Sequence record: MN850584.1
Length of the DNA stretch: 64,000 nucleotides
Strand: one strand, 5' to 3'
Origin: Escherichia phage arall
Shown: positions 1 through 64,000 of the stretch, one piece after another
Position numbering within the stretch: position 1 is the stretch's first letter
Layout: each line of letters opens with the position of its first letter
Notes under the pieces: model-generated
Database searches by the model: none
What the model was told of the DNA's origin: nothing
The model's input: only the letters and a program-made list of their open reading frames with translations
Program-made: the position numbers and the translations under genes

Positions 1-161
1 ATAATTATGGTGTAGATTATCTACTTAAAATTTATGAATATTTAACATTCGAAGATTATGTACAAGATCTTCACGTTAAAGATGCGGATATTAAACGTGG
101 TCAACAGAGAACAATAAGAGAACTGGATACGGCTATGAAAAAATTAATTCCAGATTCATAA
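1..161 (+). CDS. 3' end of an upstream gene (partial, enters from window edge); possibly tail assembly chaperone by position
   Basis: Frame 3 is open from the window start to TAA at 159-161 (…RELDTAMKKLIPDS*), directly upstream of the tape-measure gene. Confidence 0.4.
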   Translation, partial: NYGVDYLLKIYEYLTFEDYVQDLHVKDADIKRGQQRTIRELDTAMKKLIPDS

Positions 162-180
162 GTAATACGGAGGATTACCC

Positions 181-2160
181 TTGTTAGAAATTAACACTTC
201 CAAGATTAAGAATACAGTAACGTTTACTGTAGATAAAGACAGTTTAAAAAATACTAAAGACGCAATTAAAAACCTTAAAACTTTTACAGAATCTATTGAA
301 CCATCTTTAAATATGACTAAAATGCGTCGTCAGTTTAAAAGTATGGAAGAGTATGCTAAAAGAATAAGGCAGCAAATGTCAGGTCTTGGCGGCGGTAATC
401 CTCCACCAATCCCACCAACCGGAGGTTCAAGTGGTGGTGGAAAAGGAGGAAGTGGTAGAGGTGGTTCTGGATCTTCTGGAGGACGTAAGACACCGGAGGA
501 AAGAGCCGCAGAAGCCGCCGCTAAACGTGCAGCACTTGCTAATATGAAGCAAGACGATTTTAGTTTTAAAGCTATGCCTTTTACAAAAGCAGACAGCAGA
601 ATTCTAGAAAAATCTAAAAAGATTGTAGAAGAAACTCTTGAACTTTATCGTAAAGGCGTGATTACTAGCCAACAAATGAACAATACTTTGGCTAGACAGT
701 TAGAAGAACTACGCAGATCTCATAGAGAGAAGAATGCACAACTTCTTGATGAAGAGAGAGCTAGACGTAGAATTGCCCGTCTGCAAGAAGCAGAAGATAA
801 AAGAAGACAGCGTATCCGAGAAAGAGAAAGAAAGGATTTCGAACGTCAGCAAAGAAGAGAGAAAGAAGCAAGACAACGAGATAGACAACGTAAACTATCT
901 GGTGTAGGTAATGCTGCTATTGCTCTTAACCCCGCTATGTTTGGTGCTGCTCTTTTAGGTGCTGGTTTATATCAAGGTATAAGCAAAATAGCTGAAAGTA
1001 TCACAACTGCGGCAGAACGTATTAATATGGTTAGTAAAGGTGGTCAGAACGTACAGGTAAACCCTAATGCAATTTTAACAATGCGTACTTGGGGTGAGAT
1101 GAACGGTGTAGACTCTGCCAGCATTATTAAAGCCATTGACAATATTAAAGACGTTCGTGAACGTTTAGGTAATACTGTACTCCACTCTGAATTTGATGAA
1201 AAATCAGGTAAATGGAAAGGTGGAGATAGTGGTATTAATGAAATCATGAACCAATTTGGTTGGTCGAAAGAAGATGTTGCTAAATTCCAGAACAGACCTT
1301 TAGACTTTGTTCAAGCACTTGTTAATGAAGGTCAAAAAAGAGGAATGAACTCCGCGCAAATTGGTCGTTTGATGGAAAACCTTGGTGATGACTTAATGCA
1401 CTACCAACGTATGTTTTTGGATAACGGTAAAGAGTACATGAAAGTCTTGGATATGTTAAAAAATTCAGGGGCAACTCTTAACGATGAAAACATCAAAGCA
1501 GCACAAGATTTTGTTAAGCTAAGAGCACAAATTAGTGCAGCAGGAGAAGGTTTTACCAATAATTTACTTATAGGATTCATGGATGGTTTAAAATCTGCAC
1601 CAGATTTTGCAGAGAATATGAAAACTTTCCAAGAAGCTGCTCGTGGTCTTGGTGAAATGTCTGGTAGTATTGTAAGTAGCCTTGCAAAAATTGCGAAATA
1701 CTTCCTTGATTTTTCAAATAAGGTTGGGCCAAAAAACAATACTAAAGAAGCTGTAAGAGATTATTATAATGGTACGCAGTATGGGTACGATGCACAGGTT
1801 GGTGGTAATCCTTGGGCTTATTGGCCTATTGGAAGAGATCAACATAAACCTGAAAATCAACCTTTAGGTGACTTTGATAGTAGTTTCTTAACTAGTGCCT
1901 TAAACCCAAGTGCTTCTAGTATCGGTTACAATAGACCTGATTTAACAGCATCTATGCTAACACCACGCCAAGGTGTTCCAATACCGTTAAGTCTAGAGAA
2001 TACGGTTGTTATCCCAGACAACGCATTCCAGATTAATGTTATTCCAGATGGTTATGGTTTTAGTAATTACCTAGATGCGACAATGAATACCAGTTTTAGT
2101 AACTTCTCACAAGGTTTAACTCTTCAGTTAAGCAGTGGACAATCTTCTACTGGTGGTTAA
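181..2160 (+). CDS. tail tape measure protein (candidate)
   Basis: 659 aa; TTG start 6 nt after GGAGGA; Gly/Ser/Pro-rich linker (GGGNPPPIPPTGGSSGGGKGGSGRGGSGSSGG); long Arg/Glu/Gln-rich coiled coil; first gene before baseplate-like genes. Confidence 0.5.
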   Translation: MLEINTSKIKNTVTFTVDKDSLKNTKDAIKNLKTFTESIEPSLNMTKMRRQFKSMEEYAKRIRQQMSGLGGGNPPPIPPTGGSSGGGKGGSGRGGSGSSGGRKTPEERAAEAAAKRAALANMKQDDFSFKAMPFTKADSRILEKSKKIVEETLELYRKGVITSQQMNNTLARQLEELRRSHREKNAQLLDEERARRRIARLQEAEDKRRQRIRERERKDFERQQRREKEARQRDRQRKLSGVGNAAIALNPAMFGAALLGAGLYQGISKIAESITTAAERINMVSKGGQNVQVNPNAILTMRTWGEMNGVDSASIIKAIDNIKDVRERLGNTVLHSEFDEKSGKWKGGDSGINEIMNQFGWSKEDVAKFQNRPLDFVQALVNEGQKRGMNSAQIGRLMENLGDDLMHYQRMFLDNGKEYMKVLDMLKNSGATLNDENIKAAQDFVKLRAQISAAGEGFTNNLLIGFMDGLKSAPDFAENMKTFQEAARGLGEMSGSIVSSLAKIAKYFLDFSNKVGPKNNTKEAVRDYYNGTQYGYDAQVGGNPWAYWPIGRDQHKPENQPLGDFDSSFLTSALNPSASSIGYNRPDLTASMLTPRQGVPIPLSLENTVVIPDNAFQINVIPDGYGFSNYLDATMNTSFSNFSQGLTLQLSSGQSSTGG

Positions 2161-2165
2161 TGCAT

Positions 2166-2195
2166 AAAGCCTCGCTTCGGCGGGGCTTTTTATTT
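2166..2195 (+). terminator. rho-independent terminator after tape-measure gene
   Basis: 10-bp stem AAAGCCTCGC/GCGGGGCTTT (one G-U pair), TTCG loop, followed by TTTTATTT. Confidence 0.6.
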
Positions 2196-2198
2196 GTC

Positions 2199-2228
2199 TT
2201 GACAAAGAGTTGTTTTTCGTGATAAAAT
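2199..2228 (+). promoter_or_regulatory. sigma-A/sigma-70-like promoter candidate
   Basis: TTGACA (2199-2204), 17-18 nt spacer, TAAAAT; sits between terminator and the 2276 gene. Confidence 0.4.
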
Positions 2229-2275
2229 GAGTGATAAGGGAGAATGTTTCTTATCACATTAAGAGGTAAAATTAT

Positions 2276-2986
2276 ATGGCAGCAAACACTCCAGAACAAC
2301 ACGTTCAAGCGGTTTATAAAGCGGAACAAGATATAAATTCTACAAAAAACACAAATAACTCTGCCTCTACTGTGAAAGGGGAGAATGGTTTTTGTATTTT
2401 AGCAAGTGTTTACAATAGTGCAAGTGATCAATATATTCAAAACTACCAAGCTATAGTTTTTGATGCTGTTCCAAATATCGGTGTAAAACGTCAAGCAGAT
2501 GTAACTAGTTATCCTGTAGAAAATGGAGCTAATGTATCGGATCACGTTCAAGTTAAGAATAATACTTTCTCTTTATCAGGAATGATTACAGAGACACCTG
2601 TAAGGTTGATGCGAGATATGTTATATAGTGCTGGTGTTAACGGTACTCGTATTAGTCAAGCAATCACTTACTTAGATAAAATATTTGATGAAAGACAGCC
2701 TATCATTTTAATAACAGAACATAAGGTGTATGAGAATGTTATTTTGAAAGGCATATCATATGAATATCAAACAGAATATGCAATGCAATTTGATTTGGAG
2801 TTTGAACAAGTAAGATTAGTTTCTTACGGGGAAACAAATGCTATTGCGCTTAAGACACAACCAAATAAGAATACAGGTGTTAAGAACAAAAAAGGTACTA
2901 GTCCAGATGCTGATCTTGATGCAAGAACAGGGAAAGCAACTGGTACAGAACATCTTAGTGATCATAGTGCAGATGGTAAAAAATAA
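2276..2986 (+). CDS. tail/baseplate structural protein (unknown family)
   Basis: 236 aa ORF, ATG with upstream GAGG; position immediately after tape measure. Confidence 0.45.
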   Translation: MAANTPEQHVQAVYKAEQDINSTKNTNNSASTVKGENGFCILASVYNSASDQYIQNYQAIVFDAVPNIGVKRQADVTSYPVENGANVSDHVQVKNNTFSLSGMITETPVRLMRDMLYSAGVNGTRISQAITYLDKIFDERQPIILITEHKVYENVILKGISYEYQTEYAMQFDLEFEQVRLVSYGETNAIALKTQPNKNTGVKNKKGTSPDADLDARTGKATGTEHLSDHSADGKK

Positions 2987-2997
2987 GGAGAAAATTT

Positions 2998-3417
2998 TTG
3001 GCTATTTCATCTTATTCAAAGATCAGTAGAAGCACATCTAATAGTGGCTACAATGCAGTATTTATTGATCGAACTTTAGGCTACTATTCTTGGTACTTAC
3101 CTACAGAACAGTACCCAGATCAAACATATACAGTAACTCTCGATGGAGTAGATTACGATATACGTTTGAGGTGGAACACAAGAGATCAAGCGTGGCAAAT
3201 GCAATTAGGCTTATCAGGAGATAATCCTAGTGTAACTTTTAAAGTAACCAATGGCTTAGATCTTCTAGAACCCTATAAGTATATAGAATCTGTACCGGAT
3301 GGTCAACTTTATTTGGTAGATACTGTTAAAATAAACGGTAGACCTAATTACTATGACACAGGTGTAGATAAAAGATTTGCTTTGGTTTATATCGACGCTC
3401 TTCCATATCAAGCATGA
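2998..3417 (+). CDS. hypothetical structural protein
   Basis: 139 aa; TTG start 7 nt after AAGGAG; tightly packed in baseplate module. Confidence 0.45.
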   Translation: MAISSYSKISRSTSNSGYNAVFIDRTLGYYSWYLPTEQYPDQTYTVTLDGVDYDIRLRWNTRDQAWQMQLGLSGDNPSVTFKVTNGLDLLEPYKYIESVPDGQLYLVDTVKINGRPNYYDTGVDKRFALVYIDALPYQA

Positions 3418-3432
3418 TAAAAGGAGTTTTAA

Positions 3433-4443
3433 ATGGCAGAAAAAAGAGATTATACAAAAGCTCCTGCACCCAATCTAAACAGAGCATACAAACTGTTAAT
3501 AGGTACAGCTACTAATACTAAAGAAAAAAGGACAAAAAATTCCTCTTTCAAATCTACAGTAGACTTAGATACTAAACTAGGGGATGCTAAAAAATCAACC
3601 CCTAATTTGTATGTTATTACGGAGCACCAAATATCTTTCACAATAAGAAAAGATAATAATAAAGATCCTAATCAAGCTGAGATAACTATTTATAACCTAA
3701 GCGATGATACTGTTAATTATATTAACAAAGGTATTCGTAACAACTTGGCTGTTGCTTTGGCGGTAGGTTATGAAGGTCAAGAGTTAATTATGATCTTTAA
3801 GGGAACGGTGCAATGGGTGAGTGATACTTTTAACAATACAGACAGACGTACAGTGTTACATTGTCTGGATGGTGGTATTAACATCTCCGAAGCAAGGACA
3901 AGCAGAAGTTATCCGAAAGGTACAAAAGTAAGTAAAGTTGTTAAAGATTTAGTTAAAGATTTAGGTACTACAGAAGGTAATATTCACGTAGACACAGAGA
4001 AAACTTTATCATCTGCAACAGCTATGTGTGGTAACACATCACATTACTTAGAAAGTATCTGTAAAGGTATTGATCATAATGTGTCGATACAAGATGGATC
4101 TGTTTACGTGACACCAAGATCACAAATGTCTAGTGCAAGATGCGCATATATTAGTGCAGAAACAGGTTTAATTGGTAGTCCAGAACCTTTCCACAATGAT
4201 ATTAAACCAACACAAAAAGTAACTAAATCTTCTAAGAAAGCTAAAAAGCCTACAGATGGTGTTAAGTTCAGATGTGAAATGAACGGTGCTATCTTACCAG
4301 AAAAAACTGTTTGGCTCAAGAGTCATAACTATGATGGTGGTTTTAAGGTAGTATCTGTTGTTCATACAGGAGATAGGGAAGGTAAAGACTGGACAACTGA
4401 AGTAGAGTCTGTATCTGTATCTGCAATTATTAAGAAGGGCTAG
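3433..4443 (+). CDS. baseplate hub-like protein (XkdQ/gpD-like by position)
   Basis: 336 aa; AAGGAG RBS; position between tape measure and spike-like gene; no motif confirmed. Confidence 0.35.
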   Translation: MAEKRDYTKAPAPNLNRAYKLLIGTATNTKEKRTKNSSFKSTVDLDTKLGDAKKSTPNLYVITEHQISFTIRKDNNKDPNQAEITIYNLSDDTVNYINKGIRNNLAVALAVGYEGQELIMIFKGTVQWVSDTFNNTDRRTVLHCLDGGINISEARTSRSYPKGTKVSKVVKDLVKDLGTTEGNIHVDTEKTLSSATAMCGNTSHYLESICKGIDHNVSIQDGSVYVTPRSQMSSARCAYISAETGLIGSPEPFHNDIKPTQKVTKSSKKAKKPTDGVKFRCEMNGAILPEKTVWLKSHNYDGGFKVVSVVHTGDREGKDWTTEVESVSVSAIIKKG

Positions 4444-4445
4444 AA

Positions 4446-5183
4446 ATGGATGCTTTAAATTTTGTAACAGCAATCCGTGGATTAATCAACGAGCAAGTTG
4501 CGGAAGTACATACATCTTTACCTGTAAGGGTAATTGGTGTAGATTATGGATCTAAGACAGTAACTTTAGAATCTATTGTAAAAAACACCAGATCTACTGA
4601 AGATGAAATAGATTACCCAACATTCCACGATGTTCCTTTTATGGTAAATGGTGGTGGTACAGGTAGAATTTCATTTCCAATTAAAGCAGGAGATATTGGT
4701 GTTGTTGTCTTTTCAGAAAGAGATCCGTCGAATGCTTTCCAGACAGACGGAGATACAGCCAGCAGCGGAACATTAATTCAACCTTGTGGTTTGTATCCAG
4801 CCTGTTTTATTCCTAAGATAGCAACAGCTACAGATTCTTCTGAAGAAGTAGACTCTGAAAAAGTTGTTATCTCAAATAATAAGCAAACTTACGCTTCGTT
4901 TGATCCTAACGGTAATATATCTGTGTACAACACACAAGGTATGAAAATAGATATGACACCAAACAGTATCGTTCTTACTGATGCAGGAGGAGGAAAACTT
5001 ACACTGCAAGGTGGGACTATGACATATAAAGGTGGTACTGTAAATTTAAACGGTTTAACAATCACACCTGACGGTCGTATGAAAGATAGTGGTGGCATTG
5101 GTTTACACACACATACACACCCTGTACGCGGTGTTGAAACTGGTGGTAGCACTGTTACTTCCGACAAACCAAATGGAGGTTAA
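4446..5183 (+). CDS. baseplate spike / gpV-like protein (candidate)
   Basis: 245 aa; N-terminal segment with GD/G-rich strand pattern (GGGTGRISFPIKAGDIGVVVFSERD) resembling the OB-fold of gpV-type spikes; position. Confidence 0.4.
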   Translation: MDALNFVTAIRGLINEQVAEVHTSLPVRVIGVDYGSKTVTLESIVKNTRSTEDEIDYPTFHDVPFMVNGGGTGRISFPIKAGDIGVVVFSERDPSNAFQTDGDTASSGTLIQPCGLYPACFIPKIATATDSSEEVDSEKVVISNNKQTYASFDPNGNISVYNTQGMKIDMTPNSIVLTDAGGGKLTLQGGTMTYKGGTVNLNGLTITPDGRMKDSGGIGLHTHTHPVRGVETGGSTVTSDKPNGG

Positions 5184-5186
5184 CAG

Positions 5187-5822
5187 ATGGGAATACCATT
5201 TGATTTAAAACTTGATGGTTCTAATGATTTAGTGATGGTGGATGGTGATTTAACACTAACCACAACTAAAAGTGAAATTGCAGCACAGACGCTTGGAATA
5301 ACACTTAGAACTTTCCGTGGAGAATGGTTCCTCAATTCTAATTTTGGGGTTCCATATCTGCAAGAGATTATTGGTGTTGCCAAGAAGAAAGAGATTGTTG
5401 ATCGCATTTTCTTATCAACTATCGCAAGTAATGTTTATATAGATAATATTAATTCCTACACATCCTCTTATGATAGAGATGATAGGTATTACTCAATGAA
5501 CGTTACTGTTACAGTTGGTGAACAAGTTGTTAGTGCTCTATTCAGTACACAGCCGTCTGAAGAATATATCTATCCAGAAGCTGGTGACGATAATGCAGCA
5601 ATCACTTGTGAAGCATTTGAAATTGTTGAATCTGCAAATAGACTCTATCGCTTTATTAACATTGTTGGTCTTCCTAAAGATACTTATTCTACTTGGTGGA
5701 ATGAGTGGTCTAACGAGGCATTGATTGAAAAATACCTTGTTAACGAAGCCAATAAAGGTCTTGCAACCAATTACAACTATGCTATAACAGCAACAATGGG
5801 AGCTACAAATAATAATGGCTGA
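5187..5822 (+). CDS. baseplate wedge protein (XkdS/gp25/gpW-like)
   Basis: 211 aa; N-terminus DGDLTLTT…AAQTLGITLRTFRGEWFLNSNFGVPYLQEIIG matches the XkdS/DUF2634-type pattern as I recall it. Confidence 0.4.
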   Translation: MGIPFDLKLDGSNDLVMVDGDLTLTTTKSEIAAQTLGITLRTFRGEWFLNSNFGVPYLQEIIGVAKKKEIVDRIFLSTIASNVYIDNINSYTSSYDRDDRYYSMNVTVTVGEQVVSALFSTQPSEEYIYPEAGDDNAAITCEAFEIVESANRLYRFINIVGLPKDTYSTWWNEWSNEALIEKYLVNEANKGLATNYNYAITATMGATNNNG

Positions 5823-6288
5823 TTTAACTACAATCAAGGTGTCTGATCTACCTGTAACAACATCTGTTTCAGACACAGATTATTTTGTAACAGATCAATC
5901 AGGCATCACTAAGAAAACATCATTACGTGTTCTTCTTGCGGGTGCTGGTGTTACACGAAATCGTCTTTCTGCAAGGGGTACTGTCACAAATACCCTAGCT
6001 TTAGATATTAGCACGGCAGAGTATTTCTCTGCCACTTTATCTAGTCCAACTTGCAGTATTTCATTTAGTAATGTTCCAGTTACAACTAACATTGTTCAAA
6101 ACTTTACGCTATCCCTACGTCAAGGCAGTGGAGCAAATAAAGTAACGTGGCCTCAATCTGTTAAATGGAGTTTTGGTCGCGCTCCTGTTTTGAGTTATAA
6201 ACAGGGAGCTACAGATATTTTTGAATTTGTTAGTTATGATAATGGAGCTACCTGGATAGGTAGTTTAGTGATGGCAGGAGTGATTTAA
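5815..6288 (+). CDS. hypothetical structural protein
   Basis: 157 aa; start overlaps upstream stop; Thr/Ser-rich. Confidence 0.4.
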   Translation: MADLTTIKVSDLPVTTSVSDTDYFVTDQSGITKKTSLRVLLAGAGVTRNRLSARGTVTNTLALDISTAEYFSATLSSPTCSISFSNVPVTTNIVQNFTLSLRQGSGANKVTWPQSVKWSFGRAPVLSYKQGATDIFEFVSYDNGATWIGSLVMAGVI

Positions 6289-9164
6289 TGTCAAGAATTA
6301 AGCACAGAATTGACAATGTTTTTCAACTGATCGATGGACATATTCAGTTCTTAGATCGTAATACAGGTTTAACTGTAGATCCTACAGTGCAACACTATGT
6401 ATTAAACCCACAAAACGTTCTAGCTAATAACAGACACTTTATAAACTGGACTGCTCAAGAAGGGCAACCAAACGGGGATGCTACAACAGAAGGTCAATCC
6501 GTGCTTATTCTTGGTTGCGCTTATGCATACCTAGCTTCCGGCGATACAAAGTATTTAGACTCTGCTAAAAAATATTGGCAAGCCTATATAGATTACTTCT
6601 TTGGTGGTCAACCTATCCCAGATCCGCCAGCAAAGTATCGCCCTAACTGGATTATTAACGGTAAAGAACCACGTCTTGCACATTATCCTCTTACAGATGA
6701 TGGCTACCCTACACACGGAGGTTTTAAGGGTAGCTTAATGACGTGGACTAACGGTAGAACAGTTATTCCTCATGGTGCTCCACATTGGGGAGAATACCTT
6801 GACAAAGCATGGTTTGCTTTTAATGGTAATCTAGGATGGAACTCTGTAAACGCTACAGTATATGCTGTTAATGCAGATGGTACAACAGATTGGTCTAAGA
6901 AGGGAGATCAATGGGATGTTGATTGGATCATTGATCGTCTAGGACGTAAAGTTGATTGGGATGGAAATATCTTAGAAGAAGGTTTTCCAACATCTCAATA
7001 CGGAACAGTTCAACTAAAAAATACTTCTGTAAATGGTACATATAAATTTAACTACGCGACTTGTAACCCTGTTGAACACGGTGGTTATTTAATGGAGCGT
7101 AACACTATGTGGCATAACAGACCAGTTAACGTTCCGGTAGAAATGGGCTTTCAGGATAATGCGTCAGATGCCGAAACTTGGTGGTGTGATGCTAATTACC
7201 TGATGTACCAAATTACAGGGGAAAGAAAATATTGGCTATGCTGGCAGTCTTCACTGTTAGTGTGTCAAGATTATTCAAACATTGATATGTTTGATAAATT
7301 CTTCCGTAAGTCTACATATGCAACTATTCCGTTTACAGATGGCATCTCTTACGATTATTCGTATCCATCTACAGCAATACCTAAATATTCAAGAGATACT
7401 TTAGGTTATATTGTTATTAGACAAGATGTTGCTGCTCAAACAACATTAGAACAGCAATCCATTTGGTTTAAAGTTGATCAGAAATCTAAGTTACGAGTTC
7501 AGTTCCAAGGTGTAGATGATGCAGGACATGGTATTCTTTTCCGTCCAGAATTGGAGCTAAGTAAGACCAAAGATGAAAATAACACAGTAACTTACCGTTG
7601 TGGCTTACCATTAGGTACAGCTAATATGACAAGCATGGATATTCCATTATCCAGCTTTATGAGAAGTACCCCTCCAAATGGTGGAACATATATTATCGCA
7701 GATCCGCGAATTATTGTTGACTGGGGTGACAATACTGTGGTACAATTTAAGTATGTAACAGGTATTGCTGGAACTAATGATGACCAGATTGTTACTGCAT
7801 CAATGGATACGGATGGTGGTGTCACTGTTGGTTTTTGGTTAACTCCTACATCAAAAGCTAATGTTAAGTCTATTACATATAGAACATATGAGGATGACTT
7901 TAACATGACTATCACGGATGCTCAAGGTTGGAGATGGTGGGCTATGCTGACTAAAACGCAAGGAGCATGGAGTACGAAGACTTTATCAGCTTCTGATTTT
8001 CAGTTAAGTGCTTACCAGCCTAATCATCCAGATACAGATCCTAAACCTTCAGCAATAAATCTGACTGCGGTAGATCAGGTAAATTTAGTTCTGGATACGG
8101 CTCCTGTCAATGGTTTAACAGGAACAATAGATTTCTATTGTATTAACGATGTACCTGAAAGATATTCGTCATCTTCTGGTGATGATTATACAATGTACTT
8201 CCGTATTACTGTACAGGCTTCAAGTCCTCATACTGCTAAGTTAGGTGATTGTACTATTATTGACTATAAGTTAAATAGTCTTAATTACACACCAGGAATA
8301 ATTCCATTCTCTAATATCAGTGACCCAAACACTGCATTATACGATGGATGGCGTGGTATTCCATACCCAGGATACCAGTATCCTTCCTTATACTGTTTCG
8401 CAGGTAGGGATATTGATTGGACACGTTTAAACAACAGTATTGATTTCTTGTATGATGCTCAAATGTGGTTTTATAACACGTTTGATCCTGTGATGCCTGG
8501 GCCTATGGCACAAGCATATGTGTGGGATCGTTGGGATGCAAGAAAATACGGTGAACCTAATACGTTTACAATGAAACACTGGAATGAAAAAGCGTGGGAT
8601 GGTTATGAAGCTCGTGCATTCTACTGTGCTTGTCATGCTGTATACGAACTTGTACAAAGAGGAGAAACACCTCCTGAAAAACTAGTAACTGTTTGTAAAA
8701 ATTGGATCAACTACCTTAAATGGTTCCAAGACAATAATGATGGAAGAACACCAACTATCTTTAACCCAGATGGTACAGTTCTTGCGCCTATAGATGACTT
8801 TACTAGTCATATGTCTGCACTGTTTATGGCTGGTTGTTCAATCATGGGCTTGGCAGGTTATGATTCACAAATTCCAAACATTGGTATTGTAGCAGACAGA
8901 TGTTTTGATCTGATTCAGCAAAACTATATTGTGCTCTCCCCTAACCATCCAATGAATGGTTGCTGGAGTGTTGCACCGCGTCCAGATTCAGATAACGGAA
9001 TGTTCTTTGGTTTCCATGCTGGAGAACTATTACGTGGTTTTGGTTTATATGCTTTATATCGTAAACTAAATCCTCAAAACGCCTTACCAATTTTAGACAA
9101 TAGTAACATACCGACACTAACTGTTCTAACTATGAATGATATTAGTGTTGATGTAACCAAATAA
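6288..9164 (+). CDS. large baseplate-associated protein, possible glycosidase-like receptor-binding protein
   Basis: 958 aa; ATGA overlap with upstream gene; N-terminal region (ILGCAYAYLASGDTKYLDSAKKYWQAY) reminiscent of alpha/alpha-toroid glycosidases; Trp/Tyr-rich. Confidence 0.4.
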   Translation: MSRIKHRIDNVFQLIDGHIQFLDRNTGLTVDPTVQHYVLNPQNVLANNRHFINWTAQEGQPNGDATTEGQSVLILGCAYAYLASGDTKYLDSAKKYWQAYIDYFFGGQPIPDPPAKYRPNWIINGKEPRLAHYPLTDDGYPTHGGFKGSLMTWTNGRTVIPHGAPHWGEYLDKAWFAFNGNLGWNSVNATVYAVNADGTTDWSKKGDQWDVDWIIDRLGRKVDWDGNILEEGFPTSQYGTVQLKNTSVNGTYKFNYATCNPVEHGGYLMERNTMWHNRPVNVPVEMGFQDNASDAETWWCDANYLMYQITGERKYWLCWQSSLLVCQDYSNIDMFDKFFRKSTYATIPFTDGISYDYSYPSTAIPKYSRDTLGYIVIRQDVAAQTTLEQQSIWFKVDQKSKLRVQFQGVDDAGHGILFRPELELSKTKDENNTVTYRCGLPLGTANMTSMDIPLSSFMRSTPPNGGTYIIADPRIIVDWGDNTVVQFKYVTGIAGTNDDQIVTASMDTDGGVTVGFWLTPTSKANVKSITYRTYEDDFNMTITDAQGWRWWAMLTKTQGAWSTKTLSASDFQLSAYQPNHPDTDPKPSAINLTAVDQVNLVLDTAPVNGLTGTIDFYCINDVPERYSSSSGDDYTMYFRITVQASSPHTAKLGDCTIIDYKLNSLNYTPGIIPFSNISDPNTALYDGWRGIPYPGYQYPSLYCFAGRDIDWTRLNNSIDFLYDAQMWFYNTFDPVMPGPMAQAYVWDRWDARKYGEPNTFTMKHWNEKAWDGYEARAFYCACHAVYELVQRGETPPEKLVTVCKNWINYLKWFQDNNDGRTPTIFNPDGTVLAPIDDFTSHMSALFMAGCSIMGLAGYDSQIPNIGIVADRCFDLIQQNYIVLSPNHPMNGCWSVAPRPDSDNGMFFGFHAGELLRGFGLYALYRKLNPQNALPILDNSNIPTLTVLTMNDISVDVTK

Positions 9165-9172
9165 GGAAAATA

Positions 9173-11248
9173 ATGAAACAGGCTATTTTTACTGTAACTC
9201 GAAATACGAGAGTAAATGCCAGTTCATTCAGCTATAAGACCGTCGATGGAACGGCGGTCGCTGGTAGAGATTATGTAGCTAAACAGGGAACAGTAACGTT
9301 CCCTTCTGATGCAGATTCTGCTACTGTAGTGGTTGATGTATATGAACGTCCGGCAAACTCTTTAGATCTTTATTTTACTCTTGAGATTACTAGCATAAGT
9401 CAAAATAACATGATGATCAACGAAGAAATTCGTTGTGTTATTACGACTGATCAATCGAATACAACCCCGCTAACTTGGCCTGTTGTGAAGTCTAGAATGT
9501 TTGATCCTAAGTTTTGGACAATAGATTCTCAAGCAACAGAAAGTTGTTCTATTATCTCTAATGGTGATTCTTTCACAGCAAGAATGGTTAATAGGACAGT
9601 GGCTGGTCTTGCTGGGATTATTTGGTCAACTTACGATAAATATGATCACAAAGGATTAGGCTACCAAGAACATTCTGACTTAAGTAAAGAGAAACTTTGG
9701 TTTAAAATGGAACTTAGTCAAGGTGTTCCTGGATTAAAAGAAGAAAAATTAATACCATCCTTAACAGTGACACTGAAGGATGAAACAGTTCATTATGTAT
9801 CTCTAAACTTTTATGCAGAAGAAGTTTCAGAAGATGGTAAGACAGCAACAATCAAACTAGATTTCTCAAATTTAAAATCTGGGCCAGAAAATGATATTGT
9901 TGTTGACACTACACAGATAGATAATATGTTCTTCTCCTTGATCTCCACAAGGTATCAAGAAATTGAAGATATTATTCCTGTAGACAATGTGGATCTTTCC
10001 TTTAAGTTTACCATACTGGAGCCTGATACTGGTTACAGTATGATGAATATGGGTAATTTAAATGTTCCAGCACACACCATAAGAATGTGTACATCTTATG
10101 ATGATATGTATAACCTGACCCCAGAGCGAGTTATTTCTAACACCTACAGATTAGGTTATAGGGATATGATTAACCATTATAATGGTATGTCACACTATTA
10201 TCAGTTTAGTTGGGATGCTGGTTCTAATAAATGGGTTTTGAATAGAACAGAATATTTAAACCCAGCAACAGAAGCATGGTTTGATAATTTCCACGCTAAT
10301 GCAAAAGCTATGGGCTACACAGTAATGAACTCCTTAAGTTTTGAACTTATGAGTACAGTGTGTCCTGTAGAATGGGTTCAACATACTTGGAATGATGATC
10401 TGGCTGCTACAGGTTATGAGCCACCAAGTTATGTTTTATCTCCTTCAATTGATGAAGGGATGAATTATTTACAAGGTGTAATAAATAAGATAGCTTCTAT
10501 ATCCGCTGCCAATGATCTTCCTGTTATTATTCAGGTTGGTGAACCGTGGTGGTGGTATAACACAGCTACCAATCTACCGTGTATTTATGATTATACAACC
10601 AAAGTTGCATTTAATAATGAAACTGGATTATATGCACAAGATGTTGGTACAGTTAAGAATTATAAAACTGGTACACCATATGATGAATATTATGCATTCC
10701 TATCTAAAACATTAGGACTGCGTGTTGCTAAATTTGCAACAGATACTAGATTAGCATATCCTGGGGCTAAAGTTACATTATTACCATTTGTGCCATCCAT
10801 TTTAGGTAACGGTATGATGGAGTTTGTTAACTTCCCTAAAGATTATTATATCCCAGAAAACTTTGACTTTTATTGTTCAGAATGTTATGACTGGTTGTTG
10901 GAAGGTCAGATGGAAAGATCTTTCGACGCTATTAAAATACCTAATGAGCAACTAGGTTTTAGTTATGATAAGATACATTATCTTGCAGGGTTTGTTCCAG
11001 ATGCAACTCTAGCACCATTATATGGCTTTGATCCTGAATCAGACTACAGAACATATTTGTGGAAAATGATTATAGGTAATATTGTATTGAATGACCAGAA
11101 GTTTGTTGGTTTGTATCAATACATATGGGCTTATCCACAAATTATGGCAGATTCATTAACTGTTCTTAATTCAAAATCCCAAGTTTTTTATATGGGTAAC
11201 GTACCTCTGAATGTCTTTTTACAAGATACAGTATATGTTTCTTCTTAA
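9173..11248 (+). CDS. structural protein with N-terminal Calx-beta-like domain
   Basis: 691 aa; FSYKTVDGTAVAGRDYVAKQGTVTFPSDADSATVVVDV matches the Calx-beta signature (DGTA..G.DY … g.v.F). Confidence 0.45.
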   Translation: MKQAIFTVTRNTRVNASSFSYKTVDGTAVAGRDYVAKQGTVTFPSDADSATVVVDVYERPANSLDLYFTLEITSISQNNMMINEEIRCVITTDQSNTTPLTWPVVKSRMFDPKFWTIDSQATESCSIISNGDSFTARMVNRTVAGLAGIIWSTYDKYDHKGLGYQEHSDLSKEKLWFKMELSQGVPGLKEEKLIPSLTVTLKDETVHYVSLNFYAEEVSEDGKTATIKLDFSNLKSGPENDIVVDTTQIDNMFFSLISTRYQEIEDIIPVDNVDLSFKFTILEPDTGYSMMNMGNLNVPAHTIRMCTSYDDMYNLTPERVISNTYRLGYRDMINHYNGMSHYYQFSWDAGSNKWVLNRTEYLNPATEAWFDNFHANAKAMGYTVMNSLSFELMSTVCPVEWVQHTWNDDLAATGYEPPSYVLSPSIDEGMNYLQGVINKIASISAANDLPVIIQVGEPWWWYNTATNLPCIYDYTTKVAFNNETGLYAQDVGTVKNYKTGTPYDEYYAFLSKTLGLRVAKFATDTRLAYPGAKVTLLPFVPSILGNGMMEFVNFPKDYYIPENFDFYCSECYDWLLEGQMERSFDAIKIPNEQLGFSYDKIHYLAGFVPDATLAPLYGFDPESDYRTYLWKMIIGNIVLNDQKFVGLYQYIWAYPQIMADSLTVLNSKSQVFYMGNVPLNVFLQDTVYVSS

Positions 11249-11259
11249 GGATCTCTAGT

Positions 11260-11505
11260 ATGAGAAAATTTTTAATAGGTATGTTTTGTACATATCCTGA
11301 TAATAAAGTCAGTTCTACTAAAGTTTGGAATGCTATTGGTATGATTGTTATGTCCAGTATGTTTATTTATTTGGGAATTGATAAAGAAATTCCTGAATGG
11401 ATGGGCTGGGCTTTTGTTTTTATGATCACACCATCCAGACTAATGAAGAATTTAATAGATTTACGTTGGGGCAGATCACCTGCCCCTGATAAGGAGGATA
11501 ACTAA
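11260..11505 (+). CDS. small membrane protein
   Basis: 81 aa; hydrophobic segment IGMIVMSSMFIYLGI, second WMGWAFVFMITP. Confidence 0.4.
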   Translation: MRKFLIGMFCTYPDNKVSSTKVWNAIGMIVMSSMFIYLGIDKEIPEWMGWAFVFMITPSRLMKNLIDLRWGRSPAPDKEDN

Positions 11506-12992
11506 TGGCAGATTATGGTTTAACAGATGCTGGTTTTGTCATTCCAACGTTTGATGATATTCTAAATAATTATATGACAGCATTGAAAAACACTTTCGGT
11601 GCAGATACAGCTACATCTGAAGATACTGTCTTTGGTCAACTGTTTCGTATTATTGCATATACAGATTACACCCTTTGGGAAGGTATGCAAGGTGTTTACA
11701 ATACCCAAACCTTAGATGGTGCAGAAGGTATTTACCTTGATGAAATTTTCTCTAAAAGGGGTTTTTATCGTAAAGCTGCTTCTGCTGGTAGTGGTTATGC
11801 TTATGTTAAATCTAACAATAAGGCAGCTTGGACTTATGAGCTAAGTACAGATGTTTATTTTAACGCCGATAACGATTTGACATATTATGTCAGTGCACCA
11901 ACAATGTTGAATGCTAAGATTGGAGCATATACCATTTCTAAAGCAAACGCAACAGCTTCTGGTGAAACTTCTATTACTTTCTACATTCAAAGTGCTATTG
12001 ATGGTGGTCTTAACAGTAAAACACTAAGTCCTAGCAATACAAACTTTATTTTAGATCTCACGAATTTCATTAAAGCTAACGTATCAACAACAGATCGTGC
12101 TTTAGTATGGAATGATGCTAGTAATGTTTACATGGGTTATAATCCAGAAGATAATGTTAACCCAATAGGTCTAGTAACACCAGTGAAATTTTATGCATCT
12201 ATTGCAATAGGTACAAAATGGAGTGAAATTCCAGTTACGTGTTCAGACGTTGGTTATAATCCAGTAGGTACAGAAAGTATCACAGGTATTTCTTCAACGT
12301 TTACAGGCTTTTTAGATACAGGTAACTTCTATCCATTCTCTCCAGGTACAGATGTTGAAACAGATGCAGAATTCCGTTCTCGTTTCAATGATAATATGGA
12401 TGAAGCTAATGCTGCTACTCGTGCTGCTATTGTTAAAGCTCTGCTACTGACAGATGGTGTGACAAAGGTTAAGATTTATGATAACCCTACATTACATGAT
12501 CAGGAACATGCTCCAGCTATGACATTCCAGACTATTGTGTATGGTGGTACAGCAGAAGAAGTTGCACAGGTTATTTATAATACTAAGCCTATTAACACCC
12601 TAACCTATGGTACAACAGCAATTACTATCGTAACAGAAGATGGTGGTCAAGAAGTAATTCGTTTTTCTCCTGGTGACAATGCTGAATATTCACTTAAACT
12701 AGTATATCAAACTGGCAATGGTAGTGTGTTAAGTACAACAGAAAGAGAAAATATTGTTTCTGCTCTTTCAAATCTACAGGCTTATTTTGAGTTAGGGTCA
12801 ACAGTAACTAACGATCAGATAAAAGGTGTAATTTATTCTGCACTTGCGTTCGGACGCTTGACTTCTCTCCGTGTTTATGTTAAACTTAATACTGAGGATG
12901 ACAGTAAATATAATGAGGGAGATATCACTCCAGCGTACAATGTTGTACCATCCTTTGACCTTGATAATATTTCCTACGAGTACGGAGTCTAA
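11505..12992 (+). CDS. baseplate J-like wedge protein (by position)
   Basis: 495 aa; ATGA overlap with upstream gene; precedes a gpI/XkdU-like gene and the tail fiber. Confidence 0.35.
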   Translation: MADYGLTDAGFVIPTFDDILNNYMTALKNTFGADTATSEDTVFGQLFRIIAYTDYTLWEGMQGVYNTQTLDGAEGIYLDEIFSKRGFYRKAASAGSGYAYVKSNNKAAWTYELSTDVYFNADNDLTYYVSAPTMLNAKIGAYTISKANATASGETSITFYIQSAIDGGLNSKTLSPSNTNFILDLTNFIKANVSTTDRALVWNDASNVYMGYNPEDNVNPIGLVTPVKFYASIAIGTKWSEIPVTCSDVGYNPVGTESITGISSTFTGFLDTGNFYPFSPGTDVETDAEFRSRFNDNMDEANAATRAAIVKALLLTDGVTKVKIYDNPTLHDQEHAPAMTFQTIVYGGTAEEVAQVIYNTKPINTLTYGTTAITIVTEDGGQEVIRFSPGDNAEYSLKLVYQTGNGSVLSTTERENIVSALSNLQAYFELGSTVTNDQIKGVIYSALAFGRLTSLRVYVKLNTEDDSKYNEGDITPAYNVVPSFDLDNISYEYGV

Positions 12993-12994
12993 AA

Positions 12995-13624
12995 ATGGCA
13001 GTGAGTGTTGACCATGTGACAACGTGGGATAGTATCAATGAAGATGTTAAAGACCTACTGATTGAAGATTTTAAATCTTCTCCGAACATTGTCAAACTAC
13101 TCTATATCATTTCTAGCGAAAAACAAAAGATAGATCAGGCAATGATCTATCTTGCCAAACACCGCTTAATCTCTACTGCGACTGGTAAGTATTTAGATCT
13201 TATTGGTGAAGAGATGGGGATGGAAAGAAATGGTGCTACAGATGAAGAGTATCGTACAATATTAAAAATCAGGGCTTATCGTGTTGCGTCTTCTGGTACG
13301 CGAGATGATATCATTGATATGTTCGCTCGTTTTACAGGAACAGAAAAAGAAACGATTAATACATACGTTGGACTAAATAAAACATTCGACGTATTCTTTT
13401 ATAATTTGTGTCTACAATCCGATCAGGCAGTAGCACAGTTACTTAACGTTTTCCCGATCCTAAGTAGTTATCGCTTAGGTGCGAAAGCGGGTGCAGCCTT
13501 TGGTTTCACTTCCTATTATGCCACAACTCCACCTCATGGTATAGGTGGTTTAGGTTCTCTTTACACAGAGGCTGAAGGAGATGATACAGGGCGAATGACT
13601 ATGCTGATAGCTCAAATAGAATAA
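12995..13624 (+). CDS. baseplate/tail protein (gpI/XkdU-like by position)
   Basis: 209 aa; between J-like gene and tail fiber gene. Confidence 0.35.
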   Translation: MAVSVDHVTTWDSINEDVKDLLIEDFKSSPNIVKLLYIISSEKQKIDQAMIYLAKHRLISTATGKYLDLIGEEMGMERNGATDEEYRTILKIRAYRVASSGTRDDIIDMFARFTGTEKETINTYVGLNKTFDVFFYNLCLQSDQAVAQLLNVFPILSSYRLGAKAGAAFGFTSYYATTPPHGIGGLGSLYTEAEGDDTGRMTMLIAQIE

Positions 13625-13637
13625 GGAGTTACTCTTA

Positions 13638-14618
13638 ATGGCAAAGCCACAATACTACCCTGACTGGGCGACACAAACAGTAACCCTCCCAGGAACGGGA
13701 AACACAAACAAGATTAGACCAAAAGAAACCATCCGTAATGTTGGTATGGACTTTGGTCAGATTATGACTTGTGAAGAAATGAACTGGATCTTAAACAATA
13801 TTGGGTCTTGGATTCGCTATATGCAAGATGAATTCTTCCCAACATTGCCTACTACATATCTTCCTATAGTCGGTACTAAAATTACAATGGCAGGTGATGC
13901 TACAGGTGAAGTTACATGGAATGGTAATGCTGCTGTAACATTATCTATTCAAGTAGTAGATAACAGTCATAATCACTTATCAGCTAACATTACAGACGCA
14001 ACATCGAACCAAGTTGTAGGAAATGTCCTTGTTAAGCGTGATAATGGTGGTGCTATCTATGCAGGTGATATTTACACTTGTGGTACAGGTGCTACAGATC
14101 CTGCAACATTATTTTTTAGAAACTATAATGGACAAACAGTAGGTAATATGTCCTCTGAACCAGGTGCAGGTGGTCAACTCTATATTTATAGAATGAACCC
14201 ATCAACTGGAGGAACATCTTGTGCAGTCCGTTTATATGATGCAGGTTATGTTTTAATAGACAATCCTCGTTCTAATTCTGGTCAAGATACTGGCAATGGT
14301 AATGCTCTTGTAAGATTAGATTATCTTAACTCAAGACTAAACTCATTGCAAAGTACACTGCAAAATAATATTAACAACGTTAATAGCAACTTGCAAGGCC
14401 AAATTAATAACATTAACAATAGAGTTTCTTCTGTTGTGTCTTCTATCCGTCTAGGTACACGTATTAAAGCTGGTGTATCTGAATCTCCTTTCTATGCTGG
14501 TCACGTGATCACAGGTTGGGGTTTTGGTGATAAGAAAGAACTTCGTGGTGCTTGGTATTGGTCAGCCCCGCTACAATATTATATTAATGGTAGCTGGATA
14601 ACAGTAACCAACGTTTAG
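13638..14618 (+). CDS. tail fiber protein
   Basis: 326 aa; AAGGAG RBS; Gly/Thr/Asn-rich; heptad coiled coil LVRLDYLNSRLNSLQSTLQNNINNVNSNLQGQINNINNRV. Confidence 0.5.
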   Translation: MAKPQYYPDWATQTVTLPGTGNTNKIRPKETIRNVGMDFGQIMTCEEMNWILNNIGSWIRYMQDEFFPTLPTTYLPIVGTKITMAGDATGEVTWNGNAAVTLSIQVVDNSHNHLSANITDATSNQVVGNVLVKRDNGGAIYAGDIYTCGTGATDPATLFFRNYNGQTVGNMSSEPGAGGQLYIYRMNPSTGGTSCAVRLYDAGYVLIDNPRSNSGQDTGNGNALVRLDYLNSRLNSLQSTLQNNINNVNSNLQGQINNINNRVSSVVSSIRLGTRIKAGVSESPFYAGHVITGWGFGDKKELRGAWYWSAPLQYYINGSWITVTNV

Positions 14619-14630
14619 TAAGGAGAACAC

Positions 14631-15182
14631 ATGAAAAAAGATGTTATTTACACTGGCTTTGAACTATATCAACCAGAATTGACAGAAGAAAATGTCATCT
14701 ATCTTTCAATAGGTGCTGGTTTTCTTAAAGATAAAGATGGTAATGATTGGTACGAAATTCAGAAATATTTATCCAAAAATTACCCTGATGCCTATTTCTT
14801 AACTCTAGATCACAACAATGTAGTTGTTGCAGCTACGAAAGATGTTTCTACATATTTTCCCGCTGGTCTTACTGTTCTTGTAACATACAATGTTCCAGAT
14901 AAAATAGAAGAAGAAAGCAATCTAGGATCGTGGAAATATGACAATGGTAAGTTTATTTCTCATAATGGGTTTGCAATAGAAGATGCCAACCTTAAAATGG
15001 AAAAAGAATTAACTTGGGCCACAAATCAAATATCTGCAATTCAAGATTTAGAGGAATTACAAGGTTTATCTGAAGAACAAAAAGATTGGTTAGGAAAAGT
15101 TAAACTCTATCGTGCAACATTAATTCAAATTAACGTTGAAGATGCACCTAATATAACTTGGCCTACAAGACCTAAGAAATAG
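14631..15182 (+). CDS. tail fiber assembly/chaperone protein (by position)
   Basis: 183 aa; AAGGAG RBS; directly downstream of fiber gene. Confidence 0.3.
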   Translation: MKKDVIYTGFELYQPELTEENVIYLSIGAGFLKDKDGNDWYEIQKYLSKNYPDAYFLTLDHNNVVVAATKDVSTYFPAGLTVLVTYNVPDKIEEESNLGSWKYDNGKFISHNGFAIEDANLKMEKELTWATNQISAIQDLEELQGLSEEQKDWLGKVKLYRATLIQINVEDAPNITWPTRPKK

Positions 15183-15191
15183 GGGCAATGT

Positions 15192-15533
15192 ATGGAGCTA
15201 ACAGAAGTATGGGATATCGCTAAAGAGGCGATTATCCCTCTTATTGGCGTAATCTGGGTGGTCTTCAAACAGAAGATAGATGATATGGCAAGTGATTTGG
15301 ATAAAATGGAAGACAAATACCGCGAACTAGAAAAGAAGTTGGTGTTTGTTGAATCCACTTATGCTACCAAAGCAGAACTTGCTCAAATGCTTAACCAGAT
15401 CAACTCTACATTAATGGCAAATAATACTGCCTTAGAACAGAAGATTGAAAAAATAATGGATTTAAAAAATGCTCCTGTTCAATTAATGTTAGAGGAGATT
15501 ACAAAGCGCACACAAAGTAAGGACAAAAATTAA
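15192..15533 (+). CDS. membrane-anchored coiled-coil protein (possible lysis-associated XhlA-like or fiber accessory)
   Basis: 113 aa; one TM segment (AIIPLIGVIWVVF) followed by coiled coil. Confidence 0.35.
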   Translation: MELTEVWDIAKEAIIPLIGVIWVVFKQKIDDMASDLDKMEDKYRELEKKLVFVESTYATKAELAQMLNQINSTLMANNTALEQKIEKIMDLKNAPVQLMLEEITKRTQSKDKN

Positions 15534-17947
15534 TGGCGAATTTTCCAACATATCCTGCTACGACACTAGAACAAGGTGTTGATCTGGTTATATTCTCGTC
15601 TAACCAGATGCATGATGTTATTAATGGGGATGCTACAGCAACTGTAGAAACCGAAACAGGTTTAATACCTACACTGCGTAAAGCACTTGTTGATAACTTC
15701 TTCTTTAAGAGTCCTGTTGCTTGGTCAGCAGGATCAACTGAAACTGTATTTAACCAGTTACGTTATTTTGAAAACGGTATCTTGAGTGGGTACTATTATG
15801 CCCCATCTGCCACTACTGCGAACCCTGTACCTATGCAGGGCACACCTGTAGGGGACAGTAACTGGACTCTGTACGCTCTTAAAACTGAACAGTTAGCTTC
15901 AGATGTATATCCTTGGTATTTTAAAGGTGCTACAGGATATGAAACAGAAATCAGTCCTCCTTATATCTTTGATAATGCTATTGTCACCATTAACGGTGTA
16001 ATTCAGATTCAAGGTGAAGCATTTACTATCAAAGATAGTAAAATTATTCTGGCAGAACCATTAGGTTTAGATCCGTCTACTGGTCTACCTAACAAATTGT
16101 TTGCTTTTATTGGTAAAACAACAGCCTCTACTTCTTACGTAGAGAAAAACCTTTTGTCATCTACCACTGGTGCAGCAATGGTTGGTCTTCCATCTGGAGG
16201 CAACCTGTTACAAGCTCAATACTTTGTAACGCCTGAGCAGTTTGGTGCAATTGGTGATGGAGTTACCGATGATACTCAAGCAATTTTAAAAACTATCACT
16301 TTCGCTAACACGAATAACATTCAAGTACGTGCGGATAAGAATTATAGATTCACAAGCTCAATTGCTATGTCTGGTATTCGTTGGTATGGTGGTACATTCA
16401 CTGGTAACGGTGGAACAATGATTTCTACTGTGTCCTGTTGGATGGAAAACGTTCGCTTTGAAAAATGTTATGTTAAGATGTTAGGTGGCGATTGCCGATT
16501 CTATCGTAATATCTTCTCCAACGCAACATCTACAGCAGCATTCTTAATGCAAACAATGACAAGTGAAGGTACGTTGGACTTCAGTTACAACGAAATGTAT
16601 GGTTGTAAATATGCGATCCTACAACAAGGTACTGGAGAAGTAATGACCTATGGGCGTTACTCTAACAACTATATTCACGATATCAAAGGTGATGCTATTG
16701 AACTTAACGTAGTTCAAAAACACTACACTGAAGGTTTGATTATCGAGAATAACCACATTGCTAACGTAGATGCTTCTGGACAAGGGGCAAACTGGGGTAT
16801 TGGTATTGGTGTAGCAGGTAGTGGCCCATATGGTGTTGATGTTCCTGATTCACAATATGTACGTAACTTCAGTATCGTTGGGAATAGGGTTTACAATTGC
16901 CGTCAATGTTTACACGTTGAAATGGGTAAAAACTTCACGATACGTGATAATGAAGTTTATCCTAACACAGCAGTTTCAACAGGTACAGGTTTAACTACTT
17001 GTGGTGTTGCATTATACGGATGCCAAGATTTTGAAGTTGATGGTTTAACTGGTTATCTGCTTAATGATCCGTCTGTTTCAACACGCATGGTCTTTATTGA
17101 TTGGGGTGTTAACAGTGGAAGATATGCGGGGCCACCAATTAACTTTACAATTAAGAATTTGGATATTCCAGAATCTTCAATTGAGATTGCAACATCTGGA
17201 TCAGATGCTTGGGAAAACTCTACAATTGTTAGTAACATCAATTGTAATGTTTTTAAATGGCGTGGGCTACCATCTAGCTCTACTTTTAATAATATTCGTT
17301 GCCGTAGTATTGACTTTATTGGTCAACACGGAAGCGGAGAAGGAAGTGGTGGCGGTTTCTATACTCGCAGCCAATTCACGTATATGAAGTGGGTAGGATG
17401 TACAGCACTTAGCGGAGATGAAACAACAGTTTCTTTTGCTAAAATCTACACTGATCGTTGCGATCAGGTTGGAAATAACTTTGGTGTTCCAACTGCTGTT
17501 GATGGTACAGGTCATCGTGGGCCAGTTTTAACTACTATTTCTGAACAATATTTTACAGCTTATGATGAATTCCCAGGTGGGCGTGAATTCCCTACTGGAA
17601 CAGTTATTCATTGTGCAAGCGGTAAAAAACATGTTGTTACAGTAGGTGGTGCTTTCTTCAGTGCCAACGAGAAAATAAAAGCAACTGTTACAGGTCAAAC
17701 CTATCTACAGTCTAATGCTTTAAACTGGGCTAGTAATGGCTACGCTAAAGCAGCAGGTACTAAGATTGTTATTCCAGGTGCAGGTGCAAATGGCGGCGAT
17801 CTTGTGACAACTATAGCACGTGCTACATACGTGACAAATAGTTTGTACACAATAGATATTGCAGATCCAATTGTAACACCTACAGCAGAGAATACACAAA
17901 TTAAAGCTCTGAATCCTGTTACTTTTGTTACTGTCAACAATGCTTAA
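15533..17947 (+). CDS. tailspike / depolymerase-like protein
   Basis: 804 aa; Gly/Asn-rich turn-rich stretches (NNHIANVDASGQGANWGIGIGVAGSG) suggest a beta-helix; followed by a terminator. Confidence 0.45.
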   Translation: MANFPTYPATTLEQGVDLVIFSSNQMHDVINGDATATVETETGLIPTLRKALVDNFFFKSPVAWSAGSTETVFNQLRYFENGILSGYYYAPSATTANPVPMQGTPVGDSNWTLYALKTEQLASDVYPWYFKGATGYETEISPPYIFDNAIVTINGVIQIQGEAFTIKDSKIILAEPLGLDPSTGLPNKLFAFIGKTTASTSYVEKNLLSSTTGAAMVGLPSGGNLLQAQYFVTPEQFGAIGDGVTDDTQAILKTITFANTNNIQVRADKNYRFTSSIAMSGIRWYGGTFTGNGGTMISTVSCWMENVRFEKCYVKMLGGDCRFYRNIFSNATSTAAFLMQTMTSEGTLDFSYNEMYGCKYAILQQGTGEVMTYGRYSNNYIHDIKGDAIELNVVQKHYTEGLIIENNHIANVDASGQGANWGIGIGVAGSGPYGVDVPDSQYVRNFSIVGNRVYNCRQCLHVEMGKNFTIRDNEVYPNTAVSTGTGLTTCGVALYGCQDFEVDGLTGYLLNDPSVSTRMVFIDWGVNSGRYAGPPINFTIKNLDIPESSIEIATSGSDAWENSTIVSNINCNVFKWRGLPSSSTFNNIRCRSIDFIGQHGSGEGSGGGFYTRSQFTYMKWVGCTALSGDETTVSFAKIYTDRCDQVGNNFGVPTAVDGTGHRGPVLTTISEQYFTAYDEFPGGREFPTGTVIHCASGKKHVVTVGGAFFSANEKIKATVTGQTYLQSNALNWASNGYAKAAGTKIVIPGAGANGGDLVTTIARATYVTNSLYTIDIADPIVTPTAENTQIKALNPVTFVTVNNA

Positions 17948-17951
17948 TTAA

Positions 17952-17975
17952 AAAGGGGCGAAAGCCCCTTTATAA
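17952..17975 (+). terminator. rho-independent terminator
   Basis: AAAGGGGC-GAAA-GCCCCTTT hairpin followed by A/T-rich tract. Confidence 0.6.
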
Positions 17976-17988
17976 AAGGAGTAGTAAA

Positions 17989-19950
17989 GTGATTTTAACA
18001 CGTCCAAATAGTGCCATTGCAGACATGGTAGAGTCTCGCTATAGAAAGCGTAGAAGTTTTGCAAGTGGTTTTACCTTAAGAGATGCTCGTGAAGCATTGC
18101 TCTTTGAAACTGACGGTAACTACTATCAGTGGAAAGGTTCTCTACCTAAAGTTGTACCTGCTAACTCTACTCCTACATCTACTGGAGGGATTTCAGATAC
18201 AGCTTGGAAAAATGTGGGTAATGCAGATGACATTGCTCAAATAGAATCAGAATTAGATGCTATTGAAGCTGAAATTGAAGATCTTAGAGAATCCATCCCA
18301 GAAGCTGGTAAATCAGCTTACCAAATTGCCGTAGACAATGGTTTCCAAGGTACTGAGACACAGTGGTTGGCTTCTTTAAAAGGTGATCCAGGTGCTCCAT
18401 TAAAGCTACTAGGGACGCTATCTAATACCAACCAATTACCTACAACTGGAAACAATGCAGGGGATGCATGGATTGTAGGCGAGAATATGTATGCTTGGGA
18501 TGGTACTGCTTGGAGAAAAGTAAACTCACAGGGGCCAGAAGGTAAATCTGCTTATGAAGTATGGCTTGCAGCAGGAAACGAAGGTACAGAACTAGATTAT
18601 CTTGCCGCAATTAAAGGTGATAAAGGGGAGCCTGGCTCAGAGGGGCCACAAGGTGTGCCAGGTAATAATGCTAATGGTTTTGATTACCAAGGCGCAGCTA
18701 ATTCCGTTTCAGATCTTCCTTCTGCATCTCCTGGAAACACATCTCAAGCATGGAGTATTGGTACATATCTATACGTGTCAAACGGTGTAGAATGGATCAA
18801 TATGGGCGCTATAGTGGGGCCAAAAGGAGATAAAGGCGACAAAGGAGATAAGGGTAACACTGGTGATTCAGCTTATCAAGTCTGGTTAAATGCTGGTAAC
18901 GTTGGTACTATTGACGAATATATTGCCTCTCTGAAAGGAGAAAAAGGTGATAAGGGAGACAAGGGTGATCAAGGTGCACAGGGTATACAAGGCTTGACGG
19001 GGCCAACTGGTGCAGGGTTGACCATTATTGATATTCTGACTAACACTTCTGAACTACCACAAACTGGAGAAGATGGTGATGGTTATCTAATCAATAATGA
19101 ACTTTGGGTCTGGTTGCAAGGAGCCACAGAGTGGACAAATGTTGGTCGTTTAGCTGGTACTCCAATCACTGCAAAAGGACACGTTGTGTCTGCAAGTGCG
19201 CTTCCTCCTACAGCCAATTACGGTGATGCTTATCTGACGGAAGATACAGGTCATCTTTACATTTACACCTATAATGAACTAACTCAAACTGCTGAATATG
19301 TAGATATGGGTAGTTTGAAAGGTGATAAGGGTGAAAAAGGTGACGCTGGTACTAACGGTACAGACGGTGCAACTTGGATTGTTAAAACAACAGATCCAAT
19401 CTCTAGTGATGGTAAACAAGGTGATTATGCCTTTAATATCTCCACTGGCGAGGTGTTCTTAAAAACATCTGCAACTATCTGGATTTCTCAAGGTACACTA
19501 CCTAGTATCACAGATGCACCTAGTGATGGTAAGACTTATGCTCGTAAAGATGGAGCATGGGAAGAACTCACTAATTCTGTAGATGGTCAAGATATAGTTC
19601 CAACAAAAGTAACAACTAATTTTATAGAGGTTACAGCATATACTAACAATTCTGTTACAGGGGACTGGACACCTCCAGGAACACATAACATGAATGTGTT
19701 GAATCTTACTGGTAACTCTACTATAAAAGCATGGCCTGGTGTCGAAGATAGCACAAAACCTAAACCATTCTCTGCAATAGTTTATCTTATCCAAGATGCC
19801 ACTGGAGGTCGTACTGTTACTTTAGATCCATCTTACAAAGTAATTGGTTCCAGTGATATTAATACAAATCCTAACGGAGTAACAATACTACAACTAACAT
19901 ATTGTGGTGTTGGCGATTACGTGGATGCTATTGTTGCTAAACGCACATAA
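17989..19950 (+). CDS. tail fiber protein with collagen-like repeats
   Basis: 653 aa; GTG start after AAGGAG; G-X-Y runs (GPKGDKGDKGDKGNTG, GEKGDKGDKGDQGAQGIQGLTGPTGAG, GDKGEKGDAGTNGTDG) interleaved with three copies of a ~30-aa SAYQ…LKG module. Confidence 0.55.
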   Translation: MILTRPNSAIADMVESRYRKRRSFASGFTLRDAREALLFETDGNYYQWKGSLPKVVPANSTPTSTGGISDTAWKNVGNADDIAQIESELDAIEAEIEDLRESIPEAGKSAYQIAVDNGFQGTETQWLASLKGDPGAPLKLLGTLSNTNQLPTTGNNAGDAWIVGENMYAWDGTAWRKVNSQGPEGKSAYEVWLAAGNEGTELDYLAAIKGDKGEPGSEGPQGVPGNNANGFDYQGAANSVSDLPSASPGNTSQAWSIGTYLYVSNGVEWINMGAIVGPKGDKGDKGDKGNTGDSAYQVWLNAGNVGTIDEYIASLKGEKGDKGDKGDQGAQGIQGLTGPTGAGLTIIDILTNTSELPQTGEDGDGYLINNELWVWLQGATEWTNVGRLAGTPITAKGHVVSASALPPTANYGDAYLTEDTGHLYIYTYNELTQTAEYVDMGSLKGDKGEKGDAGTNGTDGATWIVKTTDPISSDGKQGDYAFNISTGEVFLKTSATIWISQGTLPSITDAPSDGKTYARKDGAWEELTNSVDGQDIVPTKVTTNFIEVTAYTNNSVTGDWTPPGTHNMNVLNLTGNSTIKAWPGVEDSTKPKPFSAIVYLIQDATGGRTVTLDPSYKVIGSSDINTNPNGVTILQLTYCGVGDYVDAIVAKRT

Positions 19951-19952
19951 TC

Positions 19953-19978
19953 AAAGCCCCTTCGGGGGCTTATTATTT
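19953..19978 (+). terminator. rho-independent terminator
   Basis: AAAGCCCC-TTCG-GGGGCTT hairpin followed by ATTATTT. Confidence 0.6.
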
Positions 19979-19989
19979 AAGGAGATTAA

Positions 19990-21876
19990 ATGTATCCTAT
20001 TCCTTTATTTATGTCAACAACATCAGCTTCAGTAGTAACAGCTACATCTATAACTACTTCCTCTATTGGTATTGCAATAGTTGGTGGTAAAAAACAACTG
20101 ACATACACAGTTACACCGGAAGATGGTGCATTATTTGATATAGCTTTTTCATCTTCAGATAATACCAAAATGGTTATAGATAATAGTGGTATGATGGAGT
20201 TTGTTGCCGAAGGTAGTTTTGATGCAATAATGACAGCTAAAAATAATTTAGGTGCTGTCTTAACTGATCAATCTGGTGGTTATGCTTCAGAATTAAGTGT
20301 GTACACTGAAAGTCTATCGGCTATGGATGTAGGCACTACTCAACAGTTGGTTGCTACAATCAGTCCAGAAGGTGCTAAAGACCTTCCAGATATGGTAATT
20401 ACATACACCACAACAGATCCAGAAGTAGCTACTGTAAGCCCTACAGGGTTAATAACTGCTCTTAAAGATGGCGGTTGCCGTATAGGTTGTACTGCAACGT
20501 ATCAAGGAACAGTTGTGGCCTCTGATAGGTCTTATTTAGGTGTTAATGCTATTCCTGTTATTTCTAATGTAACAGCCGTGGCAAACAGTTATGGAGACGT
20601 TCGTGTTGCTTGGGATGTAACTGATTCGCTAGACGGTGATACTTATACTGTAGAAGTATTAGATTTAAGTAATAATAGTGTTCAGTGGACTACAACAACC
20701 ACGAATACTCATGCTTACTTTGATATCTCTGACTCTATTCCTCTTTATGGGTTTGCTCCAACATACCTTAAAATTAGCGTTAAGAGCACCAAAGCAGCAG
20801 CCGTTATCTTTAATAACTCAATAGCTACAGATGATTCGTTCATTAAAGAAGTTATTGTCTTTGCTGGACAAGATAACGTAAATGCACACTTTACAGAACT
20901 ATCTGGTGCAAATAAAGCAGCAATGAGTAGCACAACAGCCCGTAATGCATATGCTACGCAACGTGGTTTAGCAAATGCTGAAGTTCTTCCGTTAAATACA
21001 GCTTCTGGATCATCAGCAGCAGATAAATATGCTGACGATAAAGCTGGAACAGGTACACCAGACAACTACTGGTATGATCTGGATAACACAGCAGATGGGC
21101 CATGCTTAACTAATTTTATCACTAAAGTCACACCTTATGCAAGTAAGGTTAAAGCGATTATTTGGGGACAAGGTGAAAATGATGCTGTATCAGCATCTTC
21201 AACTGTTGCAGGTAGGTACAGTAACACTACACGTTACCATGATGCTACGATAGCCATCTTTGATAAGATGCGTACAATAGTTCCTGCTTCTCAAGCAAAA
21301 ATTGTTTGGCAGATCCTAGGACGTTCTTATTTATATGGTGTAGAAGTTAATGGTGTGGATTGGCAGAAGTACAGAAATGTACAAAGAACCATCTCTACAG
21401 CACGTGATGATGTTATCATTGGTTCTTGGGTAGATGGTGCTGAACGTTACAGTGGTTATGTTTATGAAGAAGGTATTGATGGTCGTATCCATTATATTTC
21501 TTCTGTATACCAAACAGCAGCTACAAAACTTGCTAAATCGGCAGCAGACGGTACAGACTTAACATCAGCGTCACCTGTTTGGGTTGATATGTCTGTTCCA
21601 ACAGGAGGAGCCGCTGTAAGACAAGCTAACCAAGATGCAATTATCTCTTGGGAACCAGCAGGATATACTAAACATTACTTCCGAAATGTAAACGTCCTCA
21701 CAGCAGCAACTCTTACAGAACAAACCCTGGATACTAACACTTACACATTTACTTATGCAGATCAGGTTGAACAATATGGATTTGCAGCAGGTACAACAGC
21801 GTTTGATGTTGCACACTATGATGCTGATAATGACGTGTTATCACCTCTTGTCAGATTTACAGTCAATGTTACATAA
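19990..21876 (+). CDS. receptor-binding/tail protein with putative carbohydrate-esterase (SASA/DUF303-like) domain
   Basis: 628 aa; AAGGAG RBS; N-terminal Thr/Ser-rich Ig-like region; VFAGQDNVNAHF and IIWGQGENDA resemble the GQSN / WxQGE blocks of sialate O-acetylesterase-like domains. Confidence 0.45.
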   Translation: MYPIPLFMSTTSASVVTATSITTSSIGIAIVGGKKQLTYTVTPEDGALFDIAFSSSDNTKMVIDNSGMMEFVAEGSFDAIMTAKNNLGAVLTDQSGGYASELSVYTESLSAMDVGTTQQLVATISPEGAKDLPDMVITYTTTDPEVATVSPTGLITALKDGGCRIGCTATYQGTVVASDRSYLGVNAIPVISNVTAVANSYGDVRVAWDVTDSLDGDTYTVEVLDLSNNSVQWTTTTTNTHAYFDISDSIPLYGFAPTYLKISVKSTKAAAVIFNNSIATDDSFIKEVIVFAGQDNVNAHFTELSGANKAAMSSTTARNAYATQRGLANAEVLPLNTASGSSAADKYADDKAGTGTPDNYWYDLDNTADGPCLTNFITKVTPYASKVKAIIWGQGENDAVSASSTVAGRYSNTTRYHDATIAIFDKMRTIVPASQAKIVWQILGRSYLYGVEVNGVDWQKYRNVQRTISTARDDVIIGSWVDGAERYSGYVYEEGIDGRIHYISSVYQTAATKLAKSAADGTDLTSASPVWVDMSVPTGGAAVRQANQDAIISWEPAGYTKHYFRNVNVLTAATLTEQTLDTNTYTFTYADQVEQYGFAAGTTAFDVAHYDADNDVLSPLVRFTVNVT

Positions 21877-21881
21877 ACAAA

Positions 21882-21909
21882 AAGGAGCCAATAGGCTCCT
21901 TTTCTTTTA
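21882..21909. terminator. bidirectional terminator at convergent gene junction
   Basis: AAAGGAGCC-AATA-GGCTCCTTT hairpin with T-tracts on both sides; + gene ends 21876, - gene ends 21912. Confidence 0.6.
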
Positions 21910-21911
21910 TC

Positions 21912-22343
21912 TTAATCAGTGAAAATTACGCTTACATCTTCTTTAGAGAAGAGTTTATGATCTTCACCTTTTGTCTCAAGAGTTTCATACAGGTTAAGAA
22001 GTTCTGAAACATCTTTCTCTACCAGTTTCTTCAATGTTGCAATTTTCTGTTTGCGACTCTTAATACGTTCAGCTACAACCTTACGCTGGTATCCGGCAGT
22101 ACGATAACCTGAGAAAGTTACACCAGTGAGACTTGCAGTTACAGGATCGTAGTGACGTTCAATCTGAAATTTATTAAAAGGTACAGCGTCATCACGAATA
22201 ATCTTACCGCCATTACTTACTTGACGAAGACCAGTAACTTGTTCCAGTCGTGCCATAGAAATCTTTGGAGACAGACCAGAGTCCAGGTTCATACCGTTGT
22301 TAATCAGTGCTTTCAGGGTGATTTTGCTGTTCAGTGTACTCAT
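21912..22343 (-). CDS. hypothetical protein
   Basis: 143 aa; GGAGG 9 nt upstream of ATG; start lies inside the 3' end of the methyltransferase gene (44-nt overlap). Confidence 0.45.
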   Translation of the reverse strand: MSTLNSKITLKALINNGMNLDSGLSPKISMARLEQVTGLRQVSNGGKIIRDDAVPFNKFQIERHYDPVTASLTGVTFSGYRTAGYQRKVVAERIKSRKQKIATLKKLVEKDVSELLNLYETLETKGEDHKLFSKEDVSVIFTD

Positions 22344-23031
22344 TTAGTCGTTCCTCCGCTTGCTTAAAAATATTTACATCGGCTTCACAGCCTAAGTATT
22401 CTCTACCTGTTAAAAGTGCCGCAACTTGTGTTGTTGCACTTCCAGAGAAGAAGTCTAAGACTACATCTCCTTCGTTGGTGTGTATATTAATAAGGTCACA
22501 AAACAAAGTCAAGTGTTTTTGTGTTGGATGAAAACGATCTGCTCCTTGATAGATAGGATACTCAAACACACCCTTATGGTAGGAAGCATTGAAGGTTGGC
22601 TTCGAACCTTTAACACAAACAATAGCCATCTCTTTAGCGTTACTAAGATAGTTAACACCGCTGTTGATGGGTACAGGGTTTGTTTTAATCCATTCAATAG
22701 TACGGAACATACGAAAACCAAGCGGTTCAAGGATTTCACGTAGCTCCTGGATCTTCCAGATATCATACCAAACTATGCAAGTACCACCTTTTCTAAGCAC
22801 CCTATAGGCTTCTTTGAATACTTCTTTAAAGTAAGGAATATCTACAACATCCCAATCACCAAAGTTGTAAGATACACGGAATCTATCCGTATCTTTTCCA
22901 GTCGGCTCTCCAGATTGAAAATTTGTGTCACGAGAAATAGCATATGGTGGGTCAGTAAGAATCAAATCTACACTATTGCTTTCGAGGGTTTGCAGGTAGT
23001 TTAATGCGGTGTTGTTTACAAATTCGCTCAT
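22300..23031 (-). CDS. DNA methyltransferase (beta-class N6-adenine or N4-cytosine)
   Basis: 243 aa; motif IV LILTDPPYAIS (DPPY) precedes motif I VLDFFSGSATT, the beta-class order. Confidence 0.75.
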   Translation of the reverse strand: MSEFVNNTALNYLQTLESNSVDLILTDPPYAISRDTNFQSGEPTGKDTDRFRVSYNFGDWDVVDIPYFKEVFKEAYRVLRKGGTCIVWYDIWKIQELREILEPLGFRMFRTIEWIKTNPVPINSGVNYLSNAKEMAIVCVKGSKPTFNASYHKGVFEYPIYQGADRFHPTQKHLTLFCDLINIHTNEGDVVLDFFSGSATTQVAALLTGREYLGCEADVNIFKQAEERLNEYTEQQNHPESTD

Positions 23032-23040
23032 TATATCTCC

Positions 23041-23069
23041 TTCAAAGAAAAGGAGCCGTTAGGCTCCTT
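23041..23069 (-). terminator. rho-independent terminator
   Basis: AAGGAGCC-N4-GGCTCCTT hairpin, T-rich on - strand; near-identical to the hairpin at 21882. Confidence 0.55.
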
Positions 23070-23091
23070 ATATTCACACAATATTTAACTA

Positions 23092-24039
23092 TTAGAAACA
23101 GTGCAGGAAGTTTCGACCATACTGCAAACCGATAGGAGCAAATGGGATATCATCATCGAAATCTTGAATAACAGGTTCTGGTTCTTTCGGTGCTGGCTCT
23201 TTCTTCTCTACTTTTTTAGTTTCTTTCTTAACTTCTTGTACTGGGGTAGACATTCCACGGATAGCAGCAGCCACTTTATCAGACAAAGCAAGAACTTCAC
23301 GAGCAGCTTCAATAATCTCTTCTGCCGTTACAGTTTTACCTGTATGATCACGACAAGCGTTAAGAATTGCGTGTCCAACTGAAGCACCAAGATCATAGTC
23401 AGTCACATCAACGCCACGATCTTTAGCAATTTCAGCTTTCAGAGTAACAGTTGCAGATTGTACCACACCAGCCAAGTCGAAAGCATCACCTTTCACACCA
23501 GCACGTAGAAGCTCCAGAGCGCCGTTTACAGCGTGTCCTGTTTCGATCCCTACGGTATCACGTTTTTTGTAGTTAGGCTTGCTACCGTCATTATTAGATG
23601 GCTTATTTCCACCTTTTGAAGAGGATTGTGCTTGCTGAACACCTTCTGTTGAAAGAATAGTGATTTTACCTTTAGAGGAGTTGTAGTATGTTTTGCCATT
23701 CCATTCAGAAGGTTTAACATCCATAGTTAGTTCTACACCTTTTTCGATAGTAACCCACTTATCACCATCTTTAACTTGCAGGTTTTCATGTTCTGGGTGC
23801 AGTTTAACTTCACCTAGGCTAACCCAAACACCTTTATCATCAGCACCAGCACCTTTCTCTTTAATAAGCAGAGATGCTTTGTGAGTTGATTCAATTTTCT
23901 TATCTGGCTGACCTGCAACCTTAATATAAGAGACTTTCATTTCATCAAACTTATCTAGTTTGACATATTCAACAATACCTTCAGCCCAGAATGCTTCTTT
24001 TTTAGTACGACGGTCGATTTCAGAATTAATTACTGGCAT
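23092..24039 (-). CDS. ssDNA-binding-like protein carrying an SSB C-terminal-type acidic motif
   Basis: 315 aa; …QDFDDDIPF matches the bacterial SSB tip (DFDDDIPF) but is followed by 15 more residues (APIGLQYGRNFLHCF); OB-fold not verified. Confidence 0.4.
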   Translation of the reverse strand: MPVINSEIDRRTKKEAFWAEGIVEYVKLDKFDEMKVSYIKVAGQPDKKIESTHKASLLIKEKGAGADDKGVWVSLGEVKLHPEHENLQVKDGDKWVTIEKGVELTMDVKPSEWNGKTYYNSSKGKITILSTEGVQQAQSSSKGGNKPSNNDGSKPNYKKRDTVGIETGHAVNGALELLRAGVKGDAFDLAGVVQSATVTLKAEIAKDRGVDVTDYDLGASVGHAILNACRDHTGKTVTAEEIIEAAREVLALSDKVAAAIRGMSTPVQEVKKETKKVEKKEPAPKEPEPVIQDFDDDIPFAPIGLQYGRNFLHCF

Positions 24040-24055
24040 AAATTCTCCTCTATAA

Positions 24056-24454
24056 TTACATTACTTTAACACAAAACTCTCGTAAAAGAGTAGCGTCAGT
24101 TTCTTCCAACAGGTATTTACCAAGACCAATACCAAATCCTATTTCACCACTTTCAAAATGGAGGATTTGTATCTTTTCTCCACCAAGGTTAATTACTTTT
24201 GCTTTTCCAGGATTATCCAAAACATCTCGTATTGTATCCTGTAGTAACATTAGTTCACGTTTTGTGATAGTGGTTTCAGATATCTCTTTGTCTTCTACCC
24301 GCACTGTTAAACGGTTGTATCCACCAAAGAGACATAGTATTTGAATAAAAAAGGTATTATCTTGAGGTTCAACATCTTTTTTAGTTAGTTCAAGACGATT
24401 AGTTTCTCTACTGTAGAACGTCTCGACTAAGATTTTAGAACGATTGTCTGTCAT
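24056..24454 (-). CDS. hypothetical protein
   Basis: 132 aa ORF with GAGGA RBS. Confidence 0.45.
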   Translation of the reverse strand: MTDNRSKILVETFYSRETNRLELTKKDVEPQDNTFFIQILCLFGGYNRLTVRVEDKEISETTITKRELMLLQDTIRDVLDNPGKAKVINLGGEKIQILHFESGEIGFGIGLGKYLLEETDATLLREFCVKVM

Positions 24455-24509
24455 TCAAGTCCTCATAATAACACATAATTGTAAGGTTTGTCAACACTTA
24501 AATCTTAAA

Positions 24510-25112
24510 TTATTCGTTGTTAAATGAATCCAGTGTACGTACTTCTGGTTCTTTGGGAATGAAAACGTCTTTTACAAAGCGGAACATAGGGAAACGTTCT
24601 GCCATTTTACGGACGTGTGCTTCTTTACCTGTGTATCGGTGATTAATAGTGCAAATATTAGTTTTCAATGCAAATTCAAAATCTGGATGATATACATAAT
24701 TTTGACCATCCCAGTAACACAGGCAAATAGCTACGTCAAAGTTCCATACGATTTCACTGCGTACACCCTCTTCCATGATCATAAAGTTAAACTTAAGATC
24801 TTTATAGTATGCTTCAAATACCCATTTCAAATGTGGTAGTTCGGCATAAGTGTGTTCTGTTTGCTTAGTGAGTTGTTTAACATTACGTGCACCAACACCC
24901 AACATCAAAAACTTCTCTACTAGCACGAGTGTATTATGGTTAGGCATACGCAAGTAAATGTCAATGTCTTGTGCAGGTTTCTCTAATCGCCAATCACGTA
25001 CAGCGCCGCCAGCTACAATTGCAAACGGATCTACCAGTTGGCACATACGTAATACTTCTAAAGCGCGTACTTTTTGATCTTCAATATTCATATTTTCTCC
25101 TATCGTGTCCAC
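24510..25112 (-). CDS. pol-beta superfamily nucleotidyltransferase, CCA-adding/poly(A) polymerase head-domain-like
   Basis: 200 aa; IVAGGAVRDWRLEKPAQDIDIY matches the GGxVRD…DxD motif of the CCA/PAP head domain. Confidence 0.5.
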   Translation of the reverse strand: MDTIGENMNIEDQKVRALEVLRMCQLVDPFAIVAGGAVRDWRLEKPAQDIDIYLRMPNHNTLVLVEKFLMLGVGARNVKQLTKQTEHTYAELPHLKWVFEAYYKDLKFNFMIMEEGVRSEIVWNFDVAICLCYWDGQNYVYHPDFEFALKTNICTINHRYTGKEAHVRKMAERFPMFRFVKDVFIPKEPEVRTLDSFNNE

Positions 25113-25696
25113 TCTTTATGTTGTTCTACATGCTCAAGCATTTCATTATACAGTGCTTTAAGATGTGGAACAACTCTTTCATCTTCAGTTTCAAAGAATT
25201 TTGTAAGCTGCTCTGCCTTAGCTTTCAACCAGCAAAGATGCGCTTCAATTTCAGTATTAAAACGTCCCAGCGTTTTCATGCGATCATCTACTTTTATATT
25301 GGCTTTGTATTTATTACGATCTTTTTCGTAACTACAGCCTACCATAGTTCCATGAGATCTTTTACTTACTCTATAAGCTAAGAACTTATTAAGATCTCCT
25401 GTTACTAAAAGACAGGTATCGGGAGAGTAAACCCTCCCTCCTATAATATCTTTATCAAGTTCTAAGTTTTCCCAGTTTTCCCAAGTTTGCAACCAGGAGT
25501 AGAAATTTGAGAACAGTTTCCATTCTTCACAAACCGTCACCCCCTTATAACAAGGATCACGTTCTTGTTGGCAAGGGGAGTAACACCTCCCCAGCATAGC
25601 CATCCATTTCATATAATGCGGCGTTAGTTTCTTACTACCAGGTAGCGTACTCTCGCCTTGCAAATCATTAATACCTTCACCATATACGGTAAGCAT
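25100..25696 (-). CDS. free-standing homing endonuclease-like protein (AP2 DNA-binding domain type)
   Basis: 198 aa; N-terminal MKWMAMLGRCYSP…YKGVTVCEEWKLFSNFYSW and C-terminal GCSYEKDRNKYKANIKVDDRMKTLGRFNTEIEA (AP2-like) typical of phage HNH/AP2 endonucleases; abuts polymerase gene. Confidence 0.5.
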   Translation of the reverse strand: MLTVYGEGINDLQGESTLPGSKKLTPHYMKWMAMLGRCYSPCQQERDPCYKGVTVCEEWKLFSNFYSWLQTWENWENLELDKDIIGGRVYSPDTCLLVTGDLNKFLAYRVSKRSHGTMVGCSYEKDRNKYKANIKVDDRMKTLGRFNTEIEAHLCWLKAKAEQLTKFFETEDERVVPHLKALYNEMLEHVEQHKEWTR

Positions 25697-25723
25697 AAAA
25701 ACTCCTTTAAAATCAAAGAGATG

Positions 25724-28303
25724 TCAGTGACAACTGGCCCATGAGTTACCAACATCGTAACCAGCAGTGAGAGGTACATTAAGATTGTAATACTCACCAG
25801 CTTTATTAACAGCGATAGATGCTAATTCTCCAGCACGACTGTAGGCTGTAAACCAACCACCTTTCGGAGATTCATGTACGTTAGCCCAAATCTTGCCAGT
25901 ACGTTTCTCTTCCTCTTCTTTCCAGGCATTAACTTTATCCAAACATTCTTTATCAATTTTCTTTTGTTCTTCTGGATCATCAACTTGAGTCCAACCTAAA
26001 GATTCTTTAGAGAACCATTTAAAATGCACCAGATCACGAGTTACTTCAAGCTGTGCTTCATCGTGATATGCAATCATTTGTTGAACGAATGACTTATTTT
26101 TCCAGTCATCAACAAAAAAGTCAACAGCTAATCCTTCTTCTTCGATAAGATCGTCGTAGATAACCATTGCTCTTTTTGCACAAATAACACCACCACTCTG
26201 GAACAGAGAGTTAAGTATTGCGTGTGCAGATCGTGTAGGTACTTTCCTACCATCAATACCCAGAATGTATTTCTTACCTGTTTTAACCCAGAAATCATGC
26301 AGACGTTCTTTAAGAAGTGCAAGAGGTTTTGCAGCTTCCCAGAAAGCATCGTATACAAGCTGTCCTGTATACATATCACTACCAATAGTTTTTGCTACTT
26401 TTGCAGCTTGAGCACCATAAGTAATGCCATACTTAACAGATTTAGCAGGGCTTCGTTCAAACTTGCGACCAATAGTGTCAGAAATACGTCGAGCCATCAT
26501 TGTATGAACATCATTAGGTTTTTCCAACAATAGAGCATTACAATATTCGTGTGGTTCCTGCTCGTACCGCCAACAGTAGTGTGATTCTATTTTTGCCTCA
26601 AGAGAATCAAAGTCATAACCAATTTGGAAGTATTTTGGAACTTCTACACCAAATAAGTTACGCATTTCATATCCGTACAGAGATGTTACACGTGGGATAT
26701 TTGCTACTAACCTATGTTTCATACGAGACGTAGCTGCATCACACGTTGCAGCAGGAGTTGGTATACGACCATCAGCCCTTACTGCCGCCAGATAACCTTT
26801 ATCGTAATCCTCTTCATCTTCTTCCCAATCAGCACCACCACCTAGAATAGAGTTTCTACGATGTTTATACGTAAGATACTGCACAATCTGCGTAGCATAA
26901 GGAAACTTTTCACCCAGTGCTTCCAGGTTAGGACAAATATCTTTCTCTTGCCCTTTTGTAAAGGAAGGGTTAGTAAGCACTTTAACACCACGACCTTTAG
27001 CTTTAGCAATACGATCTCTTAGTTTCCATTCCAAAGTTTCTGGTGTGCACTCCAGATGATCACATCTATCCTGGCAGAAGTTAGATGCTAATGTTTGATC
27101 AACATAGTCACGAATAGCTTTCTCCATTTGTGCTTCATCTTTCTTAATCTTAGTGCCAGATTTAAGAGTGATATCTTTATCTTTATATTCAGATGGACTC
27201 CAACCTAAACCAACTAACCAATTTTTAATATGTGTAGTGTCGTCTAAAGTAGCAGGTACTGTAGGATCACAAATAGGTTCTTCTGCTGGAATAGGGAGTT
27301 TAAACTCTTTACCTAATGCAAATAACCACCAACCATCTTCTTTTTGTACAAGTTCACCAGAATGTTTCTCTGCAAACTTTATCATGTTACTTGAAGGTTC
27401 ACCATTCTTTTTAAACTGTAGTTTAGGTGGAATGAATGATTTCAAATAACCTTTAGTAGCAGGTTTAGGAGGTAGCACAGGTTCTGCCTCTAAACGACAT
27501 GCTTCCATTCGAGCATCCAGATCACGAATATTATCTTCTGCTTGTTTCATATTGAAAGCAAAGCCACGGTGTTCTTGACGTGTAATAATATCAGCTACAC
27601 GTTGTTCTAAGTTAAATGGTTCAGACCACTTATTATAATCACCCCACTCTTCCATCAAATAACGGAACACTGCGGTGTTAGCTTTGTTATCGTAAATACA
27701 GTAATACAGCATATCTGCTGCAAATGTTCTAAATCTTTCAGCTTCAGGAATGTTTTTTCTAAAATCAATTTTAACATCCCCTCCAGCTTTCTTAGATAAC
27801 TCTGCCAGACTATGACCACCGAAGCGATCAGGGTTTAGTGTCTTACTTAAGATCATAGTATCACAAATTTCAATGTTACTATTACCCCAAGTATTGTACT
27901 TGATACTGTAGTTGAGTTTAAAAAATAATTTAATTGCCAGTAAGTCGAAGTTAATGATGTTGTGTCCAACTACTTTGGTAATTTTATAGTTTGAATTACC
28001 TTTAAATTTACCTGTTCCATTTACAAAATCAGGAAAATCTTTAAGAGGGAAATGGGTATATTCTAAATGCTCATATTCCTCCAGTCGGTATTCATACTTT
28101 CCGTCAGTCTCAATATACGGACGACCATCGAAAAGATATTTATCACCATCATGGAAAGCAATAATCTCTCCAGTATCATGACTTTCGCACACAATACAGT
28201 GCATTGCAAAACTATCTTTTAAACGATATGGACTTGCCAAGTAATCTACACTTTCGTCATTAAGCAAGTTGTTACTTTCAATGTCGAAAGTAAAAGCTCC
28301 CAT
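25724..28303 (-). CDS. DNA polymerase, family A, with 3'-5' exonuclease domain
   Basis: 859 aa; Exo I FDIESNN near N-terminus; motif B-like RSPAKSVKYGITYGA; motif C YHDEAQLEV. Confidence 0.8.
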   Translation of the reverse strand: MGAFTFDIESNNLLNDESVDYLASPYRLKDSFAMHCIVCESHDTGEIIAFHDGDKYLFDGRPYIETDGKYEYRLEEYEHLEYTHFPLKDFPDFVNGTGKFKGNSNYKITKVVGHNIINFDLLAIKLFFKLNYSIKYNTWGNSNIEICDTMILSKTLNPDRFGGHSLAELSKKAGGDVKIDFRKNIPEAERFRTFAADMLYYCIYDNKANTAVFRYLMEEWGDYNKWSEPFNLEQRVADIITRQEHRGFAFNMKQAEDNIRDLDARMEACRLEAEPVLPPKPATKGYLKSFIPPKLQFKKNGEPSSNMIKFAEKHSGELVQKEDGWWLFALGKEFKLPIPAEEPICDPTVPATLDDTTHIKNWLVGLGWSPSEYKDKDITLKSGTKIKKDEAQMEKAIRDYVDQTLASNFCQDRCDHLECTPETLEWKLRDRIAKAKGRGVKVLTNPSFTKGQEKDICPNLEALGEKFPYATQIVQYLTYKHRRNSILGGGADWEEDEEDYDKGYLAAVRADGRIPTPAATCDAATSRMKHRLVANIPRVTSLYGYEMRNLFGVEVPKYFQIGYDFDSLEAKIESHYCWRYEQEPHEYCNALLLEKPNDVHTMMARRISDTIGRKFERSPAKSVKYGITYGAQAAKVAKTIGSDMYTGQLVYDAFWEAAKPLALLKERLHDFWVKTGKKYILGIDGRKVPTRSAHAILNSLFQSGGVICAKRAMVIYDDLIEEEGLAVDFFVDDWKNKSFVQQMIAYHDEAQLEVTRDLVHFKWFSKESLGWTQVDDPEEQKKIDKECLDKVNAWKEEEEKRTGKIWANVHESPKGGWFTAYSRAGELASIAVNKAGEYYNLNVPLTAGYDVGNSWASCH

Positions 28304-28361
28304 TCTCCCTCCTTAAAATATTTCTAAAGTCTTAATTTGTTAATACTGTACCATAAATTAA

Positions 28362-28390
28362 TTGTTTTGTAAAGGGGCTTTCGCCCCTTC
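28362..28390 (-). terminator. rho-independent terminator
   Basis: AAGGGGC-GAAA-GCCCCTT hairpin on - strand between 28394 gene and polymerase start. Confidence 0.5.
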
Positions 28391-28393
28391 TTG

Positions 28394-28789
28394 TTATTTA
28401 TTGTCAGCACTTAATTGTACTTTAATAAGGCAATTAGGGACACCATTGGTATTTCTCAAGCCTACACGTTCAATTTTAACAGTGCCTGTCAAACCATTAA
28501 AAGTGGAAACAATGTTATTAATGTTTTCATCCTTACTAGTGATATCAAGAATAACTTTATCACTAACATTTTTCAACATACGATCTACAAGCTCTCCCAC
28601 AAAACCACTGGTAGTTTGAATGAGAAGGTATAGACAACCATCCTCAAACCACAAATGTTCACCATAAGCATAACCGTATGGTTTTAATTCTGATCCGTCT
28701 TGAAATTTAAACTTAGCAATAGTTTTCGTATAATCATACGCTAAAGCAGAAGGGCATACCCCATAGAGGATATTTTCGTTGTCTTTCAT
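28394..28789 (-). CDS. hypothetical protein
   Basis: 132 aa; start moved to internal ATG at 28789 (MKDNENILYG) which has AGGAGAG RBS; the longer ORF would overlap the primase-helicase. Confidence 0.45.
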   Translation of the reverse strand: MKDNENILYGVCPSALAYDYTKTIAKFKFQDGSELKPYGYAYGEHLWFEDGCLYLLIQTTSGFVGELVDRMLKNVSDKVILDITSKDENINNIVSTFNGLTGTVKIERVGLRNTNGVPNCLIKVQLSADNK

Positions 28790-28799
28790 ATTTCTCTCC

Positions 28800-30572
28800 T
28801 TAATAAGAACCATCAGGAATATTCTCTGGGTTACTTGTGTATTGATCGTAATCGTGAAGTGTCGCTGTTTTAATCTCATAGAAGAAACTACCTGCTGCAC
28901 CAGTCTCTGAGAACTCACGGTTCTTTAGAATGTAGCAATATGTGCGGTTACGTTCCATAGGATCTTCAGCTTGTTTATCACGCTCCAGCGCAATTGTGAT
29001 ACCAGCACCTTTAGCAAGGAAGCTACTACCCATTGCATCATCTTCTACAATATGTTCATTACTATTGTTAGAAGACTTTTTAACGTGTGAAATTACAACA
29101 ATGGTAATTGCATACTCTTTCATAATGCGTTTCAGCCACGTCGCAAGTTCCTCTTGTTGTGACACGTCCATACCAGAAAGCAAATCAGAATAAGGGTCGA
29201 TAACAAGAATGGTTACTCCGAAATAAATAATCATTTCCAGAACCTTCTCTTTAATCACATCTACGTTAGCTCCACGATCATCACAAACATAGAAACGTGG
29301 TGTTCCATCTTCTCGTTCGTAAAAATCACGAATCTTTTCTTCATTATCTTTTAAAATCTTTTCCTTCTCTTCTTTTGTTTTACGGTGAAGAGGGATGTGC
29401 AAGAATGAAGACAGTAAGTTACGAGAATACTTCTTATACGTTGCCTCCAAAGATAAAATACCAAGAGTATGTTCTGGGTGTGCAAGAATAATGTGCTTCG
29501 TAATCTCGTTAACCAACAGTGTCTTACCAATACTTGTTTTTGCAAGTATAACAGTAATTTCTTCTTCTACCAAGCCTCCACCTAACATATTAGAAGCAAC
29601 ACGCATGAATGGAGGAAGGGTGATCATTTTAGCTTCCAGGCATTCCAAGGCTGCTTCATACAGTACGTTAGAAGCATAAACACCAGCAGGTGTGTACAGT
29701 TTAGCTTTGAAAAAGCGATCAAGAAAGTGATCAATTTTTCCTTCTACTAATGCCTGGTTAGGATCTTTAACATCAGTTAGTTCCATCACGTAAACTTTAT
29801 TACGTGGTAAGATTTTAACACATTTCTCAACTGCTGCACGTCCAGCTTCATCATTATCCATACATAGAACAATCTTTTTAAATTGATCTAAGAATTTATA
29901 ACGATGTTGAAGCTGCTTATGCAGAGATGTTTCGCCACAAGTACCAGATACTACAGCAGGAACAGGATATTTACCACCCTTGTTATAATCTTTTAGCATC
30001 TGTGTTGCAGCCAGCATATCGTGTTCACCACCAACGATTAGAATAGTACCGCTGTGGTTACGATATTTAAACTCCCCAAAAAGATCACAATCCTTTCCTG
30101 TTTCACCGATAGGATGTGAGAAATCTTTTGGATCGATACGTTGTTTATACCCAGCAATATTGTAATCTTTAGTTGTAGGGTATAGTGTTGAAATTACTTC
30201 GCCAGTAGCTTCATCGTACATATAACGTACACCGAAAGGCTTAGAGATATCTTCACGAATACCGCGATAACCTTTTGGATTAGTTCCAGTGCTGGCTTTT
30301 AGTTTATCATGTACTTCAGGATTAAACTCACTACCCAAGATATCCTCCTCTTCAATTTCTTCGCCGTGTGCATTTAACCATTTTTGATCAGGGATAGTAA
30401 AGCCACAAGAAAAACAATGTGCTCCTCGATGGTCTTCATCGGCATCTAAGCCATATACCATCAAATTGTTTTGTGATCGATCACGCCCTCCTTTCATACA
30501 ACGAGGACACCCAGTATGTCCTTCTTGACTTAGATCAATGTTATACCCATATTTATTTACAACATAAGACAC
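28800..30572 (-). CDS. bifunctional DNA primase-helicase (T7 gp4-like)
   Basis: 590 aa; Zn ribbon CPRC…CFSC; TOPRIM acidic motifs (GGEHD, MDNDEAG); DnaB-type Walker A AKTSIGKT and Walker B VLVIDPYSD. Confidence 0.8.
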   Translation of the reverse strand: MSYVVNKYGYNIDLSQEGHTGCPRCMKGGRDRSQNNLMVYGLDADEDHRGAHCFSCGFTIPDQKWLNAHGEEIEEEDILGSEFNPEVHDKLKASTGTNPKGYRGIREDISKPFGVRYMYDEATGEVISTLYPTTKDYNIAGYKQRIDPKDFSHPIGETGKDCDLFGEFKYRNHSGTILIVGGEHDMLAATQMLKDYNKGGKYPVPAVVSGTCGETSLHKQLQHRYKFLDQFKKIVLCMDNDEAGRAAVEKCVKILPRNKVYVMELTDVKDPNQALVEGKIDHFLDRFFKAKLYTPAGVYASNVLYEAALECLEAKMITLPPFMRVASNMLGGGLVEEEITVILAKTSIGKTLLVNEITKHIILAHPEHTLGILSLEATYKKYSRNLLSSFLHIPLHRKTKEEKEKILKDNEEKIRDFYEREDGTPRFYVCDDRGANVDVIKEKVLEMIIYFGVTILVIDPYSDLLSGMDVSQQEELATWLKRIMKEYAITIVVISHVKKSSNNSNEHIVEDDAMGSSFLAKGAGITIALERDKQAEDPMERNRTYCYILKNREFSETGAAGSFFYEIKTATLHDYDQYTSNPENIPDGSY

Positions 30573-30584
30573 ATGATTCTCCTA

Positions 30585-30854
30585 CTAAAATGATTCGTTT
30601 GTCTCCATAATATATTGCATTTCCAAATCTTCCATATGTTTCTTAAATTGGTAAACAATTTCCGATGGGGAAATATCTATATCAAAAAGTTCTTTTGTAC
30701 CAGAATAAAATCTAATACCATCAACAATAAGACCACCATAATAATCCCAATCACTTTCTCGTGAGAAAGGGTTAGGTTCTTCATAATAGTAATCTACTTC
30801 AACAATAATAGGTTCTTTATTATCTTGTTTATACTCAAAATCAAAAGTGTTCAT
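30585..30854 (-). CDS. hypothetical protein
   Basis: 89 aa acidic ORF; ATGA overlap with downstream gene. Confidence 0.4.
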   Translation of the reverse strand: MNTFDFEYKQDNKEPIIVEVDYYYEEPNPFSRESDWDYYGGLIVDGIRFYSGTKELFDIDISPSEIVYQFKKHMEDLEMQYIMETNESF

Positions 30855-31798
30855 TATAAATCCTCGATAAGCAGTTTGCGGGTTTCATTTAAATCATCAA
30901 TATTGTAGTTATCTCTTACATACTTAGCAAGAGCTAATCCTTTCTCAATACAAACATCAGGAGATTCGATTAAGTATTCTACAATATCTTTCCACTCTTT
31001 AACTGAATCAGCAAAGAAGATTAGATCTTTAAATTCTTCAGTATAGTAGTTCTCTCGTGGCGAACAAACGAGTGGCAAACCTTTAGCACCAGCTTCAAGA
31101 ATTTTTAAATTACTTTTGGCATTATTAAAATGATTATTTACTAATGGAGCTATGGAGATTTGATGACCATCGTATGCTTCCATATAACACTCATAAGGAC
31201 GAATACCTTCATAAACACAATCTGGTTGAATATCTTCTTTAATTTGCAACCATTGAGCACTACTTAACTCTTCGTGATCTCTACGAAATCCACATAAAGT
31301 TAAATCTTTACCAAAATCAGGAAGAATTGCTAAATCATGTTTATGGGTTTCACTTCCCGCCCAAACCAGTGGACTTTTAGAATAACGATCTTTAGTAAGA
31401 ACAAACTGTCCTTCATCAAAAGGTAGTCCGTTAGGCACAATATGTACATTATCATTGTATTGGCTTAATTCAACCTTTAACGCCGGAGTTGTTGTAGTTA
31501 CAAGATCGCTTCTTTCAAGGAACCATTTTAGATCATCTCGGATTTGATTTTCAAATAATCCTTCAAGCATATGCCCTTCAGGAATAATTAAAGAATCATC
31601 CAGATCCATTACCAATTTAAACCCAAGTTGTTTAAGAGCCAGGAAACCTGGCTTTCCACGTGTTGGTACTCCATTGAACACAAAAATATTATGCTTAGGA
31701 TTAATGGTCAGTTTGCGTTTATATGGCAAAATGATTCTATGAAAATCACATACACTATACTTTTCATTTCCGCGTGTGTCAAGAATAATATTAGGCAT
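30854..31798 (-). CDS. glycosyltransferase-like protein (GT-B-like), paralog A
   Basis: 314 aa; C-terminal ISIAPLVNNHFNNAKSNLKILEAGAKGLPLVCSP; paralogous to 31810-32784. Confidence 0.4.
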   Translation of the reverse strand: MPNIILDTRGNEKYSVCDFHRIILPYKRKLTINPKHNIFVFNGVPTRGKPGFLALKQLGFKLVMDLDDSLIIPEGHMLEGLFENQIRDDLKWFLERSDLVTTTTPALKVELSQYNDNVHIVPNGLPFDEGQFVLTKDRYSKSPLVWAGSETHKHDLAILPDFGKDLTLCGFRRDHEELSSAQWLQIKEDIQPDCVYEGIRPYECYMEAYDGHQISIAPLVNNHFNNAKSNLKILEAGAKGLPLVCSPRENYYTEEFKDLIFFADSVKEWKDIVEYLIESPDVCIEKGLALAKYVRDNYNIDDLNETRKLLIEDL

Positions 31799-31809
31799 AT
31801 ATCTCCTTG

Positions 31810-32784
31810 TTAAAGACTTTCAATAACTTGACGACGCAGTTCATTGGCATCTGCAAGATTATAATTAAGACGAACGTGTTCTGCAAGCATCATACCACGA
31901 TCTTCTGTGTATCTAGGGTTCCTCATTAGCTTGACAACTTCATAATGCCAAGATGCTTTAGAGTCTGCATAGATAACAACCTTTGCATCTACCGGATTGA
32001 AGTACGGCAGCACAGGAGAACAGATAATAGGAAGACCCTTTGCACCTGCTTCCAAAATCTTCAAATTGCTTTTACAGTTGTTGAAGTCATTATCTACTAG
32101 GGGAGCAATTGCAATACTGTGACCGTCATACACAGACATATACTCACCTAAATTTTTAATAGCTGGTTTATACTGTGCATTTGGAATTTTACGTTTTATT
32201 TTAACCCACTCCGCAGTAGTTAGATACTGACTATTATTTCCAACAGGTGCAGAAGGATACACTTCATACCCTGCAATTGTCAATAGTGTATCATCAAATG
32301 TATTAGCTACAAGAGATAAATCAGGCTCATGGCTTGCTCCTCCAGCCCAGATAATAGGTGTGTCAGAACTACGGTCTTTTGTCAAAGTAAATTGACCTTC
32401 GTCGTAAGGTAGTGCGTTTCTAATAACGACAACATTACGATTTAAATGACGAATTTTGTAAGCTAGGTATTCTGTTGTTACAGTAACCACATCTGCTAAC
32501 TTAATCATCTCTACAATAGTCTTTGAGTGATTAGTAAATACGCCAGCCATATAATGTTCAGGATTAAGCGAATAAAAATCATCTAAATCAACAATAATCT
32601 TAACACCTTGTGCCTTCAGGCGTTTAACTTCGTCTGATCCACGAGAATACACTCTATTAAAAACTAAAACGTCTTTCTTAGGTTTAAACGTATTTCCAGC
32701 AAATGGCATTACAATACGATGGTAATCACAACCACTGCCTAACTTATTATCACACTTAAGTACAGGAGTATTAGGATTTACCAT
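31810..32784 (-). CDS. glycosyltransferase-like protein (GT-B-like), paralog B
   Basis: 324 aa from internal ATG (MVNPNTPVLK) with GAGGAGG RBS; IAIAPLVDNDFNNCKSNLKILEAGAKGLPIICSP aligns with paralog A. Confidence 0.4.
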   Translation of the reverse strand: MVNPNTPVLKCDNKLGSGCDYHRIVMPFAGNTFKPKKDVLVFNRVYSRGSDEVKRLKAQGVKIIVDLDDFYSLNPEHYMAGVFTNHSKTIVEMIKLADVVTVTTEYLAYKIRHLNRNVVVIRNALPYDEGQFTLTKDRSSDTPIIWAGGASHEPDLSLVANTFDDTLLTIAGYEVYPSAPVGNNSQYLTTAEWVKIKRKIPNAQYKPAIKNLGEYMSVYDGHSIAIAPLVDNDFNNCKSNLKILEAGAKGLPIICSPVLPYFNPVDAKVVIYADSKASWHYEVVKLMRNPRYTEDRGMMLAEHVRLNYNLADANELRRQVIESL

Positions 32785-33457
32785 ATTTTTGAGCCTCCTC
32801 ATAAGAGATAAAAGTTTTACCATTGCGAAGATCCTCCAGTGATTGTTTATATTGTTCCCAGTTTACACCAATCCCCTGTTCTTTCTCTTCTTTTGACAGA
32901 TTCGCAAAAGGTAAAGGATTATCTCCAAACACATCGTCAGGATGGATAAACGCCATAATTCGAATAGGACATGGTACACCGAGAATGCCTCGGTTCAAAC
33001 CTGCCAGTGGAACGCGCTGAATCCACTCTGCATCTTCATATCCATAACCGTGGGTGTATGAGCGGAAATAGCCAGCTTTCTCAATAACTGCACGGGAATA
33101 CATACCAAACTGGCACATACCTAGTTCCCAAATAACCACCTCCCCTTCAATACCTTTTACTTTATCTTTAAAGTATTCAGGCATACCAAAGAAATCCCAA
33201 CCATTTTCCTTTGCCTGTTTTACAAAATATGTTTCCCACCCTGGAACAACAGGATAGCAATCATCATCAAAAATAAACCAGTAGTCATACCCTTCATCAT
33301 AAAACTTTTTCATCAGTTCATTACGGGCATATGCAACACCTTTTCGTTCACGATCATACTGTACAACAAAAGTAGCATTAGGATCAGTCACAAGATAATC
33401 TTTAAGAGGACGCTTACCTACAGTAATAACACCAACACCAATTTTTGTATTTTCCAA
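32771..33457 (-). CDS. glycosyltransferase, GT-A fold (DxD type)
   Basis: 228 aa; WFIFDDDCYP (DxD) and YGYEDAEW acidic motif. Confidence 0.45.
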   Translation of the reverse strand: MENTKIGVGVITVGKRPLKDYLVTDPNATFVVQYDRERKGVAYARNELMKKFYDEGYDYWFIFDDDCYPVVPGWETYFVKQAKENGWDFFGMPEYFKDKVKGIEGEVVIWELGMCQFGMYSRAVIEKAGYFRSYTHGYGYEDAEWIQRVPLAGLNRGILGVPCPIRIMAFIHPDDVFGDNPLPFANLSKEEKEQGIGVNWEQYKQSLEDLRNGKTFISYEEAQKYGKS

Positions 33458-33466
33458 AATAACTCC

Positions 33467-34030
33467 TTAAATAATTTTATTCATGTCTTGACAATGTAAA
33501 AGGTGTGAAACAGCTTTTCTAGGATCATCATTACCTAAACGGTAGGTGTGAAATAAATATAACCCACGTAATAAACCTAGCCTTTTGTTGTTAGCATGTA
33601 ATGCTTTAGAGAAAATTATATCAAACTGTATTGATCTTTCCTCAAAAGGAATTTCATTCCACAGACTCTTACGAAAGAGAAGAAAGAATCCTGCTAAGAT
33701 AGCATCTGTAGGTACTTCCTCTATTGAGTTTCCCCATTCTAGATGTGCTCTTTTTGCAATCTCAATGTGGTGTAATATATTCGGATCTTCACTTCTTTCA
33801 TTATTAAATAATTGATATGTTGATCCCAATCTGTTACAAGATGCACCAAGAACATCAAAATCAGGATTTGAACGGACAATTGATTCCAGCCAAGCAGGTT
33901 GTTCTGGAAGAAGAAACATTGTATCAATGTCTCTTAGGCAAATCCAACTATCTTCTGGTAAGACACTTATTGTGTCATTGATACCTTTTCCAATATCTCC
34001 AGAAAGATAGGGAGTTATGTGAAATATCAT
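33467..34030 (-). CDS. hypothetical protein, possible nucleotide-sugar transferase-like
   Basis: 187 aa; ICLRDIDTMF acidic motif; GGAGGGAG RBS; adjacent to three glycosyltransferase-like genes. Confidence 0.3.
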   Translation of the reverse strand: MIFHITPYLSGDIGKGINDTISVLPEDSWICLRDIDTMFLLPEQPAWLESIVRSNPDFDVLGASCNRLGSTYQLFNNERSEDPNILHHIEIAKRAHLEWGNSIEEVPTDAILAGFFLLFRKSLWNEIPFEERSIQFDIIFSKALHANNKRLGLLRGLYLFHTYRLGNDDPRKAVSHLLHCQDMNKII

Positions 34031-34087
34031 ACTCCCTCCGTATTATTACTTTAGCATTTTTAGACTAAAAAGTCCAAATGGTTTTAC

Positions 34088-34282
34088 CTATTGATTACGT
34101 TTTGCGAGTTCCATTTGGATAGCTAAACTGTGATCTCGTGCTTCCATATACTCTTTATATGTTTCATTAAGATGATCACGACAAACATCACGCAGTTTAA
34201 TCAGTTTATCTGTAGGGATACCACTAAGATCATCCCAAGATTTTACAACTTCACCAGTATCATTGATCCCAATGGTTTTCAT
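34088..34282 (-). CDS. hypothetical protein
   Basis: 64 aa ORF; overlaps the start region of neighbour. Confidence 0.35.
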   Translation of the reverse strand: MKTIGINDTGEVVKSWDDLSGIPTDKLIKLRDVCRDHLNETYKEYMEARDHSLAIQMELAKRNQ

Positions 34283-34490
34283 CTACAACCTCCTTAATTG
34301 CTACAGCACAGTTTTTGCAGATACACTGCCCTTTACCTTTAGAAATCTGGATGTAAGGTTCATTTTCATTTTCGCCCTTACGTGAGTCATATATTACAGT
34401 ATTGAAGCACACAACGCAAATATTTTTTAAGATTGTATACTTATCAACTTTCTTTTTTGTTTTAAAGTTAACTTCAATAACATCAGCCAT
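34260..34490 (-). CDS. small Cys-rich protein (possible zinc ribbon)
   Basis: 76 aa from ATG at 34490 (TGATG overlap with upstream stop); CVVC…CICKNC. Confidence 0.4.
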   Translation of the reverse strand: MADVIEVNFKTKKKVDKYTILKNICVVCFNTVIYDSRKGENENEPYIQISKGKGQCICKNCAVAIKEVVDENHWDQ

Positions 34491-34768
34491 CAGTGTAACA
34501 CTCCCAGTATGTTGTTTTGTGACATAACCATAGAACATTCAACATTATCGTGACTACGTGAAAAACGTTCCCAAACATCTTCATCGACTCGTAAAGCTAT
34601 ACAAGGATAGACGTTATCATTGATCATTTCAATTGAATAAACATCCACATTGTCTTCGTCTTCGATGAACATCATTGCAAACTGTTCTAAATGTTTCCTA
34701 ATGTAATGTACATCCTCTTCTGTAAGACCAATAACAAGATAACTTGCAACGATAACGCCATCTTTCAT
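34490..34768 (-). CDS. hypothetical protein
   Basis: 92 aa ORF, AAGGAGATATAG upstream. Confidence 0.4.
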   Translation of the reverse strand: MKDGVIVASYLVIGLTEEDVHYIRKHLEQFAMMFIEDEDNVDVYSIEMINDNVYPCIALRVDEDVWERFSRSHDNVECSMVMSQNNILGVLH

Positions 34769-34778
34769 CTATATCTCC

Positions 34779-35288
34779 TTAGCGATAGAATTGATGTTCT
34801 TTGTAGCGGTACACTAGAACCATATCTTTTTCCCAGTGTGCTCTTATTGTAGATTTTTTAAAGTATAATGCTCCTTTTGTAATATCTAATGCAATTCGTA
34901 ATTCTGGAAAATGGTTATCGAGATAAAGTAGACGTTCTGCTATAGCTTTAGCGTCTTTCCACTTATCGTGTTCCATAACGTTGAATGTCTTTGTGTAAGA
35001 GAATTGTCCTTTCTGAAACAAAACTTCTTTTATAGTATCAGGGAAATATGAATCTTTAGCCCTATTCAATACTACATTACCAACAGCAGACATACCGCGC
35101 TTTCCTTGATTACGACTTTCTGCATAGATTGCACAAGCTAATAGATTTTCTTTACTATCACGCTTTGTACACTTGTGAACTACTTTAGCAGTTTTTACGT
35201 TTGCAGCTTCGGCTTGCGCCACAACAGGTGTAAATGTAAAAGCAGTTAAGGATAGTAACGCAATTGCGACAAAGGTTTTTATTGACAA
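34779..35288 (-). CDS. secreted cell-wall hydrolase, SleB/Hydrolase_2-like (endolysin candidate)
   Basis: 169 aa; N-terminal Sec signal peptide (MSIKTFVAIALLSLTAFTFTPVVAQA/EA); CAIYAESRNQGKRGMSAVGNVVLNRAKD matches the SleB-type catalytic region; AGGAGG RBS. Confidence 0.55.
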   Translation of the reverse strand: MSIKTFVAIALLSLTAFTFTPVVAQAEAANVKTAKVVHKCTKRDSKENLLACAIYAESRNQGKRGMSAVGNVVLNRAKDSYFPDTIKEVLFQKGQFSYTKTFNVMEHDKWKDAKAIAERLLYLDNHFPELRIALDITKGALYFKKSTIRAHWEKDMVLVYRYKEHQFYR

Positions 35289-35380
35289 ACTTGCCTCCTA
35301 TTTTGTTAAACGAACTTTTATTGTAACACAGAAGAGGCTATTTTGCAAGTGGAGGGGGACTATCCCCCTCTTACACTCTG

Positions 35381-35983
35381 TTAGATATTGTAAACCTTTG
35401 TATGAGTTACTACACCATCTTCTACAAAATCAATACGTTCTTGATCCGTGACTAGTGCAGACAACACTTTAAATTTAATTTTTACACGTTCAAAAGCTGG
35501 TTGACCATCTTTAAGATAATTATGTTCGGTTGTCACTGTCTTGTTTACAAAATCAACTTTTGCTTTACCGTTTTCGCGTAGGTGGAATGTTTTTCCTGCT
35601 TTATACACAATTTCAACATTACCTTCGAGAGTAATTCCTTCAAAAAGTTCACCCTCTTCTTCATTTTCTTCGCTTTTGAACAGACGACGAAACTCTTCCA
35701 TATCAAGATAAACAACATCTTCAGAATAACTATCAGTAAGGTATGTCTTACCATCCATTAACCCGAAATATTGCCAGATCGCAGAATAAACATCACTAGT
35801 TGATCCAAGGGTATCTCTGAGTTTAGTTCCACGGATTACTTCATAAACTTCAAAATTGAAACCAGACTGCAAAGCATCAAACAGCACATCACTAACTTCT
35901 AAAGCATAATCTTCATTGTTGTCAATATCTACAAGAAAATTGCCGCTACGAATAAGTTTTTGACCTTCTAAAGTAATACTCAT
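35381..35983 (-). CDS. hypothetical protein
   Basis: 200 aa; GAGGAGA RBS; first gene of the Ter-type island. Confidence 0.45.
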   Translation of the reverse strand: MSITLEGQKLIRSGNFLVDIDNNEDYALEVSDVLFDALQSGFNFEVYEVIRGTKLRDTLGSTSDVYSAIWQYFGLMDGKTYLTDSYSEDVVYLDMEEFRRLFKSEENEEEGELFEGITLEGNVEIVYKAGKTFHLRENGKAKVDFVNKTVTTEHNYLKDGQPAFERVKIKFKVLSALVTDQERIDFVEDGVVTHTKVYNI

Positions 35984-36035
35984 TGTTTTCTCCTCTTCTA
36001 TTTAAAATATGCGCCCCGAAGGGCACTATGATTTA

Positions 36036-36632
36036 TTACTCGAACCAATCGTCGCCAGCGCCAAACGCTTTAACTACATCATAAATGTCAAGTCCAGCTT
36101 TACCTACACCATATGCTTTCAGTTTCCATTCACTATCTTCCCGCACCAGGGAGGCAACGTGGCAAATGGTATTACCTGCAAGTTCTGGAGCCAAGAAGTC
36201 AAAATCCAGCAGTTCAACGTTACGTTCATCATCGAAGATTTTAAGGAAACCTTCGGTAGCGTGACCAAGGCGTTTCTTACCCGTTTCGTCATCAATAGTA
36301 ATTACGAATGCAATTTCCTGTGCTTCAGCAGAGATATTATCCAGTGTAACATCAATCTGCTCCATTTGTCCTACACCGTCACGAACATCTTCACCTGCAA
36401 AAGTAGAACGTTCAGGGTCAAATTTCTGTGCGTAGCATACCAGGTGGCGAGGAGACAACAGTTCCGGCAGACCAGATGCATTGTGTCGGCAAATCAGAGC
36501 ACTAACATCCAGATCCAGTTTTTCGTTAGATTTCCAAGAGAATTCCAGACGAATGCGTTTCAGTGCTGGTGCAATCTTTTTCAGAGAAACTTTTTCGCTA
36601 GAACCTTTTTTCAGGGAAATTTTCTGAGTCAT
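36036..36632 (-). CDS. terD: TerD-family stress protein
   Basis: 198 aa; ISLKKGSSEKVSLKK, LDLDVSALIC, AGEDVRDGVGQMEQIDVTL, IAFVITIDDE, SEWKLKAYGVG align block by block with YceD/TerD proteins as I recall them. Confidence 0.65.
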   Translation of the reverse strand: MTQKISLKKGSSEKVSLKKIAPALKRIRLEFSWKSNEKLDLDVSALICRHNASGLPELLSPRHLVCYAQKFDPERSTFAGEDVRDGVGQMEQIDVTLDNISAEAQEIAFVITIDDETGKKRLGHATEGFLKIFDDERNVELLDFDFLAPELAGNTICHVASLVREDSEWKLKAYGVGKAGLDIYDVVKAFGAGDDWFE

Positions 36633-36704
36633 AATTTATTATCTCCTTTGTTGTTAATTTACGTTATCTATTTTACTAATCTTTTCTACAAAGTCAAGCG
36701 TTTT

Positions 36705-37499
36705 TTACGCTTTTGCTCCGAATTTTTTAACCCACTCGCCAAACTCTTCGGATAGCAGTTTATCGTAAAGTTCTTCGTCAGACAAGGACAAATCTGCAAT
36801 ACCGATAAAGTCAACGTTATCGTATTCTTTTGCCAAGTCTTTCAGGAATTTAAAGTTTGCATTACCTACACCAACCATAAACCAGTAAACAGGAGTGTTG
36901 CGGTGTTTGTTCAGCAAACTACGTACTGCTGAAGTATCCATGTTCTCCCCGTCAGTTTGGAAGAAAATCATTGCAGGAGTACGATCAACTTGTGCATCAG
37001 TATCTACAACCTGTTCTACAACAGTACGTGTAACTTCTACAAGTTCTTTTTTACCAGTTAGTTTAGCAAGGAAACCCTTAGCCGGAACTTCTTCATACTC
37101 AACGACTTCGCGTGTAATATTTTTCATAGGTACACTACCGAAGTATGTATCATAGATCTCTTGCATTACTGGAGCATAAGCTGTACCACCATTGATGCAA
37201 ACGTTAGACATACAAGAGCCGACATAATCATCATATACATCAGCCGTAGCAGGAGGCAGTTCAAAAGAAGAACTATTGAAAGCCCACATGTCAATCTGTG
37301 CATTATCATCAAACTTCATACCAAACGGCAGCAGCTTACCTACAAAATCACTAACAGTGCCATCACGATACAGCTCACACATACTACCCGAAATATCTAA
37401 GGCGCTACCGACACGAAGAACAACATCGTTAATCTTTTTCTTACGCAGAGATACGGTAAGAGTTTCTTGACGTTTTTTAAGACTGATTTTATTGGACAT
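36705..37499 (-). CDS. vWA-domain protein, TerF/TerY-like
   Basis: 264 aa; TerD-like N-terminal stretch (ISLKKRQETLTVSL) then vWA MIDAS motif DISGSM. Confidence 0.5.
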   Translation of the reverse strand: MSNKISLKKRQETLTVSLRKKKINDVVLRVGSALDISGSMCELYRDGTVSDFVGKLLPFGMKFDDNAQIDMWAFNSSSFELPPATADVYDDYVGSCMSNVCINGGTAYAPVMQEIYDTYFGSVPMKNITREVVEYEEVPAKGFLAKLTGKKELVEVTRTVVEQVVDTDAQVDRTPAMIFFQTDGENMDTSAVRSLLNKHRNTPVYWFMVGVGNANFKFLKDLAKEYDNVDFIGIADLSLSDEELYDKLLSEEFGEWVKKFGAKA

Positions 37500-37500
37500 A

Positions 37501-37770
37501 TTATTTCTCCTTTCTGAGTGTAATGTTAGTAACTTCTAAATCCACTTCTACCATTTCTGTATCATACGAAATACAGCTAAGTTGACCTCTTTGCGAACCG
37601 TTCAGACACATTGCTTGGTTTGTATTAACTTTAATAAACACTAAGTTTCTGAATGTATCTAAACCAGAATCTTGATAGGCAACATAATATACAAATGTAT
37701 CACCTGCGTCAAGTTCTCCAAAACATTTAGGTTCATCTGATTTGTCGTCTTTGATATTAAATTTAAGCAC
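37501..37770 (-). CDS. hypothetical protein
   Basis: 89 aa ORF; stop abuts the vWA gene start. Confidence 0.4.
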   Translation of the reverse strand: MLKFNIKDDKSDEPKCFGELDAGDTFVYYVAYQDSGLDTFRNLVFIKVNTNQAMCLNGSQRGQLSCISYDTEMVEVDLEVTNITLRKEK

Positions 37771-38326
37771 TGTCTTCTCCTTTACCTGCTCTCAAGCCTA
37801 AATAGAAAGCCTCTCTGGTGATCTTTTGCAACTCGTTTAAAGAGATAGTTACAACTAAATCATCTTCAATTTCTAGCTTTGAGTCTTCTTCTGTCTCAAT
37901 GCAAGTATTATGCACTTTGTGGTAAGGATTGTCAACACGTTTAAATTTATTATTTTCAGTGCTGAAGAAGCAATCTGGATCTTCTTCCCCATCACCCCAA
38001 CCCTGGTTAGGATCTTCTTCAGATCTTTCTGTTGGGATCTCGCCTGTAAAGTGCTCTTCTAATACCAGAGCAATCCCATCTCCAAGATCGGAAGAGAACA
38101 TCAAATTACAAACTTCTTCCCAAGGCATAGACCACTTAAATCTTTTACGATTGCCATGTTTATCTTCTTCGTTAGAGAAAACACTACCATAACTATCATA
38201 ATTCCCATACATCTCTTCGACAACCTTACCACCTTTCAAAAGAAATAGGTAGCAAGGAGAGCCATCGAAAGAGGTAGAAAGAGCAGCATTACCAGACTCT
38301 TTGCACAAGAAACTAAAACACCCCAT
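37763..38326 (-). CDS. hypothetical protein
   Basis: 187 aa; acidic C-terminal half; overlaps neighbour by 8 nt. Confidence 0.4.
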   Translation of the reverse strand: MGCFSFLCKESGNAALSTSFDGSPCYLFLLKGGKVVEEMYGNYDSYGSVFSNEEDKHGNRKRFKWSMPWEEVCNLMFSSDLGDGIALVLEEHFTGEIPTERSEEDPNQGWGDGEEDPDCFFSTENNKFKRVDNPYHKVHNTCIETEEDSKLEIEDDLVVTISLNELQKITREAFYLGLRAGKGEDSA

Positions 38327-38526
38327 TATACACCAGCCTTAAGATCAATTAAAGCCAAAGTTGTTTCAGAGTGTGTTTGCTCGTCTACAGGTGCAGTCAT
38401 ATGATAATACAAAAAATCTTCGGCATCATACCAATCTGATTCTTGACCTTGTTTCCAACCATCAATGAAAGCATCTTCCATAATGGTTTGCAATTCTTCA
38501 CGAGTTAAGTGAATATCTTTACTCAT
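38326..38526 (-). CDS. hypothetical protein
   Basis: 66 aa acidic ORF; ATGA overlap. Confidence 0.35.
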   Translation of the reverse strand: MSKDIHLTREELQTIMEDAFIDGWKQGQESDWYDAEDFLYYHMTAPVDEQTHSETTLALIDLKAGV

Positions 38527-38759
38527 TACACATTCTCCTCTTTTACCAATTCCATCGTTGAATTGTCAAAACCATCTTTAGAAGAATAGGTATAGACAGA
38601 ACGTAGTTCTCGCAGGACAGTGAATACATTAGGATCATCTAACCAAGCATCCTGGAGGAGAACATAACGATCTTCATTGTCATACTGAACAGCAATCATA
38701 GAACCAGACAGTTTGTAAATTTTAATATTCATAATATATTTCTCCTTAAAGTAGACCAC
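38526..38759 (-). CDS. hypothetical protein
   Basis: 77 aa ORF; true start may be the internal MNIKIYKL. Confidence 0.35.
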   Translation of the reverse strand: MVYFKEKYIMNIKIYKLSGSMIAVQYDNEDRYVLLQDAWLDDPNVFTVLRELRSVYTYSSKDGFDNSTMELVKEENV

Positions 38760-39849
38760 GTTTAACAGTTTGAATCATACCATCTTCAAGAGATTGCACT
38801 TCTTGAATGTAATCAATACGAGCAGCACGGGCTTCAGTGTTGATTCGGTTAGTTTCTTCCAACATTTTAACTAAGTTTTCTTGATCACGACGCAATGTTT
38901 CAATATCCAATACTTGACGATTAGCAAGTTGTGTAGCTTCAATCTGGTTTTGTGCAGCCAGATCACTACCCATTGCAATAGCAGCATTAAATTCATTCAG
39001 TACGTTGTTCTGTGTATCGGCTGCTTTCTTCTGGCGTAGACTTTCAATATACATAGAAAAGTTTGCAGAGTAAGCAGGAATAACATTATTCACAATATTA
39101 CGGGCTGATCGCATCAAACTTGCAGATACTTTCTGCATACTTTGTACACGTGGCCCCATCTGAACACATAGTAAGCGTAGGGCTTTCAGGTCTGCAATAC
39201 GAATTTCAAGCAGATCCATAGTATCACGAGTACGTTGACGCTCTTCTACCTCATTTTCAGGTAGTGTATTAAGGCGAATTTCTTCTTTTTCATAAGTAGC
39301 TGTTAGAAGCTCTATATCCCTGTTTAAGCTAAGGGCATATTTTGCAATAGCCTCTTCTAAACGTTGCAGATATCGTAAAGAATCTTCTTCTTTTTTCAAG
39401 TCTGTTTGGAGTGTCTTTACCAAACCTTCAATACGGTTATTGATGGTGTCAAATTCTCCAAACAAATCTTCTTTCATACCTAAAACTTTCTTAACTAGTT
39501 TACCTAAACCTTTAGATTGTTTAATAGAGTTAGGATCAAGTTGCTTTGCTTGCTTAATAAGTGCAGTTAAACGTTCACTCATTTCATCTCCCTGAGATGA
39601 ACGCTGGTGTTTAAGCACTTCAGCATTAAGGTTACGAAGAGTAAGTCCTGCATCAGCACCAACCTGTTCAATCTCTTCACGAGACATTGGAGGCAGCATT
39701 TGTACAGGGCGTGCAACAGCAGGGGCATATACAGGGCTTGCATCCATAGCACTTGGAGCAAACAAAGACTTACTTTTTTCTGTTGTTGCCGTGAATACAC
39801 TCATTTCAGACGGTTTGCTTTTTACGGCACTGATAAAAGGACTGGACAT
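38746..39849 (-). CDS. helical protein, TelA-like (toxic anion resistance family) candidate
   Basis: 367 aa; GGAGGA RBS; predicted all-helical with coiled-coil heptads; size and position between TerD and TerC as in yce-type operons; no motif confirmed. Confidence 0.35.
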   Translation of the reverse strand: MSSPFISAVKSKPSEMSVFTATTEKSKSLFAPSAMDASPVYAPAVARPVQMLPPMSREEIEQVGADAGLTLRNLNAEVLKHQRSSQGDEMSERLTALIKQAKQLDPNSIKQSKGLGKLVKKVLGMKEDLFGEFDTINNRIEGLVKTLQTDLKKEEDSLRYLQRLEEAIAKYALSLNRDIELLTATYEKEEIRLNTLPENEVEERQRTRDTMDLLEIRIADLKALRLLCVQMGPRVQSMQKVSASLMRSARNIVNNVIPAYSANFSMYIESLRQKKAADTQNNVLNEFNAAIAMGSDLAAQNQIEATQLANRQVLDIETLRRDQENLVKMLEETNRINTEARAARIDYIQEVQSLEDGMIQTVKRGLL

Positions 39850-39917
39850 TCAATTTCCTCCATATTCTTTAGTAGATGGTGATACCTCTGTACCACCATC
39901 ATAACACAAATTAAGTA

Positions 39918-40769
39918 TTAAACAAACATATCTAAATAATTTGTAGTAATAAATGCTCCATCTGCTTCCAGATTAACATAACCCGTGGTATTAGCAGTTA
40001 AGAAATCCAGATCGAAGGACTCTTTAACACCCCGTACCTCAACACGAGAGATATCGAATACAGGTAGTGTAACAGCCTCTTCGTGCAATACCGTACCTTT
40101 GTAGGTTGCCTTAATGATAAACTTGATATTACCTGTTCCAGCATCATATAAAACACTTTCAAACCCTTTGAGAGTATATTTATCACCAGAAGTGAAGTGC
40201 AAAGTTGCTTTGTTTACAGTACGTTTCTTACGAGGAGTTCCTTTCACACATTTATGATCACTACGTTTTTTGTATTTAGGAATGAATACAAACGATACAC
40301 TCTCAAGAAAGGTATCAACATCAAGGATTTTAATATCCTCTGTTGCAGCAAATTTTGAAGTCGTTGCATCAAAATGCTTTTCCCTGCGATCATACATAAA
40401 GATATCAAACCGATCTTCTAAATCAAACAAATTATGTATTTTAATTTCAGAATGCTTGCGCATTGCAGCAACCTTGAACTCTTCAAAACGTGGGTGTTCT
40501 ACAAGTTCTTCAAGTTTTACACCAAAGATAGTATATTGCTTCGAAGTCTTTTCTGGTGTTGGCATTACAGAAGCATAGTCCCCGATTGCGCTCTTAAAGC
40601 AAAATTGTTCTTGACCTGTATTTTTACCAACGAATTTACAGTATTCGTCATCGTGCATACTTTCCTTGGTAGTACCAACAAACTCAAAACCATCTTTATT
40701 CTTCTCAAGGATTTCTTGATTAAAGATCCAACCTTCCAGGCGATATACTTTACCAACTTCTAGTTTCAT
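39918..40769 (-). CDS. hypothetical protein
   Basis: 283 aa; GGAGAAACAG upstream. Confidence 0.45.
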   Translation of the reverse strand: MKLEVGKVYRLEGWIFNQEILEKNKDGFEFVGTTKESMHDDEYCKFVGKNTGQEQFCFKSAIGDYASVMPTPEKTSKQYTIFGVKLEELVEHPRFEEFKVAAMRKHSEIKIHNLFDLEDRFDIFMYDRREKHFDATTSKFAATEDIKILDVDTFLESVSFVFIPKYKKRSDHKCVKGTPRKKRTVNKATLHFTSGDKYTLKGFESVLYDAGTGNIKFIIKATYKGTVLHEEAVTLPVFDISRVEVRGVKESFDLDFLTANTTGYVNLEADGAFITTNYLDMFV

Positions 40770-40804
40770 CTGTTTCTCCTTCTTATTTAATCTGTATTAA
40801 ATTA

Positions 40805-41395
40805 TTAACGACGACGTGAGCTACTAAAACTACGTTTCGACGAAGAATAACTTTTCGAAGACTTACTATAAGAGCTAATAGGGCTTGAGTAAGACTTACG
40901 AGCAGAGTAATCACTATTCACTTTTGTTGTTGACGGGCGTGAATACGTTTGTACACTTTGCTGCTTAATTGTGTTTTGTTTAGTGGTTGTATATGTATTT
41001 CCTTGTTTATCATAAAAACTATGCTTTTGTGTTGTATATGCTTTACTGTTAGTTGTAGGAGCAGCGTTGTTATTAATAATTGTTGTGCTGCTACCACCAT
41101 CTCTATAACCGCCACCGCCACTATTACCACTCAACATATGACCAAGAAGCATACCTGTAGCAAACTCACCTACACCAGACGAACCACTGCCGCCTCCTTG
41201 CACAACAACTGTTGAAGGTTGTGCAGGTGCTGCTTGAACAACTTGAGGTGCAGGCTGGTTTACATATTGTTCATCTACCATCTGATTTGGTGTTTGTTGG
41301 TAACGTTGATTTTGTACATTTTCAGAATCATCACAACCTACCAGCAATGCACTACCTAAAACAACTGCAACAATAAAAGATTTAATGTTTTTCAT
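40805..41395 (-). CDS. lipoprotein with low-complexity Ser/Tyr/Lys-rich tail
   Basis: 196 aa from ATG at 41395 (GAGAGGG RBS); signal peptide with lipobox LVGC (MKNIKSFIVAVVLGSALLVGC); C-terminus YSSPISSYSKSSKSYSSSKRSFSSSRRR. Confidence 0.55.
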   Translation of the reverse strand: MKNIKSFIVAVVLGSALLVGCDDSENVQNQRYQQTPNQMVDEQYVNQPAPQVVQAAPAQPSTVVVQGGGSGSSGVGEFATGMLLGHMLSGNSGGGGYRDGGSSTTIINNNAAPTTNSKAYTTQKHSFYDKQGNTYTTTKQNTIKQQSVQTYSRPSTTKVNSDYSARKSYSSPISSYSKSSKSYSSSKRSFSSSRRR

Positions 41396-41588
41396 TTGTA
41401 ACCCTCTCATTTAAAGTCTCAACACAATTTTTAAAATCCCTAGAGAAACAATACATCTGTTCTCCGTTCCTGTTGATAGTAATTGTATGGTTATCAATAT
41501 ATGTTGTCAAGATAAAAATCAAACAAAACAACCCTAGAGCAAAACAAATATTTTCAAACAGAATCCAAAGAACACGTAAAACCACCAT
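41382..41588 (-). CDS. small membrane protein (candidate)
   Basis: 68 aa; GAGGTGA RBS; one hydrophobic helix (FALGLFCLIFILTTY); overlaps lipoprotein start by 14 nt. Confidence 0.3.
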   Translation of the reverse strand: MVVLRVLWILFENICFALGLFCLIFILTTYIDNHTITINRNGEQMYCFSRDFKNCVETLNERVTNEKH

Positions 41589-41599
41589 CAGATCACCTC

Positions 41600-41623
41600 A
41601 ACAAAGCCCCCCGAAGGGGCTTA
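41600..41623 (-). terminator. terminator-like hairpin after terC
   Basis: AAGCCCC-TTCGG-GGGGCTT on - strand; weak T-tract. Confidence 0.4.
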
Positions 41624-41628
41624 ATGAA

Positions 41629-42606
41629 TTAAGCAACAGTCTGGTCTTCTTTTTCAGGGAAGATTAAACTTGCAAGAACACCCAGCCCAAGAGTACCTAA
41701 CACAATATACATACTGATCGTCGGGTCAATGTGTGCTGGCAGGAAACTCATTTTTGCGTGCAGAGTTTCTGCAAACGGATGATACATCAGTTTTACACCA
41801 ACAAATACCAGGACTACGATAACTGCTTTCTCCAGATGAACCAAATACTTCAGTGCAACACTAAGAACAAAGAACAGAGCACGTAAACCTAAGATTGCAC
41901 AGAGCATCGAAGAGAACACCAGCAGAGGTTCTTGTGTCACTGCAATTACTGCTGGAACAGAGTCTACTGCAAAGATTACGTCAACCATTTCCATTACAAA
42001 CACACAAACCAGAGCCGGAGTTGCTACACGAACACCATTTTTTATTGTGAAGAACTTCTCACCATTCATCTGATCAGATACAGGGAACAGCTTACGAACA
42101 ATGCGAGTAGCCCAGTGTTTAGAGTAATCAACTTCTGCATCATCATCCCCAGCGAATACCATTTTAGCCGCACAGAAAAGGATGACAGCACCGAAGAAGA
42201 TATTAACATACCAGCCCAAACTCAACAAGTAAGTACCTACTGCTACAAACACACCTCGGAAGACAATCGCACCTGCAATACCCCAAAGTAGAATTTTGTG
42301 CTGCAAGTGTGTGCTTTTAATACCAAAACTTGCGAAGACTGCCACAAATACTACTAAGTTATCTACAGAAAGAGATTTCTCCAACACATACCCACTCAAG
42401 AACAAGCTCGCAAAATCAGCACCGTGTTGGAAGTATACAAAACCATAGTAGGCTAATGATACCCCAATCCAGAAAATTGACCAGCCAATTGCAGATTTAA
42501 ATGAAATTTCTTTGTTTTCTCTGTGTCCAAAGAAGTCAATACAAATCGACAAGACTAAAATACCCACTAAAACAACCACATCAATAATTGGGAAACCCAG
42601 TTGCAT
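41629..42606 (-). CDS. terC: TerC-family integral membrane protein
   Basis: 325 aa; multiple TM helices; hallmark YVLEKSLSVDNLVVFVAVF (E-x-SLSVDN); AGGAGA RBS. Confidence 0.7.
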   Translation of the reverse strand: MQLGFPIIDVVVLVGILVLSICIDFFGHRENKEISFKSAIGWSIFWIGVSLAYYGFVYFQHGADFASLFLSGYVLEKSLSVDNLVVFVAVFASFGIKSTHLQHKILLWGIAGAIVFRGVFVAVGTYLLSLGWYVNIFFGAVILFCAAKMVFAGDDDAEVDYSKHWATRIVRKLFPVSDQMNGEKFFTIKNGVRVATPALVCVFVMEMVDVIFAVDSVPAVIAVTQEPLLVFSSMLCAILGLRALFFVLSVALKYLVHLEKAVIVVLVFVGVKLMYHPFAETLHAKMSFLPAHIDPTISMYIVLGTLGLGVLASLIFPEKEDQTVA

Positions 42607-42683
42607 TCTTTTCTCCTCTTTAATGCGGAGGACAATCCTCCGCTCTATGTCTTATACTATAAACTGTTTTTAAAGAAAGTCAA

Positions 42684-42932
42684 CTAGTTCAGTTCTGTAA
42701 TTTTAAGTTTATCTTCTTTGTTAATGATAGGGAAAGCTACAGCATCACCTACGTCATCAATAAAGCAAATAGCAAGACCACCTTCCACTTTGCTAATCTG
42801 ACCATTAAAGGCGTGATACGGGGCAGGAACTTGATCTCCATCTTCAAGGAGAATAGCCTCGTAAACCTTGCCGATAGTACAATCACGAGTGTTTCTAAAT
42901 TTTTCAAGCACTTCAACATTTACTTTACGCAT
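42684..42932 (-). CDS. hypothetical protein
   Basis: 82 aa ORF with GAGAGGA RBS. Confidence 0.4.
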   Translation of the reverse strand: MRKVNVEVLEKFRNTRDCTIGKVYEAILLEDGDQVPAPYHAFNGQISKVEGGLAICFIDDVGDAVAFPIINKEDKLKITELN

Positions 42933-42946
42933 ATAAAAATCCTCTC

Positions 42947-43153
42947 TTATTTGTTAGATTGAAAGATACCACGGAGTACCGCAAGAATGAACGTCACACA
43001 GACTACACTCCAAAACGTTACAGGAACATGATGCCAGTCTAAGCCGATAATGTCAATCATATAGTTGTATGCTAAAAGCAGTAGCCAACTAGGGATTAAC
43101 ACAATCAAAAACACAACAATAAAACAACCTAATACTGCTAAAACACCTGCCAT
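42947..43153 (-). CDS. small two-TM membrane protein
   Basis: 68 aa; two hydrophobic helices; GGAGAAAG RBS. Confidence 0.4.
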   Translation of the reverse strand: MAGVLAVLGCFIVVFLIVLIPSWLLLLAYNYMIDIIGLDWHHVPVTFWSVVCVTFILAVLRGIFQSNK

Positions 43154-43162
43154 ACTTTCTCC

Positions 43163-43879
43163 TTATTTCAGTTTGTAAACAATTACATTTAAACCTTTGT
43201 TTACTAGAGTTTCTTCGATCATAAGTTTTACAATATTCCAAGAACCTCCAGCCAAACCACAACCAAGCATTGGTAAACCTACAATTTTACCGCCTGAAGA
43301 TACAACATCGTCTCCCATACTATCTAACGCATTGTAGATAGCTTCATAATTCAGGTCACGCTTACCTTCCTCACGACGACTATAACCATATTGTCCATAT
43401 AAATTATAAATTGTCAAATTGTTTTCTGTATACTTAGTAAACGTACCTAATTTTTTATAATCACCACGTTTAGTGGCACAATCTGCTTTAAACGCACCAG
43501 GCCACTTGCTTTTAATTTTTGGTGCAATACCACTACCCATAGTGCAAAAACAGTTACAGCAGTGTGCTATAGCGTCTATATCGCCTCTCTCGGCTGCTGC
43601 TAAAAGATCACCGTATACCTCAATGATACCTGCTAGATAACTTGTTACAATTTCATCTTCCCAGTACATTTGCTCTACACCACCGATCAGTGCAAAGTTT
43701 TGTGTAAGGCGATCATCAATATAGTTAAGACCTGAAACATACACAGCATATTCATCCTGTGCTGTAATACCTTGTACACGAATTCTTAAGACACCATCTT
43801 TATCTGTTGCTACACGCCCAAAATCTTTTTCTGTAATATTGGTGATAGGATCTCCGAAAGTCATTACTTTATTAGACAT
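43163..43879 (-). CDS. macro-domain protein (TARG1/Poa1p/DarG-like) with N-terminal extension
   Basis: 238 aa from ATG at 43879 (longer ORF would overlap upstream gene by 125 nt); AIAHCCNCFCTMGSGIA and VGLPMLGCGLAGGSWNIV parallel the two signature blocks of TARG1-type macro domains. Confidence 0.5.
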   Translation of the reverse strand: MSNKVMTFGDPITNITEKDFGRVATDKDGVLRIRVQGITAQDEYAVYVSGLNYIDDRLTQNFALIGGVEQMYWEDEIVTSYLAGIIEVYGDLLAAAERGDIDAIAHCCNCFCTMGSGIAPKIKSKWPGAFKADCATKRGDYKKLGTFTKYTENNLTIYNLYGQYGYSRREEGKRDLNYEAIYNALDSMGDDVVSSGGKIVGLPMLGCGLAGGSWNIVKLMIEETLVNKGLNVIVYKLK

Positions 43880-44729
43880 AATAATCCCCTTTAACATTAG
43901 ATTTGTTGATAATGTTGCTTTCAAAAAATTGACGTAGGAAATCAAAGTTCTCTTTATATTTTTCAATGTTATTGTAGCCTTCTGCAAGGCAACCAAAGAA
44001 CAGTTGTTCTACATAATACAAAGGAAGCTGTGAAAGTGCAATTTTAAAATCAACTTCGCTTTGACTCATTAGATACTTAATAGGACGAACCAAACATTTA
44101 GCATCAGTTTCTTGCTTAATCATTTTAATAAAAGCTGCCAGGTTATTGATATAGTTGAAGTTAAGTGCAGCTTCGGTATTGGCTTCTGTACCTTCATACT
44201 TTGCAAAGTACAGGAAAAACGTATCGTTTTCAACACCTTCTTTGTCTAAAATTTCAATAAGTTTTTCTTCGTGCGTTCCTGTAATATTAACATCATCAAT
44301 GAAAATCAGAGTTTTATTACCCCAGAAATCACGATTGATAGAGAAAGTGTCACCATCGATCAAAGCCTTACGATCTTCTTTGCTAAGAAATCCATAATCA
44401 TTGATATAGCTCACTTTACGATGAACGATATCCCACTCCACTGCTTTACCTCCTTTGATAGAGATTAGGTAGTTGAGGTGATCTACAAAATGTTCAGATA
44501 ACACTGTAGCTGCATTTTTCACATAGTTATATGGAGATGGAATAACAACAAAACTTTCATTTACCAGTCGTTCTTCATACTTGGAAAAGAAACTTTCAGC
44601 CAGAATGCGTCCCATTCTTTTTGCTGCTTGGTTACTACCAAACTTTAGTTTGGAATAATCTGCAATGTTAAATTTTGCTTCCTTCAGGTTAGTAAAAGTA
44701 TTAGCAAAATGTTGAATTTGATTACGCAT
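43872..44729 (-). CDS. phosphoribosyltransferase-like protein (type I PRT fold candidate)
   Basis: 285 aa; TLIFIDDVNITGTHEE resembles the PRPP-binding loop (hhhhDDhxxTGxT) of PRTases/PRPP synthetases; 8-nt overlap with HAD gene. Confidence 0.35.
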   Translation of the reverse strand: MRNQIQHFANTFTNLKEAKFNIADYSKLKFGSNQAAKRMGRILAESFFSKYEERLVNESFVVIPSPYNYVKNAATVLSEHFVDHLNYLISIKGGKAVEWDIVHRKVSYINDYGFLSKEDRKALIDGDTFSINRDFWGNKTLIFIDDVNITGTHEEKLIEILDKEGVENDTFFLYFAKYEGTEANTEAALNFNYINNLAAFIKMIKQETDAKCLVRPIKYLMSQSEVDFKIALSQLPLYYVEQLFFGCLAEGYNNIEKYKENFDFLRQFFESNIINKSNVKGDYYV

Positions 44730-45378
44730 TAATAAGTTCCTCTTTTTTAAGTTTAGCCAACAAGTCTTCTGGATTAATAATATGACAGAACTTCATCCCT
44801 ATGTCAACAGCTTTTCCATCATAAATCAAACTATCCCCAACGTGTAAAATCTCCTCTGGTGCGAGATCAAACGTTACCATTTCATCAAAAGAGAGTTTAA
44901 AAAACCTAGGATCTGGTTTACACAAGCAAAACTCATCAGAAAAATGCATAAAGTCAAATGGTAATTTTGTCAAGCCAGAATATACAGCTAAGAAACTACC
45001 AGGTACAAAATTGGTATTGCTTTTAATACTCAAAGAATAGGTTGAACTTAGCTCTTCCAACTTCTTGCAAAGTTCAGGGTTTAATATTGGAGGATGTTTT
45101 ATAAACATTGCTAAACAGTCTCTTTTTAACCCATCTACTTTATCAAGATCAATGTTCAAATGAGCAGAAAGTGTTTCCCAAGCATTTCTAGATGTTCCAC
45201 AAATGCCTTTTTCTGCTCTTAAATCCAGGAGAGTTTTTACTTCTTTATATACGGTAGCTGCTTCTACCTCAGAACAAGAGGCATACTCGGCAATAACCTT
45301 GTTGCGTTCTTCTGCATACAAAGGATTAGCAGTAATAAGAGTATTCCATACATCAAAAGAAATATGCTTAACAGTCAT
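44722..45378 (-). CDS. HAD-superfamily hydrolase (phosphatase candidate)
   Basis: 218 aa from ATG at 45378 (GGAGG RBS); motif I-like SFDVWNTLI and motif IV HVGDSLIYDG. Confidence 0.5.
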   Translation of the reverse strand: MTVKHISFDVWNTLITANPLYAEERNKVIAEYASCSEVEAATVYKEVKTLLDLRAEKGICGTSRNAWETLSAHLNIDLDKVDGLKRDCLAMFIKHPPILNPELCKKLEELSSTYSLSIKSNTNFVPGSFLAVYSGLTKLPFDFMHFSDEFCLCKPDPRFFKLSFDEMVTFDLAPEEILHVGDSLIYDGKAVDIGMKFCHIINPEDLLAKLKKEELINA

Positions 45379-45380
45379 TT

Positions 45381-45536
45381 TTAATCCTCCGTCCAAAAGA
45401 ATATCATCTGCTTAATTTTATTGATCTCTTGATGTAGTAACTTTCCAGCATGTGATTGATCTTTAATATTGACAGCAAGAATTTCAAGCTCCGTTAGTTT
45501 TTCTTGGATAGCTTTATATTCATCATCTGTAAGCAT
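45381..45536 (-). CDS. small coiled-coil protein (below ORF-track size cutoff)
   Basis: 51 aa; AAAGGGGA RBS; stop overlaps HAD start (ATGA-type coupling). Confidence 0.3.
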   Translation of the reverse strand: MLTDDEYKAIQEKLTELEILAVNIKDQSHAGKLLHQEINKIKQMIFFWTED

Positions 45537-45547
45537 TTTCTTCCCCT

Positions 45548-45739
45548 TTAGAATGGTAATCTTTGTATGTCACTTATCCCCACACCAAGAAGTCTAGCAA
45601 TATCCTTATCTAAAAGCAACTCTTTTTGTTCTAAAATGTTAATCAGATCTCCTAATACTTCTTTAATGTCACGATCATTTTTAGCAACGTGACCACCTGC
45701 GGTATCAACTTTATCTTTAAAAACAAAATAATGATCCAT
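45548..45739 (-). CDS. hypothetical protein
   Basis: 63 aa from internal ATG (MDHYFVF) with GGAGGG RBS; the longer start lies inside the terminator hairpin. Confidence 0.35.
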   Translation of the reverse strand: MDHYFVFKDKVDTAGGHVAKNDRDIKEVLGDLINILEQKELLLDKDIARLLGVGISDIQRLPF

Positions 45740-45749
45740 AATACCCTCC

Positions 45750-45780
45750 ATATAAATAAAGGAGGCTTTCGCCTCCTTTT
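45750..45780 (-). terminator. rho-independent terminator after AAA ATPase gene
   Basis: AAAGGAGGC-GAAA-GCCTCCTTT hairpin followed by ATTTATAT on - strand. Confidence 0.55.
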
Positions 45781-45785
45781 ATCAC

Positions 45786-46946
45786 TTAGTAAGAACGACC
45801 ACCAAACACATACTCTGTGTAGTTTTTACGTTCTTTGTTTTTAATAACAACTTCAATGTTGTTACCTTTATCATCGGTGAACATAAAGTGATAGCCGTCA
45901 CCACCCATTGTACGAATGTGTTTTTCATCATACGTTAGCAAGATACGGTCTACACCCCAGTAGTAGTCACCTTCTTCATCTTTATCTTCTACGGTAACAA
46001 TCCCTTCCATTTCAGGAAGATGCTCTTCACCTAGTTTATGGTCTACAGCTACAACATAACGATTACCGCTAAACAAACCTTGTGCTGTCATACCGTCAAT
46101 ATCGGTATCTGACGAAACATCTCCTGTACGATCTACACCGTTAACTTTCAGAAGTTTAACCTCTTTTGCAGCATAGCGGTGTTCAGTAATACTGATACCC
46201 ATCAATGCAAGTGCATCAGAGAATTTGTCATTAGGGTAACGGTTAAGTTCTTCTACTAATGACTGAACAATATCAAAGTTCAAATCCACGGAGAGATTAT
46301 AAAGCGTTTCAAAATCTGGTAAGAAGGCTTTGTTCTCCAGATTTTTAGCCAGATAATCATCCATAGTAGCTTTAGGTAGTTTCTTATAGCTAAAACTGTA
46401 GAAAATACGGCTAGGACGATTACGCAAAAATTCTGATACATAACCATCATTTTTAGTCAATACAAACAGTTTGTCGTAGCCACCAACACCATCCAGCAGG
46501 GTAAGCAAACCATCTTGTGCATCTTTTTCAGCATACAGTTTATCAAATTCATCGATCATAATCATCACAGGTTGTGTGATTTTAGACATAAAATTGATAA
46601 AGCCTTCACCATTAAAAGCACTACCGATAGAAATAGTAGGAATACCCATTTCACGAAGAGCAGAAGACAGCATTTTAGCTTGCAAAGTTTTACCGCTACC
46701 TTTCGTACCTTCAAGGAGAACACCTGTGTTTTTACCTTTGCGGCTAAGGAACGTTTTGATAATACGTTCTGATTTATCATCAGTATCACCGTATGTTACT
46801 GAAGGGACTTCCATATCGTTTTTAGGATACAGGAAGAACTCACCACTTTGAGTAACACCTACACCAAAAGTTCCTGCTGGAATTTCTTCAATATCTGTAC
46901 CAGATTTCTGACGCAGAAAGATTTGATTGCCGAATACTGTAAACAT
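45786..46946 (-). CDS. classic-clade AAA ATPase, copy 1
   Basis: 386 aa; Walker A GTKGSGKT, Walker B MIMIDEFDK, sensor-1 TKN, SRH-like EFLRNRPSRIF; paralog of 62965->64000. Confidence 0.6.
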   Translation of the reverse strand: MFTVFGNQIFLRQKSGTDIEEIPAGTFGVGVTQSGEFFLYPKNDMEVPSVTYGDTDDKSERIIKTFLSRKGKNTGVLLEGTKGSGKTLQAKMLSSALREMGIPTISIGSAFNGEGFINFMSKITQPVMIMIDEFDKLYAEKDAQDGLLTLLDGVGGYDKLFVLTKNDGYVSEFLRNRPSRIFYSFSYKKLPKATMDDYLAKNLENKAFLPDFETLYNLSVDLNFDIVQSLVEELNRYPNDKFSDALALMGISITEHRYAAKEVKLLKVNGVDRTGDVSSDTDIDGMTAQGLFSGNRYVVAVDHKLGEEHLPEMEGIVTVEDKDEEGDYYWGVDRILLTYDEKHIRTMGGDGYHFMFTDDKGNNIEVVIKNKERKNYTEYVFGGRSY

Positions 46947-46966
46947 AGTTTTCTCCTCTATTTAAT

Positions 46967-47437
46967 TTAGTCAGATTCCCAAATGTTGTCTTTCTTAACC
47001 CACATTCGTTGATTATCTGAACCTCTATAACGTTTCGTTGTTGGTTGATTCATATCATACTTACCATCTATCACTATGTCAACCAGTTTTTTAATTTTCT
47101 CTGGAATTTCTTCAAAAAGATATCCTGTATATAAGACAATATCTTTTTTGTTTCCAAAACAATCTCTTACCTTCTCAAGAACATACTCTACAGTGTCAAT
47201 GTTCTCTTTGTCAAGAGGTTCACCACCTAAAACTGTTAATCCTTTAATGAAAGGTCGAGATAAATCTTCCAAGATAAGATCTAATGTTTCAGCAGTGAAC
47301 TCTTGTCCGTAGTTATACGACCAGGCTTTCTGGTTAAAGCAGCCACGGCAACCGTGGCTACAACCGCTCACCCACAAAGAGCATCTTACACCGTCACCGT
47401 TGAGCATGTCAACAGGTTCATATCCGGCGTAATTCAA
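46967..47437 (-). CDS. nrdG: anaerobic ribonucleotide reductase activating protein
   Basis: 156 aa; radical-SAM cluster motif CSHGCRGC (CxxxCxxC); overlaps nrdD stop. Confidence 0.75.
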   Translation of the reverse strand: MNYAGYEPVDMLNGDGVRCSLWVSGCSHGCRGCFNQKAWSYNYGQEFTAETLDLILEDLSRPFIKGLTVLGGEPLDKENIDTVEYVLEKVRDCFGNKKDIVLYTGYLFEEIPEKIKKLVDIVIDGKYDMNQPTTKRYRGSDNQRMWVKKDNIWESD

Positions 47438-48375
47438 AAGTGTTTCTCCCTTTCTAGTACCTCTTGCATTTTACCTTTATTATAAGGGCGAGAGTTAGGG
47501 GCAGAAAGGTATCCTGACACTCTTCTGATCACAGATATGGATTCTTCTTCGTGATTACCGCAACTTGGACACTCGAAGCCTTTAGCTGTTGCCTTAAATT
47601 CACCATGAAAACCACATTTGAAACACTGATCTACAGGTTGGTTCACGCCAAAATAAGGGATTTTGTTGTAGGCATAATCTACAAGAGTTTCCAGTGCTTG
47701 CAAGTTATTTTTAAGGTTCGGTGTTTCTACATAACCTATGTTCCCACCATTACTAATTTGTGCAAAACCTTCCTCATAATCCCACTTTTGGAACGGGGTA
47801 GTGTGCATCCATACAGGTTGATGGAAAGAGTTTGTCAAGTAGTCACGATCAATAGAGCCAGGATAGCGATCATTTAACGCTTTGGCAAATTTATAGCACA
47901 AGGATTCTGCTGGTGTTCCATACAAACTAAAAGCTAAACCAGAACGTTCTTTAAATGTGCAACAGATATCCTTCATATATTGAAGGATGTTTTTACCCAT
48001 TGCTTTTGGATTGGTGTTACCTGGGTATAAAATCTCCATAGCTTCTGCTAAACCTACATAACCGATACTAATAGAGGCATAACCACCTTCGAATAGCTTA
48101 CCAATCTCTTCATTAGCTTCTAGTCGAGCTAAAGCCCCTTCCATAAACAATGTAGGGTTTTGAGATGCTTTGGTATGTCTAATACGGTTAACACGTAGCA
48201 TATGTGCCTTATACGCCATCTCCATATGTTGTTCCAACAGTTCAGTAAATAAGATGCCCTTTTCACGGGACTCTGCTGCAATGATAGGTAAGTTTAAAGA
48301 AACTACGCCTAAGTTGAAACGACCATCATATTTTTCACCTTGCTCTGTTGCATAGTATGACAAGAAACTTCTACA
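47434..48375 (-). CDS. nrdD: anaerobic ribonucleoside-triphosphate reductase, exon 2
   Basis: Begins CRSFLSYYATEQGEKYDGRFNLGVVSLNLP; C-terminal glycyl-radical region RRVSGYL and Zn ribbon CFKC…CPSC; the ORF-track start (GTG at 48405) is intron read-through; junction approximate. Confidence 0.7.
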   Translation of the reverse strand, partial: CRSFLSYYATEQGEKYDGRFNLGVVSLNLPIIAAESREKGILFTELLEQHMEMAYKAHMLRVNRIRHTKASQNPTLFMEGALARLEANEEIGKLFEGGYASISIGYVGLAEAMEILYPGNTNPKAMGKNILQYMKDICCTFKERSGLAFSLYGTPAESLCYKFAKALNDRYPGSIDRDYLTNSFHQPVWMHTTPFQKWDYEEGFAQISNGGNIGYVETPNLKNNLQALETLVDYAYNKIPYFGVNQPVDQCFKCGFHGEFKATAKGFECPSCGNHEEESISVIRRVSGYLSAPNSRPYNKGKMQEVLEREKHF

Positions 48376-49144
48376 CATTATGTTCAAAGTGGCTCGCAAG
48401 GCCACTCCCGCACCATTACGTGCTGCTGCATGTCACCATGCAGATCAGACTATATCTTCATGCTTAAAGCATGTCTACCATTTGGGGTGTCATAGGCTTA
48501 CACCCTACGCTGCTACATTCATCACAGCTAGTCGTTAGGCATTTCGTAACAGAACTCATAATCATAATTATTTGGTGCTCCGCGCTTTAAGATTGCAGAT
48601 ATTCTTTTTCTGTCCAACCCTAAAGCGTCAGCACAACATCTCAGACTTTTAAAGTAAAAAACTTCACCAGTAGCCTTATGAGTAGCTTTTACACTGTGAC
48701 ACCTTGTGTAGAAAGCATAACAGTTATTATCGTAACCCTCTTGCGTGTTGTCTGGACAAGATCCCCACTCAAGATTGTATACACTGTTGTCTTTCCTATT
48801 GTCACCTTTATGCTTCACATAAGGTAAATTGTCTGGATTGGGTAAAAACGCTTCAGCTACAAGTCTGTGCACCCGAAAGCAAACAGTTTTCTTGTTTTTA
48901 CGTATTCTGACAAGTTGGTATCCTGTGTTTATTTCTTCCCACGAGCGAAGGATTCTTTCATCCTTATACCTGGTACAATAAACATTTCCAAGCTCGTCAA
49001 TTTCATACCCTTCAAAATCACGAATTTGTTTTCTCATACCAGTACCCCCTTCTTCTGTGTTGGGAGTTCTGTTACGTTTAGCACGGGATTGTCTCGTTGA
49101 GAGTTCCCCCGTTTAGGCAGATTTTACATGAGCAGTTATAGTTT
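48376..49144 (-). mobile_element. group I intron interrupting nrdD
   Basis: 769 nt between …ATGGGT (exon ends in U) and TGT…; ends in G; contains P/Q-like pair (CUAAACGGGGGAAC / AAUCCCGUGC) 5' of the endonuclease ORF and R/S-like elements (CCUAACGACUAGC / GAAGAUAUAGUC) 3' of it. Confidence 0.65.
48528..49037 (-). CDS. intron-encoded HNH homing endonuclease
   Basis: 169 aa; FEGYEIDELGNVYCTRYKD…YQLVRI…VHRLVAEAF…KHKGDNRKDNSVYNLEW typical of HNH_3-type homing endonucleases; stop codon falls inside the R element. Confidence 0.65.
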   Translation of the reverse strand: MRKQIRDFEGYEIDELGNVYCTRYKDERILRSWEEINTGYQLVRIRKNKKTVCFRVHRLVAEAFLPNPDNLPYVKHKGDNRKDNSVYNLEWGSCPDNTQEGYDNNCYAFYTRCHSVKATHKATGEVFYFKSLRCCADALGLDRKRISAILKRGAPNNYDYEFCYEMPND

Positions 49145-50002
49145 ACCCATGCTTGTGACGCGACCATCTGAAGATCCTGTAACTTCTTTGTTTAAAGGTA
49201 CAGAGATAAAATCAGGATAAATGCGTTCAGCACAACACTCCATTGCCAGTTGCTTCAAATCATAGTTTGGATCGCCAGCTTTCATGTTAACACCATCTTC
49301 CAAGAAGAAGATAACTTTAGGAAACACAGGAGTTACCCTATCTTTTCCTAATCCTTGTTTGTGCACCATTAGGTAGTTTTTAGTGATCATTCTACCAAAA
49401 GCAGAGGTATCCAAACCTAAACTAATTGTTATAAAAGGTGACTGACCATTTACACTCATTAGAGTGTTCACCTGGTAGATTAAAGTTTGCATTGCATCAT
49501 AGACCTGTTTATCTACCATACGCATAGCAATATCATAATCGCCAACATCGGCATATATTTTATTAAAACTTGCTTTAACGTATTGACTAAGCCCAGTATC
49601 AACATGTGCACAAGTTTGTCCACCATATTGGCTAGAAGCTACTGCTTGAATAATTTGAGTTAGGACAGTAGTCGCTACACCGATAGATTTTGGTTTTTCA
49701 ATATGTGCATTACCAATACGGAAACCGTTCTCAAGCATATCTTGGTAATTTACCAGGCAACAATTAGTTAAAGGTGAGAGTAAATAATCTAAATCGTGAA
49801 TGTGACCATACCCACTTTTATGCCATTCTGCCAGATCTTCCGGTAAAATATGGGTCATTGCCATGTGCTTGCTTAGGATACCTGCTAGTAAGTCTCGGTG
49901 AGTATTAACAATCATTGCAGGTTTGTTTGCATTTTCACGAGTAAATTCTTCGGATGTTTGTTCGAGGAATCCGATTACATCCTCATATAGTTTTTGGGTC
50001 AT
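49145..50002 (-). CDS. nrdD: anaerobic ribonucleoside-triphosphate reductase, exon 1
   Basis: N-terminal NrdD portion ending …DGRVTSMG; the last two ORF-track codons (KL*) are intron-derived; GGAGG RBS. Confidence 0.7.
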
Positions 50003-50011
50003 TAATCCTCC

Positions 50012-50044
50012 GTGGAAAATAAAAGCCAGCTTAATGCTGGCTTT
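50012..50044 (-). terminator. rho-independent terminator upstream of nrdD
   Basis: AAAGCCAGC-ATTAA-GCTGGCTTT hairpin followed by TATTTTCC on - strand. Confidence 0.55.
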
Positions 50045-50091
50045 AGGGTGGATCTTTATTTTAAATCTTTTTCGTAAGATTGTCCTTGATC

Positions 50092-51042
50092 TTAGTCAAG
50101 GTTTTTGGTAATACGTGTACAACCGTCAGAAGTCAAACCGTCAACTTGAGTTTCCCAAGTGCCATGAATATTTCGGAACAATGTTGTTACACCTTTTGGT
50201 TCATTAATAATGATTGCCATAACAAGTTTAGGATCGATAACAGACATAATCTTTTCCTCAATACCCTCTGTAATAACATTATTGCGCACAATATTAATTG
50301 CATCTTCTTGTACAGTAAGAGCACTTACATTCTTAAGAGTATATACCTGCTGTGTAGTGTAAATGATACGAACATAGCTTACAGAACGAGTAGGCACAGG
50401 TTTACGCGGTCGGCGAAAACGTGGTTTTGGTGAAGATTCAGTCTTACTTTCATTTTTTGAATAATACTCCTCAAACAGTTTAGTAAATGTTTTTACATCA
50501 ACTACAAACCGATCTTTCCTATATGGAGAATTCTTATGTGCACCATTAATACCACTGTTTTCATCGAAGAAAGTAATGTTTTCTTCAGTTGAATACATTA
50601 GATAATGATCTGCATTTTTCCAATGTGGTTGTGGACAACGAGGATTACAAACGGAAAGCAGATAACTAATATCTTCTTCCGTGGCATCAGTATCCAGGAA
50701 ACACGTATTATGCACAGTCAGTTGTACTTTTTCAGCCATATCTTTTTCTTTATCCTCTTTAGCAAGATATTCAGTACGAATAATCTCCAGAAAACCTTCA
50801 GGTGTTACTTCCATAAATTTATATTCAGGATGAAGCTCCATATATTCAAATCCACAACCATCTAATTGCTGTAGGAAGTTAGGGTAGAAGAACAAATCAT
50901 TAACACTGTGAATCAGATCATTGATTTCTGCTTCAGTTGTGTAACCAAAACTCTTGTGAATTGCTTCGTTAAGAATATGCAGGATACCCATCTCTTCTGC
51001 TGCTTTTTTAACTTCCAGTTTATTAGCGTAAAATGCAATCAT
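50092..51042 (-). CDS. hypothetical protein
   Basis: 316 aa; basic Pro-rich linker (PKPRFRRPRKPVPTR) between two domains. Confidence 0.45.
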   Translation of the reverse strand: MIAFYANKLEVKKAAEEMGILHILNEAIHKSFGYTTEAEINDLIHSVNDLFFYPNFLQQLDGCGFEYMELHPEYKFMEVTPEGFLEIIRTEYLAKEDKEKDMAEKVQLTVHNTCFLDTDATEEDISYLLSVCNPRCPQPHWKNADHYLMYSTEENITFFDENSGINGAHKNSPYRKDRFVVDVKTFTKLFEEYYSKNESKTESSPKPRFRRPRKPVPTRSVSYVRIIYTTQQVYTLKNVSALTVQEDAINIVRNNVITEGIEEKIMSVIDPKLVMAIIINEPKGVTTLFRNIHGTWETQVDGLTSDGCTRITKNLD

Positions 51043-51059
51043 TATGTTCTCCTTCTAAA

Positions 51060-51494
51060 TTAGTTTAAAATTTCTTTGGCAATGGTAGAAGCAAGTTTTC
51101 CATCATATTGATTAGGATACTCTGCTTTAAGGTGTTTCATCATATCTGGCATTTTCTTGCCTGTCAAGGCAAATTCTTCAGCAATCGCTCGAAGGTCATC
51201 TTCAGATAGCATTTCTGGTAAATATTTTTCCAGGGTGGTGATATCCCGCATAGCTCGCTCACATTTGCTAATGGAGGCATTAACTTTCTTAAGCGAGTCT
51301 AGTTCCTCTTTAGCGTGTGCAATACCAATCTTAACAATGTTAATCATAATATCATCTTCTGATTTATTCAGATTTGCCTTTTGAGTACGAGCAAGGTCAA
51401 ACTCACCAATAATATTAGTTAACAAAGCAAAAGCACCCTTATCGGTTGTACGTGCTAAGATACGATCTGCTTTCATTTGTGTCACAATAGACAT
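51060..51494 (-). CDS. GatB/YqeY-domain protein
   Basis: 144 aa; C-terminal KYLPEMLSEDDLRAIAEEFA…KKMPDMMKHLKAEYPNQYDGKLASTIAKEIL fits the YqeY pattern. Confidence 0.5.
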   Translation of the reverse strand: MSIVTQMKADRILARTTDKGAFALLTNIIGEFDLARTQKANLNKSEDDIMINIVKIGIAHAKEELDSLKKVNASISKCERAMRDITTLEKYLPEMLSEDDLRAIAEEFALTGKKMPDMMKHLKAEYPNQYDGKLASTIAKEILN

Positions 51495-51506
51495 TCTATT
51501 CTCCTC

Positions 51507-52079
51507 TTATTTGCCAATGCTTTGAATCTTATTTACAACACGGTTTATTGCCAGTGAAGCCCTAGGCTCCGCAATACCTGTTGCATAGATATAAGGATGA
51601 CCTTTTGGAGACTCCCTCATACCGAATGAACCTAATTCTAAACCATATTCATCCTCTACGTCAACCCCAATATTAGTGGGTACTAAATATGTTTTAACTC
51701 CATAATAAGTAGAGAAGAAACAGCGCATAGAGTTAGCATACTCTTCAATTGTAGCATCAGGGTAGAACTCAATCAACTCCAATTTCAAGAAAATATTAAA
51801 ATGGGTATCATCTAAATTTTCTTCTGTACGGTAACATGGCGTTAGTGCCATATACGGATTACCTGCTGCAAATTCAAAACCATCCTTCTCCATTTGCAGG
51901 AAAGATTGTTCTGCACTAGCTACATAGTATTTACCGTTAGGATGCCCTAATGGGCGATCCTCTTTATTTTCTGGTAGTGTGTACGCCAGTATATCAGCAT
52001 CCACGAGATATGGAACTTCTAACATTTGTGCAAATCGACCATAGTACTCAATAGCTTGAGCTATTACTGCAACATTCAT
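51507..52079 (-). CDS. hypothetical protein (enzyme-like, unassigned)
   Basis: 190 aa; no motif recognised. Confidence 0.45.
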   Translation of the reverse strand: MNVAVIAQAIEYYGRFAQMLEVPYLVDADILAYTLPENKEDRPLGHPNGKYYVASAEQSFLQMEKDGFEFAAGNPYMALTPCYRTEENLDDTHFNIFLKLELIEFYPDATIEEYANSMRCFFSTYYGVKTYLVPTNIGVDVEDEYGLELGSFGMRESPKGHPYIYATGIAEPRASLAINRVVNKIQSIGK

Positions 52080-52327
52080 GATCGACCTCCATTGCGGAAT
52101 GCACGTTTAGTAATGTTTGACATAGTGATCAAATCTTGAAGCGTCATATCAGGAAAATGCTGTTCAAGAACACCTTCAACAGCGCCTACAATATCTGATA
52201 ACTCAATAAGTTGCATCAGCTTGCAATCTTGATCAATAGCATCTTGAAGTTCATAAAGCTCTTCTTGAATCTTAGCAACAGAACCATATTCCTCTTTGCT
52301 AATCTCCTTCAAATGATACCCTGCCAC
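52076..52327 (-). CDS. small MazG/HisE-like all-alpha NTP pyrophosphohydrolase (candidate)
   Basis: 83 aa; EELYELQDAI…LIELSDIVGAVE resembles the EExxE…ELxD metal-binding helices. Confidence 0.3.
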   Translation of the reverse strand: MAGYHLKEISKEEYGSVAKIQEELYELQDAIDQDCKLMQLIELSDIVGAVEGVLEQHFPDMTLQDLITMSNITKRAFRNGGRS

Positions 52328-52337
52328 TTTAACCCCC

Positions 52338-55112
52338 TTAGTTTACCAGTTTATTTATATCTGGTAAAAGATTTATTTCACCTAAGAAATCACCTTCACC
52401 TTCCTCTAGCCAACTCTCATATGCTTGTGCATGATTATAGTTACCATCAAAAGAATCTGCAACAAATTTTTCTACAGTTTTTCGAGATGTGCCAGCGCCA
52501 AATACACCAAGTTTAATACCATTGATCGGTAAAGTGGTGCTTGTGGGTACTTTCTCTGTTGCAACACGGTTGATATCTATAATCTCCTGTACGGTTGTAT
52601 TCCATTGTAAGCATTTAACACAACGGGTGTGCGCTACATACAGTAGGTTTCGCTCTGCCTCTTCCAGTCCTACCCATTCACCAGTCTTTTTATCATAGTT
52701 GGAAGGAAAATCATTAGCAACAATAACCTGATCCCACTCCAAACCTTTAGACTTGTGTGCTGTAGTAAGTGTGACTTTTGCTGTAGGAGAATTTCTATGC
52801 GTTCTAAGTGTATGTGCTATAGTGTTTGCCTTACCAGAAACTACGATGTTTAACAAGCGTTTAGCATCTGGATCAGCCTCTGCACACTCAACAAATTCAT
52901 CCCAGTCTGCGTAAGGTAATACAGTTTCATGTTTTACTTTCTCAATATCTCCTCTCCGAAGAGCATTAACACTATCTACCATAGAGATAAAATCCCTGGT
53001 ATCTACGTTAATAATAATTTCTTCCCCATCTGCAATACGATCCATTGCCTCCATAAGCAAGGTTAAATTCTTGCGAAAGATGATAGTGTAAGGTTTTGTA
53101 TAGTCTACAACATCTGATTTGTAGCTACCTACTACAGTATCAAAGCCTTTACCAACCAAAGGGTGACGCAAAGGTTCTTTATCGCTTAAAATCATATTGG
53201 CAATGTTTGCCACTTTGGGGCCAAAACGGAAGCAAGCAGTTAATGGAAGCTCTGCCCCATACTTAGCTGTTTCAATCATCATATTAGAGCTACCTCTAAA
53301 TTGATAAATGCAGTTGTGGCTAAGAATTTCATTGCCAAAGAAGTTAGCAGTATCCTCTACTTCAATATCATAATAGATACCCTCACTATCTACAATGTCC
53401 ACAATCTCTTCTGCCGTTACAGTATCACCATCTTTTACCAACACAGACATGCCTTTAAACAAACCCGCTGCCGGAATTAAGTTATATTTGGCACTGTTCA
53501 CAGAGGACATGCATTCTTTTAAAGATGCAAACGGAACTATTTCAAGGATCTTTTGTGCAAAACTCAATGCTTCACGATAAGAATTGAAATATTTACGTAC
53601 ACGGTAACGACCTTCCAATTTAGCAGCACTTACGCTTACACCTGCTTTAATCAGTGAAGAATAGATCGGCATTTCACTTTCTGTCCACTCAAAACTAACT
53701 TGTGTTCCTTTACAACTTTGTGCTCGCAAAGTCACTGTTAGCATTTTTCTTTCATCTACTGCACAATTGATGCTGTGCCAGTGTGGATAAGCAAAATGAT
53801 AATCTTTATCCTCTAAAAGTTTAAAACCATTTTGTCCGAATTGTTCAAAGATGTTATTGATCCTTTCTTGATTAATGCCGCGTGAACTTGCTTCAAATAC
53901 ACAAGTAGGAATGCCATATTGTAAACTGTATGCCATTTCTTTTTCCATAGCAGCTTCACGGTTTTCAACAATATCCAACACCCATAATTTCTGTGCTTTT
54001 TCAGAACGTGTACGTTGCCCCAGTTTAGAAAAACCTTCTTTATCATCGAATTTGTTAGTGATCCCTACTCGGAAACCTAAATCTTTCCTCCACATTAGGT
54101 ATACCACCATCTGATCATCTTTCAGAACATAGGATGAAGCCCAAATACGATGGTTATGTGTCATATCTAAAGTTTTACCTGTGGCAGTAATAATATTCCT
54201 ACCTTTTGTACGTGTAGATAAAGTCTTATTTGTTACTTTTCTAAATGTAACTTTACCATTAGAGTAAGACTCTACCTTATCACCGATTTGCAGGTCTTTC
54301 ATTGTAACCTGACCATTCTCGGTATTAAGTACCGTGTTTTCCGACACACATTGGAATTCATCGCCCACTACCACAATTTGTTTTGCAGATTTAGCATTTC
54401 GCAGAATAGACAAGAATGCAGGGTTAACATCCTGGAATTCATCACCAAAAATAATATCATAACCAAGATCAGCACCAGACAATTCAAACAATTTTACATA
54501 GGTGTCATGCGTCATCAAAGTATCTGTATTAGGATCAATGCGCTCTCGCCACAATTGTTTTGCATACTTAACTACTTCTGTAATTAGTTTGTGTTCGTTA
54601 ATACCTTTTCTTTTAATATCTGCAAGATGTACACTAGGAAAATGTTTACGGCTGATAAAAGGATCATCCGAAAATTCAAACTTACCTACGGTTTGTTTGA
54701 TCATTAAACCAATCATAGCACGAGTTAACAGTGTTTTCCCTCGTTTATCAATAAGATTATTAATCTTAAATTTCTTTGCTATCTCGCTACCTGTACCTGC
54801 AACGTTAACATACTGTCCTTCTGGTCGTGACAGTTTTGCACGTAAACGATGATCCAGGAATTGATAGCAAATAGAATGCAATGTACGGCATTCTACATTT
54901 AGTGGCATCTTACGTCGTGCTTCTTCTGCCATGCTTTTATTGAAAGCTAAGTAAAGAATGCGATCTTCTGTACTGTTAGCCAGCAAATAAAGTGTTGACG
55001 TTTTGCCTGATCCAGATTTAGCTTGGATAGTTAAAAAGCGATGGTCTGGAAAAGCCTCCTTAATAGCTGTTTGCTCTTCTGTTGGAGTGAAGCTCAACTC
55101 TTTCTTAGCCAT
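52338..55112 (-). CDS. SF1 (UvrD/Rep-like) DNA helicase, intein-containing
   Basis: Start set at MAKKELSF (GAGG RBS); Walker A AKSGSGKT, motif II FGDEFQD, motif III VVVGDEFQ/CIYQFRGSS split by the intein, motif VI-like TAHKSKGLEWDQV. Confidence 0.7.
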   Translation of the reverse strand: MAKKELSFTPTEEQTAIKEAFPDHRFLTIQAKSGSGKTSTLYLLANSTEDRILYLAFNKSMAEEARRKMPLNVECRTLHSICYQFLDHRLRAKLSRPEGQYVNVAGTGSEIAKKFKINNLIDKRGKTLLTRAMIGLMIKQTVGKFEFSDDPFISRKHFPSVHLADIKRKGINEHKLITEVVKYAKQLWRERIDPNTDTLMTHDTYVKLFELSGADLGYDIIFGDEFQDVNPAFLSILRNAKSAKQIVVVGDEFQCVSENTVLNTENGQVTMKDLQIGDKVESYSNGKVTFRKVTNKTLSTRTKGRNIITATGKTLDMTHNHRIWASSYVLKDDQMVVYLMWRKDLGFRVGITNKFDDKEGFSKLGQRTRSEKAQKLWVLDIVENREAAMEKEMAYSLQYGIPTCVFEASSRGINQERINNIFEQFGQNGFKLLEDKDYHFAYPHWHSINCAVDERKMLTVTLRAQSCKGTQVSFEWTESEMPIYSSLIKAGVSVSAAKLEGRYRVRKYFNSYREALSFAQKILEIVPFASLKECMSSVNSAKYNLIPAAGLFKGMSVLVKDGDTVTAEEIVDIVDSEGIYYDIEVEDTANFFGNEILSHNCIYQFRGSSNMMIETAKYGAELPLTACFRFGPKVANIANMILSDKEPLRHPLVGKGFDTVVGSYKSDVVDYTKPYTIIFRKNLTLLMEAMDRIADGEEIIINVDTRDFISMVDSVNALRRGDIEKVKHETVLPYADWDEFVECAEADPDAKRLLNIVVSGKANTIAHTLRTHRNSPTAKVTLTTAHKSKGLEWDQVIVANDFPSNYDKKTGEWVGLEEAERNLLYVAHTRCVKCLQWNTTVQEIIDINRVATEKVPTSTTLPINGIKLGVFGAGTSRKTVEKFVADSFDGNYNHAQAYESWLEEGEGDFLGEINLLPDINKLVN
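53313..54350 (-). mobile_element. intein (346 aa) inserted in helicase motif III
   Basis: N-terminal CVSENTVLNTENG, block B-like MTHNH, C-terminal …EILSHN followed by extein Cys; removing it restores VVVGDEFQ-CIYQFRGSS. Confidence 0.6.
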
Positions 55113-55113
55113 T

Positions 55114-55590
55114 TCAACCTCTCTTAATTTGTTTAACAAGCATAGGAACAAAATCTCGTTTTAAAATTTGTTCAATAATATGATCAGGTAGCTGTTGGAA
55201 ATTATAATTAAAAGCTACTGTCTCACCTTTAGGTGTTTCTACCCGCACATATAACATGTTACGAAGTTTATCCACTTGTGCTGTGTATTCTAAACCATGT
55301 AATTGATGCATTGCAAACATCAAATCATCAGTTTCAGTTTGGAATCTATCATTTGCTTGCATTAAGGACAAGGTAAAAGGTAGATTTTCCCTAAGAGCCA
55401 CCTTCTTAGGAACTAGTGAAGGAAAATACTCACCAATAACTTCCTGTGTAAGCTGGATACACTCTTTTTCAAGTTGGTTTTGTTCCTTAAGTTCACAAAC
55501 ACTTTTTTGTAAAGTGTTAACCTCTTTTTGCAAAGCTGCTAGTTGAGCACTTAACTTTCTTTTTTGATTACGACCAAAACGTTTAGACAT
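55114..55590 (-). CDS. hypothetical protein
   Basis: 158 aa; basic N-terminus with coiled coil. Confidence 0.45.
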   Translation of the reverse strand: MSKRFGRNQKRKLSAQLAALQKEVNTLQKSVCELKEQNQLEKECIQLTQEVIGEYFPSLVPKKVALRENLPFTLSLMQANDRFQTETDDLMFAMHQLHGLEYTAQVDKLRNMLYVRVETPKGETVAFNYNFQQLPDHIIEQILKRDFVPMLVKQIKRG

Positions 55591-55598
55591 ATTTCCCC

Positions 55599-56114
55599 CT
55601 AGTAAAACCCTTTAACAATCTGTATTAACTCGGCACAACGGTTGACCAACTTTTCCTCATACAATACACGTTGTGGCATATGTTGTATAATATACTCCAT
55701 TTGCTCATGCCATGTCCACTTTTCTTTTTTGTCCGGGATAACATCACTAGCACGAGAATTATCTTTTAATGTTTGTATAATCCAATTGCTTGGAAAGTGC
55801 TCTCCACCTTTCTTAAATGGTTTATAGTGGCCTAGAGTGAATTGAGAATCCCCTGTTAGAGCACCCAATTTATTTAGATGGATAATCAAACTACGAAACA
55901 CATAGTATTCATAGATGTTATCCACCGTATAGCAAGCATAATATTTCAAGATGCCCTTATCTCGCGGATACTTACCAACATCCAGATTGCACCAGTTGAC
56001 ATTTTCTGGATCATAGTGGTGTTCCTTAAGCCATATTTCTCTTTCATCAAAGTCTGGATATATTACCGCTCTGCTTACAGAGTCAACAAGTGGAGATTGA
56101 GCATCAAAAAACAT
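55599..56114 (-). CDS. hypothetical protein
   Basis: 171 aa ORF. Confidence 0.45.
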   Translation of the reverse strand: MFFDAQSPLVDSVSRAVIYPDFDEREIWLKEHHYDPENVNWCNLDVGKYPRDKGILKYYACYTVDNIYEYYVFRSLIIHLNKLGALTGDSQFTLGHYKPFKKGGEHFPSNWIIQTLKDNSRASDVIPDKKEKWTWHEQMEYIIQHMPQRVLYEEKLVNRCAELIQIVKGFY

Positions 56115-56135
56115 TATATTTTCCTTATTGGTTTG

Positions 56136-56501
56136 TTAAACGTTTTCTAAATCTTTTAAGGCATTACCCAACGTTAGAACAATAACATCGTTTGCTGCCT
56201 CTTCCCCATTGATATTGGTGAAATTTGGTGTGACAAAAGTAACCATATAAAACTCGTCCACCTGGAAGATAGCAATAACACCATCCATCTTAACATCTTG
56301 ACGAAAGGAAAAACCAAGCATCTTCTCTTGCAAAGGCATATCCCCTTCCTTCATTACTGCCAGGGAGTTTTCAGGAATGTTATATTTATCTGCTCCGATG
56401 TAGATGTACGTAATGTTATCTTTATCGTGATGATACAGGGTTGCTTTTTCCATATCTAAACCTGACAGATCAAATACGTTAATTTCTTGTGTAGTCTTCA
56501 T
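56136..56501 (-). CDS. hypothetical protein
   Basis: 122 aa from ATG at 56501 (MKTTQEINVF) with GGGAGGA RBS. Confidence 0.45.
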   Translation of the reverse strand: MKTTQEINVFDLSGLDMEKATLYHHDKDNITYIYIGADKYNIPENSLAVMKEGDMPLQEKMLGFSFRQDVKMDGVIAIFQVDEFYMVTFVTPNFTNINGEEAANDVIVLTLGNALKDLENV

Positions 56502-56889
56502 AAATATCCTCCCAAATCCAATAATCATCTGTGTAAGTAGGATGCCTTTTATCCCACTCTGTTCTAGCCCAAGCAACCGCTGCTACCAACACATCACCAT
56601 GACAAGGTTGAGGTGCGCAGAAGCAAACTAAGTCTTTCCCTTCTAATTCTAACAAATCCTCAAGAGTGATTTTACCACAACGAATTTGTTCCCACAACCA
56701 CTCTTTATATCTTTGTATAGTTGATCCTCGTGGTTCATCATCCTTTAACTTAAAAGGATTTGCAAACTTTGAGGCTTTTAACCCCATATGAGGCATAGCT
56801 CTGCCAATGTAAACTGCACCTTCAGGTATTACTTTACCTAAGTGGTAAAAATTTAATACTTTCATATTAACCCAAACACATCTGTGCAA
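56479..56889 (-). CDS. hypothetical protein with conserved GNPF-like and Cys/His motifs
   Basis: 136 aa; SKFANPF … LVCFCAPQPCHGDVL; family not confirmed. Confidence 0.4.
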   Translation of the reverse strand: MHRCVWVNMKVLNFYHLGKVIPEGAVYIGRAMPHMGLKASKFANPFKLKDDEPRGSTIQRYKEWLWEQIRCGKITLEDLLELEGKDLVCFCAPQPCHGDVLVAAVAWARTEWDKRHPTYTDDYWIWEDIYEDYTRN

Positions 56890-57217
56890 TCAAGCCCTGT
56901 ATAAATTTATTAGCTTCTTTACTGTCGTAGTCAGTCTCTTCTGGATATCCATCTTCATCGTACACAACTGTACCTTCAATATACCCTGCCTCAATTAAGG
57001 CGCGGATCATATCAAATTGCCAGCATGAGTTACCAAATGGACGTTTACCATTAAAACACTCTTCTTCTCTCCATAACGTAGAGAGTAGTTGTCGGAAATA
57101 TTCCCGTACAGTGACAGTACCAAGATCTGAATCCTCAAACATAACATCCAGGGCATCAGGATTGCTTTTCTCTACATAAGGGATATATTTAACACCGTTA
57201 ATAGTTACATCAAGCAT
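56867..57217 (-). CDS. hypothetical protein
   Basis: 116 aa acidic ORF. Confidence 0.4.
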   Translation of the reverse strand: MLDVTINGVKYIPYVEKSNPDALDVMFEDSDLGTVTVREYFRQLLSTLWREEECFNGKRPFGNSCWQFDMIRALIEAGYIEGTVVYDEDGYPEETDYDSKEANKFIQGLIAQMCLG

Positions 57218-57580
57218 TTATTTCTCCTTATCATCATATTCTAAGAACATATCTGCACGATATGCTTTACGCTCTTCAAACTTAGCAGGATCTACAACAA
57301 TAAGCAATACAAGGTTAATATCTAAATACTTCTTAACAAATAGAAATAAATCTTTTCCACAGTTAAAACCTACACCAGTATAGGCATCCCCATATTGATC
57401 TACTGATTTAATCTTCTTACTAACCGTACACTCTATGCTATTCTTTTCTTCTTGGTATAAGGCTTTCCCACCCCAATATGTAAAGAATTTAGTACCGTCA
57501 GCACCAAGTTTAAAACCCTCTGTTGCATGTCCCGCAAATGAAAGTAAGCATAACCAAGTGATCATCAGGTACTTTAGCAT
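57218..57580 (-). CDS. secreted/periplasmic protein
   Basis: 120 aa from ATG at 57580; signal peptide MLKYLMITWLCLLSFAGHA. Confidence 0.4.
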   Translation of the reverse strand: MLKYLMITWLCLLSFAGHATEGFKLGADGTKFFTYWGGKALYQEEKNSIECTVSKKIKSVDQYGDAYTGVGFNCGKDLFLFVKKYLDINLVLLIVVDPAKFEERKAYRADMFLEYDDKEK

Positions 57581-57581
57581 T

Positions 57582-58064
57582 TTAACCACCCAATTGCAAA
57601 TGTTTAGAAAGAACAATATCCCACTGATCACCACAACCGTTATCTATGCGGAACATAATGTACGTATCATCTTCTTCTACGACATATAATACCTCATAGG
57701 AATTACAACAGCCTTCCCAATTTTTAACAGCTTCTGGTGTATCATGTGTAAAAATTTCATTACCATCATATGACCAAAACAAAGGGGTAAGGTTTTCGAA
57801 GGTCAGTGAAGTAGGGTTTACTTCATCTTTAACTGCTTCCTCATATTCTTTATGCGTTTGTACTGCTTTAGTTAGTGTACTCATGTCTATCTCCTTTTCT
57901 CCTTCTTGACTATGGAGGATAGCAAACTCTCTAAACTCCACTTCACGCCATGTTTTCAGGTAGTGCTTTATAATTTTATCAACATCTGCCTGTTCAACAT
58001 TACTTTTCAAGCAATAGTAATCATGGTCTTCGCCCATTCTACCCCATATGCTATACATTGTCAT
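57582..58064 (-). CDS. hypothetical protein
   Basis: 160 aa acidic ORF. Confidence 0.45.
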   Translation of the reverse strand: MTMYSIWGRMGEDHDYYCLKSNVEQADVDKIIKHYLKTWREVEFREFAILHSQEGEKEIDMSTLTKAVQTHKEYEEAVKDEVNPTSLTFENLTPLFWSYDGNEIFTHDTPEAVKNWEGCCNSYEVLYVVEEDDTYIMFRIDNGCGDQWDIVLSKHLQLGG

Positions 58065-58332
58065 CTGATTGATCCTTTACATTGTTCTTGGCATACACAG
58101 GAATAACATCGTCGTGATCTTTATTACTTTCATCTGTTAAAGCCCAAAACAATTTACCTGCTGGATGTTTAAAGATGTAAGCAATAGGTTCCTCTTCCTG
58201 GGCTTCTTTGCTACGGATACCATCCCGCCAGGCAAGCCAAGTGTAGATCATCACTTCTTGACGTTCTTCTTCGTTAGGCCACATATGTGGTGGAAAGTTT
58301 TTATCAAACCATTGCTTAAATTCTTCAGTCAT
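58051..58332 (-). CDS. hypothetical protein
   Basis: 93 aa; AGGAG RBS. Confidence 0.45.
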   Translation of the reverse strand: MTEEFKQWFDKNFPPHMWPNEEERQEVMIYTWLAWRDGIRSKEAQEEEPIAYIFKHPAGKLFWALTDESNKDHDDVIPVYAKNNVKDQSDDNV

Positions 58333-58342
58333 AGTCTACTCC

Positions 58343-58507
58343 TTAACGTACAAAGTTAACCTCTGCTTCTTTCAGCTTTGACACTTCTACATAACCACCA
58401 TGATCATCTTTAATCCATTCTTTTCCTTTACGGATGATAACAGGATATGTAGAGTGAGTAAGTTTAGGTACAGATCTTTTTGTTTTAGTGATAGAAATGT
58501 TTTGCAT
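58343..58507 (-). CDS. small basic protein (below ORF-track size cutoff)
   Basis: 54 aa (MQNISITKTKRSVPKL…); AAGGAG RBS 7 nt upstream; fills an otherwise 235-nt gap. Confidence 0.35.
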   Translation of the reverse strand: MQNISITKTKRSVPKLTHSTYPVIIRKGKEWIKDDHGGYVEVSKLKEAEVNFVR

Positions 58508-58567
58508 AGTAGTCTCCTTAGTAAATTTTACAAAGAGTCTAGATTATTTAGTAGATAGAGTCAATAA

Positions 58568-58834
58568 CTAATTACTGTTAGATCTGTATTCTGTCTTCCA
58601 TTCACAATGGTAAACTTCAACAGGTTCTAACTTCCAATGTTCAGGAACTAATTCAGGACAATATCTACAAAAGAGAAATAGATAGATAACTAAGACAGGT
58701 ATTAAATAGTAAAATGGTATACGATCATAACCATACTTACGAGATAACATGTAGACGTATAGATAGGGTATAACAATTAATCCTATAACTATAAGTAAGA
58801 AGAGAAGTATAAACCTTAGTGTAGTAACATCCAT
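58568..58834 (-). CDS. small two-TM membrane protein
   Basis: 88 aa; AGGAGA RBS; two hydrophobic helices. Confidence 0.45.
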   Translation of the reverse strand: MDVTTLRFILLFLLIVIGLIVIPYLYVYMLSRKYGYDRIPFYYLIPVLVIYLFLFCRYCPELVPEHWKLEPVEVYHCEWKTEYRSNSN

Positions 58835-58998
58835 AGTATTCTCCTATACAGTAATATACTCTGTTCCTGCCCCTCCATGAGTGACAGGAACAATATCTAT
58901 AGAGAATACTAACTCGCTTCGCTCGTCACCTTTCAGGTTTAGGGTAGCATGTTTTTCTGAAAAAGTCAATACTCTCCACAAAACTTTACAAAATACTT

Positions 58999-59271
58999 TT
59001 ACATAGGTACAACAGAGTCTGTTTTGAAGTCGTACATATGATTTACACCTGTGATTTTTGACATAGAGATTGCACGTTTAGCACCTGCAATTACCTGGTC
59101 TGTCTTCTTAATCTCTTCACGGAACTTACGTACAGTTAAAGAGAAGAAACGATGATCCATCCATTGACGATTCACACGATCACGCTTGAAGTGACGGAAA
59201 TCTTCAATCTGTTTATTGCGCAATCGGCGCAGTACATGCAATAGTTGATAGTAAGGGTGTTTATTTTTCAT
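58999..59271 (-). CDS. hypothetical basic protein
   Basis: 90 aa; Arg/Lys-rich. Confidence 0.4.
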   Translation of the reverse strand: MKNKHPYYQLLHVLRRLRNKQIEDFRHFKRDRVNRQWMDHRFFSLTVRKFREEIKKTDQVIAGAKRAISMSKITGVNHMYDFKTDSVVPM

Positions 59272-59274
59272 AAA

Positions 59275-59703
59275 TTATTCTCCAAATCGAAAATCGTCAA
59301 TATCATCAAACCATACACAATGGCGAGTCCTTTCTTTTTCTGTTGCAGACATTGTTTCAACAGCTTTAGGACTAAGCACAACAGGAATGTAACGAACAGG
59401 TCGTTCATAATAGTAGCCATACTTTTCTGTATTAGCTGCCTCAAAGACTTTACGGCGTTCTTCAAGATCTTCTATGGTGAATCCTACCATATAACCATCA
59501 TGTTTGCTACCCCATCCTTCCTCACTTTCAACAATCGGGATATAAAAGCCGTTACGAGTCCCTGACACTGGTTTTTCTTGAGCCTGAAGGCAAGCCTCCC
59601 ATCCTGCTTTAAAGACGTTATAGAGCGATTTACGCACATTATGAGTGCCGCTTTCGCTTGCTGGATATAGTTCATTAAATTTGTCTTGAATTTGTTGTGT
59701 CAT
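59275..59703 (-). CDS. hypothetical protein
   Basis: 142 aa; GGGGCGAG upstream. Confidence 0.45.
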   Translation of the reverse strand: MTQQIQDKFNELYPASESGTHNVRKSLYNVFKAGWEACLQAQEKPVSGTRNGFYIPIVESEEGWGSKHDGYMVGFTIEDLEERRKVFEAANTEKYGYYYERPVRYIPVVLSPKAVETMSATEKERTRHCVWFDDIDDFRFGE

Positions 59704-59846
59704 ACTCGCCCCTTAGTGATTATTTGACCAGCTAAACAAATAGCTTGTAGTACAATAAAGAAGTAGCCTAATTTTACACTACCCAATACCCAAAATGCAA
59801 TGTTTGCAAACAAACAAAAAGCAATATTAAGTCTAAAGAATAACAT

Positions 59847-60047
59847 TTAATCCCCTTCATATTTAGGTAAAGGCATATATGCCACAATAGGAGGGTAATC
59901 AAAGTGAAAATGATGGTTCACCACAATAATCTTACCAGACATACTTTTATGCACTTCACAATACCCTTTTTCACCATCTTCCATTACCACCACATACTCA
60001 CCTAGTGGGATATCGTATGGATCTTCTACTTTTACCCATTCTGTCAT
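59847..60047 (-). CDS. hypothetical protein
   Basis: 66 aa ORF. Confidence 0.4.
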   Translation of the reverse strand: MTEWVKVEDPYDIPLGEYVVVMEDGEKGYCEVHKSMSGKIIVVNHHFHFDYPPIVAYMPLPKYEGD

Positions 60048-60058
60048 TTTGGAAACAC

Positions 60059-60313
60059 CTATTGTCCATCTTCATGCATTTGTAGTAAAGTTTCACAGAT
60101 TTCATACACATCTTGGTATGTTACAACTGAGAGATCAGAGTCTTGATCTTCGACAAGCATAGCACAAAGAGCTTTAATATCAATACCTTTACAATGTTCC
60201 GTAGCTATACGGTACATTTCACCATCCTCCCAAACAATTGGTTGCGGAAGCAAAACGTCTGTACCATCTTCACAAGTTACAATGTAATCTGCAATATTAT
60301 CACGAATTTTCAT
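60059..60313 (-). CDS. hypothetical protein
   Basis: 84 aa acidic ORF; overlaps neighbour stop. Confidence 0.4.
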   Translation of the reverse strand: MKIRDNIADYIVTCEDGTDVLLPQPIVWEDGEMYRIATEHCKGIDIKALCAMLVEDQDSDLSVVTYQDVYEICETLLQMHEDGQ

Positions 60314-60567
60314 TGTACTACCCCCTTAAATCCAGATGTGCTGCCAGTTTTAACTTTTGCTTTAAGATGTTCCAACTCTACCATAGGTGTTGCTACTTGT
60401 ATAGGATTTTCCTCAACCTTATGAATATAATATTCATAATAAGCATACTTACCAATAGAGTGCAGATACTTAATTGCATGTTCAGGCGAATCTGCTTCGA
60501 CATACCCTAAATCTTTTGTGGTACGACCTTCGCAATCACCTTCGGTAGTTACATGATAAAGTGTCAT
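60310..60567 (-). CDS. hypothetical protein
   Basis: 85 aa; GAGGAGG RBS. Confidence 0.45.
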   Translation of the reverse strand: MTLYHVTTEGDCEGRTTKDLGYVEADSPEHAIKYLHSIGKYAYYEYYIHKVEENPIQVATPMVELEHLKAKVKTGSTSGFKGVVQ

Positions 60568-60716
60568 AAAACCTCCTCATAGTAAGGTAAAGCCTTGATC
60601 AGTTGTTCTGAAGTGCCATTTTGCACCCACGTAACCCCGTTGTCAACAGAAACATACCCTTTTTTGTCAATAAATTTACGCAGACAGCCAGTGAACTTAT
60701 TTTTGTAGATAACCAT
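60564..60716 (-). CDS. small protein (below ORF-track size cutoff)
   Basis: 50 aa (MVIYKNKFTGCLRKF…); AAGGAG RBS; stop overlaps next start (ATGA). Confidence 0.3.
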   Translation of the reverse strand: MVIYKNKFTGCLRKFIDKKGYVSVDNGVTWVQNGTSEQLIKALPYYEEVL

Positions 60717-60728
60717 GTTCACTCCTTG

Positions 60729-61082
60729 TTACATCCACAGATTATGAAAATACTTAGCAAACAAAATGCGACCTTCTAAACGATCTTGCCGCTGTTTTTC
60801 ATTAACCTCTTCTGGTGGAGTTGAGTCCTTAAAAGAAGACTCCATTTTTTCAAGAATTTCTAACCAGTGTTCTGCTGCTCGTTCTTCCATATAAGGTAGA
60901 TAGTCACCTTTAGCGTGTGGGTACATCCGACGAAGTAACCCACTAGGAATTTTAACATTGTTTGTGGCTATCACTTTTGCACGATATGCAGAAAGTGCAT
61001 TGTAGATCAGTTTACTTAGTGTCACATCTAGATCAAGAAGATCACTCTCTTCAAATTGAATTTCATCGTGTACAATTTTCAT
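60729..61082 (-). CDS. hypothetical protein
   Basis: 117 aa; AAGGAGAG RBS. Confidence 0.45.
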   Translation of the reverse strand: MKIVHDEIQFEESDLLDLDVTLSKLIYNALSAYRAKVIATNNVKIPSGLLRRMYPHAKGDYLPYMEERAAEHWLEILEKMESSFKDSTPPEEVNEKQRQDRLEGRILFAKYFHNLWM

Positions 61083-61093
61083 ATCACTCTCCT

Positions 61094-61384
61094 TTATAGT
61101 AAAACACGTTTTGCACTGCTTGGTGCATTGTCGAACATGTTTATCACTTTGTCAAGTTTGTGTATTAACTCGTTCGTAATGTTCCACTCTTTGTATGATC
61201 TCCATTGTTTCTTATTCTCACCTACCTGGTGTAAAACTTTGATGGGTGCATTCAAACGTACATTGCGTTCTTTGTCCTCTTCAAAAGAGGCTAACCATTT
61301 TTCGTTATGCCCATGAACAGCAATAATAATGCCAAAACCATCAAAAGTTTCTGTAATATTCTTAGTTGCTAGTGTGATGTTCAT
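61094..61384 (-). CDS. hypothetical protein (first gene of the - strand block)
   Basis: 96 aa; AAGAGG RBS; upstream is the divergent intergenic region. Confidence 0.45.
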   Translation of the reverse strand: MNITLATKNITETFDGFGIIIAVHGHNEKWLASFEEDKERNVRLNAPIKVLHQVGENKKQWRSYKEWNITNELIHKLDKVINMFDNAPSSAKRVLL

Positions 61385-61442
61385 ATCTAACCTCTTTTGT
61401 TACGATGCACACAGAGTACCAGAAATTAATTTCAGATCAAGT

Positions 61443-61470
61443 ATTGACATACTGTTTTATTGTGCTAATC
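61443..61470 (+). promoter_or_regulatory. sigma-A/sigma-70-like promoter with extended -10
   Basis: TTGACA (61443-61448), 16-nt spacer ending in TGc, TAATCT; 34 nt upstream of the 61504 start. Confidence 0.4.
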
Positions 61471-61503
61471 TTAATGCATACACAAATGAGAGGAGATAAA
61501 CGA

Positions 61504-62055
61504 ATGCAAAACACCAATCTGACTTGGATAGAAGCCAAAGAAGCAATGTTAAAAGGCAAACGCGTTAAACATAAATACTTTTGCGAAGGAGAATGGTTTG
61601 AAATGCGTAACCGATCCCTTGTAGATGAAAAAGGGAATGACATGGAACAATGGTTCAAAAATGAAATTTGGCAGGGGACAGGTTGGTCTATAGTTGAAGA
61701 GCAGCCTAGCCCAAGCGCACTGTTTAGCCCTATTATGTATCGCGTTATCGGTGCTTTAGTTGTTGATCACGGAATTGCAGTGGAAAAAGAATGCTGGGAA
61801 AAGGTATCTTTTTTCAACCTGGCTTCTTATGCAAAAAGCCATATGCACTTGTTTGAAGAAGGGGATGAATTTGTTCTTCGTATGCGATATGGCAAAGAAT
61901 TCAGATTACCACTTGATAATGATGTAGACACTGTTGTAAAATGGTTAGCAGAGCATTACGCTTACGATGCAATTTGTGGTCGCAGCTTCGGCAACGAACG
62001 CTGGGACATGATTTGTGAAAAATATGATTTTGAGCCAGAGTACGGAGTTTTATAA
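61504..62055 (+). CDS. hypothetical protein
   Basis: 183 aa from ATG at 61504 (GAGAGGAG RBS); the longer ORF-track start would precede the promoter. Confidence 0.45.
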   Translation: MQNTNLTWIEAKEAMLKGKRVKHKYFCEGEWFEMRNRSLVDEKGNDMEQWFKNEIWQGTGWSIVEEQPSPSALFSPIMYRVIGALVVDHGIAVEKECWEKVSFFNLASYAKSHMHLFEEGDEFVLRMRYGKEFRLPLDNDVDTVVKWLAEHYAYDAICGRSFGNERWDMICEKYDFEPEYGVL

Positions 62056-62306
62056 TGTTAAGTATCAAACCTAAAATGATAACAGAAGACGAAGCAGACT
62101 TTATTTTCAAATGTGGACGTGTATGGAGAGAATTCACAAAAGGGAATGAAGTGGTTGTTGTTGTCGAACACAAGATATCTATCCAGGATCTGTTTGGACA
62201 ATATGTTGATGTTATTAAATTAGGTATTGACAAGGGTTTAGTTGAGGTGTTAACATTAGATCAAGTTGAAGCAGAGCACCTCGATAAAGTGGTGGTTGAA
62301 TTTTAA
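62055..62306 (+). CDS. hypothetical protein
   Basis: 83 aa acidic ORF; ATGA-type overlap. Confidence 0.4.
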   Translation: MLSIKPKMITEDEADFIFKCGRVWREFTKGNEVVVVVEHKISIQDLFGQYVDVIKLGIDKGLVEVLTLDQVEAEHLDKVVVEF

Positions 62307-62326
62307 AATACAGACGGGAGAAAGGT

Positions 62327-62500
62327 ATGAGTTTCTTTGTTACAGTATTTATGGCTATCTGGATTGTAGTCTCACTCGTTCTTTTCCTGGTGGGTTGTCT
62401 GGAAGAGATTAAGAAAGCGGTTATTTGCGGTTTCTTTGGCTTTATTATCTCTCCTGCCTGGATGTGGTTCTTCATTATGATTGGTTTCCTTAAAAGGTAA
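62327..62500 (+). CDS. small two-TM membrane protein (below ORF-track size cutoff)
   Basis: 57 aa (MSFFVTVFMAIWIVVSLVLFLVGC…); GGGAGAAAGG RBS. Confidence 0.4.
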   Translation: MSFFVTVFMAIWIVVSLVLFLVGCLEEIKKAVICGFFGFIISPAWMWFFIMIGFLKR

Positions 62501-62514
62501 GTGAGGAATAAAGA

Positions 62515-62952
62515 ATGAGTAAAACAAACGCAATCGCAGATAAAGCAACGGATGTACTTCTGAACATGGTTAACGTCACTATTCAAACAATGAGTGATGT
62601 TGTGGAGTTTGGAAAACAACAAATTCCAGAAGTAATCCATCAATTATTAGTGTGGAAAGCAGTATCCGCAGGTTTATGGCAACTTTTTAGTATTTGCTTT
62701 ATGTTTATTACTTTTATTGCTGTGCGGAACCTCGTAAAAGCAATTAAAGATAAAGAATGCCTGTGGTCACGAGATCGCTATGGTGAAGTATCTGCTTTAC
62801 CTATTGTTGGTCTTGTTGTCTGTGCTTTCTTTTTCTTTTTAGGATTTGTTATTTTCTTTTCGAATTTTGATTGGCTAAAAATTATTATTGCACCAAAAGT
62901 GTATCTGATTGAATTTGCTGCTGATTTAATTCGTTCATCTCAACAAAGATAA
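62515..62952 (+). CDS. membrane protein
   Basis: 145 aa; GAGGAA RBS; two long hydrophobic helices. Confidence 0.45.
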   Translation: MSKTNAIADKATDVLLNMVNVTIQTMSDVVEFGKQQIPEVIHQLLVWKAVSAGLWQLFSICFMFITFIAVRNLVKAIKDKECLWSRDRYGEVSALPIVGLVVCAFFFFLGFVIFFSNFDWLKIIIAPKVYLIEFAADLIRSSQQR

Positions 62953-62964
62953 AAGGGGGTTAAA

Positions 62965-64000
62965 ATGAAATACACGATTTATGGTGATATTGTAAGTGTA
63001 AATAAAGATATGGGCGTGGAATCTAACTATCTTCCACCTGGATTCTATACTGTTAGTCGTGATCCCCTTGGCAATTACTTTTTAAGCCGTGGTAATCTAA
63101 CAGGTGTACCGGATGTTCTGTATGGTGAAACAGAAAAACGAGCAAATCACGTTATTCGTACATTCCATCGCCGGAGTGCACAAGGTAAAAATACAGGTTT
63201 GCTCCTGACAGGAACTAAGGGCAGTGGTAAAACTATGTTAGCCAAACTCATTAGTCGTGACCTTGTAGAAGAAGGTATTCCAACTATTATGGTTACTCAA
63301 GCCTACAGTGATGCTAATTTCATTGAACTTATTAGCAAGATCACAGACAAAGCAGTCATTATTTTTGACGAGTTTGATAAAGTATATGAGAAGAAACAAG
63401 ATCAAGAAGCACTTCTCACTTTGTTAGATGGTACTGGCAGTGGTAATAAACTGTTTATTCTGACTAAAAACAGTGGTTTTATCTCTGAATTCTTTTTAAA
63501 TCGTCCTAGTCGTGTGTTTTATAATTTTAATTATGATAAAATCTCACTAGAAACTATGATTGACTATTTAGATAAAAACCTGGATAACAAAGCACACTTT
63601 GATAATTTCCAAAGACTTTGGGATGTAAGTTTAGAGTTGTCCTTTGATGTGATCCAAGGTATAGTAGAAGAACTTAATTTCTATCCTGATTTATCCTTTA
63701 AAGAATGCATCTCTATGATGGGCGTTTCTTTGGGTGGTGGTAATAAATGGGATATCAGCAGCGTTGTTATTAATGGAAAACTTCAGAAAGTTAGCTGGGT
63801 ATCTAGTTGGCATAACTTCACACCTGCAATCTTTTTAGGTGGTTCGTGCACACTAGACGTGTACTTGTCATCTCCAAGTGATGCAGACTCTAAAGAAGCC
63901 CTTGCTAATAGCTCTTACGTGGTTTTTGATGATGAAGGCGATGCTCGAATTCCATTGAATGCGACAAAAATGAAAGCAGATCTTATTACAGGCGGTAAAA
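62965..64000 (+). CDS. classic-clade AAA ATPase, copy 2 (partial, runs off window end)
   Basis: ATG at 62965 after AAGGGGG; Walker A GTKGSGKT, Walker B IIFDEFDK, TKN sensor, FLNRPSRVF; aligns along its length with 45786-46946. Confidence 0.6.
   Translation, partial: MKYTIYGDIVSVNKDMGVESNYLPPGFYTVSRDPLGNYFLSRGNLTGVPDVLYGETEKRANHVIRTFHRRSAQGKNTGLLLTGTKGSGKTMLAKLISRDLVEEGIPTIMVTQAYSDANFIELISKITDKAVIIFDEFDKVYEKKQDQEALLTLLDGTGSGNKLFILTKNSGFISEFFLNRPSRVFYNFNYDKISLETMIDYLDKNLDNKAHFDNFQRLWDVSLELSFDVIQGIVEELNFYPDLSFKECISMMGVSLGGGNKWDISSVVINGKLQKVSWVSSWHNFTPAIFLGGSCTLDVYLSSPSDADSKEALANSSYVVFDDEGDARIPLNATKMKADLITGGK

Follow-up and report, generated by a model that had tools for sequence, protein, structure and literature searches.

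A phi92 gp142-type baseplate-region protein with a Calx-beta fold and a TIM barrel: a probable recognition module for the N4 glycan receptor

Introduction

Within the 64,000-nucleotide stretch of DNA analyzed here (the window), an open reading frame at 9173..11248 (+ strand) encodes a protein that opens with a Calx-beta domain in the midst of baseplate genes, which raises the question of what such a domain does at this place and which part of the protein is directed at the host. The ORF list and the translation define a gene of 691 codons that starts with ATG and specifies a 691-aa, three-domain protein of the phi92 gp142 type.

The gene, its locus and its relatives

The gene is preceded by an AGGA ribosome-binding site (9164..9167, +), read from the sequence 5 nt 5' of the ATG and overlapping the stop codon of the upstream gene; phi92 gene 142 is annotated with the same motif. 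The upstream gene (6288..9164, +) encodes a 958-aa phi92 gp141-type protein that matches the tail protein family phrog_2871 and gave no match in searches of Pfam, PDB sequences or NCBIfam. It is the last of a series that also includes the hub, the central spike, a gp25-like wedge and a 157-aa fiber-like protein. On the 3' side of the gp142-type gene lie genes for an 81-aa protein, a gp6-like wedge and a gp7-like wedge, followed by a short tail fiber with its chaperone and then by tailspikes.

The gp142-type gene shares 100% nucleotide identity with those of Escherichia phages EmilieFrey (Bas61), Paula, ESCO32 and PATM, and 55 records contain it at 95% identity or more. Paula is classified in the Stephanstirmvirinae, genus Justusliebigvirus, and its copy is annotated as the phi92 gp142 ortholog; the window phage is a Justusliebigvirus, that is, a phi92-like E. 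coli myovirus. phi92 gp142 (YP_009012474) and its orthologs in Justusliebigvirus, Phapecoctavirus and Vequintavirus (rV5 gp034) represent the same gene at the same locus, flanked in phi92 by gp141-type and gp144/gp145-type baseplate genes as in the window. They possess the same three Pfam domains as the window protein, and across the N-terminal 110 aa its identity is 99% with phi92, 68% with phAPEC8 and 36% with rV5. The gene is a known member of a described family. Because it is identical to published phage genes, its domains are in Pfam and a role has been proposed in the literature, both its identity and its probable role were already known. Nevertheless, its public labels conflict, and include "lateral tail fiber protein", "capsid and scaffold", "adaptator protein" (in ESCO32), "non-contractile tail sheath", "baseplate protein with EPS depolymerase activity" and "hypothetical protein".

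Domain architecture and comparison with phage N4

A structural model of the protein consists of a beta-sandwich (aa 1-100), a second beta-sandwich (approximately aa 104-295) and a (beta/alpha)8 barrel (approximately aa 299-665). The first corresponds to the Calx-beta domain (9173..9472, +; Pfam match at aa 4-91), considered below. The second corresponds to the NCTSP_N domain (aa 109-290; 9497..10042, +), which was recognized by Pfam PF23844 at 75.6 bits and by a profile alignment to aa 45-129 of N4 gp65. The third is a TIM barrel (aa 299-660; 10067..11152, +) recognized by the Pfam family TIM-barrel_NCTSP, PF23845 (275.5 bits, E 7.9e-82), and homologous to N4 gp65 aa 348-416 together with N4 gp64 aa 109-410. 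PF23844 and PF23845 were both recovered above their gathering cut-offs and in order, and with the homology to the solved N4 proteins they place the protein in this family, which takes its name from the "non-contractile tail sheath protein" of podovirus N4. The roughly 590 residues that the first-pass annotation had left unassigned are accounted for by these two domains. Its proposal of an adhesin or enzyme holds in spirit, in that the protein appears to be glycan-directed, but the module responsible would be the C-terminal TIM barrel with its N4 gp65/gp64 homology and not the Calx-beta domain.

In N4, gp65 (the major, receptor-binding subunit) and gp64 (the minor subunit) form the non-contractile tail sheath (PDB 9lc0, 9yf4, 9yf5), and their gp64:gp65 heterodimer is known from the N4 tail paper, where both are described as structural sheath subunits that hold the tail plug. 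Both share NCTSP_N and TIM barrel homology with the gp142-type protein, and all of the candidate active-site residues discussed below are conserved between the two systems, as is a GMSHY motif. However, the N4 barrel is divided between two chains: gp65 aa 374-416 cover positions 4-46 of the barrel profile, including the DD pair and GMSHY, while gp64 aa 109-407 cover positions 60-347. The alignments suggest that the heterodimer completes a single barrel in trans, with strands 1-2 contributed by gp65 and strands 3-8 by gp64, an arrangement that we did not find stated in the N4 tail paper. In the gp142-type protein, by contrast, the barrel is a single chain preceded by the Calx-beta domain.

The window protein ends after the barrel, whereas N4 gp65 has approximately 970 further residues, with which it encircles the podovirus tail and retains the plug. 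The window protein has nothing that corresponds to gp65 residues ~420-1382, and hence to the D9-D10 region that holds the plug in the six-fold sheath, and the identical region of Paula has annotated contractile sheath and tube genes of its own, as befits a myovirus. The absence of the C-terminal part of gp65 and the presence of a separate contractile sheath indicate that the gp142-type protein, although it belongs to the NCTSP Pfam families, is not a tail sheath.

Proposed link to the N4 glycan receptor

In the BASEL study, N4 gp64 was reported to be homologous to the conserved "lateral tail fiber" of Vequintavirinae and phi92-like phages, the shared domain was called a poly-GlcNAc deacetylase on the basis of Phyre2, and the wecB dependence of EmilieFrey (Bas61) was shown (PMC8594841). 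Sellner et al. found that N4, Vequintavirinae and phi92-like phages require wecB and nfrB but not wecA, from which it follows that the target is a new glycan, the N4 glycan receptor (NGR), and not ECA (PMC8669472). N4 and phi92-like phages therefore both depend on the NGR pathway. The 2025 extension of BASEL described Bas60-62 (Justusliebigvirus) as bypassing the O-antigen by targeting NGR. A 2026 preprint assigned NGR binding in these myoviruses to the phi92 gp142-type protein, and its annotation-free classifier picked a perfectly conserved k-mer, GMSHY, as a predictor of NGR use; the criterion given was a gp65-like segment of 59-76 aa with GMSHY in a tail protein of Vequintavirus, Justusliebigvirus or Enquatrovirus (10.64898/2026.04.02.716166).

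The window protein fits this description: GMSHY occurs at aa 338-342 (10184..10198, +), just past the second barrel strand, aa 269-344 align to gp65 340-416, and the genus is Justusliebigvirus. Among 45 homologs, reaching down to ~30% identity, G338 and S340 are invariant while M339 and Y342 are conserved in at least 90%. Furthermore, identical copies of the gene occur in phages whose dependence on wecB/nfrB has been measured. The N4 papers, on the other hand, lean towards the gp66 appendages for NGR binding and towards gp65 for binding of the NfrA protein, so that the module shared with gp65 and gp64 could recognize something other than the glycan. A cryo-EM paper on Vequintavirinae fibers (RBPseg) does not mention the gp142-type protein.

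We consider it probable that the Justusliebigvirus gp142 ortholog is a three-domain NGR-recognition module at the baseplate periphery, in which the C-terminal unit binds the glycan and possibly cleaves it, while the Calx-beta domain serves for docking. The protein would be globular and attached at the periphery of the contractile-tail baseplate, its position and copy number there being inferred. Its ligand would be a conserved enterobacterial exopolysaccharide that NfrB builds from UDP-ManNAc supplied by WecB and that leaves the cell via NfrA. Function would reside in the NCTSP_N beta-sandwich together with the (beta/alpha)8 barrel, a unit that has its counterpart on the N4 tail in the N-terminal part of gp65 plus gp64. 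NGR is predicted to bind where the carboxylates D310, D311, E391, E457, D473, E570 and D573 and the tryptophans W459-461 and W574 line the C-terminal face of the barrel. Cleavage of the NGR chain by the barrel, if it occurs, would let the virion work its way down through the O-antigen layer to the terminal receptor in the LPS core. The Calx-beta domain would dock the module on the baseplate or space it from it, without canonical calcium binding.

The 3' junction and a possible adaptor role

The gene ends at a cassette junction (11229..11255, +), identified by blastn against a 99%-identical locus (L003), by the layout of phi92 and by counts in phage records: most relatives carry a cassette of approximately 2.15 kb that the window does not have. 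Homology with L003 ends 20 nt 5' of the stop codon of the window gene and resumes 4 nt before the next gene. The 2.15-kb insert of L003 encodes a different C-terminal tail that is 28 aa longer, giving a protein of 719 aa in total, a 541-aa beta-helix tailspike and a 49-aa ORF. phi92 similarly has the 719-aa form, followed by the endosialidase gp143. The first ~50 residues are common to gp143 and the beta-helix spike of L003, after which the two diverge. Thus, phi92 and the other cassette records differ from the 691-aa window form in having a different, longer C-terminal tail and a tailspike gene directly downstream; 80 phage records contain the cassette and 23 have the short, window-type junction.

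These features bear on the alternative that the protein is a non-catalytic structural block at the baseplate periphery, which would hold fibers or tailspikes and in which the barrel would be a degenerate enzyme fold. The "adaptator protein" label of ESCO32, the 28-aa longer tail found beside a swappable tailspike gene in the 80 cassette records, the N-terminal ~50 aa conserved between the phi92 endosialidase and an otherwise unrelated beta-helix spike, and the role of N4 gp64/gp65 as sheath subunits that hold the tail plug would all fit such a function. However, adjacent stretches of DNA are expected to co-occur, so that the co-occurrence of tail and spike is not proof that the one docks the other, and the window version lacks both and yet retains the whole barrel. 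A purely structural role would also account neither for the invariance, in different hosts and virion types, of some eight acidic residues and a Trp cluster at the strand ends nor for the link of the gp142-type gene to the NGR phenotype. This alternative is accordingly judged unlikely.

As an observation in its own right, the presence of the 28-aa tail next to a swappable tailspike gene offers a testable lead for spike docking, and is in keeping with the "adaptor" annotation.

Conserved barrel residues and possible catalysis

Among the 45 homologs, the invariant residues include H301, D310, D311, E391, Q403, Q454, E457, D473, N553, D565 and E570, together with the W459/W461 pair, W630 and W652; W460, D573 and W574 are near-invariant. 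TIM-barrel active sites lie just past the barrel strands, and in the model several of these carboxylates follow predicted strands: D310 and D311 come after strand 303-308, E391 after 383-389 and E457 after 452-456, while strand 567-570 ends with E570. E457 and E570 fall on strands 4/6 or 5/7, depending on how the barrel of the model is numbered. Three short motifs stand out from the conserved columns and the model strands. The first, SYDD (aa 308-311; 10094..10105, +), contains D310 and D311, both invariant, where the first barrel strand reaches its C-terminal end; the pair are candidate active-site or sugar-binding residues, and the counterpart of the motif in N4 gp65 is FDDGYN. The second, GEPWWW (aa 456-461; 10538..10555, +), has the invariant Glu457 where strand 452-456 ends, with a Trp platform directly after it, and is a candidate catalytic acid or sugar-stacking site, with the counterpart QIGEPWWW in N4 gp64. 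The third, SECYDW (aa 569-574; 10877..10894, +), includes the invariant Glu570 and Tyr572 and the near-invariant Asp573 and Trp574 at the end of strand 567-570, offers a second candidate carboxylate and corresponds to IEDYDW in N4 gp64. The carboxylates D310, D311, E391, E457 and E570 are conserved in N4 gp65/gp64 as well. This invariance spans homologs of Acinetobacter, of E. coli phages and among metagenomic Dit-fused proteins, for which a common receptor is improbable, and so argues for a catalytic or core sugar-handling function and not for a specificity pocket.

In comparisons of the modeled fold, the nearest non-phage match of the barrel is the C-terminal glycoside-hydrolase (GH153) domain of PgaB/BpsB (PDB 6au1, 4f9d), with 8% identity, and barrels of GH42, GH29, GH5 and GH164 score almost equally well. 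Comparison of the 45-sequence family profile with E. coli PgaB by hhalign revealed no relation at the sequence level (probability 0.15%). Given the lack of a sequence link to PgaB, membership in GH153 is not claimed, and this assignment was rejected.

The BASEL and NGR papers use a label under which the protein would instead be a glycan deacetylase tailspike, whose C-terminal domain would strip N- or O-acetyl groups off the receptor glycan in the manner of the G7C tailspike acting on O-antigen. CE4 deacetylases were absent from the top fold matches of the barrel. Classification as a CE4 polysaccharide deacetylase was rejected, as neither the (beta/alpha)7 fold with its Asp-His-His metal site nor the Pfam family Polysacc_deac_1 was recovered. 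Because the fold similarity is to the hydrolase domain of PgaB, the published term was probably taken from the name of the PgaB entry. Deacetylation is thus quite improbable, and the model makes it most likely that the label was misattributed.

Within the preferred reading of an NGR-recognition module, fold and conservation give about an even chance that the barrel also cleaves NGR, and does so as a glycoside hydrolase rather than a deacetylase. A more far-reaching version, less likely than not, is that the NCTSP barrel is an active NGR hydrolase that founds a new GH family, that the Calx-beta domain is a portable docking module shared with cellulase-bearing Erwinia N4-like phages and that "deacetylase" is wrong.

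The Calx-beta domain and calcium

The N-terminal assignment of the first-pass annotation was borne out, in that the ORF lies exactly where it had been placed and the peptide quoted as the Calx-beta signature occupies residues 19-56. A profile search, set beforehand as the check, recovered PF03160 at aa 4-91 with 38.7 bits against a gathering cut-off of 27 (E 1.2e-9), and precomputed Pfam results revealed the domain in the orthologs P0001-P0009 as well. The modeled beta-sandwich can be superposed on CBD1, and a phmmer search of PDB sequences matched the Ca-binding domains of Drosophila CALX and NCX1. A phmmer search with the N-terminal 103 aa retrieved 11,450 proteins at E<=0.001 from a library of 1.84 billion, and the best 150 of these, ranked by summed score, are all giant multi-repeat Calx-beta proteins, a result that confirms the family and does not help with the question of anchoring. 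The single NCBIfam match was a sub-threshold one to a Na/Ca exchanger.

The Pfam match opens at profile position 24 of 119, so that the protein begins inside the domain and the first strand is absent. An alternative start further 5' that would add strand A was dismissed, since the upstream gene has its stop codon in this frame at 9162-9164 and leaves no room for one, and since the longer forms in the databases (719 and 717 aa) owe their difference to the C-terminus and not to the N-terminus.

With the CBD1/CBD2 domains of NCX1 and Drosophila CALX the gp142-type domain has in common the fold and the family motif DGTA..G.DY, as seen in the HMMER alignment of VVVDVYERPANSLDLYF with CALX FRIEVIDDDVFEEDECF, but it lacks both the strand A and the acidic Ca2+ cluster that they possess. 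Ligand positions were mapped in a MAFFT alignment of the gp142-type protein, five orthologs, the Erwinia phage domain and what we take to be the NCX1 CBD1 sequence, the numbering of which agreed with the known ligand positions. Of the NCX1 CBD1 ligands mapped, only D421, part of the family-wide DY motif, survives. E385 belongs to the missing strand A, and the EF-loop residues D446/D447/E451/E454 are replaced by E/R/S/L (the acidic cluster DDD..E..E reads YER..S..L), with Q/T/P/D, H/K, S/T/R and R, basic residues included, at the same four positions in the orthologs. Past the last strand, TTDQS stands opposite the NCX1 sequence DDD (D498-D500) and provides at most one acidic residue, in a region where the alignment is unreliable. 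The acidic ligand set of the NCX/CALX CBD1 type was accordingly not found in the MAFFT and HMMER alignments, and the loss of the cluster and the absence of strand A mean that the canonical Ca2+ site is absent. The N-terminal Calx-beta fold is real but, judged from these alignments, without canonical calcium binding, and presumably resembles the non-Ca2+-binding Calx-beta domain of integrin beta4.

A calcium-dependent adhesin, in which this domain would bind calcium and mediate attachment to the host surface, is very improbable: the family match is genuine, many Calx-beta repeats occur in large bacterial surface proteins, generally identified as adhesins, but strand A with its E385 is missing, the EF-loop ligands are replaced by E/R/S/L and, in orthologs, by basic residues, the D498-D500 region contributes little by way of acidic residues (in so far as it can be aligned), and the domain lies at the extreme N-terminus, the slot of anchoring domains in homologs.

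Calx-beta as a probable docking or spacer module

The unit formed by NCTSP_N and the barrel behaves as a mobile module that is paired with different flanking domains across its homologs. In Acinetobacter, proteins of ~620 aa consist of this unit without an extra domain. E. coli homologs of 870 aa have DUF7941 at the N-terminus, a domain with matches to PHROG "virion structural protein" families, and homolog P0015 begins with a gp25-like baseplate wedge domain (phrog_120, E 3e-25, and phrog_4233), the same two families that are matched by the gp25-like gene of the window. Homologs P0106-P0120 have a C-terminal DUF2460, known from the Rhodobacter gene transfer agent as its distal tail protein (PDB 6tba).

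When 50,697 phage records were searched by tblastn, the N-terminal 110 aa turned up in only two contexts: gp142 orthologs, with identities of at least 98% in Justusliebigvirus, 68% in Phapecoctavirus and 36% in Vequintavirus, and 13 Erwinia phage records. In gp07 of Erwinia phage phiEaP8 (Schitoviridae), a truncated Calx-beta domain likewise lies at the extreme N-terminus (aa 4-86, profile positions 24-111) with 34% identity to the window domain, and is followed, as in the window protein, by a glycan-active catalytic domain. Unlike the window protein, however, the catalytic domain is a GH48 cellulase and not an NCTSP barrel, and the phage is an N4-like podovirus. In the one Erwinia record inspected, gp07 occupies the position syntenic with N4 gp64 and adjoins a GH5 cellulase at the position of gp65.

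The extreme N-terminus of phage receptor-binding proteins is usually virion-proximal. Because the partner domains of the homologs serve integration into the virion and the Calx-beta domain occupies the same slot, we infer from architecture that it is most likely a docking or spacer module placed before glycan-active tail enzymes.

Implications

For the gp142-type protein the calcium hypothesis can be dropped. The change of label from deacetylase to a glycoside-hydrolase-like barrel of the PgaB GH153 type alters the choice of assay for action on NGR, and D310/D311, E391, E457, E570 and GMSHY are now named as residues for mutagenesis. The fusion partners reveal how virions of different kinds carry the NCTSP module, knowledge that can help in engineering the host range of NGR-targeting phages that bypass the O-antigen. 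If the barrel does represent a new GH family, then the same activity would serve myoviruses in a single chain anchored by Calx-beta, siphovirus- or GTA-like particles in a fusion to Dit, and N4 in trans.

The tailspike cassette and apparent genome mosaicism

Most relatives of the window carry a 2.15-kb cassette at the 3' end of the gp142-type gene that is absent from the window itself; the junction lies at 11229-11255 in the window, and the corresponding regions are 8057-10207 in its 99%-identical relative L003 and 5150-8021 in phi92. The cassette supplies a C-terminal tail on the gp142-type protein that is 28 aa longer, together with an accessory tailspike, which is either endosialidase gp143 (phi92) or a 541-aa beta-helix protein, and these two tailspikes have approximately 50 N-terminal aa in common. 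The cassette junction was found in 80 phage records and the short junction in 23. The longer tail of the gp142-type protein may serve as the docking site for the accessory tailspike.

The accessory tailspikes of relatives begin with a conserved segment, MSTTITNLPETSKVN.SDYLVLDQ.DKTVKSTVSNFL, and the 157-aa gp140-type protein (window 5815-6288) has a similar N-terminus, MADLTTIKVSDLPVTTSVSDTDYFVTDQSGITKKTSLRVLL. An attachment motif may be common to the gp140-type protein and these tailspikes.

While the gp142-type gene of the window is 100% identical to those of EmilieFrey and Paula, the best identity of window 40000-60000 to any phage record is 98.5% (VEcB, phiWec187). The window appears to represent a mosaic Justusliebigvirus genome that matches no single record identically. 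Several records, including MG065639, MG065645, MG065656 and MG065689, are named 'Campylobacter phage' and bear the host label Campylobacter jejuni. These records are approximately 98% identical to the window's gp142-type gene, from an E. coli Justusliebigvirus, and have the same genome size of approximately 146 kb, and their organism and host labels look doubtful.

Barrel and Calx-beta domains in N4-like phages

Whereas the barrel of the window's gp142-type protein is a single chain, the TIM-barrel_NCTSP profile is split over two proteins in phage N4 (NC_008720), gp65 (8044-12192, minus strand) and gp64 (6758-8011, minus strand). Profile positions 4-46, which cover the first two strands with the DD pair and GMSHY, match gp65 aa 374-416; positions 60-347 match gp64 aa 109-407. 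Because of this division, the gp64:gp65 sheath heterodimer may complete one barrel in trans, as judged from the profile matches.

In the N4-like podovirus phiEaP8 of Erwinia (NC_049510), two genes (3804-5987 and 6001-8409) occupy the gp65- and gp64-syntenic positions; the gp65 position encodes Ig repeats with a GH5 cellulase and the gp64 position encodes Calx-beta with a GH48 cellulase. This Calx-beta domain has the same truncated N-terminal form as that of the window, at 34% identity.

Fusion partners of the module

Homologs of the NCTSP_N and barrel module have diverse partners. In P0015 (740 aa, from a metagenomic 19-kb contig), the fusion partner is a gp25-like baseplate wedge domain (phrog_120, E 3e-25), in the 870-aa E. 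coli proteins P0011-13 the module is joined to DUF7941, matching 'virion structural protein' PHROG families, and in P0106-P0120 it occurs with a C-terminal distal tail protein (DUF2460, RcGTA Dit). Based on the wedge-domain, DUF7941 and DUF2460 fusions, it was concluded that a single NCTSP_N and barrel module is mounted on different virion types.

Follow-up and report, generated by a model that had tools for sequence, protein, structure and literature searches.

Phage phi92 is said, after work by Schwarzer and colleagues in 2012, to possess a branched adsorption apparatus that engages multiple receptors. The apparatus has been called a "nanosized Swiss army knife" (PMC8594841, PMC11984140), and its multivalence is also described elsewhere (PMC12210895). 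A cryo-EM study of phi92 published in 2026 distinguished three sets of fibers, with fiber III assigned to gp147 (PMC13450770). [quoted passage not shown] According to the work of Xu et al. (2025), as far as it is relayed in PMC13450770, colanic acid is hydrolyzed by phi92 gp150.

We analyzed a window of 64,000 nucleotides from Escherichia phage arall (MN850584.1), for which an earlier note had proposed multiple receptor-binding proteins in a branched adsorption apparatus. This proposal is borne out by the phi92-like identity of the locus and by the literature (PMC13450770). The ORF at 15533-17947 is almost certainly the colanidase tailspike gene of a phi92-like myophage (Justusliebigvirus). 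Indeed, gene 150 of phi92 and its relatives is 99.2-99.4% identical to this ORF at the nucleotide level over its full length. The 804-aa product, described previously as tailspike-like, is the orthologue of phi92 gp150 (YP_009012482), a colanidase tailspike. Both proteins have the same length and the same place between gp149 and gp151; they share 800/804 residues and differ only by I282V, T341A, S528N, and A711D. Residues 180-804 match the crystal structure of phi92 gp150 (PDB 6E0V/6E0W), and phrog_6117 ("colanic acid degradation") matches the protein with an E value of 1e-269. The orthology, domain layout, synteny, and genus-wide invariance of gp150 were all computed here (Table 1).

Table 1 Features of the receptor-binding cluster, with window coordinates
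Feature	Coordinates	Strand	Basis
gp139 sheath initiator, likely partner of the gp150 anchor	5187..5822	+	phi92 gp139 in PDB 21vq; phiTE sheath initiator
gp140 small fiber protein, 157 aa	5815..6288	+	phrog_9017 tail fiber, E 1e-69; phi92 annotation
gp141 orthologue, 958 aa, tail protein with predicted split (alpha/alpha)6 glycoside-hydrolase-like barrel	6288..9164	+	
gp142 orthologue, short 691-aa form, Calx-beta + N4-gp65-like N-domain + TIM barrel	9173..11248	+	PF03160, PF23844, PF23845
gp147 short tail fiber (phi92 fiber III; ORF 13638-14618, 326 aa) and gp148 Caudo_TAP chaperone	13638..15182	+	phi92 synteny
gp150 orthologue (colanic-acid-degrading/colanidase tailspike, 804 aa)	15533..17947	+	nucleotide identity, PDB, phrog matches
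gp150 residues 12-126, putative baseplate-attachment domain	15566..15910	+	phiTE long tail fiber homology
gp150 residues ~123-179, putative small fiber/adaptor-type domain between anchor and crystallized body	15899..16069	+	weak matches
gp150 residues 704-792, C-terminal tailspike Ig-like domain	17642..17908	+	PF20745
GNRA-loop hairpin after gp150	17952..17971	+	-14.5 kcal/mol, z -3.9
gp151 orthologue, fiber with Tail_spike_N N-terminal domain and short collagen-like runs, 653 aa	17989..19950	+	PF18668, PF01391
Terminator-like hairpin after gp151	19954..19971	+	consensus terminator match; -13.1 kcal/mol
628-aa protein (phi92 gp152 + gp153, unsplit)	19990..21876	+	Big_2; N4 gp65 homology; AlphaFold2 + Foldseek
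Predicted bidirectional terminator, convergent boundary with minus-strand genes	21880..21903	.	called on both strands; -16.3 kcal/mol, z -4.8

The order of the genes is identical to that of phi92 genes 140-153, and the order from gp139 to gp153 is shared with phi92 at 98-99% nucleotide identity (Schwarzer et al. 2012, J Virol 86:10384; cryo-EM, PMC13450770). The window thus shows the gp139-gp153 synteny and the high nucleotide identity that mark the Justusliebigvirus receptor-binding cluster. By BLAST, a 16.6-kb cluster is colinear with vB_EcoM_ZYD at 98.5% and with 50 others at 97-99%; for phages muut, outra, Eryne, and ESCO32, too, the alignment to the window is colinear and consists of a single BLAST piece. 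The layout of the window recurs in phage vB_EcoM_ZYD, the one twin in layout that was compared at the level of single genes. The six ORFs singled out earlier have the sizes claimed for them (958, 691, 326, 804, 653, and 628 aa), all lie on the + strand, and together span 15.6 kb. In phi92, a deletion of ~218 nt (window positions 20580-20797) splits the last gene into gp152 and gp153, whereas this gene is intact here. Phi92 also encodes the gp143 endosialidase, while the phage studied here has no gp143 and carries the short gp142. No gp143-type tailspike gene follows gp142 in the window, where the gp142 stop (11248) is directly followed by the gp144 start (11260), nor in ZYD or inny; this tailspike is variable within Justusliebigvirus rather than obligatory. 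The gp142 of the window also lacks a 33-aa C-terminal tail that is found in genomes with a gp143-type tailspike, the long-form tail and gp143 co-occurring in 10/10 genomes. The exchangeable gp143 tailspike may dock on this tail; gp143-type tailspikes have a conserved N-terminus of 45 aa.

The gp150 protein is composed of a putative N-terminal attachment domain (residues ~12-126), a small fiber-type domain (~123-179), and an enzymatic body, ~600 residues long, that terminates in an Ig-like domain. Residues 12-126 align with residues 15-130 of the long tail fiber of phage phiTE (PDB 9CUY chain g) with an E value of 1.7e-18, and this anchor domain is found alone on other fibers of Vequintavirus, Klebsiella, Vibrio, and Aeromonas phages. 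For residues ~123-179, the similarity to N-terminal regions of the tail-fiber, adaptor, and depolymerase kind (9k4a, 23sh, 8es4, 8vbx, 7y22) is weak, with E values from 7e-5 to 3e-3, and these residues are also matched by phrog_2710 and phrog_11393. The Ig-like domain is detected by PF20745 (TSP_Ig-like) with an E value of 2e-14 and 54.1 bits (cutoff 27.9). The Pfam pectate-lyase-like match is weak (E 0.05), and we infer the beta-helix fold from the ~99% identity to the solved structure. As for tailspikes in general, gp150 is presumably a trimer.

The phiTE system suggests how gp150 may be held on the virion. The phiTE sheath initiator is homologous to gp139 of the window (residues 22-174), and the contacts of the phiTE long-fiber anchor with the wedge and the sheath initiator are resolved in the structure. 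Because its N-terminus is homologous to that end of the phiTE long fiber, we infer that gp150 attaches to the wedge and to the sheath initiator in the same way; the remainder of the phiTE protein is an extended beta-helical fiber, whereas that of gp150 is the colanidase. By the same analogy, gp150 might form the trunk of the branched apparatus, seated directly in the wedge and in the sheath initiator's C-terminal arm, with its movement mechanically coupled to sheath triggering, a possibility that we advance only tentatively and regard as rather doubtful.

The other proteins of the cluster also largely agree with what had been proposed for them. The 958-aa gp141 orthologue matched no Pfam family, even at an E value of 10, so its fold had to be predicted; the predicted (alpha/alpha)6 barrel, with 7-12% sequence identity to its structural matches, fits the description "glycosidase-like". 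The Calx-beta assignment of gp142 is confirmed by PF03160 (38.7 bits, cutoff 27; residues 4-91), and matches to the Na/Ca exchanger CBD, N4 gp64, and N4 gp65 were detected as well. N4 gp65, a non-contractile sheath/receptor-binding protein (PDB 9LC0, 9YF4), shares its N-domain and TIM barrel with gp142, and its SGNH-like domain and C-terminal repeat domain with the 628-aa protein. In N4, however, a single chain of 1382 aa surrounding a podovirus tail contains all of these domains, whereas here they are divided between two myovirus baseplate proteins. The "classical fiber" of 326 aa is the short tail fiber gp147, whose N-terminus matches the phiTE short tail fiber, and PF02413 is found on gp148. 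The collagen-like nature of gp151 also stands (PF01391, 33.3 bits, cutoff 27.2), its four G-X-Y runs being short (6-9 triplets each; residues 210-227, 277-294, 317-343, and 445-462). A tandem-repeat scan of positions 5000-23000 returned a sole unit of 18 nt in 2.1 copies, inside the collagen-like region. The N-terminal domain of gp151 (PF18668, E 3e-21) matches CBA120 TSP1, TSP3, and TSP4 and G7C gp63.1, and the gene occurs, in colinear position, in the nine loci that we inspected.

For the 628-aa protein, the claim of an esterase domain held for the fold and failed for the active site. The AlphaFold2 model has an SGNH flavodoxin-like fold (pLDDT 95) that matches XAC1771, SIAE, CE2, and CE20 esterases in Foldseek (E 1e-9 to 1e-4), and a profile match to 2APJ was obtained (E 1e-4). 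The fold and the WxQGExD and H-Y motifs are common to SASA/CE6-type SGNH carbohydrate acetylesterases (PF03629; PDB 2APJ, 7KMM, 8F9P), but the serine of their GQSN motif is an aspartate here (GQDN). The nucleophile serine of the GQSN/GDS block is replaced by Asp295 in this protein, and 10/10 Justusliebigvirus loci have the aspartate; other conserved positions are kept, H501 among them. Homologues of the domain were collected by a full-library HMMER search, a word-indexed search having given only 2 fragments, and the serine is present in 40/53 homologous segments. An active esterase was rejected because the nucleophile is missing, and the Ser-to-Asp domain may have evolved from an esterase into a lectin.

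The missing nucleophile is one of two observations in favor of reading the 804-aa protein and its neighbors as purely structural baseplate parts with neither binding nor enzymatic domains. The other is the conservation of gp141, at 43-58% identity to sequences named from very different bacteria, a degree of conservation that suits a structural protein better than a host-specific receptor binder. We give this reading next to no credence: gp150 has 99% identity to a protein whose enzymatic activity has been published and whose crystal structure is available, and gp142 carries an N4 gp65-type TIM barrel tied to NGR-glycan dependence. It could also be argued that gp150 kept its fold and changed its substrate in this phage, given that the four substitutions fall in the enzymatic body. 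A change of specificity could result from them in principle, but it is highly improbable, as the substitutions are conservative and scattered, gp150 shows no insertion, deletion, or domain swap, and the Eryne protein is 99.9% identical to that of the window, with others at 99% or more.

The earlier note had further taken the last three genes for independently acquired modules, each followed by its own terminator, and they might then be recent cassettes transcribed as separate units. A hairpin does follow each gene, the gaps of 41 and 39 nt after gp150 and gp151 are the only intergenic gaps longer than 15 nt between 2276 and 21876, and the catalytic body and anchor of gp150 separate in other phage groups. 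Although all three hairpins are stable, that after gp150 (AAAGGGGC-GAAA-GCCCCUUU, then AUAAAAGG) has no U-tract and was not called in the terminator scan, the terminator consensus being matched only at 19954-19971 and 21880-21903. Moreover, the ATG of gp150 overlaps the gp149 stop (ATGA at 15533), and we claim no internal promoter because promoter-like sites, none of which stands out, are no more common than in shuffled sequence (73 versus 60 +/- 8 expected). A full-length gp150 at at least 95% identity was found in 55/55 related genomes, and the segments that vary among 10 genomes compared lie elsewhere, in the tailspike cassette after gp142 (absent here) and in the C-terminal 311 aa encoded by the last gene. 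Independent recent acquisition of the three genes is therefore unlikely, the module reading failing for gp150 and gp151, and a recent insertion of gp150 was rejected on its invariance and its overlap with gp149. On a deeper timescale, gp150 is modular, since other phage groups have the anchor (residues 10-114) and the catalytic body (residues ~182-802) apart from each other. No tRNA was found in a scan that covered the whole window.

With gp150 as a conserved colanidase tailspike, the enzymatic activity and the multi-fiber architecture being those reported in the literature, the cluster would work as follows. At the baseplate periphery, gp150 would sit beside gp141, gp142, gp147, gp151, and the Ig/SGNH-fold protein, and would bind and cleave the colanic-acid exopolysaccharide, the reported bond being beta-1,4 glucose-fucose. 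By this cleavage, the phage would bore its way through the slime layer and reach the outer membrane. The N4-gp65-like TIM barrel of gp142 would target the NGR glycan, and the short fiber gp147 would bind irreversibly to the LPS core.

The gp150 tailspike and the receptor-binding cluster are of the already known phi92 type, and the finding, correct but ordinary, rediscovers a textbook multivalent adsorption device and leaves existing knowledge unchanged. The side observations could guide structural work on fiber attachment in phi92 beyond the 2026 cryo-EM study. If gp150 were the trunk, the identity of the unassigned phi92 fiber density would be settled, and the "rip-cord" position would be held by an exopolysaccharide depolymerase and not by a classical fiber. 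For annotation, the value lies in placing this phage in the gp143-less subgroup of Justusliebigvirus; therefore, endosialidase activity on the K1/K92 capsule should be absent, while colanic-acid degradation and N4-type glycan targeting should remain.

The 804-codon open reading frame on the plus strand (exact limits 15533-17947) is an already known protein within an already known system. By Megablast, 55 records, all from phi92-like phages (Justusliebigvirus), contain the complete gene at 95-99.4% identity and annotate it as a colanidase tailspike or colanic-acid-degrading protein. Its product is the orthologue of phi92 gp150, from which it differs by four amino acids (I282V, T341A, S528N, and A711D). 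Residues 180-804 match the crystal structure of 'Bacteriophage Phi92 gp150' (PDB 6E0V/6E0W), residues 172-801 match phrog_6117, 'colanic acid degradation', in PHROGs (E 1e-269), and a C-terminal tailspike Ig-like domain was detected with Pfam, in agreement with the tailspike-like character proposed in an earlier note. As cited in the 2026 cryo-EM paper (PMC13450770), phi92 gp150 is reported to cleave the beta-1,4 glucose-fucose bond of colanic acid (Xu et al. 2025).

The six reading frames named in that note are all real, with the sizes given there, and together occupy 6288-21876 (about 15.6 kb), all on the plus strand. The cluster follows the order of phi92 genes 139-153 and belongs to a long plus-strand operon in which intergenic gaps are at most 15 nt from position 2276 on, except for 41 nt downstream of gp150 and 39 nt downstream of gp151. 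The stretch 5800-22400 aligns to vB_EcoM_ZYD (ZYD) as a single colinear piece at 98.5% identity and shares 97-99% identity with about 50 further genomes. Of note, the cluster is also 98% identical to several GenBank records named 'Campylobacter phage' (among them A150, C3, and A110a) and to one named 'Serratia phage', and ZYD is classified under Vequintavirus; such labels probably reflect mistakes in host or taxonomy.

Features of the tail gene cluster, named after their phi92 counterparts (window positions unless stated)
Feature	Position	Strand	Description
gp139	5187-5822	+	sheath initiator
gp140	5815-6288		small fiber protein
gp141	6288-9164	+	tail protein with glycoside-hydrolase-like barrel
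gp142	9173-11248	+	Calx-beta and N4-gp65-like domains
gp142 C-terminal variable region	11228-11260; phi92 locus (L001) 8790-8902		
gp144	11260-11505		small protein 3' of gp142
gp145, gp146	11505-13624		wedge proteins
gp147	13638-14618	+	short fiber
gp148	14631-15182		fiber chaperone
gp149	15192-15533		small protein
gp150	15533-17947	+	colanidase tailspike
gp151	17989-19950	+	collagen-like fiber
gp152 + gp153	19990-21876	+	Ig/SGNH-fold tail protein

The earlier observation was essentially right, and its main interpretation, a branched multi-receptor apparatus, agrees with published knowledge. The adsorption apparatus of phi92-like phages goes by the name 'nanosized Swiss army knife' and comprises three fiber sets that are expressed together (PMC8594841, PMC11984140, PMC12210895). 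It is branched in phi92, since the cryo-EM report places fiber II on the base of fiber I; gp147 is identified there as fiber III (PMC13450770). The classical fiber of the note is gp147, which forms a short-fiber/chaperone pair with gp148 (Caudo_TAP), and the collagen-like fiber is gp151, with a TSP1/Gp66-type N-terminal domain and four short G-X-Y runs. The Calx-beta domain was located at residues 4-91 of gp142, followed, according to Pfam and PDB matches, by two domains of the N4 'non-contractile tail sheath' protein gp65, its N-domain and its TIM barrel. These homologous 'glycan deacetylase tailspikes' have been connected in published work with a need for the NGR glycan in phage N4, the Vequintavirinae, and phi92-like phages (PMC8669472). 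No Pfam match was found for gp141, the 958-aa protein called glycosidase-like, and its AlphaFold2 model (50 homologues, pLDDT 87.5) predicts a split (alpha/alpha)6 barrel, consistent with that name. Its family shows 43-58% identity over ~940 aa among sequences named from Enterobacter, E. coli, Pseudomonas, a Stenotrophomonas phage, Gluconobacter, and marine bacteria. Such conservation across unrelated bacteria is unusually strong for a protein supposed to bind receptors in a host-specific way; in some relatives it is fused to an NCTSP TIM-barrel or to a different C-terminal domain. The N-terminus of gp140, MADLTTIKVSDLPVTTSVSDTDYFVTDQ, is similar to the conserved N-terminal anchor peptide of gp143-type tailspikes, and the two may share one kind of docking site.

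The last three genes had also been read as independently acquired modules, each with its own terminator. Stable hairpins do follow all three (-14.5, -13.1, and -16.3 kcal/mol after gp150, gp151, and the last gene), but only the second and third fit the consensus for terminators. The gp150 hairpin (17952-17971) has a GAAA loop followed by AUAAAAGG; the third is bidirectional and lies at the boundary with convergent minus-strand genes. When the window was compared with nine related loci (10 genomes), gp150 and gp151 were present and colinear in all nine, and two sites varied independently: site A, 3' of gp142, and site B, the last gene. Among these genomes, module swapping, for which the note had suggested a comparison of related phages, is seen at site A and in the C-terminus of the last gene. 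'Independently acquired' therefore fits segments other than those three genes, and the case built on terminators and acquisition is weak.

At site A, the window, ZYD, and inny encode a 691-aa gp142 with no tailspike after it. In the seven other genomes, gp142 is 719 aa long and ends in an additional 33-aa tail (ITLKQVN...QKFYI); after it comes either a tailspike (918, 857, 731, 668, or 624 aa) or remnants. These tailspikes have divergent bodies and a conserved N-terminus of ~45 aa (MSTTITNLPETSKVN.SDYLVLDQ...). The long form and a downstream occupant co-occur in 10/10 genomes, which suggests that the gp142 tail and the exchangeable tailspike N-terminus could be a docking pair. The PHB05 locus (L004) has two copies of the 5' part of gene 144 (8602-8794 and 9192 onward; window 11259-11451), one on either side of additional small ORFs that lie 3' of the tailspike cassette, an arrangement that resembles a scar left by recombination during cassette exchange.

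At site B, the product of the last gene is 628 aa long in five genomes (the window, ZYD, KKP_3264, AV123, and ESCO9); in inny, PHB05, PaulScherrer, and KMB37 it is 939 aa long, the additional 311 aa forming a C-terminal domain. The phi92 copy has lost ~218 nt by deletion (window 20580-20797; around 21041-21047 in L001), so that the products annotated there as gp152 (202 aa) and gp153 (295 aa, 'no RBS identified') are two pieces of one gene, intact (628 or 939 aa) in the nine other genomes (the window and eight relatives).

For the 628-aa product, the proposed esterase domain stands as a fold and is doubtful as an activity. Besides Big_2 Ig domains (Pfam), it contains a domain matching Pfam SASA weakly (E 0.012). 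A full-library HMMER search gave 78 relatives of this domain; 6/10 of those scanned reach the SASA gathering score, and a profile built from the relatives matches the CE6-type esterase 2APJ. The AlphaFold2 model (pLDDT 95) matches N4 gp65, then carbohydrate acetylesterases, so that the predicted SGNH/SASA fold holds. The family's GQSN serine, kept in 40/53 aligned segments, is replaced in 10/10 Justusliebigvirus loci (GQDN; Asp295, codon about 20872-20874), while every other conserved position is kept, including His501. Esterase activity is doubtful because this serine is the presumed nucleophile. The homologous SGNH-like domain copies of N4 gp65 likewise do not have GQSN; the domain may be an esterase-derived lectin, or another mechanism may be in use. 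A 49%-identical relative has GGDN at this position.

Over longer evolutionary times, gp150 itself is mosaic. Counterparts of its body (residues ~182-802) occur in jumbo phages (57% identity), in Phapecoctavirus (44%), and in the 'tailspike colanidases' of small podophages (about 30%), and its anchor (residues 10-114) is found alone on other fibers of Vequintavirus, Klebsiella, Vibrio, and Aeromonas phages. Residues 12-126 (window 15566-15910) are homologous to residues 15-130 of the phiTE long tail fiber (E 1.7e-18), and gp139 is conserved with its phiTE counterpart over residues 22-174. The long-fiber N-terminus and the sheath initiator are the partners of the phiTE 'rip-cord bundle', and from this homology gp150 would attach at the wedge and sheath initiator. 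The phi92 baseplate entry 21vq was not among the PDB matches to gp150, and the 2026 phi92 study did not succeed in matching gp150 to any fiber density (PMC13450770). The multi-receptor apparatus of such phages is already well described; the homology of the gp150 anchor is a lead beyond the published literature.

Follow-up and report, generated by a model that had tools for sequence, protein, structure and literature searches.

Repeated modules and short collagen-like tracts in a phi92 gp151-type side fibre protein of Escherichia phage arall

The window analysed here – the whole stretch of 64,000 nucleotides from Escherichia phage arall (sequence record MN850584.1) – contains, at 17989..19950, an open reading frame with a GTG start that encodes a protein of 653 residues; this gene and all features described below lie on the + strand. 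The gene is the orthologue of phi92 gene 151, whose product is a side (or lateral) tail fibre containing collagen-like regions. The two share 99.4% nucleotide identity over 100% of the gene and 98.6% amino-acid identity at equal length, and eight substitutions separate the arall protein from phi92 gp151 (CBY99580.1); against phi92, nonsynonymous and synonymous changes in the gene stand at 8:3. Membership of the gp151 orthologous group (phrog_15437, 'tail fiber protein') is backed both by an end-to-end match (residues 1–653 of 656, 1349 bits) and by conserved gene position, with the colanidase tailspike gp150 on one side and a Big_2 tail protein on the other, in the same order as in phi92 and PD06. 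The orthologues in Justusliebigvirus and Phapecoctavirus keep these neighbours, and are called either tail fibre or 'lateral tail fiber protein with type I collagen domain'; about 55 genomes already annotate the gene as a tail fibre, some of them adding 'with type I collagen domain'. It is, in other words, the known and catalogued side-fibre protein gp151 of phi92-like E. coli phages, and its description as a tail fibre in the first-pass annotation agrees with the phi92 identity, the gp150 and Big_2 neighbours and the N-terminal domain. The two phages do differ in other genes: the phi92 endosialidase gene is apparently missing in arall, and the place that gp152 and gp153 occupy in the phi92 record is taken by an intact gene.

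A GC-rich stem-loop (GGGGC-GAAA-GCCCC, 17955..17968), followed by TTTAT, can be read from the sequence in the interval that separates the stop codon of gp150 from the ribosome-binding site of gp151; the terminator scan did not call it, because its T run is short. The ribosome-binding site itself, AGGAG (17977..17981), stands 7 nt upstream of the GTG and is annotated identically in the phi92 record. Directly 3' of the gp151 stop codon lies a terminator-like hairpin, AAGCCCCTTCGGGGGCTT, with a T-rich tail (19954..19971).

The protein begins with an anchor domain (aa 11–77, 18019..18219) that belongs to the TSP1/gp66-type Pfam family Tail_spike_N (PF18668), scoring 75.6 bits against a cut-off of 25 (E 3.3e-21) and covering profile positions 3–69 of 70. 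Its matches among PDB sequences include the N-terminal regions of CBA120 TSP1, TSP3 and TSP4 and of G7C gp63.1. A short coiled coil follows (aa 79–102, 18223..18294), with a heptad pattern of Ile and Leu read from the sequence at positions 82, 85, 89, 92, 96, 99 and 103. It forms a single helix in the AlphaFold2 model – a monomer built from 14 sequences, with a mean pLDDT of 58 – and the phi92 record likewise notes a coiled-coil central domain.

Next come three copies of a 26-residue module, here called SAY modules, with the consensus GxSAYxxAxxxGFxGTxxxWLxSLKG. Module 1, GKSAYQIAVDNGFQGTETQWLASLKG (aa 107–132, 18307..18384), is of the subtype A8/F13/W20, with predicted helices at 110–116 and 123–131 (pLDDT ~50–60). 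Module 2, GKSAYEVWLAAGNEGTELDYLAAIKG (aa 185–210, 18541..18618; predicted helices 188–194 and 201–209), and module 3, GDSAYQVWLNAGNVGTIDEYIASLKG (aa 292–317, 18862..18939; predicted helices 295–301 and 308–316), are both of the subtype W8/N13/Y20. Pairwise, the copies share 50–62% amino-acid identity and reach local BLOSUM62 scores of 62–86 against shuffle means of 17–18 (z 11.6–15.6; none of 2000 shuffles attains the real scores), and elsewhere in the protein no segment scores higher than 29 with any of the three. The first-pass annotation had reported a thrice-repeated module of about 30 residues: all three strings that it quoted are present and the repeat is real, at a length of 26 residues rather than 30.

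A wider sample of 385 unique ungapped instances from 120 homologues shows conserved hydrophobic positions, with Gly at –3 in 325 instances and at +3 in 350. Positions 8, 13 and 20 switch together, being Ala/aromatic/Trp in 307 of the 385 and Trp/Asn/Tyr or Phe in 77 – counts made on related sequences, for which chi-square values overstate independence – as expected of side chains packed on each other. This pattern suggests that the module behaves as a folded unit within the Gly-X-Y lattice, and the AlphaFold2 monomer model predicts two helices for each copy at a pLDDT of only 50–67.

The SAY module is very widespread, occurring in 27,563 cluster representatives. In other proteins, SAY modules are found head to tail at a spacing of 25–28 residues, in up to 38 copies and with almost no collagen between them; these collagen-poor tandem stacks, together with the first gp151 module and its mere two triplets, argue that it is a fibre-building unit in its own right and not only a clamp for collagen. 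The libraries searched hold neither a dedicated Pfam family nor a solved structure for it, and a SAY profile built from 81 instances found nothing better than E 0.23 among all PDB sequences; matches to a helicase and to HincII, at that value or worse, are due to chance. The upper fibre gp68 of staphylococcal phage 80alpha (6v8i) was considered as a relative on a phmmer E-value of 0.28 and set aside, the SAY profile having failed to confirm it. A search of the mostly open-access literature returned no published description of the module, which does not prove that none exists.

The only Pfam or NCBIfam names that the modules attracted were weak DUF2934 matches and sub-threshold matches to streptococcal and Legionella collagen-like adhesins, the latter because of the Gly-X-Y tracts. 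For DUF2934 (PF11154, cut-off 22 bits), gp151 itself gives no match at E up to 1, its orthologue P0002 reaches 14.8 bits, and 7 of 81 single SAY modules match, at E 0.08 at best. The likeness lies in a short motif, AY..W/A...G...G...W, and may be a superficial one, since DUF2934 is found in bacteria as a stand-alone domain of unknown function; proteins with many SAY modules pass the threshold by summing weak matches.

The SAY modules are set in frame among four Gly-X-Y runs of at least three triplets. Tract 1 (six triplets, aa 210–227, 18616..18669) has the same length in all 13 orthologues, and tract 3 (nine triplets, aa 317–343, 18937..19017) has 8–10 triplets in them. The two variable spacers are tract 2, GPKGDKGDKGDKGNTGDS (six triplets, aa 277–294, 18817..18870), within which TRF finds a 9-nt tandem array at 18823–18848, and tract 4 (six triplets, aa 445–462, 19321..19374), the most variable of all: in orthologues at ~60% identity they range, in three-residue steps, over 4–10 triplets (12–30 residues) and 3–13 triplets (9–39 residues), respectively. 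Pfam Collagen (PF01391) is matched over three stretches at 33.3 bits against a cut-off of 27.2, best at residues 317–341. All four tracts are entered through LKG-D/E or IKG-D, and KGD or KGE stands at 9 of the 23 internal Y-Gly-X steps; in viral collagen-like proteins generally, KGD makes up 13% of triplets and is enriched beside interruptions (PMC11923368). The tracts are unstructured in the AlphaFold2 monomer (pLDDT <50), as expected of a single chain. The earlier picture, in which every module is followed by a run rich in GDKGDK, needs correction: module 1 is followed by no more than the two triplets GDPGAP, the GDKGDKGDK run of residues 277–294 stands before module 3, and the fourth tract comes after another kind of repeat.

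That second internal repeat, overlooked in the first-pass annotation, is a beta module of about 45 residues (LPxxG..GDAW.V...YAWDG..W..V) with four clear copies, whose pairwise z-scores are 3.7–9.2 and all of which an iterated HMM recovers at E 1e-12 to 1e-18. They lie at aa 137–181 (18397..18531; E 1.1e-18; strands at pLDDT 73–84), 230–275 (18676..18813; E 9.3e-15; strands at pLDDT 74–80), 343–388 (19015..19152; E 7.6e-16) and 392–443 (19162..19317; E 1.6e-12), and the AlphaFold2 model gives each of them three or four strands. The last copy ends in ...MGSLKG, the junction motif that also closes the SAY modules, and one DNA repeat family, D2, has four copies, one at each LKG-G junction. Self-comparison of the protein thus reveals significant internal repeats – SAY and beta modules alike – beyond the Gly-X-Y tracts. 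A beta-rich segment further on (aa 463–502, 19375..19494), with strands in the model and deleted in the orthologue P0014, resembles a divergent fifth beta module; we do not count it as one, given z-scores of 0.1–2.4 against modules 1–4 and its absence from the iterated HMM results.

Beyond this segment lies a hairpin, ITDAPSDGKTYARKDGAWEEL (aa 503–530, 19495..19578), predicted as a beta hairpin and similar to the foldon. Residues 506–529 score 19.3 bits (E 0.0013) against the Fibritin_C/foldon family (PF07921), whose threshold is 21; the orthologue P0002 reaches 18.0 bits and the more distant P0027 36.9 bits. Among PDB sequences, the foldon chains of T4 fibritin and various foldon fusions match weakly, and Foldseek gives local matches of 42–50% identity to foldon-tagged constructs. 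With a foldon-like motif and predicted hairpin, it probably works like a foldon, though it falls short of the family threshold. There is a motif look-alike between the beta module (LP..G..GDAY...W) and the foldon (IPEAPRDGQAY..KDGEW). The idea that the beta modules are duplicated foldons is not supported, given pairwise z-scores of at most 2.7 and an hhalign probability of 3.4%, obtained with 396 beta-module instances against 15 foldon-like segments.

The chain ends in a beta-sandwich knob (aa 531–653, 19579..19947; pLDDT 75–94), presumed from its position alone to be a receptor-binding distal head. It is 48–50% identical to the C-termini of other rV5-like phage fibre proteins; a word-index homologue search with the C-terminal 154 residues returned two proteins only, missed the protein's own cluster and contributed little to the alignment behind the knob model. 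In the PDB, only one fold matches the knob significantly, that of the Pa223 capsid spike (9ny6_C; E 3.5e-4, TM 0.46). From monomer models, Foldseek aligns the distal shaft plus knob with this protein, Pa223 gp52, at E 8e-5 and 3.5e-4 (probability 0.99–1.00, TM 0.46, rmsd 10.5 Å, 11% identity). In a fold search with the whole protein, where a mean model pLDDT of 58 makes only local matches meaningful, the Pa223 and N-domain matches were retained and the others disregarded.

Taken together, these features make it probable, in our judgement, that gp151, the product of a phi92-like myophage (Justusliebigvirus), forms a side fibre of beads-on-a-string design – most likely a homotrimer – in which folded modules clamp short, salt-bridge-rich collagen helices. 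The N-terminal Tail_spike_N domain would dock the fibre to the baseplate or the fibre network, and the 24-residue coiled coil would start the trimer. The shaft would then alternate three trimeric elements: the 26-residue SAY modules, predicted as helix-turn-helix units in frame inside the Gly-X-Y lattice; collagen-like helices of 6–9 triplets; and the ~45-residue beta modules. The foldon-like hairpin and the knob would close the fibre and probably touch the cell surface. The collagen segments alone would be too short and too proline-poor to stay together, and what keeps them in register may be the folded modules that flank them on either side, together with interchain Lys-Gly-Asp/Glu salt bridges. 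Rather more tentatively, the SAY module, which ranks among the most frequent components of collagen-like fibres in phages and prophages and has two covarying core variants, may represent an undescribed trimeric fibre fold, and could serve as a natural clamp at which very short, hydroxyproline-free collagen helices nucleate and come into register.

The same arrangement might be read differently, with the SAY modules acting mainly as hinges – interruptions of the collagen helix that leave the fibre jointed and flexible rather than stabilised. The modules do form 24-residue breaks in the Gly-X-Y lattice, triple helices are thought to kink at interruptions (PMC11923368), and the collagen shafts of contractile-injection-system fibres have been suggested to confer flexibility (PMC12923769). 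Yet the strong conservation of the module and its covarying core triad speak against a loose linker and for a defined fold, and tandem SAY arrays exist without collagen, so that we regard a predominantly hinge-like role as unlikely. The clamp and the hinge are not mutually exclusive: a folded node can double as a joint.

Under the clamp reading, fibre length would be tuned in one-triplet steps (~0.86 nm) through slippage of imperfect 9-nt units, a process nearly confined to tracts 2 and 4, while the proximal half and the module count would remain fixed. In eight of the 55 near-identical records, an additional 9-nt unit, AAAGGTGAG, follows window position 19335; it lengthens tract 4 by one triplet and departs from its neighbouring unit at 1 nt. 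Among the orthologues, 51 of 75 gap columns fall in Gly-X-Y tracts 2–4, all as multiples of three residues, and residues 1–276 are free of indels. The earlier proposal that repeat number varies between isolates, changing fibre length, is therefore borne out for triplets, both in the close records and in the orthologues, but not for modules, of which all 13 orthologues have three.

The accompanying description of the modules as recombination-prone fares worse. Their DNA is 56–64% identical with no in-register exact run longer than 8 nt, and on these grounds we rejected the idea that the module copies recombine homologously. Anywhere in the gene, exact direct repeats extend to 14 nt at most. The 9-nt arrays found by TRF comprise 2–4 copies matched at 75–90%, and slippage of such imperfect units seems to suit the indels better than unequal crossing-over between modules. 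A rapidly varying locus, where differences in module or repeat number between isolates reset fibre length over short periods, would draw on the extra triplet in the eight records, on the broad ranges of tracts 2 and 4 and on the arrays themselves. We consider it improbable, since only two length alleles (653 and 656 residues) occur among the 55 phage records and cluster members listed, and the 15 members listed for the phAPEC8-type cluster, one partial sequence excepted, are uniformly 674 residues long; the long near-perfect repeats and frequent length variants in close isolates that characterise contingency repeats were not found.

As to where the fibre sits, a 2026 cryo-EM study of phi92 did not place gp151 in the virion map, and the AlphaFold3 model of the protein could not be fitted to the density of fibre II (PMC13450770). 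This failure to fit tail fibre density could be taken to mean that gp151 belongs to the head or neck, as a whisker or capsid spike, and not to the baseplate, as could the combination of foldon-like hairpin and coiled coil, which recalls T4 fibritin, the Pa223 capsid spike as best and sole significant fold match, and the phi92 record, where 'potential capsid binding domain' is the label given to the N-terminal domain. We think the chances of this low: the N-terminal domain is homologous to tailspike anchors that attach to tails or adaptors (CBA120 TSPs, G7C gp63.1 and K1-type podophage spikes), the gene lies inside the tail-fibre cluster, and the Pa223 match covers the distal part, not the capsid-binding N-terminus. 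Pa223 gp52 (PDB 9NY6), whose knob is a TNF-fold by its authors' description, is a capsid decoration that shares 10–11% identity with gp151, is anchored by another kind of N-terminus and has neither collagen nor SAY modules. Finally, it is highly improbable that the SAY modules are repeated ligand-binding units (for glycans, for example) giving avidity along the shaft: they are repeated and their surface positions 2, 6, 10, 11, 14, 17–19 and 22 vary, but each has just 26 residues, the conserved ones being accounted for by Gly turns and the hydrophobic core, and they are nearly always embedded in Gly-X-Y and resemble no carbohydrate-binding family.

The proposed fibre with clamped collagen segments has several counterparts. 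In the EPclA–D side fibres of EHEC prophages, too, a coiled coil and non-collagen trimerization modules cap one or more Gly-X-Y domains; these fibres look beaded in EM and differ in collagen length by multiples of three residues; their flanking modules are, however, PfN, Pf2 and PfC rather than Tail_spike_N, SAY, beta module and knob, and their collagen domains are much longer (spanning at least 27–322 residues, compared with 18–27 in gp151) (Ghosh et al. 2012, PMC3368898). Streptococcal phage Tal extensions similarly alternate short collagen-like linkers with small repeated '3-beta domains', a likeness of architecture; these are siphophage tail tips with carbohydrate-binding modules, and no SAY-type helical module is described in them (Goulet et al. 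2022, PMC9437275). The T4 fibritin foldon and collagen-foldon fusions (PDB 1NAY) share with gp151 residues 505–524 the motif xPxAPxDGxxYxRKDGxW, and in both cases a small trimerization hairpin adjoins fibrous segments, but the gp151 hairpin stands between the beta segment and the knob, not at a chain end or directly after collagen.

The gene itself is of small significance, being well conserved, already annotated and of a repeat architecture that is ordinary for phage collagen fibres. Of wider use is the finding that its length changes are confined to two distal Gly-X-Y spacers and proceed in single-triplet steps, which tells engineers where to cut in order to alter fibre reach without breaking assembly. 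The SAY module, for its part, is a very common, compact and apparently self-folding unit that flanks short collagen helices; since the fibre genes that carry it are labelled inconsistently – as tail fibre, tail spike, tail assembly protein or hypothetical – it deserves a family entry in the domain databases. Should it prove to be a trimerization clamp, it may lend itself to holding together short recombinant collagen helices, much as the T4 foldon is used.

The collagen-like fibre gene of arall is an ortholog of phi92 gene 151 (99.4% identical DNA, full length), and its product is here called gp151. It is a 653-aa ORF at 17989-19950 on the + strand, exactly where the first-pass annotation had placed it, with a GTG start and the ribosome-binding site AGGAG 7 nt upstream. 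Two GC-rich stem-loops, each followed by T-rich sequence, bracket the gene – GGGGC-GAAA-GCCCC at 17955-17968 on its 5' side and AAGCCCC-TTCG-GGGGCTT at 19954-19971 on its 3' side – and might act within the late operon as weak terminators or to stabilise RNA. Fifty-five phage records, mostly Justusliebigvirus phages of E. coli, carry the gene at 97-99% DNA identity, labelled by depositors as tail fibre, tail spike, tail assembly protein, hypothetical protein or 'lateral tail fiber protein with type I collagen domain'. The 'Campylobacter phages' A150, A145, C3 and A110a (MG065639, MG065645, MG065656 and MG065689) hold it at 98.6% identity; their genomes are 146 kb and Justusliebigvirus-like, and their stated host, C. 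jejuni, looks doubtful. Eight of the 11 nucleotide differences from phi92 gene 151 change amino acids, four of these in beta module 4 (aa 398, 400, 429 and 431) and one in the C-terminal knob (aa 627) – a ratio that, on such small numbers, seems unlike strong purifying selection.

The protein begins with a Tail_spike_N domain (PF18668; aa 11-77, E 3.3e-21), its N-terminus matching N-terminal regions of CBA120 TSP1, TSP3 and TSP4 and of G7C gp63.1 among PDB sequences, followed by a single helix in which I/L residues keep a clean heptad spacing (aa 79-102; sequence and AlphaFold2 model). The region aa 107-462 combines Gly-X-Y tracts, counted from at least three triplets up, with two repeated modules: the 26-residue SAY module – named here for its conserved Ser-Ala-Tyr – and a beta module of ~45 residues. 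Its first half consists of SAY module 1 (aa 107-132), two triplets, beta module 1 (137-181), SAY module 2 (185-210), tract 1 (210-227, six triplets) and beta module 2 (230-275); its second half of tract 2 (277-294, six triplets), SAY module 3 (292-317), tract 3 (317-343, nine triplets), beta modules 3 (343-388) and 4 (392-443) and tract 4 (445-462, six triplets). There follow a beta-rich segment (463-502, AlphaFold2 model), a foldon-like hairpin (ITDAPSDGKTYARKDGAWEEL, 503-530) and a beta-sandwich knob (531-653, AlphaFold2 models). With Pfam Fibritin_C the hairpin reaches 19.3 bits, just below the cut-off of 21, and in orthologs its motif, IPEAPxDGxxYxRKDGxW, recalls the T4 foldon.

In the AlphaFold2 monomer model (14 sequences, mean pLDDT 58.5), each SAY module forms two short helices (pLDDT 50-67) and each beta module three or four strands (70-84), while the Gly-X-Y tracts are without structure, as expected for one chain. 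The knob is predicted with confidence (75-92), and aa 497-653 modelled separately reach a mean of 81.9. The C-terminal ~100 aa (aa 557-653, window 19657-19947) are 48-50% identical to the C-terminal ends of other fibre proteins from rV5-like phages, such as the MaxBurger 'lateral tail fiber protein with glycosidase domain', and PHROG 4549 has matches in this C-terminus as well as in aa 9-116 (window 15557-15880) of the tailspike gp150; together, these likenesses suggest that domains have been shuffled between fibre genes in such phages.

The first-pass annotation had reported a thrice-repeated module, and this observation is borne out with solid statistics: the strings it quoted are the three SAY modules, which share 50-62% pairwise identity over 26 residues and align with local scores of 62-86 against 17-18 for shuffled sequences (z 11.6-15.6), a level reached by none of 2000 shuffles. 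Because these scores lie so far above the shuffles, the self-alignment it had proposed as a refutation, with nothing but Gly-X-Y tracts repeating, is not what is seen. Scanning the rest of gp151 for further SAY copies yielded no segment above 29 against any copy. The annotation overlooked the beta family (LPxxGxxGDAYxV...LYxWxGxxWxxxG), of which there are four clear copies with pairwise z of 3.7-9.2; an iterated HMM recovers exactly these four (E 1e-12 to 1e-18). Nor is each module followed by a GDK-rich run: no more than two triplets (GDPGAP) come after module 1, the GDKGDKGDK run precedes SAY module 3 rather than following any module, and the fourth tract comes after a module of a different kind.

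From 385 unique ungapped instances, the SAY consensus is G-x-S-A-Y-x-x-A-x-x-x-G-F-x-G-T-x-x-x-W-L-x-S-L-K-G. A Gly lies three residues ahead of its first Gly in 325 of the 385 and three residues past its last in 350, so that the module amounts to a structured insertion of 24 residues that keeps the phase of the collagen lattice. Positions 8, 13 and 20 covary, being Ala/aromatic/Trp in 307 instances (as in gp151 module 1) and Trp/Asn/Tyr-Phe in 77 (as in modules 2 and 3); this is the pattern expected of three mutually packing side chains, though the instances are related and the statistics overstate their independence.

Beyond the observed domain order, module phase in the Gly-X-Y lattice, conserved module core and indel positions, we infer the working of the fibre from established knowledge. 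Collagen helices require a trimerization nucleus, those of six to nine triplets without hydroxyproline are unstable alone, and short collagen peptides are greatly stabilised by foldon fusion; Lys at Y, then Gly, then Asp/Glu at X gives interchain salt bridges. A collagen-foldon fusion (1NAY) is among the weak PDB matches of gp151, KGD or KGE occupies 9/23 internal Y-Gly-X steps, and LKG-D/E or IKG-D marks the entry to each tract. The stability rules and the KGD/KGE steps point to a trimeric shaft whose SAY and beta modules would act as folded nodes and clamp short collagen rods held by salt bridges. At 0.286 nm per residue, the 27 triplets would add roughly 23 nm, and the two distal Gly-X-Y spacers would set the reach in 0.86-nm steps. 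The SAY nodes may chiefly be hinges, a role compatible with clamping. [quoted passage not shown] There are close precedents: the collagen-like tail fibres of E. coli prophages carry capping trimerization modules and vary in collagen length by multiples of three (PMC3368898), and in streptococcal phage fibres linkers of collagen-like sequence and small beta domains alternate (PMC9437275).

The locus may alternatively be a fast-varying contingency repeat, a reading to which both DNA and population data are contrary. Among close relatives, repeat number varies hardly at all: of 54 full-length records (a 55th, VivaForever, is interrupted by the record end), 46 match over 1962 nt and eight over 1971 nt (two records each of PD06 and PHB05, with PD211, SD2, ECGD1 and EC.P2), and the corresponding two lengths, 653 and 656 aa, recur in metagenomic members of the same 90% cluster. 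The extra 9 nt, AAAGGTGAG, are inserted after window position 19335, giving tract 4 one more triplet, and differ by one base from the adjoining unit AAAGGTGAC, as expected of slipped duplication. Across 13 orthologs at ~60% identity, phAPEC8 type included, the predicted variation in repeat number between isolates applies to Gly-X-Y triplets but not to SAY modules, of which every ortholog has three; the first-pass interpretation was half right. SAY and beta module lengths are constant, residues 1-276 show zero indels and tract 1 always has six triplets; tracts 2, 3 and 4 range over 12-30, 23-29 and 9-39 residues in steps of three and hold 51 of the 75 gapped alignment columns, and the 463-502 segment is missing from one ortholog. 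Remoter relatives with the same N-terminal domain type have one to three SAY modules and four to seven tracts, so module gain and loss is real over long times. The modules had also been called recombination-prone; with copies 56-64% identical in DNA and a longest in-register exact run of 8 nt, they do not appear to be recombination substrates. Gene-wide, no exact direct repeat exceeds 14 nt, in agreement with DNA repeat-family analysis, and the 9-nt arrays in the tracts (2-4 units, 75-90% match) would suffice for occasional slippage, far from a contingency locus.

As in phi92, the gene is preceded by that of gp150 (15533-17947), a tailspike that degrades colanic acid, and followed by that of a tail protein with Big_2 domains. 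This position, together with the tailspike-type N-terminal anchor, speaks against gp151 being a head or neck fibre instead of a baseplate fibre, as it may be given its foldon-like hairpin and its resemblance to Pa223. The downstream gene (19990-21876, +) is one intact 628-aa ORF, as in PD06, with Big_2 domains and a weak sialate-O-acetylesterase-like region; the absence of 226 nt and the presence of 2 additional nt in the phi92 reference (L002 14002-15664) divide its counterpart there into gp152 and gp153, the remainder being 99.2% identical. By ORF sizes and order, 9173-12992 holds equivalents of phi92 gp141 (958 aa) and gp145 (495 aa). Only ~256 nt separate a 691-aa ORF (gp142 of phi92 has 719 aa) from the gp145 equivalent, so that, judging by ORF coordinates, the window appears to lack the endosialidase gene, gp143, which in phi92 has 2757 nt.

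That SAY modules bind ligands is unlikely, as they have only 26 residues and their conserved positions are turns and core. Their distribution is wide. A three-copy HMM finds 0-19 copies per protein among the 120 best homologs, and an 81-instance profile retrieves 27,563 cluster representatives at E <= 0.001 (10,588 at E <= 1e-10) from 1.84 billion proteins, with a maximum of 38 copies in P0123, a 2782-aa protein from a Clostridia metagenome bin. This protein, P0027 (19 copies) and P0040 consist mostly of SAY modules head to tail, at 25-28-residue spacing and with few Gly-X-Y triplets; such stacks indicate that the module can probably build a fibre alone. The profile has no match in the PDB (best E 0.23), and Pfam has no dedicated family: DUF2934 alone is touched, weakly, passing its threshold solely through summed matches in proteins with many copies. 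For the gp151 orthologs, the precomputed Pfam annotation, which draws on a newer release, names Tail_spike_N, Collagen and the C-terminal domain PF26209 and nothing else, and no description of the module was found in the literature searched. The SAY module is thus extremely common; it appears not to have been curated, and the libraries searched contain no solved structure of it. gp151 is an ordinary phage fibre gene, already annotated and of known design principle, and its modest interest resides in the SAY module alone.

Follow-up and report, generated by a model that had tools for sequence, protein, structure and literature searches.

The characterised proteins closest to the one described here are gp65 of phage N4 (PDB 9lc0, 9yf4), which is both the non-contractile sheath and the receptor-binding protein for NfrA, and ORF69 of phage phiAxp-3, which binds LPS as receptor and was reported to be 54% identical to gp65 (PMC5862860). 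In both proteins SASA-like SGNH domains are followed by beta-sandwich repeats. Residues 795-1195 of ORF69 were necessary and sufficient for binding to the host and to LPS and for blocking adsorption (PMC5862860). A requirement for wecB/nfrB, i.e. for the NGR glycan, is common to N4, the Vequintavirinae and Justusliebigvirus phages Bas60-62 (PMC8669472, PMC8594841, PMC11990801), and the BASEL authors credit the shared recognition to a gp64-like TIM-barrel protein (PMC8594841).

SGNH enzymes use the Ser of Block I as nucleophile, and the hallmarks of the SASA group are a Gln beside this catalytic Ser (GQSN) and the (H)QGE of Block III, which make up an inverted oxyanion hole (PMC9487903). NanS and many CE2 enzymes, the latter with Ser-His dyads, function without the Block V Asp (PMC9487903). 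In the CE2 esterases (PDB 2w9x, 2wao), which are bacterial plant-cell-wall enzymes, the SGNH active-site cleft doubles as a non-catalytic carbohydrate-binding site, and this is a precedent for the module discussed below, although the CE2 enzymes keep both the Ser and the activity. Phage proteins of a different SGNH subfamily, gp63.1 of G7C (PDB 4qnl) and gp66 of the Pectobacterium phage Possum, are demonstrated O-antigen deacetylases with the catalytic Ser intact. The protein analysed here is encoded in a stretch of 64,000 nucleotides from Escherichia phage arall (the window); its domain is nearer to SASA than to these deacetylases, and it is Ser-less. From the comparisons below we propose, with moderate confidence, that this Ser-less domain, derived from an esterase, may serve as a glycan-recognition module within an accessory tail protein that is a relative of the N4 sheath.

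Locus and domain architecture

The window represents a Justusliebigvirus, a phi92-like myovirus of the Stephanstirmvirinae, with megablast identities of 98.5% to cardinal and 98.3% to muut. The original prediction read one of its open reading frames as a tail protein with a putative SASA-like carbohydrate esterase domain, the latter from two motifs, and both the frame and the motifs (aa 290-301 and aa 390-399) are present (Table 1). The placement as a tail protein is in line with the position of the gene inside the tail-fibre cluster, of which it is the final plus-strand member, with convergent replication genes on the other side. This cluster-terminal position is kept in Avunavirus Av-05, where the homolog is 41% identical over its full length. 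The counterparts of the gene are gp034 in muut and gp152 plus gp153 in phi92, and it falls into PHROG 32204 ('tail protein'). More than 50 deposited genomes carry the gene, under the product names 'lateral tail fiber protein' and 'tail protein' and in one case 'non-contractile tail sheath', and the homology itself is therefore already known. A search for related loci in IMG/VR gave two loci, both 98% identical, and a word-indexed homolog search with aa 270-628 gave two near-identical fragments only.

The domain boundaries were taken from a full-length AF2 model with a pLDDT of 84. The first residues have low pLDDT, and the MYPIP start, which is also that of the Av-05 homolog, presumably belongs to a docking peptide. 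The Ig-like region that had been expected ahead of the SASA-like domain is borne out by two Big_2 domains (Pfam E 7.7e-13). The third beta-sandwich matches residues 1213-1278 and 1301-1378 of phiAxp-3 ORF69, and the C-terminal one is homologous to the repeats located C-terminal to the SASA-like domains of N4 gp65 and ORF69. The protein is best explained as a beads-on-a-string accessory protein of the tail-fibre cluster.

Table 1. Features of the locus (window positions) and, in the last three rows, the compared modules of phiAxp-3 ORF69 (residue numbers of that protein).
Feature	Position	Strand	Residues	Remark
TIM-barrel protein gene	9173..11248	+	691 aa	Calx-beta, NCTSP_N and TIM-barrel_NCTSP; same tail cluster
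Colanidase gene	15533-17947			phi92 gp150 homolog; upstream of the focal gene
gp151-like fibre gene	17989-19950			directly before the focal gene
GC-rich hairpin, then T-run	19954..19971	+		possible attenuating terminator between the gp151-like and focal genes
Shine-Dalgarno AAGGAG	19979..19984	+		5 nt before the focal ATG
Focal gene	19990..21876	+	628 aa	uninterrupted frame; modular tail-cluster protein
N-terminal peptide	19990..20034	+	1-15	low pLDDT, disordered; starts MYPIP
Two Big_2 Ig-like beta-sandwiches	20035..20547	+	~16-100 and ~103-186	
Third beta-sandwich	20554..20814	+	~189-275	homologous to the last two N4-type sheath domains
SASA-type SGNH-fold domain	20842..21579	+	~285-530	alpha/beta domain
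Block I	20866..20877	+	G293-Q294-D295-N296	Asp at the nucleophile position
Asp295 codon	20872-20874		295	GAT
Block III	21163..21186	+	W392-G-Q394-G395-E396-N-D398-A	family-defining QGE, retained
Block V	21490..21495	+	His501-Tyr502	His in 42/49 family members
C-terminal beta-sandwich	21592..21873	+	~535-628	pLDDT >90
Bidirectional intrinsic terminator	21879..21904			stem 10-11 bp; closes the tail module against convergent minus-strand genes
ORF69 SASA-like copy 1			433-602	Ser kept (GESN)
ORF69 SASA-like copy 2			722-1000	Ser-less, His kept
ORF69 beta-sandwiches			1000-1182	type of the focal C-terminal domain

The SASA-type domain and the nucleophile position

The protein itself matches Pfam SASA in the Block III region only, with 15.7-16.8 bits, below the gathering score of 24.8. 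An exhaustive HMMER scan with aa 270-540 against 1.8 billion representatives gave 76 relatives, and 22 of the 31 homolog domains that were aligned by themselves match Pfam SASA at E<=0.01 (best 2e-13), several of them above the gathering threshold. With the family profile, the solved SASA/SGNH esterases 2apj and 1zmb are also recovered, as is Ape1. The modelled domain has the three-layer alpha/beta/alpha SGNH (flavodoxin-like) fold, all PDB matches found by Foldseek at E<=1e-3 are SGNH-type, and the Block II Gly is present (N336-T-A-S-G340-S-S, aligned with the family pattern N-x-A-x-G-(G/S)-S). These homolog matches, the profile and the fold agree with the SASA-like (SGNH) assignment first made from the motifs. 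Since most relatives keep GQSN...QGE...His, the domain is, judged by its sequence relationships, descended from active O-acetylesterases. Compared with the SASA/CE6 enzymes (PF03629; 2apj, 1zmb, NanS 3pt5), it has Asp in place of the Ser, scores below the gathering threshold and is embedded between the beta-sandwiches of a phage protein of structural type.

The first motif had been taken for a GQSN-like catalytic block, but it reads GQDN, and Asp295 aligns to the Ser column of the family, whose Block I consensus in the coordinates of our protein is GQSNAxGHF. Ser is found at this column in 50 of 65 homologous domains, Asp and Ala occur three times each, and the others vary. Asp is found in all six Justusliebigvirus copies compared and in Av-05 (GGDN); other Ser-less relatives carry Ala, Met or Val. 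A sequencing slip does not account for Asp295, because the change from Ser to Asp requires at least two nucleotide changes. The second motif, proposed as a WxQGE block, does retain QGE at 394-396. Gln294, the SASA oxyanion-hole residue, is also retained, and 48 of 64 family domains have Gln at this column. Position His-3 is Gly498, with Asp497 at His-4; just 10 of 47 relatives have Asp at His-3. The residues G293, N296, H300, W392, G395, E396, D398, H501 and Y502 are invariant over 15 sequences that include the Asp type, and Q294 and Q394 are at least 90% conserved in the same alignment. Substitutions that mark the Asp clade are S295D, R372C, W362Y, P437K, R524L and N282D. The alignment shows C372 as the single clade-specific Cys and gives no substitute Ser or Thr at any motif position of the clade. 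Asn397 was considered as an oxyanion-hole Asn and rejected; its column is variable in the family, and in SASA enzymes the Gln of Block I takes this role (PMC9487903).

A canonical Ser-His-Asp SASA esterase, which would deacetylate capsule, teichoic acid or peptidoglycan as in the original prediction, has genuine SASA homology and fold on its side, and active SGNH deacetylase fibres such as G7C gp63.1 and Possum gp66 exist. However, with Asp295 at the nucleophile, no His-3 acid and no other motif Ser/Thr, and with teichoic acid irrelevant to a phage of E. coli, we regard it as extremely improbable. At the sequence level a Ser-His-Asp triad is not found, the Ser being absent and His-3 being Gly498, and a working carbohydrate esterase or deacetylase is not supported. 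The sequence predicts that the domain has lost canonical O-acetylesterase activity, and the esterase call for this protein is probably wrong.

The remaining pocket is maintained. Pairwise dN/dS is 0.10-0.25 over the whole gene and 0.03-0.20 within the SASA-like domain, and together with the invariant residues this purifying selection speaks for a pocket that binds a ligand or carries out some chemistry, and against a mere scaffold. Such chemistry could be that of a non-canonical O-acetylesterase or deacetylase, in which Asp295 would act as nucleophile through an acyl-aspartate, or as general base that with His501 activates water, with the Gln294/QGE oxyanion hole available for transition-state stabilisation. 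This would be in agreement with the upkeep of all SASA hallmarks other than the nucleophile despite a divergence of ~59% between our protein and that of Av-05, with the strong purifying selection on the domain, and with the finding that both lineages (GQDN, GGDN) have a chemically competent carboxylate, unlike the Ala, Met or Val seen elsewhere. However, the SGNH nucleophile is given as Ser (PMC9487903), and a targeted literature search found no exception. The Asp occurs in two lineages only, so that its 'conservation' amounts to one event; the accompanying R372C substitution and the net charge change suggest an altered ligand chemistry and not a preserved hydrolysis of esters, and the nearest characterised relatives, N4 gp65 and phiAxp-3 ORF69, are binders. 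An enzyme of this kind is thus, in our judgement, distinctly unlikely.

N4-type sheath modules, alleles and gene disruption

The best PDB sequence match of the protein is N4 gp65 (phmmer E 6.9e-25, profile E 3.5e-81), and Foldseek gives a structural match to it (E 6.8e-14, TM 0.75). In gp65 two SASA-like copies precede repeated beta-sandwiches that match the C-terminal domain of our protein; in the N4 structural paper, gp65 is not described as having domains of esterase type. By homology, residues ~189-628 correspond to gp65-type modules, with 189-269 matching the terminal sheath domains. Sheath-derived modules therefore account for about 440 of the 628 residues; their order is changed, and they come after the two Big_2 domains. 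There are also differences from gp65. Our protein has the N-terminal Big_2 domains and one SASA-like copy instead of two, and it lacks the NCTSP_N domain and TIM barrel (PF23844 and PF23845 are absent from the frame by Pfam), which are encoded by the separate gene at 9173-11248. In gp65 the copy with the Ser is truncated and the other one fully degenerate; the single copy here is complete and has lost only the Ser. Moreover, the phage is a contractile-tailed myovirus, in which a podovirus-type sheath is implausible.

The product of the 9173-11248 gene (NCTSP_N E 3.8e-21, TIM-barrel_NCTSP E 7.9e-82) corresponds to the N-terminal half of an N4-type sheath plus a gp64-like barrel. Its type has been named 'glycan deacetylase lateral tail fibre' and is common to N4 (gp64), the Vequintavirinae and phi92-like phages (PMC8594841). 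In the relatives P0005 and P0006, NCTSP_N and the TIM barrel are fused upstream of the SASA-like domain. The TIM-barrel protein is a probable functional partner of the protein studied here, and the two presumably associate.

Two allele classes were found. The window, muut and PD06 carry the 628-aa allele, and Paula, alia and P0003 carry a 939-aa allele with an additional distal domain of 311 aa, to which no Pfam family could be assigned; the C-terminal beta-sandwich differs between the classes by 32-34 non-synonymous changes. The phi92 copy of the gene carries two disruptions: a 226-nt deletion, corresponding to window positions 20579-20804 and removing most of the third beta-sandwich, and a 2-nt insertion after 20990. 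For this reason the gene is annotated there as separate gp152 and gp153. It follows from this disruption that the gene is dispensable for growth on K92 and that the phi92 cryo-EM study cannot show the protein. A literature search on gp152 and on Justusliebigvirus virion proteomics found no report; we infer that the protein is incorporated in the virion. The terminal position in the cluster, the alleles and the tolerated disruption are typical of receptor-binding-protein-like, accessory adsorption functions. A link to O-acetylated polysialic acid, suggested by the name of the sialate esterases and by the infection of K1/K92 by phi92, was considered and rejected as unsupported, because phi92 itself has a disrupted gene and the nearest relatives are N4-type sheaths, not sialate esterases.

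The same observations bear on whether the SASA-like domain could be a structural spacer or scaffold taken over from the N4-type sheath, with receptor contact made by the Ig-like, C-terminal or extra distal domains. The second copy in gp65 sits within a structural sheath and is nearly without motif residues (GINQFGGGHF, no QGE, 'SWIYY'); the most variable, allele-switching part of our protein is the C-terminal beta-sandwich and not the SASA-like domain; and the distal domain added in the 939-aa allele is what would be expected if specificity is C-terminal. In contrast to N4 copy 2, however, the pocket signature apart from the Ser is invariant over the 15 sequences, and the upkeep of His501, Gln294 and QGE would be unexpected in a spacer. 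On balance we think a purely structural role rather unlikely.

Proposed receptor recognition and implications

Under the proposal of a glycan-recognition module, the domain comes from active O-acetylesterases; in this lineage its nucleophile Ser was exchanged for Asp, and purifying selection has kept the other pocket residues (Gln294, the QGE network, His501). As the most likely mechanism, the former active site would now bind a glycan of the host surface without hydrolysing it, as a lectin-like 'dead esterase', which may help the phage to adsorb to the cell envelope or to orient on it. Both glycan binding by the protein and the identity of the ligand are put forward here from homology and pocket conservation, and the leading ligand candidate is the NGR glycan/NfrA system, required by N4 and by Justusliebigvirus phages.

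The phiAxp-3 precedent is in line with such a role. The region 795-1195 of ORF69 covers most of the Ser-less SASA-like copy 2 and the next two beta-sandwiches, and by alignment these modules correspond to aa ~350-628 of our protein. This precedent is suggestive only, because the construct starts inside an alpha/beta domain. The link to NGR in particular is weakened by the rV5-type Vequintavirus phages, which are also NGR-dependent and gave no tblastn match to the SASA-like domain. The attribution of the shared recognition to the gp64-like TIM-barrel protein (PMC8594841) likewise speaks against the proposal.

A more specific reading is that the protein and the TIM-barrel NCTSP protein, whose gene is 9 kb upstream, together rebuild the N4 gp64/gp65 recognition unit on a myovirus baseplate, with the pocket recognising the NGR glycan or the NfrA export complex without cleaving it. 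The comparisons made here would allow this arrangement, but we hold it to be unlikely. In a sub-variant, Asp295 would enable a new Ser-independent SGNH catalytic mechanism.

Within the searchable literature, neither the domain's SASA identity nor the fixed change from Ser to Asp in an otherwise intact SASA signature nor the splitting of N4-sheath modules over two myovirus genes appears to have been described. For annotation the case is a trap, since motif and fold searches would call the protein a deacetylase though the defining nucleophile is gone. If the pocket is a lectin, it would be a compact, naturally inactivated glycan-binding module, for which re-activation (D295S) or use as a probe may be possible, and it would represent a natural case of a phage receptor-binding protein in which an esterase has turned into a lectin.

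Justusliebigvirus phages have among the broadest host ranges of coliphages and are candidates for therapy. The sheath modules carried by the two genes provide concrete, mutable targets for testing, module by module, how N4 and Justusliebigvirus phages recognise the NGR glycan. If the gp64/gp65-like unit does exist in these phages, it would explain the NGR dependence common to N4 and the phi92-like phages and their O-antigen-bypassing host range.

Alleles of the focal SASA-type gene and their surroundings

In the reference genome of the type phage phi92 the focal gene (L003 2411-4073) carries a frame-shifting deletion of 226 nt, corresponding to window 20579-20804, and an insertion of 2 nt after window 20990, and as a result of these two changes it is annotated as two genes, gp152 and gp153. 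The type phage is thereby without an intact copy, which may be due either to pseudogenisation or to an assembly error.

A natural long allele of 939 aa (protein P0003) is found in phage Paula (L007 201-2284 and beyond) and also in phage alia, and is about 95% identical to the focal protein across residues 1-628. The additional C-terminal domain of 311 aa gave no Pfam match. Short and long alleles differ strongly in the beta-sandwich immediately before this extension (aa 535-628), a divergence that suggests modular exchange.

Residue 372 (window 21103-21105) is Cys in the Asp-type clade, i.e. the Justusliebigvirus copies and the homologue in Av-05, and is the Arg of a 'GPR' motif in 10 of the 11 relatives that keep the nucleophile Ser. 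This change and S295D occur in combination, and the two substitutions shift the net charge by -2. The focal gene is separated from the gp151-like fibre gene before it by a stretch that contains a GC-rich hairpin with a T-tract (window 19954-19971). The hairpin may attenuate read-through, and the level of the focal protein would then be lower than that of the fibre.

Database relatives and a mosaic fibre gene

Four records of about 146 kb named 'Campylobacter phage' (A150, C3, A110a and A145; MG065639, MG065656, MG065689 and MG065645) are 97.8% identical to the focal gene, which belongs to an E. coli Justusliebigvirus, and the record 'Serratia phage KKP_3264' is 97.9% identical; the Campylobacter and Serratia host attributions look doubtful.

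Upstream of the focal homologue, Av-05 (L002 3320-5074) has a fibre gene whose product resembles the N-terminus of the window's colanidase at its own N-terminus (50% over 109 aa) and the C-terminus of the window's gp151-like fibre at its C-terminus (38% over 213 aa). The mosaic illustrates how clusters of this kind share attachment and tip modules.

TIM-barrel protein and SASA-like pieces of N4-type sheaths

Coordinates of the TIM-barrel gene and of the SASA-like pieces in N4-type phages
Feature	Location	Strand	Domains or profile positions
691-aa protein	window 9173-11248	+	Calx-beta, NCTSP_N, TIM-barrel_NCTSP
SASA-like copy 1, blocks I-III	gp65 aa 431-602 (N4-like phage SPSP, L004); ORF69 aa 433-602 (phiAxp-3, L009)		11-177
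Block V piece	gp64 N-terminus aa 14-78 (SPSP, L004); gp64 aa 24-85 (phiAxp-3, L009)		183-247

The 691-aa protein corresponds to the 'glycan deacetylase lateral tail fibre' of BASEL, although Pfam identifies a TIM barrel in it and not a CE4 deacetylase. Compared with N4, it joins in one chain regions homologous to the N-terminus of gp65, the receptor-binding non-contractile tail sheath, and to the small subunit gp64.

In gp65-type sheaths, copy 1 is confined to blocks I-III of the SASA-like profile and keeps the Ser as GESQ/GESN, and block V lies in the gp64 N-terminus as 'GQIHF/GQIHY'. The two pieces represent exactly complementary stretches of the profile, which suggests that a gp64-gp65 heterodimer would assemble one SASA-like domain across chains, with the Ser from gp65 and the His from gp64. 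The TIM barrel appears to be likewise divided between the two chains.
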